Shown: piece by piece, positions 1 through 58,766 of the stretch | How positions within the stretch are numbered: the first letter of the stretch is position 1 | Layout of the letters: each line of letters begins with the position of its first letter | Origin: an uncultured Synergistia bacterium | GTDB lineage: Bacteria > Synergistota > Synergistia > CAYRKT01 | Direction: 5' to 3' | NCBI GenBank assembly: GCA_964425005.1 | Contig: CAYRKT010000002.1 | Location: 1 to 58,766, forward strand | Length of the DNA stretch: 58,766 bases | Made by a program: the position numbers and the translations under genes | The notes under the pieces: model-generated | What the model was told of the DNA's origin: nothing | Seen by the model: only the letters and a program-made list of their open reading frames with translations | The model's database searches: none

Positions 1-71
1 CCTATCACTTTTATCACCGCGCGATAGGTGCCGCTGTCTATGTCCGCGAACTCAAACCGCTTCTCCGCCAA
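1..71 (-). CDS. ftsZ: Cell division protein FtsZ, N-terminal fragment (runs off window start)
   Basis: Read by hand: TTG at 71 after GAGGT gives MAEKRFEFADIDSGTYRAVIKVIG. IKVIG opens the FtsZ GTPase domain. Lies directly downstream of ftsA. Not in the ORF track. Confidence 0.8.
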   Translation of the reverse strand, partial: MAEKRFEFADIDSGTYRAVIKVI

Positions 72-112
72 CTTACCTCACCACCTCGCCGCCACACGTC
101 AAGGAGGACCAC

Positions 113-1396
113 CTAGAAGAAATCCCTCAATATCGACAAAACGAAGTCCTTTAACCTGCTCCAGGCGCTGGGCCCACGGTTGGCCTGGACCTGCCTCCTC
201 GGGCTGGAACCCAAGCCACCGCCCCCCAAGACCAGGGCCTCCGGTACCTCGACTGAGGCCTTGAGAAGGCCAACCGCCGAGGAGTACACGGGCTGCATGA
301 GGATGTCGGAAAGCCCCCCGACGCCCACGGGGTAGCCGACCCGCACGGAGACCCCTAACAGCTCCGAGGCGAACTCGTCCACGTAGGGCAGCATCGCACA
401 CCCGCCTGTGACCACGACCCCACCCGGGAGCATGTCCACGCCGGACTTGGATATCTCCTCGGAGACCATGCCCATTATCTCCTCCAGCCTGAAGCTCACG
501 ATCTCGGAGAGCTCCCTCCTCGTCACCACCCTGCTCTTCCTGCTCCCGGGCATGGATATCTCTATCTCCGCGTCCTCGTCGACGAAGTCCTGATGGGCCA
601 CCGCCCACCTCACCTTGAGCTCCTCCGCCGAGGGCAGCGGAACCCGCAGCACACAGGCTATGTCGTTGGTGATGTGATCCCCCCCCAGCGGGACCAGGGA
701 CACATACCTCAGGGTGCCCTGATGAAAGACGGCCACCCCCGTGGTGCCAGCCCCCACGTCCACCACGGCCGTCCCCAGGTACCTCTCCTGGTGCCCCAAA
801 ACGGCGTAGGCCGAGGCCACCGGTTTGAGCAGAAAACCCTCCACCGATAGCCCTGCCCCTTCCACCGCCGATATGACGTTCTTGACGCTGGAGGCCAAAG
901 CGGTGATGACCTGGACCTCCACCTCGAGCCTCACGGCGCTCATCCCCAGCGGGTTGTCTATGCCGCCCTGTCCGTCCACCAGGAACTCCTTGGGCAGCAC
1001 GTGCACCAGGAACCTGTCCGTGGGTATGGGAACGCTGCCGGCCACCTCCACCACGCGCTTCACGTCGTCCTGCGTCACCCTCCTGGCGTCCTTGCCCAGG
1101 GAGATCATGCCCCTGTTGAAGACGCAGCCCACGTCCAGGGCGGAGGAGGTGAGCAAGACCCTGTCGAAGGAGCAGTTGCTCATCCTCCTGGCCTCCTCGC
1201 AGGCCTGACGCACGCAGTTGGTGGCCTCCTCCATGTTCACTATGACACCCTTCTTTATACCCCTAGAGGGAACCGAGCCAACGCCCACCACCTGGGGGGT
1301 GGAACCTATCCCCATCTCGGCCACTACGACGCACACCTTGTTGGTCCCCAGATCCACAGCTACCAAAAGCTCCTCAGCGCCCTTGCCGCGGGGCAT
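113..1396 (-). CDS. ftsA: Cell division protein FtsA
   Basis: 427 aa; VDLGTNKV, VDVGAGTT, GGDHITNDI, VVVTGG actin-fold motifs; dcw position; SD GGGGAG. Confidence 0.97.
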   Translation of the reverse strand: MPRGKGAEELLVAVDLGTNKVCVVVAEMGIGSTPQVVGVGSVPSRGIKKGVIVNMEEATNCVRQACEEARRMSNCSFDRVLLTSSALDVGCVFNRGMISLGKDARRVTQDDVKRVVEVAGSVPIPTDRFLVHVLPKEFLVDGQGGIDNPLGMSAVRLEVEVQVITALASSVKNVISAVEGAGLSVEGFLLKPVASAYAVLGHQERYLGTAVVDVGAGTTGVAVFHQGTLRYVSLVPLGGDHITNDIACVLRVPLPSAEELKVRWAVAHQDFVDEDAEIEISMPGSRKSRVVTRRELSEIVSFRLEEIMGMVSEEISKSGVDMLPGGVVVTGGCAMLPYVDEFASELLGVSVRVGYPVGVGGLSDILMQPVYSSAVGLLKASVEVPEALVLGGGGLGSSPRRQVQANRGPSAWSRLKDFVLSILRDFF

Positions 1397-1426
1397 CCGC
1401 TTCTCCCCCTTCTAGAGCTAAAGGCT

Positions 1427-2191
1427 TCAGCGACCCCTTCTCCTCACCACCACCACGCCCTCGGCGGAGAAATCCACCCTCTCCAGGTCTCCCCTGGCCA
1501 CCGAGGGGGTCTTGAGGAAGGCCCTCAGCACGTCCCCAGCGGAAGAGGCCACCTGATCCGCCGTGAACTGCAGAACGGGCCCACCCTCCACCTCCAGAGC
1601 GACCAAGCCCAACCTCTCGTCCATGGACACGACCTTTACCTCGCCCAGCCCTAGCTCGGACGCGATCCCCACCAGCTCCACGAGGCCCACCCAGAATCGA
1701 CCTCCCAGGAGCCAGGGCCCTCCGCCATCCCTCAGCGCGTCCCCGAAACCCCTGAGCTCGACCAGCCCCTTAGCCCTGTGGGGCGAGTCCTCCCAGGAGA
1801 AACCCTCGCGGTCTACCAACAGCACCCTGTCCCCGCTGGCGACCCAGAAGGCCGGAGAGCGCCACTCCACCCTCACCTCCAGAGCCCTCCAGCCCACCAC
1901 AGCGGAAGCGTCCCTGATGGGGTACCTGGCCCTCAAACCCTCGCACAGCTTAGCCCTGTCGACCAGGAAGAAGTAATCCCTCTCCAGATCCGAAAGAAGA
2001 GTCCATATCATGCCCTCGTCCAACGCCTCAAGGCCCCCAGGGGGTCCCACCGAGACCAGCCTTACCTCCTCCAGCGAGAAGGGCAGGGCCACGTTCACCG
2101 CGTACCATACGGCCCCTCCAGCGGCGGAGAAGATGAGAAACGCAAGGGCTATCAGCGCCAGTTTCGCTCCAACACCATCTCCCTCGCGCAA
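1427..2191 (-). CDS. ftsQ: Cell division protein FtsQ/DivIB-like (TM + POTRA + beta domain)
   Basis: N-terminal TM segment, YPIRDASAVVGWRALEVRVE POTRA-like stretch, VDREG; between murB and ftsA. Confidence 0.7.
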   Translation of the reverse strand: MREGDGVGAKLALIALAFLIFSAAGGAVWYAVNVALPFSLEEVRLVSVGPPGGLEALDEGMIWTLLSDLERDYFFLVDRAKLCEGLRARYPIRDASAVVGWRALEVRVEWRSPAFWVASGDRVLLVDREGFSWEDSPHRAKGLVELRGFGDALRDGGGPWLLGGRFWVGLVELVGIASELGLGEVKVVSMDERLGLVALEVEGGPVLQFTADQVASSAGDVLRAFLKTPSVARGDLERVDFSAEGVVVVRRRGR

Positions 2192-3108
2192 CGCCTCCTC
2201 ACCGTCTCCAGCTCGCCACCCCTGACCTCGATCTCCAGCTCGAGCTCCACGCCGAAGGCCTCCCTGACCCTCTCCCTCACCAACCTTATGAGGGCCAGGA
2301 CGTCGCTGGCCCTGGCGCTGCCCAGGTTGACTATGAAGTTAGCGTGGTTGGGGGAGACCATGGCGTCCCCTATCCTCACGCCCTTGCAGCCGCTCATCTC
2401 TATCAGCCTACCAGCGAAAGCACCGGGCGGGTTCTTGAACACACAGCCAGCGCTGGGGAAGTGATAGGGTTGATGTTTTCGCCTCTCCCAGAAGTAGCGG
2501 AGCTTCTCCTCTATCACCTCGGAGCTGGAGGGCTGAAGCGACAACCCCACCCTCCATATGAACCAGCCCTTGTCCTGGAACGAGGAGGTCCTGTAGCCGA
2601 AGGACAGCTCCTCCCTCTCCAGCCTGATCAACCCGCCGTCCTCGTCCAGGACGTCCACGAAGGAGACCACGTCCCCCAGGGAGTGGGTCTTAGCGCCGGC
2701 GTTTATCCAAACTCCGCCCCCTATCGAGCCCGGTATCCCTATGGCGAACTCCATCCCGGATAGCCTGAGCCTCTTGGACAGCTCTATGACGTCGGAGAGC
2801 GCTACGCCTGCCTCCGCCTCCACCACGTGGGGTCCGGATAGCTTCACCTCCGACATCTTGCCTCCCACCTTCACCACAACCCCAGGGAAGCCTTCGTCCA
2901 GTATGAGGATGTTGGTCCCCCTGCCGAGGAACAGCAAGGGGAGGTCCTCGGCCCTGCAGAACCTGAGGACCTCCCTCACGTCCTCCACCCCGTCGGGGAC
3001 CACCAAGGCGTCGGCCTTCCCTCCGACGCCTATGGAAGTGTGAGGGGCCAGCTCTTCGTCGAGCAAGACCTTCCCTCTCACCAACCTGGAAAGGATAGAG
3101 AGATCCAT
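2152..3108 (-). CDS. murB: UDP-N-acetylenolpyruvoylglucosamine reductase
   Basis: HTSIGVGG, GRGTNIL, GIPGSIGG, SAGCVFKNP, HANFIVN, LELEI motifs. Confidence 0.97.
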   Translation of the reverse strand: MDLSILSRLVRGKVLLDEELAPHTSIGVGGKADALVVPDGVEDVREVLRFCRAEDLPLLFLGRGTNILILDEGFPGVVVKVGGKMSEVKLSGPHVVEAEAGVALSDVIELSKRLRLSGMEFAIGIPGSIGGGVWINAGAKTHSLGDVVSFVDVLDEDGGLIRLEREELSFGYRTSSFQDKGWFIWRVGLSLQPSSSEVIEEKLRYFWERRKHQPYHFPSAGCVFKNPPGAFAGRLIEMSGCKGVRIGDAMVSPNHANFIVNLGSARASDVLALIRLVRERVREAFGVELELEIEVRGGELETVRRRCAREMVLERNWR

Positions 3109-3110
3109 GC

Positions 3111-4547
3111 CTATACCTCCTTAAGCCGACACCAGTCCTCGAAAACCCTGCGAAGCAAAACGTTGACGTCCCCCGCCCCCAGCGACACCACCAGGTCGCC
3201 CGGCATCAGGAGACCAGTAACCCCTCCAGTGTCGCAGTCAACCCCATCTAAAAGTATAATATCCCCTGCCCCTTTCCTACCATATAGGACGTCGAGGAAA
3301 AGCTCCGTCTTTGAGCCGAAGTCCTCAGGCCTCGCCTCGGAGGCGGAGAAGACGGGCAACACGAAGAGGAGGTCTGCTCCCTCCGCCAGGACCTCAGCGA
3401 ACTCAGCGGCGAACCGGGCGAAGCGGCTGAACCTGTGGGGTTGAAAGAGGACCACCAACCTCCTCCCGGGCCAGACCGACCTGGCCGTGGCCAAAGTCCT
3501 CCTGATCTCCGTGGGGTGATGGGCGTAGTCGTCCACGAAGACCACACCCCCAGCCTCGCCCACCACGGTCAGCCTCCTCTTGGCCCCGCGAAAGCCCTCG
3601 AGGGAGCCCAGCGCGCTCGACAGAGGAAGACCCATCGCCGCGACCACAGCCATCGCCGCCAGGGCGTTGAGGACGTTGTGCTCCCCGGGCACTCCGAGCC
3701 TCACCTCCCCCACGGGCGAACCGTCCGCGAGCAGGGTGAAGAGGGCGCTCCTGCCCTCCTGCCTGATCCCCACCGCTCCCAGCCTAGCGCGAGATCCCAG
3801 GGCGTAGTCCAAGAGCGCGAGGTCGGACCTGGCGCGGGAGACCTCCCCCGCGAGCCTGGAGAGCAGCGGATCGTCCCCCCAGTAGACCAAAGCCCCTCCG
3901 CGTTTGGAGTTCATGACGTAGCTCAAGAAGACCTCGTAGATCTGTCCCACGTCGCGGTAGACGTCGGCGTGATCCAGCTCCAGGTTGGTCAAGACGGAGA
4001 TGTAAGGCGAGTATTCGGCCATCTGACGGTCGCTCTCGTCGACCTCGCACACCAGGAGATCGCTGTCCCCCAGCAGCACGTTGGCGCCCCAGCTGGGCAC
4101 CTCTCCTCCCACCAGAGCCGTCAGGTCGAATCCCAGCCCCTTGAGGGCGAACGCGACCATGGAGGTGGTGGTGGTCTTGCCGTGGGTCCCGGAGACCCCT
4201 ATGGACCTCATAGCGTTGAAGACGCGCCCCAGGAAGGAGGACCTGCTCTCGACCGAAAGACCCATCCTGATGGCTGCGACCAGCTCCTCGTTGGACCTGT
4301 CGACGGCCTTGCTGAAGACCACCCTATCGCACCTCTCCAGCACCAGATGCTCGGGGGAGTGCCCCCTGTAGACCCTCACACCCCTCCTCCTCACCGCATC
4401 GGCGTAGCCGTCCTCCACGTCGACGTCGCAGCCGCTCACCTCGAATCCCCAACCCTTCAGGAGAAGGGCGAGCGCGCTCACCCCCGCACCACCCACCCCC
4501 ATCAGGTGATAGTTACCCTCGAAAGACCGAAAGAGCTCAGACCCCAC
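3111..4547 (-). CDS. murC: UDP-N-acetylmuramate--L-alanine ligase
   Basis: HLMGVGGAGVS, GTHGKTTT, EVDESD, DDYAHHPTE, FQPHR. Confidence 0.97.
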   Translation of the reverse strand: MGSELFRSFEGNYHLMGVGGAGVSALALLLKGWGFEVSGCDVDVEDGYADAVRRRGVRVYRGHSPEHLVLERCDRVVFSKAVDRSNEELVAAIRMGLSVESRSSFLGRVFNAMRSIGVSGTHGKTTTTSMVAFALKGLGFDLTALVGGEVPSWGANVLLGDSDLLVCEVDESDRQMAEYSPYISVLTNLELDHADVYRDVGQIYEVFLSYVMNSKRGGALVYWGDDPLLSRLAGEVSRARSDLALLDYALGSRARLGAVGIRQEGRSALFTLLADGSPVGEVRLGVPGEHNVLNALAAMAVVAAMGLPLSSALGSLEGFRGAKRRLTVVGEAGGVVFVDDYAHHPTEIRRTLATARSVWPGRRLVVLFQPHRFSRFARFAAEFAEVLAEGADLLFVLPVFSASEARPEDFGSKTELFLDVLYGRKGAGDIILLDGVDCDTGGVTGLLMPGDLVVSLGAGDVNVLLRRVFEDWCRLKEV

Positions 4548-5622
4548 CTGAAGCGCACCCCCAAACTATCTTCGCCGCCCTCGAAGCCGCATCGGGCACC
4601 ACCAGGGAGTAGGCCCTAAGGCCCATCTCCCGCCTGAGCCCAGGATCCAACATGTCCTTCAGGAGCGAGAGAGCCCTGTCGAAGGTGGAAGGATCCCCCT
4701 CGCGGAGGACCTCCGCCCCCCCGGCCCTCTTGACCATCAGGGCGTTCTCCAGCTGATGCCCGCCGGCGGATCCCTCCCACGGGATCAAGACCGAGGGAAG
4801 CGCGAAGGAGCAGATCTCCGCCAGGGCGCCAGCGCCAGCCCTGCTCAGCACCAGGTCTGAGGCGCAATAGAAGTCGCTCATCTCCTCCAGGAACCCCATG
4901 CACACCACGTTCCCGGGAAGCCCTCGAAGCCTCTCCTCCGGATAAGAGCCCGCCAACAGGAAGGCGACGTCCGAGAGCTCCTTCGCCAGCGAGGAGGCGA
5001 GATCCAGCAGGTAGAGGGAGCCCAGGCTGCCTCCCAGCACCCCCACGCAGAGGCGATACCCCGAAAGGCCAAGCCTCTCCTTCGTCCGAAGCTTCCCCTC
5101 CTCGTCCTCCCTCCTCATCCTCCTGATCGGCATGCCGGAGAGGACGAACTTGGGCCCCCTGTATATGGAGAGGGATTCTCGCCAGGAGAGCAACACCAGG
5201 TGGGCCAGCCTGGAGGAGAGGGAGTTGGAAAGCCCCATCCGCAGGTTCTGCTCGTGGACCAGGCATGGTACCCCCAGGGCCCTGGAGGCCACAGCGAAGG
5301 GGAACCCTATGTAGCCTCCCGTGGTGAAGACCAGATGAGGCCTGTAGCCTCGAAGGACCTCAAGGGCCTCGGCCAGGGACTTGAGGTTCCTCCACGCAGA
5401 TCGAAGGACCTCCCAGGACAACTCCCTCGGGATCCCCCTGGAGCCCACCACCTCGGGCTCTATACCCCTGGCCCTGTAGATGGAGAGCTCCAGCTCCCTG
5501 CCGCTGCAGACGAAGAGGGAGTCGAATTCTCCAAACAGATCCCGCATGGCCTCGAAGACCGCCAGGGCCGGAAGGACGTGGCCGCCCGTTCCGCCTGCCG
5601 CGAAGAGGAAGCGCCTCCTCAC
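4537..5622 (-). CDS. murG: Undecaprenyldiphospho-muramoylpentapeptide beta-N-acetylglucosaminyltransferase
   Basis: GGTGGH, HEQN, GGSLG, RAGA, HQLENA. True start is GTG 5622 (GTGA overlap with ftsW stop, SD GGAGGT); track ORF to 6138 is over-extended. Confidence 0.95.
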   Translation of the reverse strand: MRRRFLFAAGGTGGHVLPALAVFEAMRDLFGEFDSLFVCSGRELELSIYRARGIEPEVVGSRGIPRELSWEVLRSAWRNLKSLAEALEVLRGYRPHLVFTTGGYIGFPFAVASRALGVPCLVHEQNLRMGLSNSLSSRLAHLVLLSWRESLSIYRGPKFVLSGMPIRRMRREDEEGKLRTKERLGLSGYRLCVGVLGGSLGSLYLLDLASSLAKELSDVAFLLAGSYPEERLRGLPGNVVCMGFLEEMSDFYCASDLVLSRAGAGALAEICSFALPSVLIPWEGSAGGHQLENALMVKRAGGAEVLREGDPSTFDRALSLLKDMLDPGLRREMGLRAYSLVVPDAASRAAKIVWGCASGGV

Positions 5623-6770
5623 GGCAGGCCACCTCCCGCTGGGCGATCGCCCGCGCCGAGGGTGGAAAGCCTGAGCAAGAGCCCGACCTTGGCGAAGGAG
5701 GTGACCATGGAGCTCCCGCCGTAGCTCAGGAAGGGCAGGGGTAACCCCGTGAGGGGGAAGAGGGCCGTGACCCCTCCCAGGTTTATCAGCGTCTGAAACA
5801 CAAGCGACACCACCAATCCCGCCCCCAGCAAAAAGGCGAAGCGATCCCTCTGCCTTAAGACCACCAGAGAGGCCCTGACGAAGAGCACGAAGTAGAGGAA
5901 CAGGACGAAGGAGACCGCCAGAAGCCCCATCTCCTCGCCCAAGACCGCCAGGATGAAGTCCGTGTGAGCCGCAGGGAGGTAGTAGAACTTCTGCTTGCTC
6001 TGTCCCAGTCCCACCCCCCAAAGGCCGCCCATGGCGTACGCCAGAAGCCCCTGGACCAGCTGGAACCCGCTGCCGCCGGGGTCGCTCCATGGGTCCCAGA
6101 AGGACATGAAGCGCCTGAACCTGTAGGGCTTCGCCCATATCACCAGGCCGAGCAACAGGGGCGAGAGGGCTATCAGGGACAGGCTACCCAGCAGGTTCCC
6201 TCCAGCCAGGACGTAGAGGGAGAAGGCGGTGGCCCCCAGCCAAACCGCACCACCCAGGTCGGGCTGCAGGAAGACCAGCAGGACAGGAAGGGAGATGGCC
6301 TTGACGGAGGCCCAAAAGCCCTCCCAGGAGGCGAGCTCCCCCTCCGACCTGTCGGAGAAGTACCTGGCGAAGTGCACCGAGAGCAAGAGGGACATGACGT
6401 CTAAGACCTGGAAGCTTCCGCCCACCAAGGGTATCCTTATCCATCGATAGGAACCCCCGTGGTAGAGCCCAAGCCCCGGGACGAAGACGGACAAGCCCAG
6501 GAGGAGGGCCAGGACGCCACAGGCCCTGGCTACCCTTCTCCAGACCTCCATCTCCAGGGAGTAGAAGAAGAACATGGCGAGAAAGCCAACCAGGACCGAC
6601 CTCACCTGCTTGCGAAACAGGGGTTGACCCCCCTCCCCGGGGCTGGCGGAAAGACCGTAGAGCACCACCAGCCCCATCAGGCACAGCGCCAAGACGCAGG
6701 CCCACATCAAGAAGTCGGGCCTGATGTGTCGGAGAGCGCCAGTTTCTACGGCCCTCTCCTCAAAGTCCAT
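5619..6770 (-). CDS. ftsW: SEDS peptidoglycan polymerase FtsW
   Basis: Multi-TM; RWI, QPDLG, GFQL, AHTDFI, GEEMG, PLTGLPLPFLSYGGSS. Confidence 0.96.
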   Translation of the reverse strand: MDFEERAVETGALRHIRPDFLMWACVLALCLMGLVVLYGLSASPGEGGQPLFRKQVRSVLVGFLAMFFFYSLEMEVWRRVARACGVLALLLGLSVFVPGLGLYHGGSYRWIRIPLVGGSFQVLDVMSLLLSVHFARYFSDRSEGELASWEGFWASVKAISLPVLLVFLQPDLGGAVWLGATAFSLYVLAGGNLLGSLSLIALSPLLLGLVIWAKPYRFRRFMSFWDPWSDPGGSGFQLVQGLLAYAMGGLWGVGLGQSKQKFYYLPAAHTDFILAVLGEEMGLLAVSFVLFLYFVLFVRASLVVLRQRDRFAFLLGAGLVVSLVFQTLINLGGVTALFPLTGLPLPFLSYGGSSMVTSFAKVGLLLRLSTLGAGDRPAGGGLP

Positions 6771-8136
6771 GGGCCTCTATCAACCTCCTCACGGCCTCCC
6801 TGAAGGCTTGTCCTCTATGGGCGTAGTTCTTGAACATGTCGAAGCTCGCGCAGGCGGGCGAGAGGAGCACCACGTCGCCGGGTTCGGCCATGGAGAAGGC
6901 CAGCTCCACCGCCTCGTCCATGTCCCTCGCGAGACGAAAGGACGAAAACCCCTCCCTCAGAAGCGCCTCGGAGATGGGCCTGGCCTCCTCCCCTATCAGG
7001 ATGGCCCCCCTGGCCCACCTCTTGACCGCCGAGGCCAGGGGGGAGTAGTCCTCCCCCTTGCCCCTGCCCCCCAGTATCACCACCTTACGCCCCTCGATGC
7101 TCCTCAGGGCCGCCACGGCGGCCGCCACGTTGGTCCCCTTGGAGTCGTCTACGAACCTCACGCCCCTGAAGGTGGAGACCTCCTCCGTCCTGTGGGGAAG
7201 AGGTTTGAACGACCTGAGCGATTCCCCGAAGCCCCCGGGGACGCCCTCCGCCAAGGCCACGGCCGCGCAGGCGTACGAGGCGTTCTCCAGGTTGTGCAGC
7301 CCCAGGAGGGGCAACTCCCCCCTGCGAAAGAGCTCCAAGACCTCGCCTTCCCTCCGAAGCAAGACCTCCTCGTCCGCCCAGAGGATCGAACCCTCCGCGT
7401 CGAGGCTGACTCCTCCCTCGGATCTCAACAGCACCGCCCTTCTGGCCCTGACGGAGGAGCCCACCCTGTGGGCCAGCTCGACGGGGTAAAGGGCCCACTC
7501 GCGGGAGATGCGGATCAGCTTGAGCTTGGCCTCCAGGTAGGCCTCGAAGGAGCCGTGCCAGTCCAGGTGATCCGGCTCCACGTTGGTGAGCACGCCCACG
7601 TCGGGCGCGAAGCTATCCGCCCAGTGGAGCTGATAGCTGCTCACCTCCCACACCACGAAGTCGTAATCGCCGGCGCAGGCGTTGATGGCCGGGTTGCCGA
7701 AGTTCCCCCCCACGAAGACCTCGCCCATGGGTTTCAAAAGATGCCCTATCAGGGCGGTGGTGGTGCTCTTGCCGTTGGTGCCCGTCACGCAGTAAAGCCT
7801 TCGGACGGGGGGGAGCAGGCGCCAAGCCAGCTCCAGCTCCCCCACCAGGGGCACCCCTCTCCTCTCGGCCTCCCTCACGGCAGCGCTCGAGGGGGAGACG
7901 CTGGAGCTCAAAACCATGAGGTCGCAGGAGAAGGCCCTCTCCGAGTGCCCACCCACCTCGAAGGCTACCCCGGCCTCCTCCAGGGAGGCCAGGTTAGCCC
8001 CATCGACCGAGGCGCTCGCCTCGCTCACGAGGACCTCGAGCCCAAGCCTGAGCTTCAGGAACAGGGCCGACGCCGTCCCGCTCTTGCCGGCCCCTACGAC
8101 GGTCACCCTCCTGACGCCTTCGAGGAAATCCCTCAT
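6760..8136 (-). CDS. murD: UDP-N-acetylmuramoyl-L-alanine--D-glutamate ligase
   Basis: GAGKSG, GTNGKSTT, EVSSYQL, DHLDWH, DDSKGTN, LSPACASFD. Start ATG 8136 overlaps the mraY stop. Confidence 0.96.
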   Translation of the reverse strand: MRDFLEGVRRVTVVGAGKSGTASALFLKLRLGLEVLVSEASASVDGANLASLEEAGVAFEVGGHSERAFSCDLMVLSSSVSPSSAAVREAERRGVPLVGELELAWRLLPPVRRLYCVTGTNGKSTTTALIGHLLKPMGEVFVGGNFGNPAINACAGDYDFVVWEVSSYQLHWADSFAPDVGVLTNVEPDHLDWHGSFEAYLEAKLKLIRISREWALYPVELAHRVGSSVRARRAVLLRSEGGVSLDAEGSILWADEEVLLRREGEVLELFRRGELPLLGLHNLENASYACAAVALAEGVPGGFGESLRSFKPLPHRTEEVSTFRGVRFVDDSKGTNVAAAVAALRSIEGRKVVILGGRGKGEDYSPLASAVKRWARGAILIGEEARPISEALLREGFSSFRLARDMDEAVELAFSMAEPGDVVLLSPACASFDMFKNYAHRGQAFREAVRRLIEAHGL

Positions 8137-9128
8137 CGCGCAACCCCCCAGAGGAGGAGCATGCCCACCAGGCAGGACGCCGAATGGCAGAGGAGAAAGC
8201 CCAACACTATGGAGGGCTCGGAGTGACCCTTGAGCTCGAAGTGGTGGTGGAAGGGGCTCATCGAGAAAACTCTGCGGGAGAAGAGGGAAAGGGAGAGCCT
8301 CTGGACGAGCACAGAGGCCGTGTCCCAGACGAAGAGACCGCCCAGGAACAGAAGGAGCCACTCCGAGGAGAGGAGGAAGGAAGATATGCCCAGGACCCCT
8401 CCCAGGAAATGGGACCCCACGTCGCCCATGAAGAGCATGGCCGGATGCCAGTTGAAGACCAGGAAGGCCACCAGGGAGCCCATCACGACCCAGAGGTAAG
8501 GGAGGAGCTCGGATAGCTCCACCTTCCCGCCCCCGCCGAGGAGGAGGAGCGAAGCGAGGCTCAGCAGAGCACCTCCCGCCGCCAAGCCGTCCAGTCCGTC
8601 GGCTATGTTCACGGCGTTGACCGTCCCGACCAGCACGAAAGTCGAGGCGATCAGGCCCAGGACCCCAGCGAGCCCGTGCCCCCCGACCTCCAGGCCCCAG
8701 GAGGGGAGGAGGAACACGCGTTCCTTAAGCCCAGCTCTGACGGCGAACACGGTCAAGGCCAGGGCCACCAGGCACTGCAGGGCGAACTTGCTCCTCTCCG
8801 TCAAACCCTCGCTGGTACCGCTCCTCCACTTCAACAGGTCGTCGAGGAAGCCCACGGCGGAGAAAGCCGAGGTTCCCAGCACCAGGAGGGAGGACCTCGG
8901 CCCCAGGCCCTCGCGGAGGAGACCGAGGACGGCGAAGGCGAGGAGAGCGAGGACGAAGGCCACCCCACCCGCGGTGGGGGTACCGACCTTCTCCCTCAGG
9001 TGCCTCTCGGGGCCGTACCTCTTCAGGTTCTGGTATAGGTATAGCCTGCGCAAAACCAAGATCAGCGCCCAGGAGATGGAGGCGCTGATCGCGAAGGACG
9101 CCCAGAAGTGCAACAGGAAGCCCCTCAT
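8133..9128 (-). CDS. mraY: Phospho-N-acetylmuramoyl-pentapeptide transferase
   Basis: KVGTPTAGG, GFLDD, NAVNIADGLDGLA, FMGDVGS, PFHHHFE. Start ATG 9128 overlaps the murF stop. Confidence 0.96.
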   Translation of the reverse strand: MRGFLLHFWASFAISASISWALILVLRRLYLYQNLKRYGPERHLREKVGTPTAGGVAFVLALLAFAVLGLLREGLGPRSSLLVLGTSAFSAVGFLDDLLKWRSGTSEGLTERSKFALQCLVALALTVFAVRAGLKERVFLLPSWGLEVGGHGLAGVLGLIASTFVLVGTVNAVNIADGLDGLAAGGALLSLASLLLLGGGGKVELSELLPYLWVVMGSLVAFLVFNWHPAMLFMGDVGSHFLGGVLGISSFLLSSEWLLLFLGGLFVWDTASVLVQRLSLSLFSRRVFSMSPFHHHFELKGHSEPSIVLGFLLCHSASCLVGMLLLWGVAR

Positions 9129-10534
9129 TCCACCCCCAGCCTCCCCAACAACTCCTCGAACCTGCAAGACCTGGAGGCCTTGAAGGCCACCGCGCTCCCC
9201 GGAGGGAAGCGCTTCAACAGGTCAGATGGGACCCGATCCCCGTCCGGGTAGAGATCCAGGAAGGCCCCCCTCGGTACCCCCGAGGCGGAAAAGCCCTCCG
9301 AGAACGCCTCTCCCTCGGGGCCCACGAAGACCGCGCCGTCCACCACAAGCCCGGCCTCGAACCCCAGCTCCCTGTGGAAAACCTCGCGCCCTTCCCCCAG
9401 CTCCTTCATGCTGCCGAAGACGACGAAGACCGAAAGCCCCCTATCGTCCTTCAGCTCCCTCAGGAAGGCGAGCAACGCCCTGGCGGACTCGGGGTTGGCG
9501 TTGTAGAAGTCCTCGATCAGCAGCAGGTCGCCTGCCTTCCTGGGCCTTACGCGCATCTCGGGTGGTTCTGCGCCCTCGAGGGAGGCCAAGACCTCCTCGA
9601 AGTCGAAGCCCAGGTTCACCATCGCCGAGGCCGCCAGGGCCACGTTGATGGCGTTGTGGGCGCCCACCAACCGGGTTGATATCCTCCCCCTCCTCCCCGA
9701 GGCCACCTCCTCGAGATCCACCCACAGGCACAGGTCGTCCCCCATGCCCGTCCCGAGAACCCTCACGTGGTCGCCCCAGGCTCCCACGGAGCAGCGCCTG
9801 AAACTCCCATGGGGAACCCCCCGGGCCAACCTCTCGTCGTCGCCGTTGAAGGAAACCCAACCGCCCTCCCTCAAACCCTCCAGGATCTCGAGCTTCGCGC
9901 GAAGGACCCCATCCAGGTCGCCCAGGGCCTCCAGGTGAGCTGGCGCGACCTTGACCAGAACAGCTCCGTCGAGGGGGAAGAGCTCGACCATCCTCCTGAT
10001 CTCCCCGAAACCGCTGGTGCCGAGCTCCAGCACCAGGACGTCCAGCGGAGCTGGAGCGGAGAGCACGGCCAGGGAGATCCCCACCTCCGTGTTGTAGCTG
10101 CGAGGGGTGTGGAAGGCCCTGCACAGGCGCGAAAGCCCCTCGCCCAGGACCTTTTTGGTGGTGGACTTGCCGACGCTTCCGGTGATCCCCACCACCCCGA
10201 AGGGCTTGAGAGAGCCCAGGAGGTATCGCCTGGCGGCCCATATCAGGGACTTGAGGACGTCGGGCACCCTGATCAAGAGAACCTCTGAGAGCCCCTCGGG
10301 CTCGACGGGGAGGCGAAAGCCCTCCTGGACAACCAGGACCTTCGCCCCCCTACTCGCCGCGTCCCCCACGAACAGGTGTCCGTCGCTCCTGCTGCCCCGA
10401 AGGGCGAAGAAACAGGAGTTCGGCCCAGCCATGCGGCTGTCCACCACGAAGGAGGATATCTCCACGTCGAGGAAGGGGCCCTCGACCCTGGAGGGCGCAA
10501 GGAGCTCGATCAGCTCAGACGACCTCAAGGCCAA
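9125..10534 (-). CDS. murF: UDP-N-acetylmuramoyl-tripeptide--D-Ala-D-Ala ligase
   Basis: DSR, DGH, GITGSVGKSTTK, YNTEVG, DFYNANPES, MKELG, KASR. Confidence 0.96.
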   Translation of the reverse strand: MALRSSELIELLAPSRVEGPFLDVEISSFVVDSRMAGPNSCFFALRGSRSDGHLFVGDAASRGAKVLVVQEGFRLPVEPEGLSEVLLIRVPDVLKSLIWAARRYLLGSLKPFGVVGITGSVGKSTTKKVLGEGLSRLCRAFHTPRSYNTEVGISLAVLSAPAPLDVLVLELGTSGFGEIRRMVELFPLDGAVLVKVAPAHLEALGDLDGVLRAKLEILEGLREGGWVSFNGDDERLARGVPHGSFRRCSVGAWGDHVRVLGTGMGDDLCLWVDLEEVASGRRGRISTRLVGAHNAINVALAASAMVNLGFDFEEVLASLEGAEPPEMRVRPRKAGDLLLIEDFYNANPESARALLAFLRELKDDRGLSVFVVFGSMKELGEGREVFHRELGFEAGLVVDGAVFVGPEGEAFSEGFSASGVPRGAFLDLYPDGDRVPSDLLKRFPPGSAVAFKASRSCRFEELLGRLGVE

Positions 10535-12026
10535 GTCCCTCCTCCTCCAGGACCTCCCTCAGGGCCCTCTCCTCGTTGTAGGGCAGGTGCTCGTCCCCGA
10601 CTATCATGTAGCTCTCAGGCCCCTTGCCGGCCAGGAGCAGGACGTCCCCATCCCTGCTGAACCTCACGGCCCGCCTGATGGCCTCCTTCCTGTCTATCTC
10701 TATGGCGTACCTGCCCTGTCCGCCACCCGCCACGACCCCCGCCTCTATGTGCCTCGCTATCTCCATGGGGTCGTCGAATCGAGGGTTGTCCATCGTGATC
10801 ACCACGAAGTCGCACCTCTCGGCGGCGAGCTTGCCCATCTCCCAGGCGTTCCTGAGGTACCTGTCGCCGCCGAAGCCGAACAGGGCCACGAGCCTGCCGC
10901 CCTCTCCCATTGCCTCCCTGGCCGCCGATATGAGCTTCTCCAGCGCGTCCGGGGAGTGGGCGTAGTCTATCACAGCCCAGGCACCGTTGGAGAGCCTCCT
11001 CACCTCCACCCTGCCCGGCACCCTCCTGAGCTCCCTTATGCCCCGCAGGGCCTCTTCCACCGAGAAGCCAAGCCCCCTGGCCAGCGCGTAGGCCGTGAGG
11101 GCGTTGTAGACGTTGTACCTACCTATCATGGGGACCAGGAGCTGGCCGGCGAGGCACCCCCCCTCGAACACCTGCGCCCTCGCCCCCCTCATGTCCACTC
11201 CTTCGACGGCCGCGAAGAAATCCGCCGACGGGTCGAGCAGGGAGAGGGAAAAGGAGGGAAGACCGGCCCTCCTGAGCTCCGAAGACAACCTAGAACCCCA
11301 CTCGTCGTCGACGTTGACCACCCTGACGCCCCCGGGAGCAGTGTAGTCGAAGAACAAGGACCTCTTGGCCTGATAGTAGCCCTCCATCGTCCCGTGGAAG
11401 TCCAGGTGTTCGGGCGTCAGGTTGGTGAAGGCGGAGGCCTCGAAGCTCACGTCCACCAACCTGTCCATCTGGAGCCCATGGGAGGAGGCCTCCATGACGA
11501 AGAAGGTGCACCCCCGATCGACGGCCCTCCTCATCCACCCCTGGACCTCCCAGGACTCGGGCGTCGTCCTGTCCGCCTCCACCTCCTCCTCTCCGTCGGA
11601 GTAGACGACCGTGCCCATGAGCCCTACCTTAAAGCCCAACCCCACGAGGATCGACCTGAGCATGAAGGTGGTGGTGGTCTTCCCGTTGGTCCCCGTGATC
11701 CCGACCACCCTCAGGGCCCTGGACGGACGCCCGCACAGGATGGAGCTCACCCTTCCCATGAACCTGCGCGGGTTCGTCACCACCACCTGAGGCACCCCGT
11801 GCTCCAGAGGTCTTTCCACCACAAGGGCGACGGCGCCACGCTCGAGGGCATCATCGGCCAACTCGTGTCCGTCGAACCTGGCCCCCCTCACGCACACGTA
11901 CATGTAACCCCGCCTCACCTGTGAGGTGTGGTTGGTCACCCCGGTCAACTCCACGTCCGCATCCCCTATCAGTTCAAAGCTTTCTCCTTCCTCCCGCAAG
12001 ACCCTCAGGACGTCGAGGAGCTTCAC
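10515..12026 (-). CDS. murE: UDP-N-acetylmuramoyl-dipeptide--diamino acid ligase (DNPR motif, meso-DAP type)
   Basis: GITGTNGKTT, TTPES, MEASSHG, HLDFH, DYAHSPD, GGDR, DNPR, LAGKG. Start GTG 12026 overlaps the ftsI stop. Confidence 0.96.
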   Translation of the reverse strand: MKLLDVLRVLREEGESFELIGDADVELTGVTNHTSQVRRGYMYVCVRGARFDGHELADDALERGAVALVVERPLEHGVPQVVVTNPRRFMGRVSSILCGRPSRALRVVGITGTNGKTTTTFMLRSILVGLGFKVGLMGTVVYSDGEEEVEADRTTPESWEVQGWMRRAVDRGCTFFVMEASSHGLQMDRLVDVSFEASAFTNLTPEHLDFHGTMEGYYQAKRSLFFDYTAPGGVRVVNVDDEWGSRLSSELRRAGLPSFSLSLLDPSADFFAAVEGVDMRGARAQVFEGGCLAGQLLVPMIGRYNVYNALTAYALARGLGFSVEEALRGIRELRRVPGRVEVRRLSNGAWAVIDYAHSPDALEKLISAAREAMGEGGRLVALFGFGGDRYLRNAWEMGKLAAERCDFVVITMDNPRFDDPMEIARHIEAGVVAGGGQGRYAIEIDRKEAIRRAVRFSRDGDVLLLAGKGPESYMIVGDEHLPYNEERALREVLEEEGLGLEVV

Positions 12027-13735
12027 GGCGAGCTCAAACCCCCTTCGAACCTGGCCACCTCTCTGACGACCCTCGAGAAGAGCGGAGCCACGATCTCGCT
12101 GGCCAGCACGATCCCGCCCCTGGGCCTCCCCATCACGAGCAGGAGCAGATGTCTGGGCTCCTCCGCTGGCCAAAACCCGACAAAGGATATCACATATCTA
12201 TCGGTATATCTACCCTCCTCAGCTATCTGCGCCGTGCCCGTCTTCCCGCCCACCTCCAGGCCCTCCACGGCGGCCTTCCGCGCCGTGCCTACCTGCACGA
12301 CCCTCCTGAGCATCCTCCTCAGCTCGGCGGAGACCTCGGGACTTATGACCTGTCTCCTCTCCATGGGCGCTGGCGAGAACCTCTCCTCCCCGAGGACACC
12401 CTCCACCACCCTGGGCCTCACCAGGAAGCCCCCGTTCACCAGGGCGCAGTAAGCAGCGGCTAGCTGAACGGGCGTGACCGCGAACCCATGGCCTATGCCC
12501 ACCAGGGCCCTGGTCGCCCCGAACCACTCCCTGAAGGGCGGAAGCAAGCCCACCTCCTCGCCGGGCAGCTCCACGCCCGTCCTGGACCCGAAGCCGAAGG
12601 CCCTAAGGTACTCGTACACCCACCTGTCCTCAACCCTCAGCCTGGCCTCGATAGCCCCCGCGTTGCACGAATACATCAACACCTCCTCCAGCGAGACCCG
12701 ACCGTGGGAGTGGATGCACCTTATCCTGGTCCCGGCGTACTCGTAGTAGCCAGGGCAGTAGAAGCTCTCCCTCCCGGAGAGCTTGCCCAGCTCAAGGCCT
12801 ATAGCCGCCACCAGCGGCTTCACCGTAGAGCCGGGCTCGTAGACCCGCGATACGGCGTTGTTCCTCCTGTGCTCAGGGGGGAAATCCCACCAGCTGTTGG
12901 GATCGAAGGAGGGATAGCTGGCCATAGCGAGTATCCTGCCGTCGACGGCGCTCATCAGGATCCCCGCCCCCCACTCGGCACCGTTGGAGGAGCAGGCCTC
13001 CGACAGCTCCTTGTCGAGGAAGTGCTGATACCTGAAGTCCAGGGTCAGCTGCAGCCCCCTTCCCCCTAGACCCCCCGCGTCGGGGGGGCTCGCCAGGGCC
13101 CTCCCGACGATCCGGCCCCTCGCGTCCCTGAGGAGCTTGTAGAGGTAAACCCTGGAGGACAGGAACGAGTCCCACTCGAACTCCAGGCCCTCGAGCCCCT
13201 GGTCGTCCAGGCCGCAAAACCCCAGCACATGCGCCCCCACCGGGCCGAAGGGGTAGAAGCGCTTGCGCTCCTCCATCACGTAAAGGCCCCTGACGTCGGC
13301 CGAGAGCACCGCCGAGGCCAGGGACTGATCCACCCTCCTCTTGATCCATACGAACTTCCTCCCCTCCCTCCTGGCCTCGTCGATCGCCCTGAGGGCCTCT
13401 TCCCCGAAGGCGGACCTGAACCACTGAGCGCCCGCCGGGTCGAGCTGGACCTCGCCGGGGACCGCATACACGCTGGGGGATGGGACGCTGGAGGCCACGA
13501 CCAAGCCGTTCCTGTCGAAAATGAAACCCCTGTCGCTCCTCAAGGCCACCCTGCTCCAGTACTGGCCCTTGAGGGCCTCCTCTATCCTGGGGTCAGGTCT
13601 CAGATGCAGGGAGAGGCACCTGAGGAATATCGAGAAGAACAGGAGCCCGCAGAGCGAGAGCAAAACCCCGAAGCGAAACTTGGAGCCCTCGGAGGCCAGG
13701 CCCTCCGCAGAGCCGCCTCCCCAGGGAAGAGGCAC
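12023..13735 (-). CDS. ftsI: Class B penicillin-binding protein FtsI/PBP2b
   Basis: RGFIFDRNG, RFYP, GLEGLE, SxxK (STVK), SxN (SCN), KTG (KTGT); no PASTA domain. Confidence 0.94.
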   Translation of the reverse strand: MPLPWGGGSAEGLASEGSKFRFGVLLSLCGLLFFSIFLRCLSLHLRPDPRIEEALKGQYWSRVALRSDRGFIFDRNGLVVASSVPSPSVYAVPGEVQLDPAGAQWFRSAFGEEALRAIDEARREGRKFVWIKRRVDQSLASAVLSADVRGLYVMEERKRFYPFGPVGAHVLGFCGLDDQGLEGLEFEWDSFLSSRVYLYKLLRDARGRIVGRALASPPDAGGLGGRGLQLTLDFRYQHFLDKELSEACSSNGAEWGAGILMSAVDGRILAMASYPSFDPNSWWDFPPEHRRNNAVSRVYEPGSTVKPLVAAIGLELGKLSGRESFYCPGYYEYAGTRIRCIHSHGRVSLEEVLMYSCNAGAIEARLRVEDRWVYEYLRAFGFGSRTGVELPGEEVGLLPPFREWFGATRALVGIGHGFAVTPVQLAAAYCALVNGGFLVRPRVVEGVLGEERFSPAPMERRQVISPEVSAELRRMLRRVVQVGTARKAAVEGLEVGGKTGTAQIAEEGRYTDRYVISFVGFWPAEEPRHLLLLVMGRPRGGIVLASEIVAPLFSRVVREVARFEGGLSSP

Positions 13736-13758
13736 TCCCCCACCACCCTCTCCCGCCT

Positions 13759-14151
13759 TCAGTCTTTGGCCTCAGCCCTCCTGCCGCCGAGGATCTCGAG
13801 CCCTCCGCGAGAGGCCATGGCCCCAGCCTCGCCCGACCCCCTTCGCTCGACCGAGACCACGCCCTTAGGGGACGAGCGAACCATCTTCAGCTCGAGCTTG
13901 GCCTTCTCCTCTATCCGAGCGAAACAGCGAAGGGCCTCGAGCTGCGCCCGAAGGGTGAGCTCCTCCCTCCGAAGCCCCTCCCTTTCCTCGATCAAACTCC
14001 ATATCCTCCTCTCCAGAAAGAGGGCCTCGAGCCTGAGGGATATCAGGTTAAGGGAGAGCAAGAAGACAGCAAAACCCACAAAGACGAAGGAAAGCCTCCC
14101 TGCGGAGCGCCCCGCGCGCACGGCAAGCCTGAGCAACAAAGCCCCCAGCAA
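13759..14151 (-). CDS. ftsL: FtsL-like septal protein
   Basis: Single TM then coiled coil ending ARIEEKAKLELKMV; sits between rsmH and ftsI. Confidence 0.65.
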   Translation of the reverse strand: MLGALLLRLAVRAGRSAGRLSFVFVGFAVFLLSLNLISLRLEALFLERRIWSLIEEREGLRREELTLRAQLEALRCFARIEEKAKLELKMVRSSPKGVVSVERRGSGEAGAMASRGGLEILGGRRAEAKD

Positions 14152-14152
14152 C

Positions 14153-15082
14153 TCAACCCCTCCCTCCCGAGACCCCGACTCTGCGTAAGGCCCTGAGCTT
14201 CGCGCTCCGAGCCCTCCTGTTGCGGGAGAGCTCGGCCTCCGACGGCTCTATGGGCTTCTTCGTCAGGAGAACGTATGCCCCCGAGGCCGAAGCCTCGCGG
14301 AAAGCCCTCTTGACCAGCCCGTCCTCCAGGGAGTGGTAGGAGATCACCGCCATCCTCCCTCCGGGCGAGAGAACCCTCAAAGCAGCCTCAAGCCCCCTCT
14401 TAAGCTCCCCCATCTCGTCGTTGACGTATATGCGAAGGGCCTGAAAGGTCCTCCTGGCCGGGTGCTTCCCGCAGGCCCTCTGAGCGGGCTTGGGTATCGC
14501 CTCCCTGATCAGGGAGACCAGCTCCCCCGTGGTCCTTATAGGGGCTTCCTCTCGCCTCCTCACCACCGCCCTGGCTATCCTCCTGGCCCACCTCTCCTGC
14601 CCATACCTCCAGAGGATCGAGGCTATATCCTCCTCCGAAAGGTGGTTCAACGCCCAGGAGGCGTCGAACTCGCACCCCTCGCCCATCCTCATGTCGAGGG
14701 GCCCGTCCAGGTCGAAGCTGAACCCTCGCTCACCGTCCTCCAGCTGCATGGAGGAGACCCCCAGGTCGAAGACGACCACGTCGACCGAGCGAAAACCAGC
14801 GGCCTCGACCGCCTCCTCGAGGCGGGAGAAGGGGGCGCAGAAGAAGTGGAGGCTAGCGCCAGGGAACTCCCTCCTGAGCCTGAAGGAGGCGGCCTCGAGG
14901 GCGAGCGGATCTCTGTCCATCCCTATCAGGGCGCAAGAGGCCCCGCACCTCGAGAGCAAGGCCCTCGCGTGCCCTCCCCCCCCGAGCGTGGCATCCAGCA
15001 CTACCTCCCCAGCCCTGGGGGACAACAGTTCGCACAGCTCCTCGACCATCACAGGCGCGTGCGAAAGCTCAGCGTATCTCAA
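14153..15082 (-). CDS. rsmH: 16S rRNA m4C1402 methyltransferase
   Basis: HAPVM, DATLGGGGH, DLGVSSMQ, PLDMRM, FQALRIYVNDE, ISYHSLED, NRRARSAKLR. Start TTG 15082 with SD AGGAGG. Confidence 0.96.
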   Translation of the reverse strand: MRYAELSHAPVMVEELCELLSPRAGEVVLDATLGGGGHARALLSRCGASCALIGMDRDPLALEAASFRLRREFPGASLHFFCAPFSRLEEAVEAAGFRSVDVVVFDLGVSSMQLEDGERGFSFDLDGPLDMRMGEGCEFDASWALNHLSEEDIASILWRYGQERWARRIARAVVRRREEAPIRTTGELVSLIREAIPKPAQRACGKHPARRTFQALRIYVNDEMGELKRGLEAALRVLSPGGRMAVISYHSLEDGLVKRAFREASASGAYVLLTKKPIEPSEAELSRNRRARSAKLRALRRVGVSGGRG

Positions 15083-15503
15083 GGGCAGAGACCTCCTCCA
15101 GGATGTCGGAGAGCCTGCCATAGGTTTCCTCCCTGTAGTTCCTCCAGACCTCCAGGTTCCACACCTCGACCTTGACGCCTGCCCCGATGACGGCGACCTT
15201 GCCCTCCAACATCGCGTGCTCCCTCAGGTGCGAGGGGAGGAGCACCCTCCCCTGCTCGTCCACGGATAGCTCCACCGCGCTGGAACACAGCATCCTGATC
15301 AGATCCCTGGACGCCTTCCTGCTGGAGGGCAAACTGCTGTACCTCTCTAAAACCTCCCTCCAAGTGGAGGCCGGGTATATCTCGACGCACCTCTCGAAGC
15401 CCATGGTCGCCACGGGCTCGTCTCCCAGCTCGGCCCTGAACCTCGCCGGCAGGACGAGCCTGCCCTTCGAGTCTATGGAGTGCTCGTGGAAGCCCAGGAA
15501 CAA
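15069..15503 (-). CDS. mraZ: Division/cell wall cluster repressor MraZ
   Basis: HSIDSKGRLVLPARFR and DEQGRVLLP repeats; first gene of dcw. Confidence 0.96.
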   Translation of the reverse strand: MFLGFHEHSIDSKGRLVLPARFRAELGDEPVATMGFERCVEIYPASTWREVLERYSSLPSSRKASRDLIRMLCSSAVELSVDEQGRVLLPSHLREHAMLEGKVAVIGAGVKVEVWNLEVWRNYREETYGRLSDILEEVSALEIR

Positions 15504-15509
15504 AGTCCA

Positions 15510-15533
15510 CCACTCCCTACCACTTTATACCAC
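15510..15533 (-). promoter_or_regulatory. MraZ operator: three GTGG direct repeats at 10-bp period, enclosing a TATAAA -10-like box
   Basis: Minus strand reads GTGGtataaaGTGGtagggaGTGG immediately 5' of mraZ; matches known MraZ box architecture. Confidence 0.75.
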
Positions 15534-15706
15534 AAGATGGATAAAAGAGCACCGGCGAAATTTCAAAACTTGCTCTGCGCCCTCCGGGTTGGCGGCAGAG
15601 AGGGGACCCGAGCCCTAAAGCGAGGCTGAACCAGTAGAGCCATCCGAGAGGCCCTGGAAAACCCGCTGGGGCAGGCGCCGGGAGGAGAATCTGGGAGGGG
15701 TGCTTG

Positions 15707-16050
15707 GGGGCGGAAGCCATCCGTAAGCCGGGTTCTGTCGAGGACAGCCATCCATCTGGGGCGCGAGTCGCCTCGCGCCTCCTGCGGCCAGACCCGGGGA
15801 TCAGCGGGCCACCTCATCTCCCCCTATTCGGCCTTGCTCCGGGTGGGGCTTGCCAAGCGCACCGGTCGCCCGATGCCTGGTGAGCTCTTACCTCACCTTT
15901 TCACCCTTGCCAGGGACCCCTGGCGGTCTCTTTTCTGTGGCGCTATCCCGGGGTCGCCCCCGCCGGGCGTTACCCGGCACCCTGCCCTGTGGAGCCCGGA
16001 CTTTCCTCTGCCCGCGCAGCGGCAGCGGCTGTCTGGATCGCTTCCGCCCC
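15707..16050 (-). ncRNA. rnpB: RNase P RNA (bacterial type A)
   Basis: GAGGAAAGUCCGGGC, GCCACAGAAA, GGUGAAA, GGUAAGAGC, GAGCAAG, ACAGAACCCGGCUUA; 5' GGGGCGGAAGCGAUCC pairs with 3' GGAUGGCUUCCGCCCC (P1). Confidence 0.97.
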
Positions 16051-16079
16051 TTGGATTGTCATTCGAGCAAAATTATAAT
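16051..16079. promoter_or_regulatory. Overlapping divergent sigma70-type promoter elements for cheR (+) and rnpB (-)
   Basis: Plus strand: TTGGAT(16051)-17 bp-TATAAT(16074). Minus strand: TATAAT at 16077-16072 within the palindrome ATTATAAT, with no good -35. Confidence 0.55.
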
Positions 16080-16113
16080 CTAAACCTGAGCTGAAGGGAG
16101 AGGGGGGCGGAAT

Positions 16114-16917
16114 TTGCTGGAGGAAAAGGACTACCCGGCTCCGCCAGAGTACGTGGATTTCAAGAGGAAGGTGAGGAGCCTCACCGGGGTGGACCTGGAC
16201 GCCTACAAGTACCAGATCCACAGGCGGGTCCACATGCTGATGCAGAGGTGGGGCATGAGGAGCTACGACGACTACTTCAACGCCATAAAGAACGACGAGA
16301 AGAGGCTTCGAGAGTTCCTGGATTACCTGACCATAAACGTATCCGAGTTCTTCCGAAACCCGAACAAGTTCGAGGAGCTGGAGGCCAGGGTCATCCCCAT
16401 GCTCCTGGAGGGAAAGGCCAGGAGACAGCTCAAAGCCTGGAGCGCCGGGTGCGCCACGGGGGAGGAGCCTTACTCTCTCGCCATCATCTTCGAGGACCTG
16501 GGCATAGCCAGGGAGCCCAGGATCCTGGCCACGGACATAGACAAGACGGCTTTGGCCATAGCCCAAAAGGGGATCTACGCCAAGAAACAGCTGGCAAACG
16601 TGAGCCAGGAGAGGATCGCCAGGCACTTCACCCCCCTGGGGGACGACCTCTACGAGGTGAAGCCCCACGTCAAAGATAGGGTCAGGTTCCAGCAACAAGA
16701 TCTCCTCAAAGACCCCTTCGACAAGGACTTCGACCTGATCCTGTGCCGAAACGTGGTGATATACTTCAGGCCCGAGGCCAAGGACATGCTGTACAGGAAG
16801 TTCCAGGAGGCCCTGCGCCCCGGCGGCGTACTCATGGTGGGAGGGACCGAGCAGATCTTCAACTACCGGGAGCTGGGCTTCAAGAGCGCAGGCCCTTTCC
16901 TCTACCAGAAAGCATGA
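16114..16917 (+). CDS. cheR: Chemotaxis protein-glutamate O-methyltransferase
   Basis: TINVSEFFRN, WSAGCATGEEPYS, ATDID, ILCRNVVIYF. Confidence 0.95.
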   Translation: MLEEKDYPAPPEYVDFKRKVRSLTGVDLDAYKYQIHRRVHMLMQRWGMRSYDDYFNAIKNDEKRLREFLDYLTINVSEFFRNPNKFEELEARVIPMLLEGKARRQLKAWSAGCATGEEPYSLAIIFEDLGIAREPRILATDIDKTALAIAQKGIYAKKQLANVSQERIARHFTPLGDDLYEVKPHVKDRVRFQQQDLLKDPFDKDFDLILCRNVVIYFRPEAKDMLYRKFQEALRPGGVLMVGGTEQIFNYRELGFKSAGPFLYQKA

Positions 16918-16948
16918 GGCCGAGGCTTCCGCCTCGGCCCTTTCTCCC

Positions 16949-17464
16949 TCAAAGCCCGTAGGACCTGGCCAGCTCCTCGTAGGCCAGGACGTGCTCCTTA
17001 AGGTGCTTCAGCTCCTCCTCGGTGAGCTCCCTCACCACCTTGGCGGGGGCCCCGATTATCAAGCTCCGGGGGGGAAACCTCTTGCCCCCGGTCACCAGGG
17101 CCTTCGCGCCCACTATGGAGAACTCCCCTATCTCAGCTCCGTCCAGCACCACAGCCCCCATCCCTATGAGGGAACCCCTCCTCACGATGCAGCCGTGGAG
17201 GATCGCCGAGTGCCCCACCGTCACGTCCTCCTCCACTATCACCGGGAGCTCCCTCGTCACGTGGACCGCCACCAGGTCCTGGAGGTTGGACCTCTTGCCC
17301 ACGTAGATCCGGTTCAGATCTCCCCGAAGCACAGCCCCGAACCAAACGCTGCTCCCCTCGTCCAGCTCCACGTCGCCTATCAGCGAGGCGTTGGGGGCCA
17401 CGAAGGCCGCCTTAGCGATCTTGGGCATCTTACCCCCGTGCTCGTGTATGGCCAAGTGGATCAC
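16949..17464 (-). CDS. Gamma-class carbonic anhydrase family (YrdA/PaaY-like hexapeptide protein)
   Basis: IGDV, WFGAVLRGD, NLQD..H, VGHSAILHG with three His metal ligands. Confidence 0.9.
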   Translation of the reverse strand: MIHLAIHEHGGKMPKIAKAAFVAPNASLIGDVELDEGSSVWFGAVLRGDLNRIYVGKRSNLQDLVAVHVTRELPVIVEEDVTVGHSAILHGCIVRRGSLIGMGAVVLDGAEIGEFSIVGAKALVTGGKRFPPRSLIIGAPAKVVRELTEEELKHLKEHVLAYEELARSYGL

Positions 17465-17467
17465 CCC

Positions 17468-18103
17468 TCAGCGAGATCTAACTATCTCCTTTATGCGCAT
17501 CAGACGGCTCAGGTTAGACCTCTCCATCTCGTCGAGCTTCATCGTTATGTACCTTATGGTCTCCTGAAAGCCCGGGATGAGGACGTACTCGAGGGCGTTG
17601 ACCCTCCTCCTGGTCTTCTCGATCTCCACCGCCATCAGCTTCAAGGACTTCTCGAGCTGGGCGAGCTCCAACAACCTCGGCAGGAGCTCCGAGAAGCGCC
17701 TCACGGCCTCGTCCAGCTCGGCGGAGGTGAAGGCGAAGCTGTAGGCCAAAGGCCTCCCCTCGGTCCTCTCGAAGGAGTAGCGAGGCACGTGCACGCTCAT
17801 CACGTTCTGGTAGTGGACCGAGGCCTTAACCCTGGTCATGGGGACCACGAAGGCCTGCTCTATCGCCTCCCTGGAGCTGAAGGACCTGGCCATCACGAAG
17901 GCCCTGAGGCTCTTTATCAGCTCCTCCTCCACCTGGGCCCTGAGCTCCCAGGCCCTCCGGGCCAGGGCTATGAACTCCTTGATCAGGGCATCCTGCTTGT
18001 CCTTGAGGAGCTTATGACCCCTCTGAGCCACCAGAAGCCTCTTCTTGAGGCGCTGGAGCTCCATCCGGTTGGGGTTGACCTGGACCAGCCTCGCCATCTC
18101 CAT
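17468..18103 (-). CDS. ntpD: V/A-type ATP synthase subunit D
   Basis: VNPNRMEL, RGHKLLKDK, EIEKTRRRVNALE. Confidence 0.96.
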   Translation of the reverse strand: MEMARLVQVNPNRMELQRLKKRLLVAQRGHKLLKDKQDALIKEFIALARRAWELRAQVEEELIKSLRAFVMARSFSSREAIEQAFVVPMTRVKASVHYQNVMSVHVPRYSFERTEGRPLAYSFAFTSAELDEAVRRFSELLPRLLELAQLEKSLKLMAVEIEKTRRRVNALEYVLIPGFQETIRYITMKLDEMERSNLSRLMRIKEIVRSR

Positions 18104-18110
18104 CTACCCC

Positions 18111-19511
18111 TCAGGCGGCCTCTTTCGCCTTGCCCAGGCGCGGCTCCAGGTACTTCTTTATGTACTCGTCGCGGACGCGCTTTAGCTCCCTGACCGGCAG
18201 TATGGTCAGGAGATCCCAGCCCAGGTCCAACGTCTCGAATATGCTCCTGTTCTCGTACTCGCCCTGCCTGACGTACTTGTCCTCGAACTCGTCGGCGAAC
18301 CTAGCGAAGGCCTTGTCCACCTCGGTCAGAGCCCCCTCGCCCAAGATCACCGCCAGCTCCTTGGCCTCCTTGCCCCTGGCGTAGGCGGCGAATATCTGGT
18401 TGAGCAAGTCGGCGTGGTCCTCCCTGGTCTTGCCCCTCCCTATCCCCTTGTCCTTAAGCCTAGATAGGCTCGGGAGCACGTCTATGGGCGGATAGATCCC
18501 CTTCCTGTGAAGACCCCTGCTCAGGATTATCTGCCCCTCCGTGATGTAGCCGGTGAGGTCGGGGATGGGATGGGTCTTGTCGTCTTCCGGCATGGTGAGG
18601 ACCGGGATCTGGGTGATGGAGCCCTTCTTACCCCTGATCTTGCCGGCCCTCTCGTACATGGTGGCCAGGTCGGTGTAGAGATAGCCCGGATAGCCCCGCC
18701 TGCCCGGCACCTCCTTCCTGGCGGCCGATATCTCCCTCAGGGCCTCGCAGTAGTTGGTCATGTCGGTGAGTATCACCAGCACGTGCATGTCCAGCTCGAA
18801 GGCCAGATACTCGGCGCAGGTCAGGGCCAACCTCGGGGTGGCTATCCTCTCGATGGCTGGGTCGTCGGCGAGGTTTATGAAGAGGACCGTCCTCTCGATG
18901 GCTCCGGTCCTCCGGAAGTCCTCCATGAAGAAGTTGGCCTCCTCGAAGGTTATCCCCATCGCGGCGAAGACCACGCCGAAGGCCTCGTGGCCCTCCAGGA
19001 CCCTCGCTTGCCTGGCTATCTGGGCGGCCAGCCTGTTGTGGGGCATGCCAGCGCCGGAGAATATGGGCAGCTTCTGCCCCCTCACCAGCGGGTTCATCCC
19101 GTCTATGGCCGAGACCCCCGTCTGTATGAACTCCGAAGGGTAGTCCCTGGAGTAGGGGTTGATGGGGTATCCGTTGATGTCGAGCATCTTCTCGGGGATT
19201 ATCCTGGGACCGCCGTCGATGGGATCTCCGCGACCGTTGAAGACCCTTCCCAGCATCTGCCTGCTCACCGGTAGCTCCAAGACCTTTCCCAGGAACCTGA
19301 CGGAGGTCTCCTTGACGTCTATCCCCGAGGTCCCCTCGAAGACCTGCACCAGGGCCCTGTCGGTGGTGACCTCCAGGACCCTGCCTCTCCTGGTCTGTCC
19401 GTCGGCCAGCTTGATCTCCACCAGCTCGTCGTACCTGACGTCGGCCACCTTCTCGACCACCAGAAGGGGGCCCGCCAAGCCGCTTATGGTCCTGTACTCC
19501 TTAGGCAACAT
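18111..19511 (-). CDS. ntpB: V/A-type ATP synthase subunit B
   Basis: [38 protein letters not shown]. Confidence 0.97.
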
Positions 19512-21285
19512 TAGCCTCGCCCCCCACCGAGATGAGCGTGTCCATCTCCCTCTCGATGTCCTCGAGCAGCTGATCTATCTTGGAGAGCTCGCCCTCGGGT
19601 ATGTAGCGCATCCTCGCTATCCTCTCCCTTATGGGGTGCTCCTCTATCGCCTTGAAGGGCACCCCAGCGTCCAGCGCCTTCATGGCCAGGTGGTGGAAGG
19701 TGAGGATGACCTTGAGCATCTTGTACTGCTTGTCCATGGAGGCGTAGGTGTCCACCTCGTGGAACGCGTTCTGGTGCAGGAAGTCCTCCCTGATGGACCG
19801 GGCCGTCTCGAGGAGCATCCTGTCCTTCTTGGACAGCGCGTCTATGCCCACGAGCCTCACTATCTCCTTGAGCTTGTCCTCCTCCTCAAGGATGGACATG
19901 GCCTCGGTCCTGTTCCTGCTCCAGCCCTCGAACTTCCTGTCCCAGTAGGCGCCCACCTCCTCGGCGTAGAGGGAGTAGCTCAAAAGCCAGTTTATGGCCG
20001 GGAAGTGGCGCTGGTAGGCCAGGTTGGCGTCGAGCCCCCAGAAGACCTTGGTGACCCGCAGGGTGTTCTGGGAAACCGGCTCGGAGAGGTCTCCGCCCGG
20101 GGGAGAGACCGCCCCGATGACGCTGACGGAAGCCTCCCTCCCGTCGCTCCCGAGGCATATGACCCTACCGGCCCTCTCGTAGAAGGAGGCCAACCTCGTG
20201 CCCAGGTAGGCCGGGTAGCCCTCCTCGCCGGGCATCTCCTCGAGCCTTCCAGATATCTCCCTCAAGGCCTCGGCCCACCTGGAGGTGGAGTCCGCCATCA
20301 AGGCGACCGAGTAGCCCATGTCCCTGAAGTACTCTGCTATGGTTATGCCCGTGTATATGCTCGCCTCCCTGGCGGCCACCGGCATGTTGGAGGTGTTGGC
20401 TATCAGCACCGTCCTCTTCATCAGGGGCTCGCCGGTGGTGGGGTCCTTGAGCTCGGGGAACTCCAGGAGCACGTCGGTCATCTCGTTGCCCCGCTCACCG
20501 CATCCGATGTAAACTATTATTCTGGCGTCGGTCCACTTGGCCAGCTGGTGCTGTATGACGGTCTTGCCGCTGCCGAAGGGCCCGGGCACGCAGGCCGTCC
20601 CGCCCTTGACCAGGGGGAAGAAGGTGTCCACCACCCTCTGGCCGGTGGTGTGGGGCGCCTCGGGGCGAAGCCTCCTGGCCACAGGCCTCTGAAGCCTGAC
20701 CGGCCAGCGCTGGAGCATCCTTATCTCCACCTCGCCCTCCCCGGTGTCCACCACGGCCACCACGTCCTCGACGGTGAACTCCCCCTTCCTCACGTCCACC
20801 ACCGTACCGCTCACGCCGGGGGGCACCAGGATGTAGTGGTCCACCAACACCGTCTCCTTGACCACCCCTACCCTGTCCCCGGAGACCACCTTCTGCCCCA
20901 CCTTAACCAGGGGCTCGAAGAACCACTTGGCCTTCCTGTCCAGAGCGGGCACCGAAACCCCCCTGGCTATGAAGGGAGACCCGGTGACCTCCTCGATCAG
21001 GTTCAGGGGCCTCTGGATGCCGTCGTATATCTGACCCACCAGGCCAGGCCCCAGCTCCACGCTGAGGGGCTCGCCCGTGGAGACCACGGGCTCCTTCGGC
21101 CTCAGGCCTGAGGTCTCCTCGTAGACCTGGATGTAGGCCTGATCCCCTCTGAGCTCTATTATCTCGCCCACCAGGCCCATCTCGCCGACCTTCACCACGT
21201 CGTACATCTTGGCTCCCGTCATTCCCGAGGCCACCACGAGGGGCCCTGATATCTTGGATATGAAGCCCGCCACCTTTCCCTCCAT
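19501..21285 (-). CDS. ntpA: V/A-type ATP synthase subunit A (catalytic)
   Basis: P-loop [27 protein letters not shown]; no intein. Confidence 0.98.
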
Positions 21286-21309
21286 CCGACAACACCGCCT
21301 CCCAAGGCC

Positions 21310-21651
21310 TCACCTGTTGACCCTGAATATGTTTATGCCAACGGCCTCCTCGACGCTGCGCTCTATGGACCTGAGGCCGATGCCGGCAGAACCCCTTATG
21401 CCGGGCAGAGGGACCACACAGGCCCTCTCGGTCCTGTTCACCTCCTCGGCCTCCTCGGCCACCCTCTCGAAGATCCGCTCGGCCAGGAAGATCACGTCGT
21501 AACCCTCTTTCAACAGCCTCCGAAGCACCGACAGGACCTCGTCCCTCGTGGCCGAATCCTCCAGGAGGTCGACCACGTCGACCCCCACGCCCTTGAAGGG
21601 CAACACCGACTCGTACCCGCCGACGGCCACGAACTTCAGCTCCCTACTCAA
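21310..21651 (-). CDS. ntpF: V/A-type ATP synthase subunit F
   Basis: 113 aa; VGGYESVLPFKGVG...IERSVEEAVGINI; between C and A. Confidence 0.88.
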   Translation of the reverse strand: MSRELKFVAVGGYESVLPFKGVGVDVVDLLEDSATRDEVLSVLRRLLKEGYDVIFLAERIFERVAEEAEEVNRTERACVVPLPGIRGSAGIGLRSIERSVEEAVGINIFRVNR

Positions 21652-22645
21652 GGTACCTTAACCTCCTCCTGATCTCCTCGGGGGAGACGCCGTTCCTCTT
21701 GCCCACCATTATGGCCCTGAGGTTGTAGATCTCGATCCGCTTCCAGTGGAGGTAGGCCACCAGAGGACCTCCGCCGAAAGCCGAAAATCGAGCCCTCGAC
21801 AGGAAGGAGAGCATGTGCCTGTCCAGGGCCAGCTCCAAAGCCCCTAGATCGCCCCCCAGGCCGCATATCTCCTCCACCAGAGCGGAGAGGGGCGTGTGAA
21901 AGAAGGCCTTAGGCCACGCGGGGACCTGCTCGGGGAAGACGCCGGTGAAGAGGTGGGTCGGCAATGCTCCCACCCTCACCAGCCGCTGGCTCAAAGAGCC
22001 CACGTCCGCCCCAGCGACCTTCAACCTGAAGGCGGTCCTCAGGTTCTCGAGGTCCGCCCTGAGCCTCACGTAGCCAACCGCGAAGGGCTCGCCAGAGGCG
22101 AAGGCCAGGGAGGACATGTACTCGAACATAGCCCCGTCCAGGAAGGCCTCCATATGGGGCACGGAGTCGACGCTCCACTCCAGATGCCCCTCCAGCGAGG
22201 AGGCCATGGCGGGGGGAAGATCCCTCAGAGAACCGGACTCGACGGCGTACAACAGCGCCTCAGGGCTCACCGTGCCCCCCGGCAGCATCCTCCTGAGCAG
22301 ATCGCTCCTGTTCACCCCCTCCCCTCCAGCCAACCTCCCCTTGAGGAGGACCCGGAGGTTGTGGAAGTCCAGCTCCGCCCTGAAGAGGTCCGTCAAAGCC
22401 CTGTTGGGAGATATGGAGCCGAACTCATCGAGGGTCCAAAGCCACTCCCTGTGCAGGACCCCCTCGGAGTCCGATCCCAGCTCGGGGAACCACCTGCCGT
22501 AAGGGGTCTCCCCCATCAACGACATCATCTCCTCGAAGGAGCCGGCTTCGGCCAGACGGAAGAGGGAGGCCCTGTCCAGGAGCTTCACCTCCGCGGCCCT
22601 CAGCCTTCCGTTGAGATACCCATAGTCCAGCTCGCCCACTGCCAA
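21644..22645 (-). CDS. ntpC: V/A-type ATP synthase subunit C
   Basis: YGYLNGRLR, DFHNLRVLLK, DLENLR, EIYNLR repeats. Confidence 0.9.
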   Translation of the reverse strand: MAVGELDYGYLNGRLRAAEVKLLDRASLFRLAEAGSFEEMMSLMGETPYGRWFPELGSDSEGVLHREWLWTLDEFGSISPNRALTDLFRAELDFHNLRVLLKGRLAGGEGVNRSDLLRRMLPGGTVSPEALLYAVESGSLRDLPPAMASSLEGHLEWSVDSVPHMEAFLDGAMFEYMSSLAFASGEPFAVGYVRLRADLENLRTAFRLKVAGADVGSLSQRLVRVGALPTHLFTGVFPEQVPAWPKAFFHTPLSALVEEICGLGGDLGALELALDRHMLSFLSRARFSAFGGGPLVAYLHWKRIEIYNLRAIMVGKRNGVSPEEIRRRLRYLE

Positions 22646-22659
22646 GGCCTCACCCCCTC

Positions 22660-23241
22660 TCAGGAGAAGAGCTTGGCGGCCACCTTAGGCTCCAGCTCCT
22701 CCCTGAGCGAGTCGAAGAGCCTCTCGACGGAGCAGTCGTAGGAGATCTGGCCGCAATCAACCCTGAACCCCCCGGAGAAGTTGCCGCGCGACGGAGAGAG
22801 GACGAAGGAGGTGCCGTTCCTCCTGTTGAAGCCCTCGACGAAGGAGGCGTCCAAGCGCCGCTCCTCCTTGGCCAGGGTGATGACCCCGGATTTGGCCTCC
22901 GAGGCCACCTTAGATAGGAGCGACTCCACCAGGGAGAGGTATTCCTTCTCCCCCATGGACACGACCATCCTGGCCGCCATCTCGAAGACCTCGTCCAAGA
23001 GCCCCCTCTGGGCTGCCAGGAGCTCCTTCTTGGCCTCCAAGGAGGCTACGATCTTGCCCCTCCGATGGAACTCCTCCGACTCCCTCCTGGCCCTCTCCGC
23101 GTAGCGCTCCCTGAGCGAGGAGGCCTCCTGCTCGGCCTCCCCCACTATCCTGGAGGCCTCGGCGTTAGCCCGCTCCAGGAGCTCGTTGACCTTGTCCTTC
23201 GCCTCGCTCAATATCTTCTGCTTTATCTTCTCAACAGCCAT
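22660..23241 (-). CDS. ntpE: V/A-type ATP synthase subunit E
   Basis: N-terminal coiled coil, GGFRV, DCSVE; operon position. Confidence 0.9.
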   Translation of the reverse strand: MAVEKIKQKILSEAKDKVNELLERANAEASRIVGEAEQEASSLRERYAERARRESEEFHRRGKIVASLEAKKELLAAQRGLLDEVFEMAARMVVSMGEKEYLSLVESLLSKVASEAKSGVITLAKEERRLDASFVEGFNRRNGTSFVLSPSRGNFSGGFRVDCGQISYDCSVERLFDSLREELEPKVAAKLFS

Positions 23242-23269
23242 CGAAGCTCCCCCCGATAAGGACGAGTCC

Positions 23270-23743
23270 TCAGAGGGAGATGCTGTTGAGCAGGATTATG
23301 GTTATGAGCAGGCTCAAGACGGCGTAGGTCTCCACCATCGCCGGGATGACGACGGCCTTACCGGTCTCCTCGGGCCGCTTGGCTATCATCTGGATGCAGG
23401 CCGCGGAGGCCCTGCCCTGAAATATGGCCGAAAGGAGGCCCACCAGGCCGACGGGCAGGCAGGCGAAGAATATGGCCAACCCCTGGAAGAGCGAGACCTG
23501 AGCCGGGGTTCCGCCGAGAAGGCCCAACTTCAGCATGACGAAGAAGGCGGCGAGAAGACCGTATATCCCCTGCGTCCCCGGCAGAACCTGGAGCAGCAGG
23601 ACCAAGCCGAACTTGTTGGGGTCCTCCGTGAGGACTCCAGCGCCCACCTCGCCGGCTATGCCCACGCCCCTGGCAGAACCTATGCCGGCCGCCAGAGCAG
23701 CCACCACAGCACCGCCTATAGCCACCAACATCCCGAGTTCCAT
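23270..23743 (-). CDS. ntpK: V/A-type ATP synthase subunit K (4-TM proteolipid, Na+-binding signature)
   Basis: GIGSARGVG, LPGTQGIYG, SAIFQG, MVETYA. Confidence 0.95.
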   Translation of the reverse strand: MELGMLVAIGGAVVAALAAGIGSARGVGIAGEVGAGVLTEDPNKFGLVLLLQVLPGTQGIYGLLAAFFVMLKLGLLGGTPAQVSLFQGLAIFFACLPVGLVGLLSAIFQGRASAACIQMIAKRPEETGKAVVIPAMVETYAVLSLLITIILLNSISL

Positions 23744-23782
23744 CCGCGCATCCCTCCTACGGCAAAACGATATAGACTGGGT

Positions 23783-25747
23783 TTAAACGCGAAACCTCAC
23801 GTACCTTCCGGCCAGAGCGAACGGCTTGAAGGGCTTGCCGCCGCCTTCGTAGAACTTGCTGAAGAACTCCACGTACTGCAGACGGGTGGTGTGGACGAAG
23901 GAGCCCAGCAGGTTGACCGCCAGGTTGAAAACGTGACCACCCACCAGCAGAAGCGCCGCCACCGCGAAGCCCACCACTGGGATCCCCCACGTGAGCGACA
24001 CCAACATGTTGACTATCATGGCCACCGCGGAGGTGGTCATGCCGAGGGCCAAGAGCCTGCTGTAGGAGAGCACGTCCCCCAGGAAACCCGTTATGTTGTA
24101 AAGCGACAAAACCCCTATGGCCAACCTCTTTACGGGGTTTCTGTGCCCTCTACCGGCAGAAAAGACTATCACCAATGCCCCCAGGGCCGCCAGGGCTTTG
24201 CCCATCGAGCCGAAGGAGCCACCCAAGACTCCGACCTCGTGCAAACCGAAGCACAGAAGGCCCACCACGAAGAGGAACCAGGAGAGGTGGTCGTAGACCC
24301 CCTCGAGCCACATCCCCCTGGAGGCCTTGCTGTAGAAGCCCACCAGGACCCCCACCAGGACGTGGACAACCCCTATGGCCAGGGCCAGCACGAGCAACTG
24401 TATGGTGTCCTTGAGCGGGTCGAAGAGGGCTATCGAGTTCTTGAGCGGGACGAACCACGAGAGGAAGGGCAAAACCTCGGCCAGGTTGCCCATCCAGCTG
24501 CCGAACAGAGCCCCCATCACTACGGTGGCGCCGCCGGAAAGGGCAAACATGGAGAGGAACCTCCCCTTATCGCCCCCCAGGTCGTACCTCAAGACCAGAT
24601 AGCCCAGGATCAAGGCTATAAGCCCGCCGTAGACCGCGTCGCTGTAGCAGAAGCCGAAGATGAAGGGGAAGAAAAGGGACAGCAGAGGAGAAGGGTCGAA
24701 GGTGCCGTACCTGGGCAAGCCGTAGAGCTTGACCAGGATCTCGTAGGGCCTGGCCCACCTGCCGTTCTCCAGGTGGACCGGTATATCTTCGCCCTCCTCG
24801 GGCTCGACCTCCAGTATCTCCAGGGAGTCGCGATACAACCTGCCCAGCTCCGATCTCAGAATGGGCAGATCCCTGGCCAGGACCCAGCCCTCGAGGAAGG
24901 CCACGTGGTCGGTGGAGCGGATGGAGCTCCTCACAGACGACTGCTCGACCAAGGAGGAGTAATAGTCGTAGGCCTCCTCCACCAGATCCCTCAGGGATAG
25001 AGCCGCCTCCTTTATCCTCTCCTCCAGCGCCCCCTTCCTCTGGCACAGCTCCGAGATCTCCCTCTCCACCTGGGACAGGGCCTCTCGAGGAAGACCCCTG
25101 CGCCTGACCTCCACGGATCCTACCTCCACGGAGCCCAAGATCTCCCTGACCTTCGCCTCCTCGGAGAGGTGGTAGACCAGGGCGAAGTAGACCGTGTCTC
25201 CGTCCCTGGAGGCCTCCAGAACCTGAGCGCACTCCAGGGCGGCTATCCTTCCGGACAAGGCGGAGAACACGGCTAAGTCGGAGCTCAAGAGCGAGGCCCT
25301 CGCGTGCCTGGTACCCGAGACCGCCAGGGAGAGGTCCATCTGGAGGGACGAGAAACGAAGTAGGACAGACCTCTCCGCTTCCAGGGACGACAGCTGAGAG
25401 GAGATGTGAGACAGCTCCCTCTCCATCTCCCTGAGCTCCGCTATCCTGTCGAAGAGCCCCTCCTCCTTTATCCTCCCGGCCACCTCCGGGAGCCCCACGA
25501 CCCTGGAAGGACCCGCAAGCCTCTCGGCCAGCGAGGATCTCCTGGGGGCGAACCTGTCTAAGACCTCCAGGGCGAACTTCACCTCCGACAGGGCCGACTC
25601 CAACTCCTTCGCCCTCCGTTCGGAGAGCGCCTCCCCGGAGTGGAGCTTGACCTCCATCACCCCTAAGGATTGAAGGTCTCCGATCAGGGACTCCTCGACG
25701 CTCCTGTGGAACACCAAGAGCAGCTTCCTAACCTCTGCCACCGCCAT
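23783..25747 (-). CDS. ntpI: V/A-type ATP synthase subunit I
   Basis: 654 aa; YGLPRYGTFDP, GFCYSDAVYG, DVLSYSRLLALG, HTTRLQYVEFF. Confidence 0.96.
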   Translation of the reverse strand: MAVAEVRKLLLVFHRSVEESLIGDLQSLGVMEVKLHSGEALSERRAKELESALSEVKFALEVLDRFAPRRSSLAERLAGPSRVVGLPEVAGRIKEEGLFDRIAELREMERELSHISSQLSSLEAERSVLLRFSSLQMDLSLAVSGTRHARASLLSSDLAVFSALSGRIAALECAQVLEASRDGDTVYFALVYHLSEEAKVREILGSVEVGSVEVRRRGLPREALSQVEREISELCQRKGALEERIKEAALSLRDLVEEAYDYYSSLVEQSSVRSSIRSTDHVAFLEGWVLARDLPILRSELGRLYRDSLEILEVEPEEGEDIPVHLENGRWARPYEILVKLYGLPRYGTFDPSPLLSLFFPFIFGFCYSDAVYGGLIALILGYLVLRYDLGGDKGRFLSMFALSGGATVVMGALFGSWMGNLAEVLPFLSWFVPLKNSIALFDPLKDTIQLLVLALAIGVVHVLVGVLVGFYSKASRGMWLEGVYDHLSWFLFVVGLLCFGLHEVGVLGGSFGSMGKALAALGALVIVFSAGRGHRNPVKRLAIGVLSLYNITGFLGDVLSYSRLLALGMTTSAVAMIVNMLVSLTWGIPVVGFAVAALLLVGGHVFNLAVNLLGSFVHTTRLQYVEFFSKFYEGGGKPFKPFALAGRYVRFRV

Positions 25748-26063
25748 ACCTGGAGACCACCTCCGAGGCGAGCCACCTGGCCACGGCCTCCATCCTGGAC
25801 CTGGCCCTCTCGATCAAGACCTCCCTCTCCTTCCTGGCCTCCTCCAGCATCCTCTCGGCCTCCTTGGCCGCGCTCTCCTCCGCTCTCCTCAGGGCCTCGG
25901 CGAGCTTCGCCGACTCTTCCCTCTCCACCGCCTCCAGGAGCTTCGAGGCCTTGACCCGCGACTCCACCACTATCCTGCTGGCCTTCTCCTTGGCCTCCTC
26001 CAGCATTCGCCTGGCCTCCTCCTCGGCGGCCTGGATCTCAGCCATCACGTCAGCGGAGACCAA
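25728..26063 (-). CDS. V/A-type ATP synthase subunit H/G (peripheral stalk)
   Basis: A/E/K/R-rich coiled coil, first gene of the operon; TTG 26063 follows SD AAGGAGGTG. Confidence 0.8.
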   Translation of the reverse strand: MVSADVMAEIQAAEEEARRMLEEAKEKASRIVVESRVKASKLLEAVEREESAKLAEALRRAEESAAKEAERMLEEARKEREVLIERARSRMEAVARWLASEVVSRYGGGRG

Positions 26064-26101
26064 CCTTTCGCACCTCCTTTCACAAACAAAAGACACGGAG
26101 T

Positions 26102-26130
26102 ATTATAAATTCCCCTGACCTCAGCTTCAA
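26102..26130 (-). promoter_or_regulatory. sigma70-type promoter of the ATPase operon
   Basis: TTGAAG(26130-26125)-17 bp-TATAAT(26107-26102). Confidence 0.8.
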
Positions 26131-26153
26131 CCGAGGACGTCCCAAACGACCTC

Positions 26154-26172
26154 AAAACAACGAGACTCGTTG
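26154..26172 (-). terminator. Possible weak terminator after queA (or an operator)
   Basis: CAACGAG-A-CTCGTTG inverted repeat (26158-26172) followed by TTTT on the minus strand. Confidence 0.35.
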
Positions 26173-26186
26173 ACTAAATTATTTCG

Positions 26187-27203
26187 CTAAACGAGGATCA
26201 TGGCGTCCCCAAAGCTGAGGAAGCGATATCGACAGGAGATGGCCTCCGCGTAGGCCCGCATCACCAGCTCGTAGCCGCCGAAGGCGCAGACCAGCATCAG
26301 AAGGGTCGAGCGGGGCATGTGGAAGTTGGTTATCATGGCGTCCACCACCTTGAACTCGAACCCAGGGTAGATGAAGAGATCCGTCTCCCTCCACCTCTCC
26401 TCGAAGCCAAAGAGGCCGCAGTGCTCCAGGACCCTGACCACGGTGGTACCTACCGCCACCACCCTTCCGCCCTTCGCCTTGACCCCCTCGATGGCTGAGG
26501 CGGTCTCCCCGGGGACGAAGAACCTCTCCCGGTGCATCCTGTGAACCCTTATGTCGGGGGACTCCACCGGCCTGAATGTCCCCGGCCCCACATGGAGGGT
26601 CACGCAACGCACCAGCACGCCCCTCGCCTTGAGCTTATCTAGGAGCTCCTCCGTGAAGTGCAGGCCGGCGGTGGGAGCGGCCACCGAGCCCAACGCGCGA
26701 CCGTACACGGTCTGATACCTGTCAGGCGGTCCCCCGTAATCCTTTATGTAGGGGGGGAGCGGGACCTCCCCTCTCTCCTCTAACAGGGAGAGCACGTCCT
26801 CGCGGGGGAAGCGCACGACCCTCAGCCCGTCAGGCAGCACCTCCTGGACCTCGATCTCGACCTCGTCCAGGTACAGCCTTTCCCCCTTCCTGGCCCTCCT
26901 CCCGGGCCTCACCATCGCCGACCAGAGGCCTGGTCCCACCTCTTCCACCAACAGGACCTCCACCGCTCCTCCGGAGATCCTCCTGGCCCTGAGCCTGGCG
27001 GGGATCACCCTCGAGTCGTTGAGCACCAGGAGATCCCCATCCCGCAGGACCTCGGGAAGGTCGGCGAAGGCCCTGTGGGATATGGACCTCGAAGCCCTGT
27101 CCACCACCATCAGCCTGGAGGCATCCCTCTGGGGCAAAGGGGTCTGGGCCACCAGCTCCGGAGGCAAGGAGTAGTCGTAAGCCTTCAGGTCGAAGAGGTC
27201 CAT
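26187..27203 (-). CDS. queA: S-adenosylmethionine:tRNA ribosyltransferase-isomerase
   Basis: YDYSLPPELVAQ, NDSRVIPAR, PLPPYI, YQTVY, AAPTAGLHF, GTTVVR, TNFHMP, SFGDAM. Confidence 0.97.
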   Translation of the reverse strand: MDLFDLKAYDYSLPPELVAQTPLPQRDASRLMVVDRASRSISHRAFADLPEVLRDGDLLVLNDSRVIPARLRARRISGGAVEVLLVEEVGPGLWSAMVRPGRRARKGERLYLDEVEIEVQEVLPDGLRVVRFPREDVLSLLEERGEVPLPPYIKDYGGPPDRYQTVYGRALGSVAAPTAGLHFTEELLDKLKARGVLVRCVTLHVGPGTFRPVESPDIRVHRMHRERFFVPGETASAIEGVKAKGGRVVAVGTTVVRVLEHCGLFGFEERWRETDLFIYPGFEFKVVDAMITNFHMPRSTLLMLVCAFGGYELVMRAYAEAISCRYRFLSFGDAMILV

Positions 27204-27224
27204 ACCCCCCTCCAAGGAGAGCCA

Positions 27225-28574
27225 TCACCTCTTGCCCACCACTGTGCCCGGGAAGTAAAAGCCCAGTATATCCCTGTAGCTTTTGCCCATCTCCGCCAGG
27301 GCCCTGGCGCCCCACTGGCTCATCCCCACCCCGTGCCCCCAGCCGCGCCCCTCGAAGACGAAGGAGCGCCCCCTCTGGGGCGTTTTCCGCTGCGCCCGCT
27401 CGCCCTTCGGCTCCTCGGGGGGAGCCAGATCCCCCTGCAATATGCCGTAGGCCTCGTAGAGCTTCTCCACTATCTCGTCGTAGGAGAGGCCCGCCTCCAT
27501 AAGCTCCCTCACGTTCACCCTGCCCCGAACGGGCCTGGACGAAGGAGGAGAGACCCCAGAAGGTGGCTCCCCGGACCCGGAGGGGGAGCCCACGCCTCTC
27601 ACCTCGAAGGCAGTGCTCTTCAAGACCGAGTAGCCCAGGATCTGCCTGAACCTGGAGGCGGGCATCTCCACCCTCCCCCTGGAGCCGGAGACGGCTACCC
27701 TCACTGCCCTGAAGCCCCACTCGTCTCTCTTGGTCACCTCCACCGAGTGGGGCAGGCCCACGTCGTACCCAGCGCCCGAGAGGGCTTCGCCCACCTCGGC
27801 GGCCGAGATCTCGAGCCTCCAGCTGCTGTGGGGCGAACGAACCCGGTGGTAGAATTCCTCCTTAACCCCTCTCAGATAGGGCACGTCCTCCCCCCAGATG
27901 GACTTCGCCGAGGAGGTATAGCCCCCGCTGTCGGAGTGGTAGAAGACCTTGGCCAAAGCCCCTCCGTAGGTCAGGACCTCGCCCCAGGTGGCCTCCACGG
28001 CCCTGTTGAGCCTCTCGTCCTCCGCAGAGGCCCCCCGATACTCCTGGCAGTGGACCGAGGCGCAGAGGTCGAAACCGTCCTTCCTGTGTCTTCCCAGGTT
28101 CGCCACGGCATAGGTCCTGGCCACCACCGCCTGGGCCTTCAAGACCTCCATCGGCCAGGAGGGGTTAACCTCCATCTTGAGAACCCCCTTGACGTAGTCC
28201 TCCAACGAGACCACGTTCACGAGGACCAGCCCCTTCTCGCCGGCTAACACCTCGAAGTGACCGCGGTAGCTCCTCCCACCGTAGACGATGAGCCCTCCCC
28301 TGGGGGGCATCACCTTGACCGAATCCCCCAAGACCCTACCCCTCACCGACACCCGACCGCCCGCCAGGGAGAGGGAGACCTCCCTCTCGGACAGCACAGC
28401 CCTGCCCTGGTGCAAAACGCTCAGCTTCCCGGAGCTGGCGCTAAGCTCCAGGGACGGGCGCACCGCGATGCCCACCCTGACCTCTCCGGGGGCAGCCTCG
28501 GAGGGCCCAGCCACGAGGAGCAGCGAACAAAGGACCATAGACGAAAGGAAAGAAAAGAGGCGCAACGGGCTCAC
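27225..28574 (-). CDS. SpoIID/LytB-family peptidoglycan lytic transglycosylase with N-terminal signal/TM
   Basis: LEDYVKGV..E, KAQAVVARTY, CQEY, FYHSDSGG, GWGHGVGMSQWGA; contains a Pro/Ser-rich insertion. Confidence 0.9.
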   Translation of the reverse strand: MSPLRLFSFLSSMVLCSLLLVAGPSEAAPGEVRVGIAVRPSLELSASSGKLSVLHQGRAVLSEREVSLSLAGGRVSVRGRVLGDSVKVMPPRGGLIVYGGRSYRGHFEVLAGEKGLVLVNVVSLEDYVKGVLKMEVNPSWPMEVLKAQAVVARTYAVANLGRHRKDGFDLCASVHCQEYRGASAEDERLNRAVEATWGEVLTYGGALAKVFYHSDSGGYTSSAKSIWGEDVPYLRGVKEEFYHRVRSPHSSWRLEISAAEVGEALSGAGYDVGLPHSVEVTKRDEWGFRAVRVAVSGSRGRVEMPASRFRQILGYSVLKSTAFEVRGVGSPSGSGEPPSGVSPPSSRPVRGRVNVRELMEAGLSYDEIVEKLYEAYGILQGDLAPPEEPKGERAQRKTPQRGRSFVFEGRGWGHGVGMSQWGARALAEMGKSYRDILGFYFPGTVVGKR

Positions 28575-28801
28575 CTCCTGAAGAGGAGGTTCAAGATCAG
28601 CGTCAAGACCAGGCTTAAGACCAGGCTCGTGGCTATGGGGAAGTAGAGAACGAACCCCCTCCTCTCCAGCACCACGTCGCCAGGCAGCCTGCCAAGTCCC
28701 AGGCCGCCAAGGCGCCCCAAGAGCATCAAGGCCAGGCCCACCACTAGCAGAAGAAGCCCTGCAAACGCCAGCAACCTGCCGAGACCCTGAAGATCCGACA
28801 T
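28571..28801 (-). CDS. DUF2905 family small membrane protein
   Basis: GRLPGD..FPIATSLVLS pattern; typical ruvB-DUF2905-spoIID-queA synteny. Confidence 0.85.
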   Translation of the reverse strand: MSDLQGLGRLLAFAGLLLLVVGLALMLLGRLGGLGLGRLPGDVVLERRGFVLYFPIATSLVLSLVLTLILNLLFRR

Positions 28802-28933
28802 CTCATCCCCTGACCCCCATAGGTCAGGCGTTCACCCCCTTCGAGCAGCACCAGATGGGATCTCCGAGCGCACGACCCGACTAACTCGCTCGCCCCACGG
28901 TCCCCAAACGCCCGGCCCCCGTCCCAAAGGGCT

Positions 28934-29896
28934 TCAAGGAGCCACCTGCGGCGAGGACGGGGACAACCCCAGGTGGAGGTAGGCCCTCTCGGTGGCCCTT
29001 CTCCCCCTGGGCGTCCTGTCTATTAGGCCCAGCTCCACCAGGTAGGGCTCGTACACCTCCTCTATGGCGCTCGGGTCCTCCTGGAGGTACGAGGCGAGCG
29101 CCTTGAGCCCCACGGGGCCACCCCCGAACCGGTCTATTATGGCCGAGAGCAGCCGCCTGTCCATTTCGTCCAGTCCCAGGTCGTCCAGGCCCATCATCCG
29201 CATGGAGGCCCTCACTGCCGCCGCGTCCAGCCGCGTCCACCCCTCCACCTGAGCGTAATCCCTTACCCTCCTCACCATCTTCCCGGCTATCCTGGGGACC
29301 CCCCTGGAGCGCCTGGCTATCTCCTCCACAGCCGACTCCTCGAGCTCCATGCCCAGGGATCGGGCCACCCTCCTCACTATCTCCATCATCTCCTCGAGCG
29401 GGTAGAAGCTCAGGTGCTCGACTATGCCGAAACGGGACCTGAGCGGAGGGCTCACCAGGGCCAGCCTCGTGGTGGCCCCAACCAAGGTGAAGGGCTTTAT
29501 CGGGACGCGAACGCTCCTGGCCCCTATCCCCTTGCCGACCAGGACGTCTATCTGGAAGTCCTCCATGGCCACGTAGAGCACCTCCTCCACGGGCTTGGGC
29601 AACCTGTGGATCTCGTCCAGGAAGAGAACGTCCCGCTCCTCCAGGGAGGCCAAGATGGAGGCCACATCCCCCGGCCTGGTCAGGACCGGACCGGAGGTCA
29701 ACCTGATGCCCACGCCCATCTCGTTGGCCAATACGGTGGCCAGCGTGGTCTTACCGAGACCCGGCGGACCGCAGAGCAGGACGTGGTCCAGCGGCTCCCC
29801 CCTCGCCCTGGCGGCCTCCACGTAGACCCTGAGCTTCTCGCAAACCCTCCTCTGCCCCACGAAATCGGAGAAAGCTTTGGGCCTAAGGGAACTCAT
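28934..29896 (-). CDS. ruvB: Holliday junction branch migration ATPase RuvB
   Basis: LRPKAFSDFVGQ, GPPGLGKTT, DEIHR, GATTR, RTPRGR. Confidence 0.97.
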   Translation of the reverse strand: MSSLRPKAFSDFVGQRRVCEKLRVYVEAARARGEPLDHVLLCGPPGLGKTTLATVLANEMGVGIRLTSGPVLTRPGDVASILASLEERDVLFLDEIHRLPKPVEEVLYVAMEDFQIDVLVGKGIGARSVRVPIKPFTLVGATTRLALVSPPLRSRFGIVEHLSFYPLEEMMEIVRRVARSLGMELEESAVEEIARRSRGVPRIAGKMVRRVRDYAQVEGWTRLDAAAVRASMRMMGLDDLGLDEMDRRLLSAIIDRFGGGPVGLKALASYLQEDPSAIEEVYEPYLVELGLIDRTPRGRRATERAYLHLGLSPSSPQVAP

Positions 29897-30495
29897 GTCT
29901 GCCTAGAAGCAGCCTCCTTCAAAGCAGCCCTTATCAAACCCTCCACGGAGCGAGCCTCGTCTGGGGTGACCTTACCCAGAGCCCCCTCCAGGAGGGAGAT
30001 GGCCTCCTTCCTCTTGAAGCCCAGGGAGATGAGCCCCTCCAGGGCCTCCTCGGGATCAAAGGGAAGCTCGTACGCCTTAAGCCTAACGGGCGCCAGCTTG
30101 GCGAGCTTGTCCTCCAGCTCCACACAGAGCTTGCGAGCGCCCTTCGGGCCAACCCCCGGGACGGAGGAGAGCAAAGACGCGTTCTTCGAGCACAAAGCCT
30201 CGAGCAGCGCCTCGTATCCCAGGTGGGAGAGCAGGGACAACGCCTGTCTCGGCCCGACCCCCTTGACAGAGATGAGCATCCTGAAGAGATCCCTCTCCTC
30301 CCTGGAGGAGAAACCGAACAACCTGAAGCCCTCCTCGCCCACCGACAGGTGAGCGTACAGGGACAGCACATCACCCCTCCTCGCGGCGGAGGAGACCGCG
30401 GAGGGAACCTCCACGCACAGCCCCAAGCCCCCCACCTTCACCACCAGCCTGCCCGGCGCGACCAAAAGGACCTCGCCCTCTACGAGCTCTATCAA
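29893..30495 (-). CDS. ruvA: Holliday junction DNA-binding protein RuvA
   Basis: LFGF, SVKGVGP, PGVGPKGA HhH motifs, EALEGLISLGF. Confidence 0.96.
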   Translation of the reverse strand: MIELVEGEVLLVAPGRLVVKVGGLGLCVEVPSAVSSAARRGDVLSLYAHLSVGEEGFRLFGFSSREERDLFRMLISVKGVGPRQALSLLSHLGYEALLEALCSKNASLLSSVPGVGPKGARKLCVELEDKLAKLAPVRLKAYELPFDPEEALEGLISLGFKRKEAISLLEGALGKVTPDEARSVEGLIRAALKEAASRQT

Positions 30496-30986
30496 CCGAC
30501 GACCCCCTTGAGCCTGTGGAGGGCAAGCCCACCCACCGCGACGGCCACGGCGTCCAAGGCGTCCGGGCTTCTGGGGAGCCTCTCCTCCCCGAGGCCCAGG
30601 ATGAGGCTCACCCCCCTCCTTACCTCCTCCTTGGACGAGTTGCCGTGGGCGCAGACCGCTGACTTCACCTGCTTAGGGGACAGCTCGACCAGCTCACAGC
30701 CGATCTCGAAGGAGGCGAGCAACACCACGCCCCTCACCTGCCACACCAAGGCTGCGCTGCTCGCGTTGCGACCGTAGAGCAGGCTCTCCACGCACACCAG
30801 GTCCGGGGACCACCTCTCCCCCAGGGAGATCACCAGGGCTCTGGTCCTGGCCAAGAAGGCGGGAAAGGGCTCTCCCTCCCCTCGAAGTAGCCCCACCTCC
30901 AGCAGGGATATGGAGGGTCCGTCCTCCTCGACCACGGCGAAGCCCAGGTTCCTGACCCCAGGGTCCACGCCCAGAGCCCTCTTCAT
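30492..30986 (-). CDS. ruvC: Holliday junction resolvase RuvC
   Basis: LGVDPG, VES, SPKQVK, DALDAVAVA. Start ATG 30986 overlaps the yebC stop. Confidence 0.93.
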   Translation of the reverse strand: MKRALGVDPGVRNLGFAVVEEDGPSISLLEVGLLRGEGEPFPAFLARTRALVISLGERWSPDLVCVESLLYGRNASSAALVWQVRGVVLLASFEIGCELVELSPKQVKSAVCAHGNSSKEEVRRGVSLILGLGEERLPRSPDALDAVAVAVGGLALHRLKGVVG

Positions 30987-31735
30987 CTGGCCTCCAAGCG
31001 GTTCAAGACCTCCTCGGGCACGTCGAAGTTGGAGTAGACCCTCTGCACGTCGTCGTGCTCCTCGAGGGCATCCAGGAGCCTTATCAACCTCTCGGCCACG
31101 GACTCGTCCACCTGCACCACGTTGGAGGGCTCGTAAGAGATATCCGCCCTCCTGACGCCTATCCCCGCGCTCCTGAAGCGCTCGGAGGCCACGTTCAGAT
31201 CTCTGGGGTCGACGTAGACCGTGAAACCCTCCGACGGATCTCCCTTGACGTCCTCGGCCCCTACCTCCAGGGCGACCTCCATAACCCTGTCCTCGTCTAA
31301 GCCGGGCTCGACCTCGATCACACCCCTGCGCTGGAAGATCCAGGAGACGCAACCTGCCTCCCCCAGGGAACCCCCGTTGCGAGCGAATATCGTCCTTATC
31401 TCCGTGGCCGTCCTGTTCCGGTTGTCCGTCATGGCCTCCACCATGATGGCCACGCCGCCCGGCCCGTAACCCTCGTAGACCACCTCTTCGTAGGAGGCCC
31501 CCTCTATCTCGCCCGTGCCCCTCTTTATGGCCCTCTCCACGTTCTCGCTGGGGAGGTTGAACTCCTTAGCCCTCTCTATCGCCGCCTTCAGCCGAGGGTT
31601 GGTCTCCGGATCGCCCCCGCCCTCCTTGGCCGCAACTATTATGGCCCTGACCAGCTTCTGGAAGATCTTGCCCTTCTTGGCATCCTGAGCGGCCTTGCGG
31701 TACTTTATGTTGGCCCACTTGGAGTGTCCAGCCAA
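30983..31735 (-). CDS. yebC: YebC/PmpR family protein
   Basis: MAGHSKWANIK, GGGDPETNPRL, YEGYGPGG, DDVQRVYSN; TTG start 31735. Confidence 0.96.
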   Translation of the reverse strand: MAGHSKWANIKYRKAAQDAKKGKIFQKLVRAIIVAAKEGGGDPETNPRLKAAIERAKEFNLPSENVERAIKRGTGEIEGASYEEVVYEGYGPGGVAIMVEAMTDNRNRTATEIRTIFARNGGSLGEAGCVSWIFQRRGVIEVEPGLDEDRVMEVALEVGAEDVKGDPSEGFTVYVDPRDLNVASERFRSAGIGVRRADISYEPSNVVQVDESVAERLIRLLDALEEHDDVQRVYSNFDVPEEVLNRLEAR

Positions 31736-31779
31736 AGAGATCCCCCCTCTTAAAGAGACGACAAAGGTCGAAAAGGGGC

Positions 31780-31808
31780 TTACCCCTTCAGGACCCAATA
31801 AGTATAAT
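31780..31808 (+). promoter_or_regulatory. Probable promoter for crcB (AT-rich divergent intergenic region)
   Basis: TTACCC-17 bp-TATAAT(31803-31808); TATACT on the opposite strand faces yebC. Confidence 0.45.
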
Positions 31809-31843
31809 AGAAAACCCATGGCGGAAAAAGGAGGGCGCCGTCG

Positions 31844-32224
31844 TTGGCCAAAAAGCTCGTGTTGTTGTTCCTGGCCGGAGGCCTTGGCTCTTTGGTCCGC
31901 TACGGGGTCTCGAGCGCCTTCCAGAGGCTCGAGGGCTTGGACTTCCCGATGGGCTCGCTGGTGGTAAACCTGCTGGGGTGTTTCCTGGCCGGTTTCCTGT
32001 GGAGCTACTTCGAGAGGGTGTACGTCCCATCCCACCTAAGGACCATGTGGATGGTGGGCTTTTTGGGGGCGATGACCACCTTCTCCACCCTGATGCTCGA
32101 GACCGCCAACATGCTCCGCACCTCGGAGGAGGCGGCGGCCATCCTGAACCTCGTGCTGCACAACGGGCTCGGCCTGCTATCGATCTGGGGCGGCATAGCG
32201 TTGGCCAAGGCCCTCCTGGCCTGA
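31844..32224 (+). CDS. crcB: Fluoride channel Fluc/CrcB
   Basis: GGLGSLVRY, VNLLGC, GFLGAMTTFST. Confidence 0.95.
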   Translation: MAKKLVLLFLAGGLGSLVRYGVSSAFQRLEGLDFPMGSLVVNLLGCFLAGFLWSYFERVYVPSHLRTMWMVGFLGAMTTFSTLMLETANMLRTSEEAAAILNLVLHNGLGLLSIWGGIALAKALLA

Positions 32225-32241
32225 GGCGGGGGTGGTGTCTC

Positions 32242-32592
32242 TTGAAGATAGAGGGCGAGGCCATGCTGGTCAGGATATTCGTGGGAGAGGACGACCAGAA
32301 GAACGGCAGGCCTCTGTTCGAGGTGATAGTGGAGGAGGCCAGAAGGCGCAACATGGCTGGGGCCACGGTGATAAGGGGCATCATGGGGTTTGGGGCGGAC
32401 AGCAGGCTCCACTCGACCAAGATACTTCAGCTCTCGGAGGACCTGCCGATGGTCGTGGAGATAGTCGACAAGGAGGAGCGCATAAGGGACTTCCTCCCTT
32501 TCCTGGACGAGGTGGTGGAGGAAGGACTCGTCACCCTGGAGAAGGTCCACGTGGTGGCCTACAGGCACAAGGAGAGCAAGAAGCCCCTCTGA
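32242..32592 (+). CDS. DUF190 family (PII-like) protein
   Basis: RIFVGE, GATVIRGIMGFG, LSEDLPMVVEIVD; usual crcB partner; TTG start 32242. Confidence 0.9.
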   Translation: MKIEGEAMLVRIFVGEDDQKNGRPLFEVIVEEARRRNMAGATVIRGIMGFGADSRLHSTKILQLSEDLPMVVEIVDKEERIRDFLPFLDEVVEEGLVTLEKVHVVAYRHKESKKPL

Positions 32593-32647
32593 CGAAGGCC
32601 TAACCGAAGCGCACAGGCGAGAGAACGCCCGGCCCGGAACAAAAAAT

Positions 32648-32723
32648 TGGCTCCCCGGGCAGGACTCGAACCTGCAACCTAGTGGTTAACAGCCACCCGC
32701 TCTGCCGGTTGAGCTACCGGGGA
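32648..32723 (-). tRNA. tRNA-Asn (GTT)
   Basis: Cloverleaf, anticodon arm GGTGG-CTGTTAA-CCACT, CCA encoded, U1-A72. Confidence 0.97.
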
Positions 32724-32762
32724 ACCAGCGACGCCCAACTCGTCAACAACGCTTTTATCGTG

Positions 32763-32837
32763 TGGAGGCGGCACCCGGAATCGAACCGGGGAATAAGGGA
32801 TTTGCAGTCCCCTGCCTTACCACTTGGCTATGCCGCC
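32763..32837 (-). tRNA. tRNA-Cys (GCA)
   Basis: GGGGA-CTGCAAA-TCCCT arm, CCA encoded. Confidence 0.97.
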
Positions 32838-32852
32838 TAACCTCCAAAAGAA

Positions 32853-32927
32853 TGGAGCGGAAGACGGGATTTGAACCCGCGGCCCCCACCTTGGCAAGGT
32901 GGTGCTCTACCCCTGAGCTACTTCCGC
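32853..32927 (-). tRNA. tRNA-Gly (GCC)
   Basis: CCACC-TTGCCAA-GGTGG arm, CCA encoded. Confidence 0.97.
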
Positions 32928-32945
32928 TCACCCCTAGAACCTTTA

Positions 32946-33021
<76 letters not shown>

Positions 33022-33035
33022 TTACCCTCTTTTTA

Positions 33036-33113
33036 TGGCGGGGCTGACGGGACTTGAACCCGCGGCCTCTGACGTGACAGGCCAGCGCTCTGACCGTGCT
33101 GAGCTACAGCCCC
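33036..33113 (-). tRNA. tRNA-Asp (GTC)
   Basis: CTGGC-CTGTCAC-GTCAG arm, CCA encoded. Confidence 0.96.
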
Positions 33114-33126
33114 GCGATCTCTGCGT

Positions 33127-33201
33127 TGGTGGGCAGAACAGGACTCGAACCTGTGACCCCCTGCTTGTAAGGCAGGTGCTCTCCCTCTGAGCTATCCGCC
33201 C
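33127..33201 (-). tRNA. tRNA-Val (TAC)
   Basis: CCTGC-CTTACAA-GCAGG arm, CCA encoded. Confidence 0.97.
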
Positions 33202-33220
33202 CACCTCGACGACGCTATAA

Positions 33221-33249
33221 AGTATAATTGCCGCCCCCCCTCCTGTCAA
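33221..33249 (-). promoter_or_regulatory. Strong sigma70-type promoter of the tRNA operon
   Basis: TTGACA(33249-33244)-17 bp-TATACT(33226-33221). Confidence 0.85.
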
Positions 33250-33269
33250 TAACGCGAGGCCAGCTCGCG
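33247..33269 (-). terminator. Possible terminator after panE
   Basis: CGCGAG/CTCGCG hairpin followed by TTATTG on the minus strand. Confidence 0.35.
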
Positions 33270-33280
33270 GGAACGAGATC

Positions 33281-34225
33281 TCACCTCAGGTCAAGGCAGA
33301 TCCTCCCGTACCCCTTCTCCACGAACCTGATGAGCTCGACGACGGCGGCGTTGACGGGGGTGGGAACGCCCACCCTGGATCCCCTTTCGACCACCTGACC
33401 GTTTATGGCGCCTATCTCCGTCCTCCTGCCGAAGAGGACGTCCTGGAGCATGGAGGACCTGTTCTTGCCCGTCCTCCTGGCCACCTCCAGCACCTCCTCG
33501 AACGCCCTCTCCTCGTCGAAGTGGTAGCCCTCCGCCCTGGCCACGGCCACAGCCTCGGCCACGAGGCTCCTGGCCACGGCCCTCAGGTGCTCCTCCGAGG
33601 CCACCATGCCGTTCTCCACCGCCAGAAGGGCGGTCAGGGGGTTTATGGCGGCGTTGACGAAGAGCTTCTCCCACAGGAGAACCCTTGGATCCTCCACCAC
33701 CTCCGGCTCGAGGCCCGCCTCCCTCATCAGGTCCTCCACCCATCCGAGGGACGAGGGGCTCAGGCCCTTGCTCCACGGCCCGAAGCGGGTCCTCCCCCTT
33801 CCGGCCAACCTCACCCTCCCCGGCCCCAGGTAAGTGGCGCCGAAGGTGGTGGTGCCGCATATAACCCGCTCGTCCCCCACGACCGAGGCGACGATCTCCG
33901 CGTTCCCCATGCCGTTTTGAAGGCTCATCGCGAAGCCCCCCTCGCCCAGGAGATCCCTCAGGAGAGGAGCCACCTCGGCGGTGGAGTAGGACTTGACGAA
34001 GACCAGGACCAGGTCGAAGGTGCCCAGGCCGAAGGGTTCCGAGGCGGCGGAGACCTCGAAAACCTCCGCTCCCCCCTCGGGGAGCTCCAGCGCGAGGCCG
34101 TCCCTTCGGATGGCCTCCACGTGCTCCCTGTTCACGTCCAGCAGGACCACGTCCGCTACCCTCGAGAGCAGCGCCCCGTAGACGCTGCCCATCGCGCCCG
34201 CCCCAACCACGGCCACCCTTTTCAT
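33281..34225 (-). CDS. panE: 2-dehydropantoate 2-reductase
   Basis: VGAGAMG, VKSY, LQNGMG, WEKLFVNAAINPLTA, SSMLQD, EIGAING. Confidence 0.95.
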   Translation of the reverse strand: MKRVAVVGAGAMGSVYGALLSRVADVVLLDVNREHVEAIRRDGLALELPEGGAEVFEVSAASEPFGLGTFDLVLVFVKSYSTAEVAPLLRDLLGEGGFAMSLQNGMGNAEIVASVVGDERVICGTTTFGATYLGPGRVRLAGRGRTRFGPWSKGLSPSSLGWVEDLMREAGLEPEVVEDPRVLLWEKLFVNAAINPLTALLAVENGMVASEEHLRAVARSLVAEAVAVARAEGYHFDEERAFEEVLEVARRTGKNRSSMLQDVLFGRRTEIGAINGQVVERGSRVGVPTPVNAAVVELIRFVEKGYGRICLDLR

Positions 34226-35070
34226 CCCAGATACTCCTTCTCGAGCAACCTAGCCGTCTCCTCGGACATGGAGAAGCTGTGCTCAGGACCGGGGAAGACG
34301 CCGCTCCTCACCTCGTCCCTGTAGACCGACAGGGCTCTAACCGCCTCCTCGTAGAGGGAGGCATACGCCTTCACGAACTTGGGCCTAAAGCGCTTGAACA
34401 GGCCGAGCATGTCGTGCAACACCAGGACCTGCCCGTCGCAGTCCGGCCCAGCCCCTATCCCTATGGTGGGTATCCTAAGCCTCCTGGTGATGACGGAGGC
34501 CAGGGGGGCAGGGATGCACTCCAGGACCAAAGAGAAAGCCCCGGCCTCCTCCAGCGCCAGGGCGTCCTCGACTATGGCCCTCGCGGAGTCCAGGTCCTTG
34601 CCCTGCACCTTGAACCCCCCCAGCATGGTGGCGCTCTGAGGGGTTAGCCCTATGTGCCCCATCACGGGGATGCCGGCGGCGGTTATGGCCCTCACCCTGT
34701 CCGCCACCCTCCTGCCACCCTCCAGCTTCACCGCGTCGACCCCGCCCTCCTTCACGAGCCTGCCGGCGTTCCTGACGGCCTCCTCCGCGGAGACCTCGTA
34801 GCTCATGAAGGGCATGTCCCCCACCACGAAGGCGTGCCTGTTGCCCCTCACCACGCACTGGCAGTGGTATATCATCTGCTCCATCGTGACGGGTACCGTT
34901 CCGGACTGTCCCTGAACCACCATGCCCAACGAGTCTCCCACCAGGATGAGGTCCACGTCGGCGTCGTTCACGGCGCACGTCATCGGGAAGTCGTAGGAGG
35001 TGACCATCACTATCTTCTGCCCGCTCGCCTTCTTCTCCATCAGCTCGCCTATGGTGACCTTGCCCCTCAC
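34222..35070 (-). CDS. panB: 3-methyl-2-oxobutanoate hydroxymethyltransferase
   Basis: ILVGDSLGM, GDMPFMSY, VKLEGG, GHIGLTPQ, GIGAG..DGQVLV; GTG start 35070. Confidence 0.96.
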   Translation of the reverse strand: MRGKVTIGELMEKKASGQKIVMVTSYDFPMTCAVNDADVDLILVGDSLGMVVQGQSGTVPVTMEQMIYHCQCVVRGNRHAFVVGDMPFMSYEVSAEEAVRNAGRLVKEGGVDAVKLEGGRRVADRVRAITAAGIPVMGHIGLTPQSATMLGGFKVQGKDLDSARAIVEDALALEEAGAFSLVLECIPAPLASVITRRLRIPTIGIGAGPDCDGQVLVLHDMLGLFKRFRPKFVKAYASLYEEAVRALSVYRDEVRSGVFPGPEHSFSMSEETARLLEKEYLG

Positions 35071-35114
35071 CCGAACACCCCCTCCGCTCGAGATCTCTGC
35101 GCAAAGCTGATAAG

Positions 35115-35123
35115 ATGATACCA
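35115..35123 (-). promoter_or_regulatory. Possible internal extended -10 promoter for panBE
   Basis: TGgTATCAT in the ogt-panB gap; no -35 match. Confidence 0.35.
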
Positions 35124-35126
35124 CAG

Positions 35127-35636
35127 CTAGGGGCGAGGCGAGCCTCGAGGGTTGGAGGCCTCGAACTCCAGCAGGGCACCCTTCAGCCCTTCGCCGCCGG
35201 CGCCCATGTACCCGCCCAGGCTCCCCTTGCCGACCACCCTGTGGCAGGGCACGAACAGGGGCCAGGGGTTTCGCCTGAGGGCGGATCCCACTGCTCGGGG
35301 GGAGGTGCCCAGGCGCCTCGCCAGGTCCCCGTAGGTGACGAGCCCACCCCAGGGGACGTCGAGCACGGCCCTGTAGACCTCCAGGTCGAAAGGGCGAGGG
35401 GAGCCCAGGAGCCTCAAGGAGGGAGAGCCACCGGACCAGTGCTCTTCCCAGGCGGAGGCCAACGAGCTGGGGAGAGCGCCGCTCGACGTAGGCGGGGTCG
35501 AGCCCACGTAGGAGAGGGAGACCAGGCCGTCGCCTGAACGGGACCAGAGGGCGACCCAGAAGCCGACGGGCGAGCTCAGGCTCAAGGCCACAAAGTCGTC
35601 CGGCGGGCAGCAGAGCCGATCAAAGAGGACCCTCAT
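35127..35636 (-). CDS. ogt: Methylated-DNA--protein-cysteine methyltransferase
   Basis: VTYGDLA, RAVG, NP....PCHRVV active site, GGYMG. Confidence 0.93.
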   Translation of the reverse strand: MRVLFDRLCCPPDDFVALSLSSPVGFWVALWSRSGDGLVSLSYVGSTPPTSSGALPSSLASAWEEHWSGGSPSLRLLGSPRPFDLEVYRAVLDVPWGGLVTYGDLARRLGTSPRAVGSALRRNPWPLFVPCHRVVGKGSLGGYMGAGGEGLKGALLEFEASNPRGSPRP

Positions 35637-36684
35637 CCTCCTTCACCACCTCTTCCTCTATCCTCTCGATCTCCTCCTCCACCTTGGAGGCACCCTTGTA
35701 GCCGATGAGGCTCAGGATCACCAGGCCCCCCAGCGTTATGGGCAGGTAGTCGGTGAGCAACCTGCTGGAGAGGAACACCACGCCCGAGGCGTGAAAGGGG
35801 ATGACGCTGCTGAAGAGCCAGACGCCGCCCCCCTCGGCCACGCCGCTGCCGCCGGGGGTGGGGGTGAGGTAGAGGACGAACATCAGGAGCGACTGCAGCA
35901 CGAAGGCTTTCCGGAGGTCCAGCGGATAGCCGAAGGCCCTCGCCACCAGGGGGAGGACCGAGAACCAGAAGAAGAGATACAGGACCGACAGGATGACCAC
36001 GAAGGCGGTCAGAAGCGGACTCTCCAGGAAGAAGGACCTGAAGTGGACGCTGTAGTTGTCTATCTCCGCGAAGAGGAAGCGGACGATCCTCATCACGCTC
36101 CAACCGCCGAACAGCTTGAGCCTCCTCAGGGTCAGAAGGGCGTAGAGGGTGATCCTCTTGAGGAGCCTCGGCATCAGCATGGACAGCACCACGAAGCCCC
36201 AGATCAGGCCGAAGGCGACGGATATGGAGTAGAACAGCTTCCCCAGGACCTTGCCCCTGACGAACTCCGGGTACAGAGCCATCCCCAGGAGCCCGACCAA
36301 GCCCACCATGAGCAGGGTGATCATGGACCTCAGCAGGACCAACGAGACCCCCTTGCCCAGGGGGACGCCCTTCCTGTGCAGGTAGAAGACCAGGAAGGGC
36401 GCGCCTCCCCCCTGAAAGGGGGTCACGGCGCACCCGAAGTAGTTCAACCAGACCATCCTCAGGCCGTCCAGGATCGTCATCCGCCCTCCCCCCTTGGCCA
36501 CCAGGAGCTTTATCCTCCAGGCGTCCACCAGCCAGCACGAGACCAGCGAGGCCAGCGAGGCCAAGATCCACCGGGGGTCAGATCGAAGCAAGGCCAGGGC
36601 GCTCCTCCTGTCGAAGGTCAAGAGGTATATGATCAGCACCGAGGACAGGGTGAGGAGGAGAAACAACCTGAGCCCCCTTCTCAT
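35620..36684 (-). CDS. UPF0104 / lysylphosphatidylglycerol synthase TM-region (flippase-like) membrane protein
   Basis: Multi-TM; TPFQGGG and PTPGGSGVAE motifs; ATG 36684. Confidence 0.85.
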   Translation of the reverse strand: MRRGLRLFLLLTLSSVLIIYLLTFDRRSALALLRSDPRWILASLASLVSCWLVDAWRIKLLVAKGGGRMTILDGLRMVWLNYFGCAVTPFQGGGAPFLVFYLHRKGVPLGKGVSLVLLRSMITLLMVGLVGLLGMALYPEFVRGKVLGKLFYSISVAFGLIWGFVVLSMLMPRLLKRITLYALLTLRRLKLFGGWSVMRIVRFLFAEIDNYSVHFRSFFLESPLLTAFVVILSVLYLFFWFSVLPLVARAFGYPLDLRKAFVLQSLLMFVLYLTPTPGGSGVAEGGGVWLFSSVIPFHASGVVFLSSRLLTDYLPITLGGLVILSLIGYKGASKVEEEIERIEEEVVKEDEGPL

Positions 36685-36712
36685 CAAAGCACCTCCGCCG
36701 CCGACCCGAGGT

Positions 36713-37195
36713 TCAGGAGCCCACCGCCCGATAGATGAGATCCACCAGGTTGCCACCCACGAAGGCGACGCCGGCGTACCTCACGAACCTGCCGAACAGG
36801 CAGACCAGCGCGAAGGGCAAAGGCCTCATCCTCAAAACCCCCCCCATCAAAACGAACAGGCTGAAGGGGAGGGGTGTCACGGCCCCCACAAGTATGGCCA
36901 GCACGCCCCACCTCTGGTAGTAGCGCGAGGCCCTCTCCACCTTCTCCCGGGGGAAGAACCTCAACGCCAGGGGATAGCCGTACCTCCTGCCCAGAGCGTA
37001 GGAGAGCAAAGCCCCCGAGAAGGACCCAAGGGTCGAGGTCACGGTCAAGGCCAGAGGGTCGTAAAAGGAGGAGAAGAGGAGTATCAAAACGTCGGGCGGC
37101 AGGGGGAAGAACATCGCCTCCAGCAGCGCGTTCGCCCCGAGCCCCAGAAGCCCCAAGGAGGCCAGATGCGACTGGAGGAAGCCCAGCTGCTCCAC
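36713..37195 (-). CDS. DedA/VTT (YqaA-like) membrane protein
   Basis: EAMFFPLPPD, GSFSGALLSY, TPLPFSLF, GRFVRY. Confidence 0.88.
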   Translation of the reverse strand: MEQLGFLQSHLASLGLLGLGANALLEAMFFPLPPDVLILLFSSFYDPLALTVTSTLGSFSGALLSYALGRRYGYPLALRFFPREKVERASRYYQRWGVLAILVGAVTPLPFSLFVLMGGVLRMRPLPFALVCLFGRFVRYAGVAFVGGNLVDLIYRAVGS

Positions 37196-37201
37196 GGGAG
37201 A

Positions 37202-37801
37202 TCACTGAACGCCCAAGGAAGCCATCGACCTAAGGGCCTCCACGTAGTCCAGCAATCGGGCCACCGCAGGGGCCACCTCCTCCCTCAGCTCGAAGGCCAC
37301 GTCGTCGTACCTGCCCTCCCTCATGTAGCCCACGAGCGCCTCCAGGTCACGCACCAGCCTGTCCTTCAGCTGTCCGAGGGCTCCATCCCCCACCTCCCGG
37401 TCCTCCACCCGGAGCAGGATCTGGGCGTTCTGGATGACCTGGACGACCCAGCCGAGCCCCTCCGTGGCCTGGGTTATAAGCTTGAACGACTTCTCCAGCT
37501 GGCCCTCGTCTATGGCGTCGGCTATGACTTTGAGCCCGTTGGCCAGGACGGGAACGTAGCGGGCGCACTCCTCCAGGGCCTCCCTCACCAGCTCCCTCAC
37601 GTTCCTCGTCTCCACCAGGAGCTGCTCCATCTCCTCCAGGGCGAAGACCTCCTCCTCCGTGACGGGGCGGCTCCCGTCGCTCAAACCCACTATCACCCTG
37701 CCGCCTCGCAAGACGGCGGCCTTGAGCTCATCCAGCCACCCCCGATCAGCCCCCGGAGGCACCTCCTTCCAGAGTTTTCCGTCCACGAAGACCTTGGTCA
37801 T
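37202..37801 (-). CDS. Hypothetical protein (short beta N-domain + helical bundle)
   Basis: 199 aa ORF with typical codon usage, in-operon spacing after guaB; no recognised catalytic motif. Confidence 0.8.
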   Translation of the reverse strand: MTKVFVDGKLWKEVPPGADRGWLDELKAAVLRGGRVIVGLSDGSRPVTEEEVFALEEMEQLLVETRNVRELVREALEECARYVPVLANGLKVIADAIDEGQLEKSFKLITQATEGLGWVVQVIQNAQILLRVEDREVGDGALGQLKDRLVRDLEALVGYMREGRYDDVAFELREEVAPAVARLLDYVEALRSMASLGVQ

Positions 37802-37840
37802 CCGCGCATACCCTCTTTCGAACCGTTTTGGGCTTAGCCC

Positions 37841-39313
<1,473 letters not shown>

Positions 39314-40258
39314 TCACAAGAGGGATATCTTCCTGAGGGTGGACTCGGAGGTCACCCTTCCCACCACCATGACGTCCGGCAGCACCGACATGACCTTCCT
39401 CATGAGGGTTCTGTCCACGAACATCAGCATCCCCAGGCCCATGTTGAAGGTGGAAAGGGCCTCTTCCTCCTCGACCCAGTTCAGGATCCACCTGAACTCG
39501 TCCCGAAGCTCGAACTCGAGGACGTAACCCCTGTCCTCGCCGAGGATCCTCCGAAGGGCCCTGATCAACCCACCGCCCGTGACGTGGGCGCAGGCCTTGA
39601 CGAAGTCGAACGCCCTGGGCAACTCCGAGTATATCCTGGTCCCGACGAGCAGGTCGAAGGGGAGATCGCCCAGGGATATCCCCTTCTCCCTCAGAAGGCG
39701 CCTTATGAGGCTGAAGCCGTTGGAGTGAAAGCCCGAGGAGGGCAGCGCCAGGATCACGTCCCCCTCGAGGACCCGTCCCACCTCCATCGGCCGGCAGAGG
39801 ACCCCTATGCAGAAGCCCACCGCCTCCATCTCGTCCCCGTAGAGGTCGGGCATCTCGGCCGTCTCCCCTCCCACCAGGGCCACCCCAACCTCCGACAGGA
39901 CCTCCTTGAGGGCGGAGGCGAAGTCGTAAAGATCCCGATCTATCCTCCCCACGCCCAGGTAGTCCATGAAGGCTATGGGCTTTCCCCCCGCAGCCACCAC
40001 GTCGTTGTAGTTCATGGCCACCAGGTCCAGGGCGGCATCCCTCCACCTCTTGTGGAGTCGATGGAGCATCATCTTGCTCCCCACCCCGTCGGCGGAGACC
40101 ACCAACTTAGAGGAAGGGAGCTCCAGGATGGAGGCGTATCCGGCCCTGTCCCTCTTCACCCAGCCGGGCAAGGCTCCCCCCGAGATGAAGGCCGAGAACT
40201 CATCCCCTCTTCCCACGTCCACTCCAGAACCCGAATAGGTGAAACCCCTCTCGTCCAT
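39314..40258 (-). CDS. purM: Phosphoribosylformylglycinamidine cyclo-ligase (short form)
   Basis: YSGSGVD, DGVGSK, GGETAEMP, SSGFHSNGFS, HVTGGG, TFNMG. Confidence 0.95.
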   Translation of the reverse strand: MDERGFTYSGSGVDVGRGDEFSAFISGGALPGWVKRDRAGYASILELPSSKLVVSADGVGSKMMLHRLHKRWRDAALDLVAMNYNDVVAAGGKPIAFMDYLGVGRIDRDLYDFASALKEVLSEVGVALVGGETAEMPDLYGDEMEAVGFCIGVLCRPMEVGRVLEGDVILALPSSGFHSNGFSLIRRLLREKGISLGDLPFDLLVGTRIYSELPRAFDFVKACAHVTGGGLIRALRRILGEDRGYVLEFELRDEFRWILNWVEEEEALSTFNMGLGMLMFVDRTLMRKVMSVLPDVMVVGRVTSESTLRKISLL

Positions 40259-40267
40259 CCAGCGACC

Positions 40268-41485
40268 CTACCTCCGAAAGAGAGCTATGTCCTTTCTGTA
40301 GAAGAGCCCATCCCCTTTGACCTCGGCCGCGAGCTCGTAGGCCTCAGCTCTCGCCTCCTCGAGGCTGTCGCCCAGCCCGACGCAGTTGACCACTCTGCCG
40401 CCGGACACAGAAAGCCCCTCCTCCCCCCTCTCGACGCCGGCGAAGAAGTAGAGCCCCTCCTCGGGGACCATCACCCTCTGACCCCTCCTCGGGCTCAAGG
40501 GGTATCCCTCAGAGGCCACCACCACGTCCACGGCGAAGCCAGAGGGGGAAGGCGACCTCGAGGGCCTTCCCTCGAAGTTGGCCGAGATCACCGATTCCAC
40601 GAAGGCCAGGGGGTCCAGGGGCACGATGACCTCCGTCTCCGGATCCCCCATGCGGACGTTGTACTCCAGGACCTTGGGCCCCTCCTCCGTGAGCATCAAG
40701 CCCACGTACAGGAAACCCCTGTAGCTCTTCCCGTCCCTCCTAAGCCCGAAGAGCGTCCTGTCGACTATCTCCTCCACGCGCGCCACCAGGCCGGGCTCCA
40801 TCCGAACCGGGGCCCAGCAACCCATGCCCCCGGTGTTGGGCCCCCTGTCCCCGTCGAAGGCCCTCTTGTAGTCCCTGGCGAAGGGGAGGAGCGCGAAACC
40901 CCTATCCCCCACCACGCATATGGCCGAAAGCTCCTCCCCGGGCAGGAACTGCTCCACCACCAGAGCCCCGGACACCCCCCTCAGCAGCTCGCCCCTCATC
41001 AACCTGGCACCCTTCTCCAGGGCCTCCCCCCTGTCCTCCAGCACCAGCACGCCCTTTCCCCCAGCCAGGGGGTCGGCCTTGAGCACGTAGGGCGGGCCGA
41101 AGCGATCCATCGCCTCCGGAAGGCCGGCGGGGTCCTCCACCACGACGAAAGGGGCTGTGGGTATCCCGTGTCTCTCCATGAACCCCTTGGCGAAGGCCTT
41201 GGAGGACTCTAGCCTAGCCGCGTCCTTGAGGGGAGCGAAGACCTTTTTCCCTCCCACGTCCGCGACCCCCGAGGCTATCACGTCCTCCGGTCCGGGCACC
41301 ACCAGGTCGAAGAGGTCCAGAGAGCCCCTCAGGAAGCCCAGGAGGTCGCCTCCCGGGTCCAGGTTTCGCCCATCCCTGGAGGTACCCCCGTTGCCGGGGG
41401 CGAAGAACACCTCGTGTCCCGCCCTCGCGAACGCCCAGCCCATGGCGTGCTCCCTTCCCCCGGAGCCGAGGATCAAAACCCTCAC
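40268..41485 (-). CDS. purD: Phosphoribosylamine--glycine ligase
   Basis: GSGGREHA, APGNGG, LAGGKGV, DYKR..DGD.GPNTGGMG, EYNVRMGDPE. Confidence 0.97.
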   Translation of the reverse strand: MRVLILGSGGREHAMGWAFARAGHEVFFAPGNGGTSRDGRNLDPGGDLLGFLRGSLDLFDLVVPGPEDVIASGVADVGGKKVFAPLKDAARLESSKAFAKGFMERHGIPTAPFVVVEDPAGLPEAMDRFGPPYVLKADPLAGGKGVLVLEDRGEALEKGARLMRGELLRGVSGALVVEQFLPGEELSAICVVGDRGFALLPFARDYKRAFDGDRGPNTGGMGCWAPVRMEPGLVARVEEIVDRTLFGLRRDGKSYRGFLYVGLMLTEEGPKVLEYNVRMGDPETEVIVPLDPLAFVESVISANFEGRPSRSPSPSGFAVDVVVASEGYPLSPRRGQRVMVPEEGLYFFAGVERGEEGLSVSGGRVVNCVGLGDSLEEARAEAYELAAEVKGDGLFYRKDIALFRR

Positions 41486-42120
41486 GACCTCACCCTCCCT
41501 TCAGGTCGATCCAGGAACTTGAAGACCCGCCCCTCCACGGTCCAGGCCCTGAGGAGGAGATCCCTTATCGCCACGGGATACCACCGGTGCTCCAGGCGAT
41601 GTATGGCCCTCTCGAGCTCCTCCAGGGTCCACTCCTCGCGCACGCGGATCGCCCTCTGGAGCACGATCGGGCCGGTGTCCACCCCCTCGTCCACCAGGTG
41701 CACCGTTATGCCGGTGACCTTGACCCCGTGGCGGTAGGCCTGCCCTATGGCGTCCATCCCTGGGAAGGAGGGCAAGAGGGCCGGATGGAGGTTGACCACC
41801 CTCGGGTAGAAGGCCCTAACCAGAGGAGGGGGGAGGACCCTCATGAAACCGGCGAGCACCACCAGGTCGGACCTTCGGGAGCTCAGGACCTCCAGGAGCT
41901 CATCGCTCCAGCTCCTCCCGAGCCTGAGGAGGGGAACCCCCAACCTCCTCGCCCTATCCTCGGCCGGACAGGGTCTGTCCACTATCAGCCCGAGGAGCTT
42001 CGCCGGTATCGAACCCTCGGCGCAACGCCTGGCTATGACCTCGAAGTTGGAACCCCTCCCCGAGGCCAAGACCCATATGCTCATCTCCCCGGAGAACCCG
42101 AGGCAGCTAGAGCCCCTCAT
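41482..42120 (-). CDS. purN: Phosphoribosylglycinamide formyltransferase
   Basis: LASGRGSNF, LAGFMR, NLHPALLP, GITVHLVDEGVDTGPI; alternative start ATG 42084. Confidence 0.95.
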   Translation of the reverse strand: MRGSSCLGFSGEMSIWVLASGRGSNFEVIARRCAEGSIPAKLLGLIVDRPCPAEDRARRLGVPLLRLGRSWSDELLEVLSSRRSDLVVLAGFMRVLPPPLVRAFYPRVVNLHPALLPSFPGMDAIGQAYRHGVKVTGITVHLVDEGVDTGPIVLQRAIRVREEWTLEELERAIHRLEHRWYPVAIRDLLLRAWTVEGRVFKFLDRPEGRVRS

Positions 42121-43426
42121 GGGGATACTCCCCCGTGAAGCAGGCCGTGCAGACCTGAGAGCAACCCAGGGCCTCGAGGAGCCCCTCCACGCTCAGATAG
42201 GCCACCCTGTCGGCCCCCACGACGGAGGCTATCTCCCCAGGGCTCATCGAGGAGGCCAAGAGTTCCCTGCCCCTGGCGGTGTCTATGCCGTAGTAGCACG
42301 GACACCTCACCGGGGGGGAGTGGATGGCCACCGAGACCTCACGGGCCCCCGCCTCCCGGAGCATGGAAACTATGGTGCCCATGGTGGTGCCCCTCACTAT
42401 GGAGTCGTCCACCACTATCACCGATCTGCCCCTCACCACGTCCTCTATGGGCAAAAGCTTCCTCCTGACCGCCTCCTTCCTCCCGGAGGGCATGATGAAG
42501 CTCCTCCCCAGGTACCTGTTCCTCATCAGGCCCAGGTCCAGCGGCAGGCCCGAGGCGAAGGAGAAGCCCAGCGCCCCCGAGATGCCGGAGTCCAGCACCG
42601 GCACCACCAGATCGCCCTCCAGAAGGCTTTCCCTGTACAGGCGCTCTCCCATCCTGAAGCGGGAGACGTGGACGTTGAGCCCCATGAAGGAGGAGTCTGG
42701 CCTGGCGAAGTATATGTACTCGAAGGAGCAGAACCTGCTGGGGAAGTCGGCGAACCTCCTCTCCGCCACGCCGTCCCTCGACAGGACCAGGGCCACCCCC
42801 CTCTCCAGCTCCCTTATGTCCGACGCCCCCACCACCTTCAGAGGTGCGTCCTCCGAGCAGACCAGGTACCCTTCGCCGAGCCTGGCCCAGAAGAGGGGCC
42901 TGAACCCGAAACCGTCCCTGGCGGCGAGGAGGAAGTCGTCGTGGAATAGCAATATGGAGTAAGCGCACCTGACCTGCGAGAGGGCCCACAGGCAGGACTC
43001 CACGGGGTCGTCGAAGGGTGCCATCGATATAAGGTGAAGGAATATCTCCGTGTCGGAATCGGTGAAGAAGACCGCCCCCTTCTCCAACAACCAATCCCTC
43101 CACCTGCGGGCCTCGGTAACGGTGCCGTTGTGGGCCACCGAGAAGGTCCCCTTCCTGGTGTCGGCCGTTATGGGCTGCACGTTCCTCGGGTTGCTCCCGC
43201 CCACGGTGGAGTACCTCACGTGACCTATGCCCCTTGAGCCGTCGATCGCGGCGGAGGGGGTTATCACCGAGTCCACCAGCCCCATGCCCTTGACGGACGC
43301 AAAGCCCTCCAGCACCACCCCAGCGCTCTCCTGCCCCCTGTGCTGAAGACCCTGCAAGAGGTCGTGGAGTATCCAGTAGGCGCCCTCCACGTTCCAGGCC
43401 GCCGCCACCCCGCAGAGCTCCCTCAA
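42107..43426 (-). CDS. purF: Amidophosphoribosyltransferase (Fe-S type)
   Basis: LCGV, LQHRGQESAG, GHVRYST, HNG, VVDDSIVRGTT, CSFE, CYYGID, CTAC. Confidence 0.97.
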   Translation of the reverse strand: MRELCGVAAAWNVEGAYWILHDLLQGLQHRGQESAGVVLEGFASVKGMGLVDSVITPSAAIDGSRGIGHVRYSTVGGSNPRNVQPITADTRKGTFSVAHNGTVTEARRWRDWLLEKGAVFFTDSDTEIFLHLISMAPFDDPVESCLWALSQVRCAYSILLFHDDFLLAARDGFGFRPLFWARLGEGYLVCSEDAPLKVVGASDIRELERGVALVLSRDGVAERRFADFPSRFCSFEYIYFARPDSSFMGLNVHVSRFRMGERLYRESLLEGDLVVPVLDSGISGALGFSFASGLPLDLGLMRNRYLGRSFIMPSGRKEAVRRKLLPIEDVVRGRSVIVVDDSIVRGTTMGTIVSMLREAGAREVSVAIHSPPVRCPCYYGIDTARGRELLASSMSPGEIASVVGADRVAYLSVEGLLEALGCSQVCTACFTGEYPHEGL

Positions 43427-45246
43427 GAGATCTCACCCACCTCTTCCCAGGGCAGATCCAACCCCTCAAGCTCCCCCTCGGGCGAGACGGCCAGGAAGGT
43501 CTGGTCGAAGCCCCTGGGGATCGGGCGAAGGACCTTCAGCGAAAGCCCCATGGACCTCAGGACGTCCCTCAAGGTGGCGCTGGGGAAGGAGCTCGGGGCC
43601 ATCAGGAAGCAACCCCTGTCCCTCAGAACCTCCATACCCCTCCAGACCCTCGCCTCCCTGGAGGGATCGAAGCCCTCGAAACCCACCCTGAAGACCTTGC
43701 CCCGCGGAGGCCTTCGCGACACCCCGTACACGTCCTCCACCGCGCCGACCGCCCCAACTATGAGCGTGGGGGGTATGGGCGTCCCCTCGAAGGTGTTGTA
43801 GAGGGAGGCGTTCCCGGACACCACCGGCAACCCGAGCTGCCTGCAGGCGTCTTCCAGACCCCTCATGGTGAGGGCAAGCCCAAGGGGGTCCACGTCGGGA
43901 TCGCCGTAGTTCAGCCCATCGGTGACCCCCACCGGTCTGGCCCCCACGGAGACGAGCTTCCTGCAGGCCTCGAAGAGGGCCACGAAGGAGGCCCAGTAGG
44001 GGGAGGACTCGGCCAAATCCTCCCTGCTGTGGACGCAAACGGCGACGCCCCTTCGAGAGCCCTTGACCCTCAAGACGGCGGGACCCAGCCCGGGGGGCAG
44101 GACCGTGTCGTTGCCCACCATGTAGTCGTAGCGGCTGAATATCGGCGCGGCGCTCTCGTCCTCGAAGCCGAAGGATACCCTGAGGGAGCTGAGGGGAGGG
44201 GGACTCACCTCCAGGGCCTCCTCCGCCGGCGCCTCGAGGAGGGCCCTAACCGGCACCTCCAGGAGCACCTCCCCTCCGAACACAGCCCTGTAGAGTCCGG
44301 ATCGATCGAGCCTGGCCACCACAGCGCCGTAGAGCATGTGCTCCCTCGCTATCTCCAGGACCCTCCCCGCCCTGTCGGGGGTGGTGACCACCGCCATCCT
44401 CTCCTGGCTCTCGCTCAGGAGGACCTCCCATCCCTCCATGTCGGGCTCCCTTAAGGGCACCGCGTCCAGGTGAACGGTGCCCCCAAGCCCCCCCTTGCCC
44501 ATCAGCTCGCAGGTGGCCATGAGCACTCCCCCCGCTCCCAGGTCCTGCGCCCCGTCCACCAGACCCTCCGACCGCATCTGGAGGAAGGCCTCGATGAGGA
44601 GCTTCTCCGCGAAGGGATCCCCCACCTGGATGTTGATCCTCTCGTGCTCGCCCGAGAGGTCCCTGGAGGCGAAGGAGGCCCCGTGTATGCCGTCCCTCCC
44701 CGTGAGCCCCCCGAACACCACTATTACCTGATCGGGCGAGGTAGCCCTCGAGGGGACCACCTCCGAACCCCTGCCGACCCCCAGCGCCATGGCGTTGACC
44801 AGCGGGTTGTGCCTGAAGCGCGAGGATACGCGGAGCTGACCGCCCACCGTGGGGACCCCTATGGCGTTGCCGTAGTCCCCGATGCCGGCCACGATCCCGT
44901 CTATCACCCTGTGCATGTGCAGGGAGTCCAGGATGGCCACCGGCCTCACGCCCATGGCCAACACGTCCCTTATTATGCCCCCCACCCCCGTGGCAGCGCC
45001 GTTGTAGGGCTCGACGGCGCTGGGGTGGTTGTGGCTCTCTATCTTGAAGACGCACACCAGCCCTTCGCCCAGCTCGACTACGCCCGCGTTGACCTCCCGG
45101 GAGACGCCGGGCAATCGAGATATGTAGGCCCTGGTGTGGGAGTAACCGCAGTGCTCGCTCCAGGCCACCTCGAAGGCGTGTCTCTCCACGGGGGATGGCT
45201 CTCTGCCGAGGACCTCGACCAGATGGGATAGATACCTCAAGGACAT
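43423..45246 (-). CDS. purL: FGAM synthase subunit PurL (very short, 607 aa)
   Basis: WSEHCGY, ESHNHPS, GAATGVGGIIRD, GRDGIHGA, QDLGAGG, LSESQERM, VSGNASLYN. Confidence 0.96.
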   Translation of the reverse strand: MSLRYLSHLVEVLGREPSPVERHAFEVAWSEHCGYSHTRAYISRLPGVSREVNAGVVELGEGLVCVFKIESHNHPSAVEPYNGAATGVGGIIRDVLAMGVRPVAILDSLHMHRVIDGIVAGIGDYGNAIGVPTVGGQLRVSSRFRHNPLVNAMALGVGRGSEVVPSRATSPDQVIVVFGGLTGRDGIHGASFASRDLSGEHERINIQVGDPFAEKLLIEAFLQMRSEGLVDGAQDLGAGGVLMATCELMGKGGLGGTVHLDAVPLREPDMEGWEVLLSESQERMAVVTTPDRAGRVLEIAREHMLYGAVVARLDRSGLYRAVFGGEVLLEVPVRALLEAPAEEALEVSPPPLSSLRVSFGFEDESAAPIFSRYDYMVGNDTVLPPGLGPAVLRVKGSRRGVAVCVHSREDLAESSPYWASFVALFEACRKLVSVGARPVGVTDGLNYGDPDVDPLGLALTMRGLEDACRQLGLPVVSGNASLYNTFEGTPIPPTLIVGAVGAVEDVYGVSRRPPRGKVFRVGFEGFDPSREARVWRGMEVLRDRGCFLMAPSSFPSATLRDVLRSMGLSLKVLRPIPRGFDQTFLAVSPEGELEGLDLPWEEVGEIS

Positions 45247-45255
45247 CTACCTCCC

Positions 45256-45909
45256 CTAGAGGAGGGAAGACAGGTGCTCCATCATCGACCGGAAGAGGGC
45301 GATCCCGTCCGTCCCGCCCAGGATCTCCTCGCAGGCCCTCTCAGGGTGCGGCATCATGCCCAGGACGTTTCCGGCCTCGTTGGCCACAGCGGCTATACCC
45401 TCCTCGGAGCCGTTGACGTCGTGGACGTACCTCATCACCACCCTGACGTCCCCGCCGCCCCTGTAGTATCTGCCGAACCCGTTGGCTATGGGCAAAGATA
45501 TCCTCTGGCCTGGACGGTAGCACCTGGTGAAAGGGGTGCTCGCGTCCTCGACCAGCAGGTCCACCCAACGACAGCTGAAGAGGCCGTCCTCGTTCTGCAG
45601 GAGAGCTCCTGGCAAAAGCCCCATCTCGACCAGTATCTGAAAGCCGTTGCACACCCCGAGGACCAAGGCGCCTCTTTCAGCCTCCTCCCTTATCCGATGG
45701 GATATCTCCTCCCTGGCGGCCACAGCTCCGGGCCTCAGGTAGTCGCCGTAGGAGAACCCACCGGGTACCGCGATGACCGGATATCCCCTCAGCTCCCCCT
45801 TGAGCCCCACGAAACGAGGCCTGAAGCCCGACAGCTCCAGCGCGTAGAACATGTCCCTGTCGCAGTTGGAGCCGGGGTACACCACCACGGCCACGTCCAG
45901 GGACCTCAT
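45256..45909 (-). CDS. purQ: FGAM synthase glutaminase subunit PurQ
   Basis: PGSNCDRD, GGFSYGDYLR, GVCNGFQ, MMPHPER. Confidence 0.97.
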   Translation of the reverse strand: MRSLDVAVVVYPGSNCDRDMFYALELSGFRPRFVGLKGELRGYPVIAVPGGFSYGDYLRPGAVAAREEISHRIREEAERGALVLGVCNGFQILVEMGLLPGALLQNEDGLFSCRWVDLLVEDASTPFTRCYRPGQRISLPIANGFGRYYRGGGDVRVVMRYVHDVNGSEEGIAAVANEAGNVLGMMPHPERACEEILGGTDGIALFRSMMEHLSSLL

Positions 45910-46154
45910 AGGGCCAACACCTCGTAGTCCTCCACCACGGGGTTCACCAGCATCTCGCTGCAGGCCCTCTCCACCACTCCCCTGGCCTCCTCCTCCGAGA
46001 GGGCTTCCACCTCCAGCAGTATGGCCTTGCCTATCCTCAGCCTCTCCACCGGAAGGCCCTTCTCCTCCTTGAGGACCCTCCTTATGGTCTCCCCCCTGGG
46101 ATCCCTCACGTGCCCCTTGAGCTGGACGTTGACTAGGAAAGCAAACCTCTGCAT
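45906..46154 (-). CDS. purS: FGAM synthase subunit PurS
   Basis: DPRGETI, RIGK, LVNPVVEDY. Confidence 0.93.
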   Translation of the reverse strand: MQRFAFLVNVQLKGHVRDPRGETIRRVLKEEKGLPVERLRIGKAILLEVEALSEEEARGVVERACSEMLVNPVVEDYEVLAL

Positions 46155-46834
46155 ATCCCCAGGACCTCCCTGTAGACCGGCATGGGATCGCCCAGATCCC
46201 TCCTGTACACGTCCTTGTCCAGGATGGCCCCCTCCCTCCTGAGCCTCATGGAGTCGGGGGAGAGCTCATCCCCTAGGAGGATCCTCCCCTCGGCGTTCCT
46301 TCCGACCTCGAACTTGATGTCCCAAAGCTCCAACCCAGCCCGCTCGAAGAGGTCTCTGAGGGAGCGGGCGGCGTCCAGGGCGAGCTCGGCGGCCTCCTCG
46401 ACCTCCTTCTCCTCCATGAGCCCTAGCTCCAGAAGGTGAGCCCCACAGAGCATCGGGTCGTGTCTGGCGTCGTCCTTCAGGAAGAACTCCAGGAGGGGCC
46501 TCTTGAACGGCTCCCCCTCGAGCCCTCCGTAGCGCCTTATGAAGGAGCCGCTCCTCCTGAACCTGACCACCACCTCCACGGGCACCATGGAGAGCCTGAT
46601 GGCCCTTATCCTGTTGGGGGGCAGGTACTCCAGGAAGTGGTTCGCCACCCCCATGGCCTTCAGATACCTCATCAGCAGGGCCGTCATCTCAGCGCAGATG
46701 GCCCCCTTGCCGGCCATCACGTCGTGCTTGGCCCCATCCCCGGCGGTGATGTCGTCCTTGAAGGTCAGCACGACGGTCCCGTCGCCTAAGTCCTCCACCA
46801 CCTTCGTCTTGCCCTCGTAGGACATCTCCTCCAC
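46133..46834 (-). CDS. purC: SAICAR synthetase
   Basis: YEGKTK, FKDDITAG, PVEVVVR, DIKFEVG, DELSPDSMR, DKDVYR. Confidence 0.96.
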   Translation of the reverse strand: MEEMSYEGKTKVVEDLGDGTVVLTFKDDITAGDGAKHDVMAGKGAICAEMTALLMRYLKAMGVANHFLEYLPPNRIRAIRLSMVPVEVVVRFRRSGSFIRRYGGLEGEPFKRPLLEFFLKDDARHDPMLCGAHLLELGLMEEKEVEEAAELALDAARSLRDLFERAGLELWDIKFEVGRNAEGRILLGDELSPDSMRLRREGAILDKDVYRRDLGDPMPVYREVLGICRGLLS

Positions 46835-46855
46835 TCCCCTTCAGGAACAAGGAAG

Positions 46856-46885
46856 ATGATACACCAAAGGAATCGAGGCTTTCAA
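46856..46885 (-). promoter_or_regulatory. Probable promoter of the pur operon
   Basis: TTGAAA-18 bp-TATCAT; leader too short for a purine riboswitch. Confidence 0.6.
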
Positions 46886-46903
46886 CAAAGGGGGGCCACC
46901 CTA

Positions 46904-46932
46904 TTGACAAAAAAGTATTTAAATACCAAAAT
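46904..46932 (+). promoter_or_regulatory. rrf2-hcp promoter with palindromic operator in the spacer
   Basis: TTGACA-17 bp-CAAAAT; perfect 12-bp palindrome GTATTTAAATAC at 46915-46926. Confidence 0.65.
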
Positions 46933-46950
46933 ACAACTGAGGTGGTGGAC

Positions 46951-47382
46951 GTGCCGTTGAGGTTGGTCAGCGAGGCTTCGAGCATGGCGCTGCACGCCCT
47001 GAGGCTCCTGATGGAGGGGCCGATGACCGTGGACGAGATGGCCTCCCGGATGGGCGCCTCCAGGAACCATCTGGCGAAGGTGATGATGGAGCTGAGGAGG
47101 AGGGGGATAGTCCGCTCCAGGAGGGGACCCAGAGGGGGATTTGAGCTGGCCAGAGACCCAGGGGCCATAAGCGTCTTAGAGGTGGTGGAGGCCGTGGAGG
47201 GCAGGTTCGACGCGTCCGGCTGCCCCCTCGGCTTGCCCGGCTGTCCCTTCGCCCGCTGTCTCTTCGGGGCTCTCAGGGAGATCTCAGTCAAGGTGAGGTC
47301 CTTCATGGAGGGGACCACCATATCCCAGCTGGGAGGTGTCGAGGTTGGCGAGGAGGATCGAGATAGACGAGGATCTCTGTGA
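46951..47382 (+). CDS. Rrf2 family Fe-S transcriptional regulator (NsrR-like by context)
   Basis: S.RGPRGGFELARDP..ISVLEVVEAVEG; three C-terminal Cys (C-x6-C-x4-C); GTG 46951 after SD GAGGT. Confidence 0.92.
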   Translation: MPLRLVSEASSMALHALRLLMEGPMTVDEMASRMGASRNHLAKVMMELRRRGIVRSRRGPRGGFELARDPGAISVLEVVEAVEGRFDASGCPLGLPGCPFARCLFGALREISVKVRSFMEGTTISQLGGVEVGEEDRDRRGSL

Positions 47383-47983
47383 CGGCTGCGGGCGTTGCGT
47401 AGAAGCCTGCGCCGAAGGGGCGATAGCTCTGGTGGACGGCAAGGCCAAGGTCGTCGACCAGGGGGCATGCGACTTCATGGGGGCCTGCGTGGGAAGCTGC
47501 CCAAGGGGGGCGATAAGGATCTACGAGGAGAGCCCTTGCCCCTGCGCAGAGGGGAGGGAAGCGCGCCCGGCTCAGATGACCACGGGCGGGAACGAGGGAA
47601 GGGGGTTGGGCCCTGGGAGCTGGCCCATAAAGCTCAGGCTGATCCAGCCCAGCGCTCCTCAGCTCCTGGGCTCCGACCTGCTGATCTTCGCCGATTGCGC
47701 CTGTTTGGCCACGCCCGAGTCCCACGAGATTTCCAGGTCCAAGGTGCCCCTGATGGCCTGCCCCAAGTTCGACCCCCCGGAGGGGGTGTGGGACAAGCTA
47801 TCCCAGATCGTCGAAAGGGCCAAACCCAGATCGGTAACCGTGGTCTTCATGGAGGTCCCATGCTGCCACGGCGCGCTAGAGTTCGCCAGGAAGGCCTGCA
47901 GGGGCAAAACCCCCTTGAGGTGGATCATGGTTGGGGTAGACGGAAGGATCAGGGAGGCGAACCTATCGCACCCGGAGCTCTGA
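47336..47983 (+). CDS. 4Fe-4S ferredoxin-domain protein of the hcp-associated family
   Basis: CDGCGRCVEAC, CDFMGACVGSCP, WPIKL, ADC, CPKFD, MEVPCC. Confidence 0.85.
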   Translation: MSRLARRIEIDEDLCDGCGRCVEACAEGAIALVDGKAKVVDQGACDFMGACVGSCPRGAIRIYEESPCPCAEGREARPAQMTTGGNEGRGLGPGSWPIKLRLIQPSAPQLLGSDLLIFADCACLATPESHEISRSKVPLMACPKFDPPEGVWDKLSQIVERAKPRSVTVVFMEVPCCHGALEFARKACRGKTPLRWIMVGVDGRIREANLSHPEL

Positions 47984-48023
47984 GAGGGGGCGATGGGATC
48001 TCAGCGCGAGGAGGTAGAGGAGG

Positions 48024-49685
48024 ATGAGCATGTTCTGCTACCAGTGCGAGCAGGCGGCGAAAGGCGAAGGGTGCACCTCCTACGGGGTGTGCGGGAAGGA
48101 CCCCGAGACGGCGGCCCTGCAGGACCTGCTGGTCCACCTCTCCAAGGGCATAGCCTCTTACGCCTGGGAGGCCAGGAGGCGCACGGGGGCCTTCGACCCC
48201 GAGGTGGACAGATTTCTCCTGGAGGCCCTCTTCACCACGGTGACCAACGTGAACTTCGACCCCAAACCCATAGCCGAGATGATATGGAAGGCCAGGGAGA
48301 TGCTGGAGAGGGCGAAGGAGCTCTGCGAAGGAAGCCACCTCGGCTCAACCTCTCTGCCCGAGGTGGCCCTGAAGCTTGGGGCCTTCGAGCCGGCGAGCGA
48401 CGTGCAGGGACTGGTGCGGCAGGCCCAGGAGGCCTCGATCGAGAGGAGCATAGAGAGGATGGGGGAGGTAAGGGCTGGCCTCGCCTGGATGGGGATATAT
48501 GGGCTCAAGGGCGCGGCTGCCTACGCGGACCACGCCGCCATACTGGGCAAGAGCGACCCCGAGGTGATGGGAGAGTTCCAGAGGCTTCTGAGCGAGCTAT
48601 CCCGCGAAGAGCTACCCTTGGAGGACCTCGTGAGGCTAAACCTGGAGGTGGGGGCTCTAAACCTCAGGGCGATGGAGATGCTGGACGAAGCCAACAGGAG
48701 CTACGGGGATCCCTCCCCCACCAGGGTCAGGATCACCCCCATTAGGGGTAAGGCCATCTTGGTGTCAGGACACGACCTGAGGGACCTCCACGAGCTCCTG
48801 GAGCAGACCAGGGGCAAGGGGATAAACGTCTACACCCACGGGGAGATGCTCCCCGCCCACGGGTATCCGAAGCTCAGGGCCTACCCGCACCTGGTGGGAA
48901 ACTACGGAGGAGCCTGGCAAGACCAGCAGAGGGAGTTCGACGAGTTCAAGGGGGCTATCCTGATGACCACCAACTGCCTCCAAAAGCCCAGGGAGTCCTA
49001 CAGGCACAGGATCTTCACCACCGGACTGGTGGGCTGGCCCGGAGTGAGGCACATCCCCTGGAAAGGCAACGCCAAGGACTTCTCTCCGGTGATCGAAGCA
49101 GCGCTCGCGGAGCCGGGATTCGAGGAGGACGAACCCGACAGGAGGATCTGGGTGGGGTTCGGCCACGGCTTCCTGCTATCTAAGGCCAAAGAGATCTTGG
49201 AGCTGATCGAGAGGGGCAAGGTGAGACACATATTCCTGATAGGTGGCTGCGACGGAGCCAAGCCCGGCAGGAACTACTACACGGAGCTGGCCCAAAGGGT
49301 GCCCGAGGACTGCCTCATCCTCACCCTGGCCTGCGGCAAATACCGCTTCAACAAGCTGGACTTCGGGGAGATAGATGGGCTCCCCAGGCTGATGGACGTA
49401 GGGCAGTGCAACGACGCTTACTCCGCCGTCAAGGTGGCGCTCGAGCTGTCCAAAGCCCTGGGCAAGTCGGTGAACGAAATCCCCCTGTCCCTGATCCTCT
49501 CCTGGTACGAACAGAAGGCGGTGGCCATCCTGCTCACCCTCCTGCACCTGGGGATCAAGGGCATCAGGCTAGGTCCCTCCCTTCCCGCCTTCGCCAAGCC
49601 ACCCGTCCTGGGCTTCCTGAGGGAGAGCTTCGACCTCAAACCCATCAGCACCCCGGAGGAGGACCTGAGGGATATCCTGGGCTAG
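48024..49685 (+). CDS. hcp: Hybrid cluster protein (class I spacing)
   Basis: MFCYQCEQ, C-x2-C-x8-C-x5-C, SGHDL, THGEMLPAH, TNC, GGCDG, GQCNDAY, WYEQKA; 553 aa. Confidence 0.97.
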   Translation: MSMFCYQCEQAAKGEGCTSYGVCGKDPETAALQDLLVHLSKGIASYAWEARRRTGAFDPEVDRFLLEALFTTVTNVNFDPKPIAEMIWKAREMLERAKELCEGSHLGSTSLPEVALKLGAFEPASDVQGLVRQAQEASIERSIERMGEVRAGLAWMGIYGLKGAAAYADHAAILGKSDPEVMGEFQRLLSELSREELPLEDLVRLNLEVGALNLRAMEMLDEANRSYGDPSPTRVRITPIRGKAILVSGHDLRDLHELLEQTRGKGINVYTHGEMLPAHGYPKLRAYPHLVGNYGGAWQDQQREFDEFKGAILMTTNCLQKPRESYRHRIFTTGLVGWPGVRHIPWKGNAKDFSPVIEAALAEPGFEEDEPDRRIWVGFGHGFLLSKAKEILELIERGKVRHIFLIGGCDGAKPGRNYYTELAQRVPEDCLILTLACGKYRFNKLDFGEIDGLPRLMDVGQCNDAYSAVKVALELSKALGKSVNEIPLSLILSWYEQKAVAILLTLLHLGIKGIRLGPSLPAFAKPPVLGFLRESFDLKPISTPEEDLRDILG

Positions 49686-49692
49686 GCGGATA

Positions 49693-49730
49693 GGTCGACC
49701 CGGCGCGGAGAGGCCCGCGCCGGGTCGACC
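49693..49730. terminator. 16-bp perfect hairpin between convergent hcp and HATPase genes
   Basis: GGTCGACCCGGCGCGG-agaggc-CCGCGCCGGGTCGACC; no U tract on either strand. Confidence 0.6.
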
Positions 49731-49740
49731 CGCACGGCGC

Positions 49741-50322
49741 TCAGACGTGGATCGATCCCGAAGCCTTAACCCTCGCCTCCGAGGCCAGGCGCTCGATCTC
49801 CTCCAGGGAGCGGCGAAGGAGGGACAGGACCTCCGGGTGATCGTAGAGTTCGTCCCCCAACTCTTCCCTGATCTCGGAGGTGTCCAAGACGAACTCCTCC
49901 GAGTCGACGCGCCGAACGAACCTGAAGTCCACGTCCCTGTGGGCGCATATGCCCACCATCAGGGTGGAGACCAGATCCCCAAGGGGAGGCCTGTCCACGT
50001 GATCGAGGGAGAAACGAGCCCGCACCTCCGTCCCCTCGCCGGGCCTGGAGTTGAGTTCGAAGCTTCCGGCGCAGTGCTCCGCCGAGGCCCTGAGCAGAGG
50101 AAGGCCAAGGCCTACCCCTATCCTCTTCTTCCTCCCGGTGTAAAAGGGGTCCAAGGCCTTACAGGCCTCCTCCTCCGACATCCCGCAGCCGTCGTCCTTG
50201 ACGGCTATCTCCAGGTAGCCGGAACTGTGGTCCTCGAAGACCTCCACGGTTATGCGCTTAGCCCCAGCGGAGGCGCTGTTCTCTATGAGGTCCAGCACGT
50301 GCATGGACAGGTCCCTCATCAT
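49741..50322 (-). CDS. HATPase_c (histidine-kinase-like ATPase) of the hydrogenase-associated type
   Basis: MHVLDLIENS, DDGCGM, DPFYT, GLGLPL, RPPLGDL; no HisKA or receiver domain. Confidence 0.85.
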   Translation of the reverse strand: MMRDLSMHVLDLIENSASAGAKRITVEVFEDHSSGYLEIAVKDDGCGMSEEEACKALDPFYTGRKKRIGVGLGLPLLRASAEHCAGSFELNSRPGEGTEVRARFSLDHVDRPPLGDLVSTLMVGICAHRDVDFRFVRRVDSEEFVLDTSEIREELGDELYDHPEVLSLLRRSLEEIERLASEARVKASGSIHV

Positions 50323-50344
50323 CAAGGCGGAGACCACCCCCGCT

Positions 50345-50698
50345 CTAGGACCTAAGCCCCCTTATCCCCATGGAGTAGAGCCTTCCCACCGCCTCGAAAG
50401 CGGGAAGCGGCGTCCTTATGAGGGTGAGCCCCCTCTCCCTGGCCTTCTCCACCACCGAGGGCTCCACAGAGGCGCCGTCGGCCACCACCAGCGCGGAGGC
50501 CTCCACCAGCAACGCCACAGCCACGGCGTTTATGTGGCTCTGCACGGTGACCCACAAGACGCCGGGAGCACCCCTCTTCATCACGTCGCTCATGAGGTCC
50601 GAGGCTATGCCGTAGGAGACCTCGACGGAGCCCTCTTCGCCACCGGCCAGGACCTCCCCCTCTAAGGCCCTCAACAACTCGGTCAGCTCGAGCTTCAA
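50345..50698 (-). CDS. DRTGG-domain protein
   Basis: SDLMSDV, WVTVQSHINAVAVA, AFEAVGRLY. Confidence 0.85.
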   Translation of the reverse strand: MKLELTELLRALEGEVLAGGEEGSVEVSYGIASDLMSDVMKRGAPGVLWVTVQSHINAVAVALLVEASALVVADGASVEPSVVEKARERGLTLIRTPLPAFEAVGRLYSMGIRGLRS

Positions 50699-50716
50699 AC
50701 CGACACCCCCATGGAC

Positions 50717-52039
50717 CTACTTCTCGAGCGGAAGCTTTATCATCTCCAGTATCTCCCTCGTCAGATCGCCCACCCTGCGCCTCTGCTCGTAGACGCAGTC
50801 GGTGACCTTGCCCTGTCCTCTCACCACGTCCTCCGCCAGCGCCCTGCAGGAGGGCCTCCCGCAGAAGCCGCAGTTTATCCCGGGCAACCTGTCGTGGACT
50901 ATCTGGAGCTGGTGGAGCTTCTCCATCGACTCCCGGAGGTCCGAGGACAGAGGCAGCCTCGGCCTGGCCCGGATGGGAAACTCCAGCGAGGTGAAACCCC
51001 TGGCGTGGAGCTCCTCCAGGAGGGATAACCTCTCCTCGGAGGGATTCCAGTCGGGCACCCGGTGGGGCACGGTCTGGGAGGCTATGAAGCGAGACTCACC
51101 CGCGAGTATCCCCCCCACGCACCCCTTGTCGCAGACCCTGCCCTCCACGTAGTCGACCCCTCTGAGCTTGCCCAGCTCCACCTCCTCCACCACCTCCATC
51201 ACGTTCCTCATCCCCGAGACCACCACCGCCCTGAAGGGCTCCCCGTTGCCGAAGATCCTCCAGAACATGGAGAGGTGGTCGGACTCACCCCCCAGCACCG
51301 CCCACCTGATCCACCGGGAGAAGTCGGAGGACGGGAGGCTGTCGCCGACGCTGGGCCTCTTGGCCAGGTTCACTATATCCCTGTAGACCCAGTTCATCCC
51401 CACCGCGTAAGACATGTGGCTGGCCCTTCTGCCCTCCGGATACTTGGCCATGCCGATCTTCGCCGGGCAGGGGGAGACGAAGACGAAGGGCTTCCCTCCC
51501 ACCCCCCTGGACTCCGAGAGGGCAGCGGCCACCTCTAGGGGATTCTCCACCGGAGTGAGCCTGGAGACCAACGAGGGATACTTGACCTGGACCAGCCTCA
51601 AGACGGCGGGACAGTAGACGGATATCATCGGCCTGGACTCCCTCGGAACGCTCAGGACGTGCTTCACCGTGGCGAAGGCCACCAGATCATAGGCTATCTC
51701 CATCTCCTCTATCAAGTCCTTGTAGCCCAGGGCGCCCATCAAGGAGGAGACCTCCCTGGGGTCCTGGAGGTGGGCGAACTGGGTGTACATCACGGGATCG
51801 CAGATCAGCACTCTGTCGGAGGTGCTGTTCCTCAGTATCTCCCACTCGTCCTCCTCCACCGCTATGAAGTCAGAACAAACCCTCTTGCACTCCCCGCAGT
51901 TTATGCACAGCTCGGGGATGATCTTCAAAAACCCGCTGTACCACCTCATGGCCTCGGTGGGACAGGCCTTTATGCAGTTTATCCCCTCCTTGCAGTACTT
52001 GCCCACAGGCCTAATCACGACACCGTGTCTGTCGGTCAA
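50717..52039 (-). CDS. [FeFe]-hydrogenase-like Fe-S protein (ferredoxin + degenerate H-domain + C-terminal FeS domain), likely sensory
   Basis: C..G..C...CP and CINCGEC...C; P1 SVYCPA, P2 SPCPAK, P3 EGRVCDKGCVGG; LPGINCGFCGRPSC...C. Confidence 0.8.
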   Translation of the reverse strand: MTDRHGVVIRPVGKYCKEGINCIKACPTEAMRWYSGFLKIIPELCINCGECKRVCSDFIAVEEDEWEILRNSTSDRVLICDPVMYTQFAHLQDPREVSSLMGALGYKDLIEEMEIAYDLVAFATVKHVLSVPRESRPMISVYCPAVLRLVQVKYPSLVSRLTPVENPLEVAAALSESRGVGGKPFVFVSPCPAKIGMAKYPEGRRASHMSYAVGMNWVYRDIVNLAKRPSVGDSLPSSDFSRWIRWAVLGGESDHLSMFWRIFGNGEPFRAVVVSGMRNVMEVVEEVELGKLRGVDYVEGRVCDKGCVGGILAGESRFIASQTVPHRVPDWNPSEERLSLLEELHARGFTSLEFPIRARPRLPLSSDLRESMEKLHQLQIVHDRLPGINCGFCGRPSCRALAEDVVRGQGKVTDCVYEQRRRVGDLTREILEMIKLPLEK

Positions 52040-52054
52040 AGCGACCTAACCCCC

Positions 52055-52498
52055 CTACCCCTCCATAATCCTGACCGAGGCCCAGAGCTTCGTCCCCCGG
52101 CCGACCTCGCTCTCGATGCGCATCTCGTCGGAGTTCTTCTTTATGTTGGGAAGGCCCATCCCCGCCCCGAACCCCAGCTCCCTTATGTGGTCGGGCGCCG
52201 TGGAGTACCCCTCCTTCATGGCCAGCTCTATGTCCTCTATGCCCGGGCCGTCGTCCTCAGCCAGTATAACTATCTCGTCAGGGTAGACCAAAGCCTTCAA
52301 GGTCCCTCCCCCCGCGTGGATCACCAGGTTCATCTCCGCCTCGTAGGCTATGACGGCAACCCGCCGGTATATCTCCGGCGAGAGGCCCAGCATCTTGAGG
52401 ACTTCCTTTATCTGGGTGGAGGCGAGTCCAGCGCCGACGAAATCCCCACCCTTGACGTCGAACTCCACGGAGTAGACCAGCTTCTTGGAGGAGGACAT
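52055..52498 (-). CDS. RsbT-like anti-sigma Ser/Thr kinase (HATPase_c)
   Basis: YEAEMNLVIHAGGG, DDGPGIEDIELAMKEGYST, GAGMGLPN. Confidence 0.9.
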   Translation of the reverse strand: MSSSKKLVYSVEFDVKGGDFVGAGLASTQIKEVLKMLGLSPEIYRRVAVIAYEAEMNLVIHAGGGTLKALVYPDEIVILAEDDGPGIEDIELAMKEGYSTAPDHIRELGFGAGMGLPNIKKNSDEMRIESEVGRGTKLWASVRIMEG

Positions 52499-52510
52499 GC
52501 CCTTTAAGAG

Positions 52511-52879
52511 CTAAAACACCCTATCCCTGCACACCAAGCAGGGCGAAAGCCCCTCGGCGTAGAGCCTTCCACACGCCTCGAACATGGTCATGGGCGTGAG
52601 GAGCAAGGGCACGCCCAGAGCGGAAGCCGACCTCACCACGTCCTCCGAGGGGACCTTACCCCTCACGAACAGGACGGCGGGCACGTCCAGCATGTGCACA
52701 GTCCTCATCAGCTGGATGTGCGTGAGGCCGGTTATCAACAGGGTTCCAGCGCAGGCGAAGGCCAGGATGTCGCTCAGCAGGTCACAGGCGTAGGCGTTGG
52801 GGACAGCTATGGAATCCAGCTTGTCCTCGCAACACAGCACCTTGGCCCCTACCAATTCCCTCACCGTAGAGAGCAACAA
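52511..52879 (-). CDS. DRTGG-domain protein
   Basis: CDLLSDIL, LITGL, FVRGK, MFEACGRLY. Confidence 0.87.
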   Translation of the reverse strand: MLLSTVRELVGAKVLCCEDKLDSIAVPNAYACDLLSDILAFACAGTLLITGLTHIQLMRTVHMLDVPAVLFVRGKVPSEDVVRSASALGVPLLLTPMTMFEACGRLYAEGLSPCLVCRDRVF

Positions 52880-52952
52880 AGGAGACCCTCCCCCCCTTGT
52901 CCTGATGACCGAAGGAGCCCTTCAACTTCCGAACCACCGGGCGCCAAGCCCT

Positions 52953-52980
52953 ATTTTAAAGATTGTGAAAGATAAATCAA
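52953..52980 (-). promoter_or_regulatory. Promoter of the DRTGG/kinase/hydrogenase-like operon, with a Rex-like half-site
   Basis: TTGATT-16 bp-TAAAAT; TTGTGAA at 52963-52969 lies in the spacer. Confidence 0.55.
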
Positions 52981-53030
52981 GCCCGATTTGGCCCGGGGGC
53001 CCAAAACGCCTCGAGCTGGGCCTCACCCCC

Positions 53031-53059
53031 TTGACTGGGCCTCTCGGGGCGGATAAAAT
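53031..53059 (+). promoter_or_regulatory. sigma70-type promoter of the T-box/lysW operon
   Basis: TTGACT-17 bp-TAAAAT. Confidence 0.85.
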
Positions 53060-53084
53060 CCTCTCACGAAAGCCGAACAAGCCC

Positions 53085-53337
53085 GGCGATGACCGAGGGA
53101 GGGTCTTTCCCAGAAGCCCAACAGAGAGGGGGCTCCACCGGCTGAGAGGGCCCCTGGGGTGGGGGTTAGATCCAAAGCCCTCGCGAGCCTCGGCCGAAAG
53201 GGTTCTCCCGGAGTAGGCCGCGGGGGGCTCCCGTTAAAGGGCCGACGAGGGGAAGAGGGGGGACGCAAGGGTTTCTTCTCTTCCACTAGGGTGGTACCGC
53301 GGGCCGAAAGCTCGTCCCTAGAGGGACGAGCTTTTTT
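53085..53337 (+). ncRNA. T-box riboswitch (transcriptional), probable Lys (AAA) specifier
   Basis: K-turn GGC-GAU-GA/GA-GCC, AG bulge CAGAGAG, GCUGAG distal loop, stem II with GAA/AGUA S-turn, CCGUUA box, stem III, AGGGUGGUACCGCG (53288-53301), terminator. Confidence 0.92.
53310..53337 (+). terminator. T-box attenuator terminator
   Basis: GCTCGTCCC-TAGA-GGGACGAGC-TTTTTT; its 5' strand is shared with the antiterminator. Confidence 0.9.
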
Positions 53338-53378
53338 GTTTAGGTCGACCCAGCGCGAGGAGGTGTTCTGAGGTGGAG

Positions 53379-53555
53379 ATGACGAGGATCGAGGCGATGT
53401 GCGAGGTGTGTGGAGGGGAACTGGAGATCGGGTCCGGCGTGGAGCTGGGCGAGATAGTGGTATGCTCCGACTGCGGGACGGAGCTGGAGGTGGTCTCGTT
53501 GGATCCTGTGGTCCTGGAGAGGGCCCCCGAGGTCCAGGAGGACTGGGGGGAGTAA
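53379..53555 (+). CDS. lysW: Amino-group carrier protein LysW
   Basis: CEVC...CSDC zinc ribbon, GEIV.C..CG.ELEV, acidic, C-terminal EDWGE. Confidence 0.96.
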   Translation: MTRIEAMCEVCGGELEIGSGVELGEIVVCSDCGTELEVVSLDPVVLERAPEVQEDWGE

Positions 53556-53561
53556 GGGGGC

Positions 53562-54410
53562 ATGAGGCCCTCGCTGGTGGTCCTAAACGACGTCTTCTCC
53601 TTCGAGACCAGGCTGCTCCTGGAGGCAGCCGACTCGGTCGGCGTGAGCTGCAGGACCGTGGAGGTCTCCTCGGGCCTCTGGTTCGACCAGCTGGACCCCG
53701 CGCTTCCCTGTTGGAACCTCATCTCGTCGCCGGTGGCCAGGGCTGCGGTGTCCTCCTCCCTTCGCGGGCGAGGGCTTAAGCCCTTGAACCTCGCGTTAGC
53801 CGAAGGGAGCGCCGTCGACGTGGCCTCTACCCTGCACGACCTAAGCCTCGAGGGCCTCACCAGCGAGGTCTTCCTGCTCTTCCGCGAGCCCCAGGTCAAG
53901 GAGCTCATCGCCCAGGGGAGGTTGAGGTACCCCTTCTGGATAAGAGGGAGCAGGCGAGGGAGGGGGGACATCAGGACCCTGGTCAGGAGCGAGGCCGCCC
54001 TGGAGGCGGTGCTGGAGCACCGGGAACACCTGGTCGACGAGCCCTTCGTGGTCCAGGTCCACCCCGAGGCGGACGCCATGGCCAGGCTGACCATCATAGG
54101 GAGCAGGAGGTTCTGGAGCCAGGGGGCGATATCCCCCAGCGGCAGACATGCTCTAGCGCCGTGCGACGAGACGGAAGAGCTCTCCGACATCGCAGCGAGG
54201 TTGTGCCGATACCTGCGGGACAGGTTCGGGACCCCACTCTGGGCCCAGTTCGACCTGCTCATCTCGCGAGGAGGAAGGGGATTTTGGGTCTTCGACCTCT
54301 CGGATCTGCCCGAGCTGATGCCCCTAAAGGATAGGAGGGCTGAGCTGGTGGAGGCTCTGGCCTCGGTCGTCGAGGAGGTGATGGCCGATGGAGGAGGGCA
54401 AACCCTCTAA
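53562..54410 (+). CDS. Highly diverged LysX/RimK-like ATP-grasp protein (probable pseudo-enzyme)
   Basis: Position right after lysW; E.RLLLEAA..G, EAVLEHRE, FDL..S..G, PEL resemble LysX; the DK, KP..GSWG, NT.RG and EVN motifs are absent. Confidence 0.7.
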   Translation: MRPSLVVLNDVFSFETRLLLEAADSVGVSCRTVEVSSGLWFDQLDPALPCWNLISSPVARAAVSSSLRGRGLKPLNLALAEGSAVDVASTLHDLSLEGLTSEVFLLFREPQVKELIAQGRLRYPFWIRGSRRGRGDIRTLVRSEAALEAVLEHREHLVDEPFVVQVHPEADAMARLTIIGSRRFWSQGAISPSGRHALAPCDETEELSDIAARLCRYLRDRFGTPLWAQFDLLISRGGRGFWVFDLSDLPELMPLKDRRAELVEALASVVEEVMADGGGQTL

Positions 54411-54501
54411 ACGCTCGGTCAGCGCGTCGTCGAGGACGTTCGAGGGAGGGCCGGGACCAGGGCGTGCTGGTCCCTAGGGGGTCTTCTTGCGCCCTCGTCC
54501 C

Positions 54502-54536
54502 GGCCCGCAGGCTTCAGCTTGCGGGCCTCGTCTTTT
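54502..54536 (+). terminator. Possible intercistronic terminator/attenuator hairpin
   Basis: GGCCCGCAGGC-TTCA-GCTTGCGGGCC followed by TCGTCTTTT. Confidence 0.4.
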
Positions 54537-54551
54537 CGGAGGTGAGCGGGG

Positions 54552-55295
54552 TTGAACGAGGTGACCTTGGAGGGCGAGATAGTCGAGATAGGACCGGATC
54601 GCATAAGGGTCAGGGGCGTGGACATAGAGGAGCTCATAGAGGGCTGGAGCTACCCGGAGGTCTTTTGGTTTCTGCTCACCGGCAGGAGGCTGAGCTCGAG
54701 GGAGAGGAGGATGCTCGAGGCCATACTGGTGGCCATGTGCGACCACGGCCCAACGCCTCCCAGCACCCAGGCGGCCAGGCTCGTGGCCTCCACCGGCTCC
54801 CCCATGCACGCGGCCCTGGCGGCAGGGCTCTTGGGCTTCGGAGATCACCACGCCGGGGCCATAGAGCTGGCCATGAGGGTGCTCCAGGAGGCGGTGCGAT
54901 CTGCGGAGCTCGGCAGAGACGAGCTCAAAGGGACGGCGGAGAGGCTCGTGGAGGACTTCCTGGACAGAGGGGAAAGGGTGCCGGGCTTCGGACACAGGTA
55001 CCACAGGAGGGATCCCAGACCCCCTGCCCTGGTCAGGTTGGCCGAGAGGCTCTCCATGGTGGGACCCCACCTGAGGCTCGCCCTGGAGATGGAGGAGGTC
55101 CTCCTGTCCAGGAAGGGCATAAGGATGAACATCGACGGGGCGAGCGGGGCGATCCTGAGCGACATGGGGCTCTCGTGGCGCGTAGGCAGAGGGGTCTTCG
55201 CCCTGGGAAGGATGTCGGGCCTGATAGCGGAGGTTATGGTGGAGATATCGTGCTACAAGCCGTTCAGGAAGTTCCACGAGATAAAGGCCAGTTGA
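54552..55295 (+). CDS. Citrate synthase-fold protein (short citryl-CoA lyase / archaeal citrate synthase-like)
   Basis: 247 aa; DHGPTPPSTQAARL, GDHHAGAIE, PGFGH, DPR, MNIDG (His-His-Asp triad intact); TTG after SD GGAGGTG. Confidence 0.9.
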   Translation: MNEVTLEGEIVEIGPDRIRVRGVDIEELIEGWSYPEVFWFLLTGRRLSSRERRMLEAILVAMCDHGPTPPSTQAARLVASTGSPMHAALAAGLLGFGDHHAGAIELAMRVLQEAVRSAELGRDELKGTAERLVEDFLDRGERVPGFGHRYHRRDPRPPALVRLAERLSMVGPHLRLALEMEEVLLSRKGIRMNIDGASGAILSDMGLSWRVGRGVFALGRMSGLIAEVMVEISCYKPFRKFHEIKAS

Positions 55296-55315
55296 ACGAG
55301 GAGGTGCCAGGGAAC

Positions 55316-56344
55316 TTGAAGGTGGCTGTATTCGGAGCGTCCGGGTTCGTGGGAGGAGAGCTCTTGAGGCTCATAGCCCTCCATCCGCAGATGGAGCTCT
55401 CGGCGGCGTCCTCCAACACCTTCGCCGGGGAGATGGTCTGGACGAGGCACCCGCACCTCAGGCCCGTATACCCCTCCTTGAAGTTCTGCGCGCCCGAGGA
55501 GGCCATTGGAGCGGACTTCGACCTGGCCTTCCTGGCCCTGGAGCACGGGAGGTCCGCCGAGGTCGCGGGGAAGATCCACGACAGCGGCAGGCTCGTGGTG
55601 GATCTGAGCGCAGACCTCAGGCTCAAGGACCCCGAGGCCTACAGGAGGTGGTACGGCAGGAATCACCCAAGGCCGGACCTCCTCTCCAGGGCCGTCTACG
55701 GGCTTCCAGAGCTGCACCGCGAGGAGCTCAAGGGGGCGACTTTGGCCTCCGGGGTGGGCTGCAACGCCACCGCCGTGAACCTGGCGCTCAAGCCCCTCAA
55801 GGGCCTCCTTCGGGAGGTCGTGGCCGACGTGAGGGCTGGCTCTTCCGAGGGAGGAGCTCGTCCCAGCGAGGGCTCCCATCACCCCATAAGGAGCAGGGCC
55901 CTCAGGCTCTACTCCGTGGGGAAGCACAGGCACATGGCCGAGGTGTGCCAGGAGATGGAGCTCCCAGAGGAGGCTATATCCTTCTCCGTCACGGCGGTGG
56001 AGCTGGTGAGGGGGGTTCAGGCGGTGGTCAGGTGCAGGCTGAGCGAGCGCCTGACCGAGAAGGAGCTGTGGGGGCTCTTCAGGAACGCCTACAAGGGAAG
56101 CCCCTTCGTCTCCCTGTGCCCCGCCAACCCACCCCACCTACGACTGCCGGACCCCAGGTGGGTCACGGGCAGCAACCACGCCATGATAGGCTTCGTCCAG
56201 GAGGGGGAAGATCGGGTGGTGGTGGTCTCGGTGCTGGACAACCTCGTCAAGGGCTCCGCCGGGACGGCCGTGGCCTGCGCCAACCTGATGGTGGGCCTGC
56301 CGGAGGAGACCGGCCTGAACCAAAGCCCCATATTCCCTGTATGA
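55316..56344 (+). CDS. lysY: [LysW]-aminoadipyl/glutamyl-phosphate reductase (LysY/ArgC family)
   Basis: GASGFVGGELLRL, DLSADLR, AVYGLPE, GCNAT, GSSEGG, DNLVKGSAG; TTG 55316 after SD GAGGAGGTG. Confidence 0.92.
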   Translation: MKVAVFGASGFVGGELLRLIALHPQMELSAASSNTFAGEMVWTRHPHLRPVYPSLKFCAPEEAIGADFDLAFLALEHGRSAEVAGKIHDSGRLVVDLSADLRLKDPEAYRRWYGRNHPRPDLLSRAVYGLPELHREELKGATLASGVGCNATAVNLALKPLKGLLREVVADVRAGSSEGGARPSEGSHHPIRSRALRLYSVGKHRHMAEVCQEMELPEEAISFSVTAVELVRGVQAVVRCRLSERLTEKELWGLFRNAYKGSPFVSLCPANPPHLRLPDPRWVTGSNHAMIGFVQEGEDRVVVVSVLDNLVKGSAGTAVACANLMVGLPEETGLNQSPIFPV

Positions 56345-56352
56345 AGGAGGCG

Positions 56353-57168
56353 ATGGGGGTGCTGGTGGTCAAGATAGGCGGGGGAAGGGGGAACAGGCTG
56401 GACGAGCTCTGCAAGGAGGTCAAAGCCCTCTGGGAAGAGGGCGAGAGGCTGGTGCTGGTCCACGGGGTGAGCGACGCCATGGACGCCCGCTCGGCGGAGC
56501 TCGGCCTGGAGCCCAGGTACCTCGTGAGCCCCAGCGGGTTCAGGAGCAGGTTCGTCGGGGAGAGGGAGAGGGACGTCTACCTGGGCGTTTGCCTCGAGGT
56601 CGGCGCGAGGATCTGCTCCACCCTGCACGCCATGGGGGTCAGGGCCGTCGCCCTCTGGGGAGGTAGCGGAGCCCTCGCCGAGGGAGAGAGGAAGGAGGCG
56701 CTCCGCTACGTGGAGAACGGCAAGGTCAAGGTGGCCAAGGGCAACTGGAGCGGGGTGGTGAGGTCCGTGAACGCCAGGGTGATCGAGGTCCTGCTGGAGG
56801 GGGGCTTTCTGCCGGTGGTCTCCCCCGTGGCCGTGACGCCGGAGGGATTGCCCCTCAACGTGGACGGCGACAGGATGGCAGCGGCCATCGCCTCGGCCCT
56901 GAGGGCCGAGGCCCTGGTGATCCTCTCCAACGTCCCCGGGCTCCTGGAGCGCCTGGAAGACCCAGGGAGCCTGGTCAGGAGGATACCCTTCGAGGACCTG
57001 GAGGACTACGACGGCCTCGCCAAGGGGAACATGAAGAGAAAGCTATTGGCCGCGAGGGAGGCCTTGGAGGGCGGGGTGGAGAAGGTGATCATCTCGGACA
57101 GCAGGGTGGAAAGACCGATAGGGTCCGCCCTGGCGGGAGGTGGGACCTGGATATGTCGAGCTTTCTAG
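56353..57168 (+). CDS. lysZ: [LysW]-aminoadipate/glutamate kinase (LysZ/ArgB family)
   Basis: VVKIGG, LVHG, SPSGFRSR, NVDGDRMAA, LSNVPGLL, GNMKRKL. Confidence 0.92.
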   Translation: MGVLVVKIGGGRGNRLDELCKEVKALWEEGERLVLVHGVSDAMDARSAELGLEPRYLVSPSGFRSRFVGERERDVYLGVCLEVGARICSTLHAMGVRAVALWGGSGALAEGERKEALRYVENGKVKVAKGNWSGVVRSVNARVIEVLLEGGFLPVVSPVAVTPEGLPLNVDGDRMAAAIASALRAEALVILSNVPGLLERLEDPGSLVRRIPFEDLEDYDGLAKGNMKRKLLAAREALEGGVEKVIISDSRVERPIGSALAGGGTWICRAF

Positions 57169-58325
57169 ATATAGAATCGCGCTTCGGACCCGGCATAACC
57201 GCCACCAGGGAGGTCTGCCTGGTGAGGGGAGAGGGGTCGTGGGCCTTCGACGAGTCCGGGAGAAGGTACCTGGACTTCAGCATGGCCCACGGATCGGTGG
57301 CCCTAGGACACGCCCATCCAGCCGTGGCATCGGCGATGAAGAGGGCGCTCGAGGAGGGGATCTTGAACTGCGGGATGGGCTTCTCCTCCCCCTTCAGGGC
57401 CAGGTTGCTCGAGAGGCTTTGTCAGGGTCTGGGAGGCAAGTTCCGGGGCTTTCTCGCCAACTCGGGCGCGGAGGCGATAGAGACCGCCATAAAGCTGTGC
57501 GCCCTAAAGAGGCCCGGCAGGAAGAGGTTCGTGGCCCTCAGGAGGTCCTTCCACGGCAGGACCCTGGGGGCTTCGTCCCTTACCTTCAACCCCAACTACA
57601 AGAGGGGGTTGGAGCACCTCCTGCTCGAGGTGGACTTCATCAGACCCATCGAGGAGGACCTGGACAGGGTCGACGAGGGGGTGGCCGCGGTCTTCGTAGA
57701 GCCGGTCCAGGGGGAGGGCGGCGTATATCCCCTGCCCCCCGACTTCCTCAGGGCCCTCAGGTCCCGCTGCGACGAGGTGGGTTCCCTGCTGGTGGCCGAC
57801 GAGGTCCAGTGCGGCTTCTTCAGGTGCGGTTCTCTGGCCCTGTCCGTCGAGGACGGCATATCCCCCCACGTGGTCTGCCTGGCCAAGGGGATGGCGAACG
57901 GCATCCCCATAGGGGCGTGCCTGTGGAGGGAGGAGCTAGGCCCCCTACCCCCCAAGGTCCACGGGACCACCTACGGCGGAAACCCGCTGGTCTGCGCCGT
58001 GGCCCTCGCCGTACTGGACGTAGTCGAGGAGGAGCGCCTGGGCGAAAGGGCCACCAGGATGGGGCGAGGGCTCATCTCCCTGATCGAGGAGGCCAGGCAC
58101 CCCCGCGTCAAGGAGGTAAGGGGGAGAGGACTCCTGGTTGGGGTGGAGCTCACAGGGCCAGTCGCGGAGGAGGTGGTCAGATCCCTCCAGGGGAAGGGAG
58201 TCCTGGCGCTCACCACCTCCAACAGGTCGGTGGTTAGGTTCATGCCGTCCCTCCTGGTCTCCGAGGAGGAGCTCGAGCTCGCCGCCTCCGCCCTGCTCAG
58301 CGCCCTCGACGAGTTGGAGCGATGA
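57153..58325 (+). CDS. lysJ: [LysW]-aminoadipate-semialdehyde transaminase (LysJ/ArgD, class III PLP)
   Basis: YLDF, LGHAHP, NSGAEAIE, SFHGRT, EPVQGEGG, DEVQ, LAKG, HGTTYGGNP. Confidence 0.92.
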   Translation: MSSFLDIESRFGPGITATREVCLVRGEGSWAFDESGRRYLDFSMAHGSVALGHAHPAVASAMKRALEEGILNCGMGFSSPFRARLLERLCQGLGGKFRGFLANSGAEAIETAIKLCALKRPGRKRFVALRRSFHGRTLGASSLTFNPNYKRGLEHLLLEVDFIRPIEEDLDRVDEGVAAVFVEPVQGEGGVYPLPPDFLRALRSRCDEVGSLLVADEVQCGFFRCGSLALSVEDGISPHVVCLAKGMANGIPIGACLWREELGPLPPKVHGTTYGGNPLVCAVALAVLDVVEEERLGERATRMGRGLISLIEEARHPRVKEVRGRGLLVGVELTGPVAEEVVRSLQGKGVLALTTSNRSVVRFMPSLLVSEEELELAASALLSALDELER

Positions 58326-58766
58326 GGCCCACAGGCCCCTTCGAAGCAGAGGCCGTAGAGCTCCTGAAGGCCCTGGTGGAGACGGAAAGCCCCACCGGCC
58401 GCGAGGACGAGGCCGTAGGGCTCTTCGTCGAGGCGGCCAGGTCCATGGGGCTTGAGGCCGGCAGGGACGAGGCGGGAAACGGCGTGGCCGCAAAGGGCGA
58501 AGGAGGAAGGCGCATCTACCTGGTAGGCCACATAGACACGGTCCCGGGGAGCATACCCGTGAGGATCGAGGGAGGGGAGCTCTGGGGGAGGGGAAGCGTG
58601 GACGCCAAGGGGGCGCTGGCGGCCATGCTGGTGGCCCTCGCGAGGGCCAGCCTGAGGCCAGGCCTGGAGGTGCGCCTGTTCGCCTGCGTCGACGAGGAGG
58701 GAAGGAGCAGGGGGGCAAGGCACCTCCTGGGGTCCGCGCCGGAGCCAGAGGGGGTCGTGGTGGGAG
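58322..58766 (+). CDS. lysK: [LysW]-lysine/ornithine hydrolase LysK (M20 family), truncated by window end
   Basis: ATG 58322 overlaps the lysJ stop; SPTGRE, GHIDTVPG, LWGRGSVDAKG, DEEG. Not in the ORF track because it has no stop in the window. Confidence 0.9.
   Translation, partial: MRPTGPFEAEAVELLKALVETESPTGREDEAVGLFVEAARSMGLEAGRDEAGNGVAAKGEGGRRIYLVGHIDTVPGSIPVRIEGGELWGRGSVDAKGALAAMLVALARASLRPGLEVRLFACVDEEGRSRGARHLLGSAPEPEGVVVG

Follow-up and report, generated by a model that had tools for sequence, protein, structure and literature searches.

The window analysed here, a stretch of 58,766 nucleotides from an uncultured Synergistia bacterium, carries near its end a single operon composed of a T-box leader, lysW, a divergent lysX, a gene for a protein of the citryl-CoA lyase type (hereafter CCL-like), lysY, lysZ, lysJ, and lysK (Table 1). 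Of the markers of an operon for the LysW-dependent alpha-aminoadipate (AAA) pathway, LysW with the EDWGE motif, LysY, LysZ, LysJ, and LysK are present. The CCL-like open reading frame is a real gene. It has a TTG start codon with GGAGG 9 nt upstream, encodes a product of 247 amino acids, and its GC3 of 0.85 is similar to that of the neighbouring genes; the gene lies 20 nt ahead of lysY.

Table 1 Features of the lysine operon within the window (coordinates refer to the 58,766-nucleotide stretch).
Feature	Coordinates	Strand	Evidence
Sigma-70-like promoter TTGACT-17-TAAAAT, directly 5' of the leader	53031..53059	+	Consensus match alone
T-box leader, conserved T-box sequence AGGGUGGUACCGCG	53080..53335	+	Rfam RF00230 match, fold, terminator scan
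lysW, amino-group carrier protein, C-terminus EDWGE	53373..53555	+	TIGR01206 76.5 bits (cut-off 53.2); Pfam Zn_ribbon_LysW E 3e-18
lysX-like, highly divergent, in the position of the ATP-grasp ligase	53562..54410	+	Colinear with canonical LysX of L077
GC-rich 11-bp hairpin followed by TCGTCTTTTC, between the lysX-like and CCL-like genes	54502..54527	+	Terminator-like in scan, sequence
CCL-type citrate-synthase-family enzyme, proposed condensing enzyme	54552..55295	+	Pfam/NCBIfam profiles, PDB relative, residue alignment, AlphaFold model
lysY, [LysW]-aminoadipyl-phosphate reductase, ArgC family	55316..56344	+	TIGR01850 argC 339 bits on the identical L007 protein; start codon and RBS read
lysZ, [LysW]-aminoadipate kinase	56341..57168	+	NF010659 equivalog 299 bits (cut-off 223)
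lysJ, class-III aminotransferase	57153..58325	+	Aminotran_3 E 4e-88; LysJ/ArgD models 270-320 bits, under equivalog cut-offs
lysK, [LysW]-lysine hydrolase, M20, truncated by the window end	58322..58766	+	NF003367 362.8 bits (cut-off 363), full L007 protein

The putative promoter matches 10 of 12 consensus positions, and the region scanned holds 3 sites compared to 0.2 expected. The leader matches the T-box family RF00230 of Rfam over the full model length (53080-53322, 65.7 bits, E 5e-14), with a score below the gathering score of 93, and a scan placed an intrinsic terminator at 53306-53335. In the minimum free energy fold, an AAAG bulge (53174-53177) on the 3' side of stem I adjoins the basal helix and is the sole unpaired segment 5' of it; from this predicted fold, we read the specifier as the Lys codon AAA followed by a purine. 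The orthologous leader of a related locus in an AT-rich genome (L082) scores 57.9 bits against RF00230 and is built in the same way, an AAAAG bulge included, although its helix sequences differ. The retention of the A(A)AAG bulge in both T-boxes despite the divergence of the helices suggests that the cassette itself is controlled by tRNA-Lys. A lysine riboswitch was found upstream of lysW neither at the Rfam gathering threshold nor at E ≤ 10. The lysine regulation of the operon that had been predicted originally thus appears to hold through the T-box leader with its AAA bulge and not through a lysine riboswitch.

The CCL-like protein is a member of the CCL-module branch of the citrate synthase family with an intact active site. 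It matches Pfam PF00285 (Citrate_synt) with 148.9 bits (cut-off 27, E 2.5e-43) over profile positions 163-349 alone, the N-terminal citrate synthase region being absent, and scores 289 bits against the NCBIfam model NF004866 "citryl-CoA lyase" (cut-off 245). Its top relative in the PDB is the citryl-CoA lyase of Hydrogenobacter thermophilus (6HXP, E 1e-48). An AlphaFold model (pLDDT 87, pTM 0.86) superposes on 6HXP with TM scores of 0.85/0.82, the CCL modules of ATP-citrate lyases being next best, whereas partial citrate synthase chains reach only about 0.7. The nearest named relatives are proteins of Methanothermobacter and Methanobacterium annotated as "citryl-CoA lyase" (52-54% identity), in agreement with the likeness to methanogen-type citrate synthase/citryl-CoA lyase proteins recognized earlier. 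To our knowledge, the Aquificae citryl-CoA lyase is the only member of this group that has been studied biochemically.

We mapped the active site onto a published residue list for E. coli citrate synthase (PMC13147460). In the alignment, the catalytic His-His-Asp residues are H100 (GDHHAGA; E. coli H264), H148 (GFGH; H305), and D195 (NID; D362). The oxo-acid-binding set is complete as well, with H65 corresponding to H229, and R156 (DPR), R220, and R239/K240 standing for R314, R387, and R407; in addition, F216 corresponds to F383. The triad described in the original prediction is indeed intact, with the correction that the histidine of the DHG motif is H65, which belongs to oxaloacetate binding, and that the catalytic one is H100. 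In Pfam and NCBIfam profile searches for an HMGL-like/DRE-TIM domain, the protein had no such match and was matched by Citrate_synt alone. It lies outside the canonical LeuA/HMGL homocitrate synthase family (EC 2.3.3.14), and any wording for its proposed function has to be "works like" and not "is a" homocitrate synthase.

A gene of the LeuA/HMGL type is absent from the operon of the window species, where the CCL-like protein is the sole candidate for a C-C bond-forming enzyme. The LeuA/HMGL signature (H.H..[ND]D.G) was found in none of the six frames of the window and the cassette loci (~70 kb), and Pfam scans of 20 other large open reading frames of the window revealed no LeuA/HMGL domain. 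On contigs of the same species, the operon runs on past lysK with genes for an HD-domain protein, AcnL1-AcnS1, AcnL2-AcnS2, and IsoDH, and stops before a convergent selB. The full gene string, which is co-directional, reads T-box-lysW-lysX-CCL-lysY-lysZ-lysJ-lysK-HD-AcnL1-AcnS1-AcnL2-AcnS2-IsoDH and covers every AAA step except the LeuA-type synthase and the 2-oxoadipate aminotransferase. Both Acn pairs are aconitases of the LeuC/LeuD type, and the specificity loops of their small subunits are distinct and kept across lineages (YLH(L/I) versus YTYT). AcnL1/S1 is divergent and so far confined to these cassettes, in which close relatives of AcnL1 share 100, 83, and 53% identity, followed by sequences with at most 49%. 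This pair, located just past the window, is a candidate for the "matching unusual dehydratase" that the original prediction had called for. IsoDH is a homoisocitrate/isocitrate-type dehydrogenase whose substrate segment RSAIV is a hybrid of the ICDH (S113/N115) and Thermus HICDH (R85) patterns. For the HD protein, a PDB search returned no relatives at E ≤ 0.01, and its matches are generic HD/HDIG ones.

The association with lysine genes recurs, contrary to one refuting outcome named in the original prediction, the lack of a conserved linkage to lysW. On a 231-kb metagenome contig (L077), a CCL-like gene (45% identity) is inserted between lysX and lysY in the order lysW, canonical lysX, CCL-like, lysYZJK, and on a short contig (L075) it directly precedes lysY. 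In the AT-rich genome (L082/L083), a Lys T-box is followed by a cassette headed by the CCL-like gene (59% identity) and continuing with HD, AcnL, AcnS, AcnL, AcnS, and IsoDH. A further relative (L081, 83-93% identity) has the same downstream cassette as the window species. Both bacterial clades of a neighbour-joining tree contain lysine-linked members. Within the L077 lys operon, the CCL-like gene encodes the sole enzyme acting before aminoadipate, as expected of a committed step. The lysine-linked cases stem from metagenome and Logan/NCBI contigs; among GTDB representative genomes, 0 of 40 loci were lysine-linked, and a close relative of the window species was not found there. Overall, contexts other than lysine were seen at ~70 of ~80 homologous loci, which counts against the role proposed below. 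In Methanobacteria, the homologues belong to a conserved operon of a PrpD-like gene, a gene for a 300-aa protein of unknown function, a FumA-like gene, and the CCL gene next to A-type ATPase genes. In other bacteria, they are paired with a racemase-like gene, whose product weakly matches aspartate racemase and also an NCBIfam "hypothetical protein" model.

The lysX-like gene of the window deserves separate mention. Its product shares 23% identity over 260 aa with LysX of L077 (pairwise E 8e-5), reaches E 0.0028 at best with the RimK family HMM, and gave no match in Pfam and PDB searches. The Mg-binding NEVN motif of canonical LysX reads FDLS, and an AlphaFold model built from 3 sequences has a pLDDT of 43. 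Searches of libraries of 5.8e9 and 1.8e9 proteins, an exhaustive HMMER search among them, yielded no relatives outside its own lineage; an intact orthologue shares 81% identity. An orphan of this kind may have an altered specificity, which would fit a LysW-carrier pathway with a product other than lysine, or another pair of acyl-CoA and oxo acid leading to a non-standard amino acid. Carrier systems of the LysW type occur in secondary metabolism and provide a precedent, and the textbook pathway has no role for the HD protein or the extra aconitase pair. However, both leaders carry the Lys specifier AAA, LysZ scores above the cut-off of the [LysW]-aminoadipate kinase equivalog and LysK at that of the [LysW]-lysine hydrolase, and L077 encodes a canonical LysX, so that we consider a product other than lysine highly improbable.

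Judged by gene context alone, our results support the original idea of a non-orthologous homocitrate synthase, and we see a somewhat better than even chance that the CCL-like protein was co-opted for the entry step of an AAA pathway to lysine that does without LeuA, as laid out in the following. A citrate-synthase-family enzyme, whose fold is unrelated to the LeuA type, probably performs the first C-C bond-forming step of the lysine pathway in at least four bacterial lineages. Uncharged tRNA-Lys would turn the operon on through the T-box. The CCL-like enzyme would then condense acetyl-CoA and 2-oxoglutarate to homocitryl-CoA or homocitrate via His100, His148, and Asp195. Every member of the citrate synthase fold known to us attacks from the si face, from which (S)-homocitrate is predicted as the product, whereas LeuA-type enzymes make the mirror-image (R)-homocitrate; according to our CIP derivation, the opposite enantiomer of homocitrate is to be expected from a si-type fold. 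Bona fide CCL is selected against hydrolysis of citryl-CoA, and net synthesis may hence need a thioesterase; the HD-domain protein possibly assists at this stage by thioester removal or isomerisation. Subsequently, AcnL1/S1 would dehydrate (S)-homocitrate to cis-homoaconitate, the canonical pair AcnL2/S2 would rehydrate the latter to homoisocitrate, and the dehydrogenase would form 2-oxoadipate, to be transaminated and converted to lysine by LysW/X/Y/Z/J/K. The data cover the family, fold, and complete active site of the protein, the layout of the operon, its recurrent linkage, and the T-box, and the substrate, the reaction direction, the stereochemistry, and the parts played by AcnL1/S1 and HD are inferred. 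Further points against the scheme are the T-box score under the gathering threshold with a specifier taken from a predicted fold, the RSAIV segment of the dehydrogenase, a clear signature of neither ICDH nor Thermus HICDH, and the chance that a LeuA-type synthase is encoded elsewhere in these genomes.

The same genes could also be read with oxaloacetate as the substrate. The enzyme would be a short citrate synthase or would form citryl-CoA; together with AcnL1/S1 as aconitase and a dual isocitrate/homoisocitrate dehydrogenase, it would supply 2-oxoglutarate, and homocitrate would be made by a LeuA-type enzyme elsewhere or in a second, iterative round. The residues with which citrate synthase binds oxaloacetate are all unchanged, and each of the two aconitase-type pairs could act on a different chain length. 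Methanogens use one set of synthase, isomerase, and dehydrogenase iteratively to make coenzyme B (PMC3087415). With 242 bits, the dehydrogenase is marginally closer to NAD-isocitrate dehydrogenases than to Thermus HICDH (212 bits), but it lacks the equivalent of ICDH Asn115 (RSAIV versus RSVNV). Moreover, a homocitrate-forming step would still be required, and none of the operons contains a LeuA-type gene. Control by a tRNA-Lys T-box would be odd for the supply of a central metabolite, and in L077, where no other upstream enzyme is encoded in the lys operon, the CCL-like protein is more easily understood as catalysing a committed step than as a general supplier. We regard this reading as unlikely.

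In a comparison of the window protein with 120 homologues, no pocket residue was unique to lysine-linked members, and the positions at which it differs (V11, G14, Y34, L47, G95, S222) are not part of the mapped site. No change in the active site distinguishes the lysine-linked proteins and 60%-identical relatives without a lysine link. Citrate synthase, the Aquificae enzyme, and the proteins of Methanobacteria all lack the GDHH motif and Arg213 of the window protein; these two features are bacterial-specific, yet also occur in members that are not lysine-linked. Both observations count against the proposed role in homocitrate synthesis. Alternatively, the protein may work in the lyase direction, on citryl-CoA or homocitryl-CoA, or be a passenger outside lysine synthesis. 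The closest characterised relative, 6HXP, is a lyase, and together with the CCL module of ATP-citrate lyase it resembles the window protein in size, fold (TM 0.85), sequence (about 42% identity), the catalytic His/His/Asp, and the oxaloacetate-binding His and Arg. The terminator-like hairpin between lysX and the CCL-like gene and the majority of family members without a lysine link also fit a lyase or a passenger. In contrast to 6HXP-type enzymes, for which the direction is cleavage and not the synthesis proposed here, the gene lies within lysine-biosynthesis operons and has no citryl-CoA synthetase partner nearby. Within 10 kb, neither the window nor any related locus contained citryl-CoA synthetase or succinyl-CoA-synthetase-like genes, and no other CoA ligase or transferase gene is present in any of the clusters. 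The position between lysX and lysY is kept at 45% identity, four lineages have the CCL-like gene together with the cassette, and the gene has a ribosome-binding site and lies close to lysY. A lyase or passenger function thus appears very unlikely to us.

We know of no described homocitrate synthase, be it for lysine, the nitrogenase cofactor, or coenzyme B, that is not of the re-face LeuA type, and the literature searched gave the same picture. The CCL-like genes share with these enzymes (Thermus HCS, yeast Lys20/21, NifV, methanogen AksA) the place in AAA/LysW clusters and the lysine-controlled expression. Re-type citrate synthase is related to LeuA/HCS, according to Li et al. 2007 as cited in PMC3087415. 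However, the fold of the CCL-like protein is unrelated to that of LeuA-type enzymes, and by analogy to si- and re-citrate synthases, (S)- instead of (R)-homocitrate would be expected.

In the 2-methylcitrate cycle, the product of PrpC is not dehydrated by an ordinary aconitase-type enzyme; a dedicated dehydratase, PrpD or AcnD/PrpF, acts first and the hydratase AcnB second. Similarly, the CCL-like gene is accompanied by an extra, divergent aconitase-type pair, and its methanobacterial homologues by a PrpD-family gene, although the substrates differ and the dehydratase proposed here is a LeuC/LeuD-type pair with the HD protein rather than PrpD or AcnD/PrpF. Thermus homoaconitase is known for the hydration step alone. 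In the fungal AAA pathway, dehydration and rehydration need two aconitase-family enzymes (PMC3556520); this two-enzyme step and the logic of PrpC, PrpD (AcnD), and AcnB are precedents for a separate dehydratase and hydratase. In the fungal and Thermus pathways, a LeuA-type synthase makes homocitrate and the housekeeping aconitase is the first dehydratase, a part that would fall to an operon-encoded pair of the LeuCD type in the cassettes described here. Methanobacteria (e.g. M. marburgensis) have orphan "citryl-CoA lyases" that share 52-54% identity with the window protein, belong to the same NCBIfam subfamily, and likewise lack citryl-CoA synthetase, in line with a preprint reporting CCL alone in Methanobacteria (10.1101/2022.10.25.513756). 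They differ in that lysine genes are absent from their context, G(K/Q)NH replaces GDHH, and Arg213 is missing.

In the literature searched, neither citryl-CoA lyase nor citrate synthase had been tied to LysW or to homocitrate synthesis. On the widest view, the cassettes would constitute a whole new route to lysine in bacteria, where a CCL-type enzyme replaces the LeuA-type synthase and makes (S)-homocitrate or its CoA ester, and the HD protein, a LeuCD-type dehydratase, homoaconitase, and the dehydrogenase feed the normal pathway; extending this, the "citryl-CoA lyases" that Methanobacteria and other bacteria have as orphans would act as synthases, not lyases, in tricarboxylate pathways yet to be described. 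We put this forward tentatively, as a view with rather less than an even chance of holding in full. If true, a si-face homocitrate synthase of the citrate synthase fold would be a clear case in which a non-orthologous enzyme has taken over a committed step. It would illustrate, like the methylcitrate cycle, how a pathway handles a product whose chirality is reversed, and would give the widespread orphan citryl-CoA lyases a first physiological role. Automated annotation now takes such orphans as markers of the reductive TCA cycle, and pathway prediction would score the genomes that carry them in this role as lacking the first AAA step.

The CCL-like gene lies in a lysine operon whose continuation past the window end was read from contigs with an identical or 98%-identical CCL-like protein. 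LysZ passes the [LysW]-aminoadipate kinase equivalog model, both aconitase-type pairs fall in the archaeal-type LeuC/LeuD-HacA/HacB group, and the dehydrogenase is a member of the isopropylmalate/homoisocitrate/isocitrate group, with a substrate segment (RSAIV) that differs from those of ICDH (RSVNV) and Thermus HICDH (FGAIRY). With 507 and 184 bits, the second aconitase-type pair, AcnL2/AcnS2, is a canonical one; the first, AcnL1/AcnS1, reaches 396 and 130 bits and has clearly diverged further. A convergent selB adjoins the end of the operon, 3' of the dehydrogenase gene. No LeuA/HMGL-type gene was found in the operon string, the remainder of the window, or the related cassette loci; therefore, the operon provides all steps from 2-oxoglutarate to lysine minus a recognisable homocitrate synthase and a 2-oxoadipate aminotransferase. 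The CCL-like protein is its sole enzyme capable of carbon-carbon bond formation, and we somewhat favor it as the homocitrate-forming enzyme of the lysine pathway. A non-lysine product is improbable given the assignment of LysZ, and shares the small remaining probability with a lyase or passenger role. The literature searched contained no mention of such a system.

Features of the window and of the operon continuation in same-species contigs
Feature	Position	Strand	Remarks
dcw cluster, RNase P RNA, V/A-type ATPase operon, six-tRNA cluster	113-15121, 15709-16044, 17468-25747, 32648-33201	-	
Rrf2-family regulator, multi-[4Fe-4S] ferredoxin, hybrid-cluster protein	46942-49685	+	hybrid-cluster protein 553 aa
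Five-gene module	49741-52879	-	HATPase; DRTGG; [FeFe]-hydrogenase large-subunit C-terminal domain + FeS domain; HATPase_c_2 anti-sigma-like kinase; DRTGG-like
Promoter-like site	53031-53059	+	
T-box leader	53080-53322	+	terminator 53306-53335
lysW	53373-53555	+	C-terminal EDWGE
lysX-position gene	53562-54410	+	
Hairpin between lysX-position and CCL-like genes	54502-54527	+	11 bp, GC-rich, then TCGTCTTTTC (T-rich tail)
CCL-like gene	54552-55295	+	
lysY	55316-56344	+	
lysZ	56341-57168	+	
lysJ	57153-58325	+	
lysK	58322 onward	+	5' part only in window
HD-domain protein	downstream of lysK		182 aa
AcnL1/AcnS1	after HD gene		424 + 171 aa
AcnL2/AcnS2	after first pair		419 + 170 aa
Beta-decarboxylating dehydrogenase	after second pair		349 aa

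The CCL-like ORF is a genuine gene. It has a TTG start with GGAGG 9 nt upstream, its codon-position GC matches that of its neighbors (GC3 0.85), and its product comprises 247 aa. The protein matches Pfam Citrate_synt over the C-terminal two-thirds of the profile only (E 2.5e-43) and passes the NCBIfam 'citryl-CoA lyase' subfamily model NF004866 (289 bits vs a cut-off of 245). Among solved structures, it comes closest to 6HXP, the citryl-CoA lyase of Hydrogenobacter thermophilus (E 1e-48). An AlphaFold model built with 34 homologues as input (pLDDT 87, pTM 0.86) superposes on 6HXP with TM 0.85/0.82. Next in rank are CCL modules from ATP-citrate lyases, and the match to full-length citrate synthases is only partial.

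None of the active-site residues of E. coli citrate synthase (H229, H264, H305, R314, D362, F383, R387, and R407; PMC13147460) is missing, their equivalents by mapping being H65, H100, H148, R156, D195, F216, R220, and R239/K240. The catalytic triad of the original prediction is thus intact, but the 'DHG' histidine placed in it is the oxo-acid-binding one, and the catalytic histidine sits in GDHHAGA. The GDHH motif directly ahead of the catalytic histidine and Arg213, three residues ahead of Phe216, are features of all bacterial members, lysine-linked and non-linked alike. Sequence comparison revealed no residue of the oxo-acid pocket that distinguishes the two groups; this is one weak point of the homocitrate-forming reading, the RSAIV segment of the dehydrogenase being another.

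No lysine riboswitch was found upstream of lysW. The T-box leader ahead of lysW scores 65.7 bits vs an Rfam gathering threshold of 93, with the whole model covered (E 5e-14) and the invariant AGGGUGGUACCGCG present. In characterised T-boxes, the specifier codon and a following purine occupy the 3'-side position beside the basal helix of stem I. The only unpaired 3'-side bases adjoining this helix in the predicted stem I are AAAG (53174-53177). A second leader, in an AT-rich genome (L082 1712-1993), likewise falls under the gathering threshold and has wholly different helix sequences (41% GC vs 67%). Its predicted stem I keeps this layout: the basal helix is followed by a single 5' A and a long upper helix, and AAAAG bulges out on the 3' side beside the basal helix. 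Both leaders, which stand in two lineages over cassettes starting with or containing the CCL-like gene, are best read from these predicted folds as sensing tRNA-Lys. Such control argues for a product committed to lysine and against a general supply of 2-oxoglutarate. An oxaloacetate-specific supplier or an iterative role is in our view rather unlikely. In both predicted structures the specifier region is shrunk to a 4-5-nt 3' bulge and one 5' A and lacks an evident S-turn motif; the two leaders may be examples of a variant stem I.

The strong hairpin in the 141-nt gap ahead of the CCL-like gene could act within the operon as an attenuator or terminator, or as an element of RNA stability uncoupling lysWX expression from the operon remainder. 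The lysX-position protein aligns colinearly with a canonical LysX, sharing just 23% identity, and FDLS stands in place of the Mg-binding NEVN motif of ATP-grasp enzymes. Pfam and PDB gave no match, and libraries of 5.8e9 and 1.8e9 proteins contained relatives from its own lineage only; a sister lineage keeps an intact 81% orthologue. By sequence it is almost an orphan, and it may be a fast-evolving ligase of altered specificity or a non-catalytic partner.

Directly upstream of the operon, on the opposite strand, the five-gene module resembles a hydrogenase-like unit for sensing or regulation. The Rrf2-ferredoxin-hybrid-cluster unit is kept in same-species contigs. Elsewhere, the window carries purCSQL, a bacterial-type RNase P RNA, tRNA genes for Asn, Cys, Gly, Phe, Asp, and Val, and a complete dcw cell-division/cell-wall cluster (mraW, PBP, murE, murF, mraY, murD, ftsW, murC, murB, ftsA).

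The bulk of CCL-like relatives are without lysine linkage, and in 40 loci from GTDB species representatives the surrounding 10 kb contain neither lysine nor aconitase genes. The original prediction had named absence of conserved linkage to lysW as evidence against it; this objection falls, since the linkage recurs in diverged lineages. In a homologue search, the close relatives of AcnL1 were limited to 100, 83, and 53% identity; the rest did not exceed 49%. The 83% locus (L081) has the same lysJ-lysK-HD-AcnL1-S1-L2-S2-dehydrogenase string. At 53%, the AT-rich genome, present in two NCBI assemblies (L082/L083), has T-box, CCL-like gene (protein 59% identical to that of the window), HD, AcnL, AcnS, AcnL, AcnS, dehydrogenase, and 2-hydroxyacid dehydrogenase. 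A metagenome scan added two loci. On a 231-kb contig (L077), lysW and a canonical lysX (269 bits to LysX_arch) precede a CCL-like gene (45% identical) that is followed by lysY-lysZ-lysJ-lysK; in the other locus (L075), lysY comes after the CCL-like gene. In a neighbor-joining tree, lysine-linked proteins occur in both bacterial clades, which flank the methanobacterial/Aquificae branch.

Re-citrate synthase is described as kin to homocitrate and isopropylmalate synthases and not to the si-type citrate synthase (Li et al. 2007, cited in PMC3087415). By our own derivation from CIP priorities, re-face attack on 2-oxoglutarate would give (R)-homocitrate, so a si-face enzyme of the citrate synthase fold should give (S)-homocitrate; the chemistry thus fits the earlier caveat that this fold yields the enantiomer opposite to (R). 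(S)-Homocitrate would present the wrong arm to an ordinary homoaconitase. The methylcitrate cycle faces the same kind of problem, and there a dedicated dehydratase (PrpD, or AcnD/PrpF) precedes aconitase. In the fungal AAA pathway, dehydration and hydration are carried out by two aconitase-family enzymes (PMC3556520). By analogy, the extra, cassette-specific AcnL1/AcnS1 is a natural candidate for a dedicated dehydratase of the product. AcnS1 and AcnS2 carry the small-subunit loops YLH(L/I) and YTYT, respectively; in M. jannaschii, the loop is YLRT in homoaconitase and YLVYT in isopropylmalate isomerase. Hydrolysis of the thioester is not expected of a true CCL, and net synthesis may therefore require a further activity; speculatively, the HD protein may strip off the CoA thioester or serve as an isomerase. 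This HD/HDIG protein of ~185 aa is conserved in the cassette (L007, a same-species contig, 14847-15395; L082 2822-3391; L081 1448-2002), and its gene is always directly upstream of that for the divergent aconitase-type large subunit, which it overlaps in L082. A structure search returned no solved relative.

Among relatives outside lysine operons, the closest bacterial ones (60% identity; seven loci) are paired with a 228-aa Asp/Glu-racemase-superfamily gene, always next downstream, whose product matches NCBIfam PRK07475 'hypothetical protein' (264 bits); one idea is that it is an isomerase handling the synthase product. A few homologues are solitary, among them that of 'Bacterium M3-1' (L045), with a glutamine-synthetase-like gene and TRAP transporter genes as neighbors and a c-di-AMP riboswitch nearby (7155-7287, reverse strand, 101.6 bits). 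About 30 methanobacterial loci have a dense and widely conserved operon made up of genes for a PrpD-like, an unknown ~300-aa, a FumA-like (Fe-S hydrolyase alpha), and a CCL protein, frequently adjoining the A-type ATPase operon. This gene content, the lack of a citryl-CoA synthetase in the flanks read, and the report that Methanobacteria possess CCL only (preprint 10.1101/2022.10.25.513756) suggest an uncharacterised synthase-dehydratase pathway. The company of a PrpD-family gene fits the idea of the whole CCL-like group feeding dehydratase/hydratase pairs.
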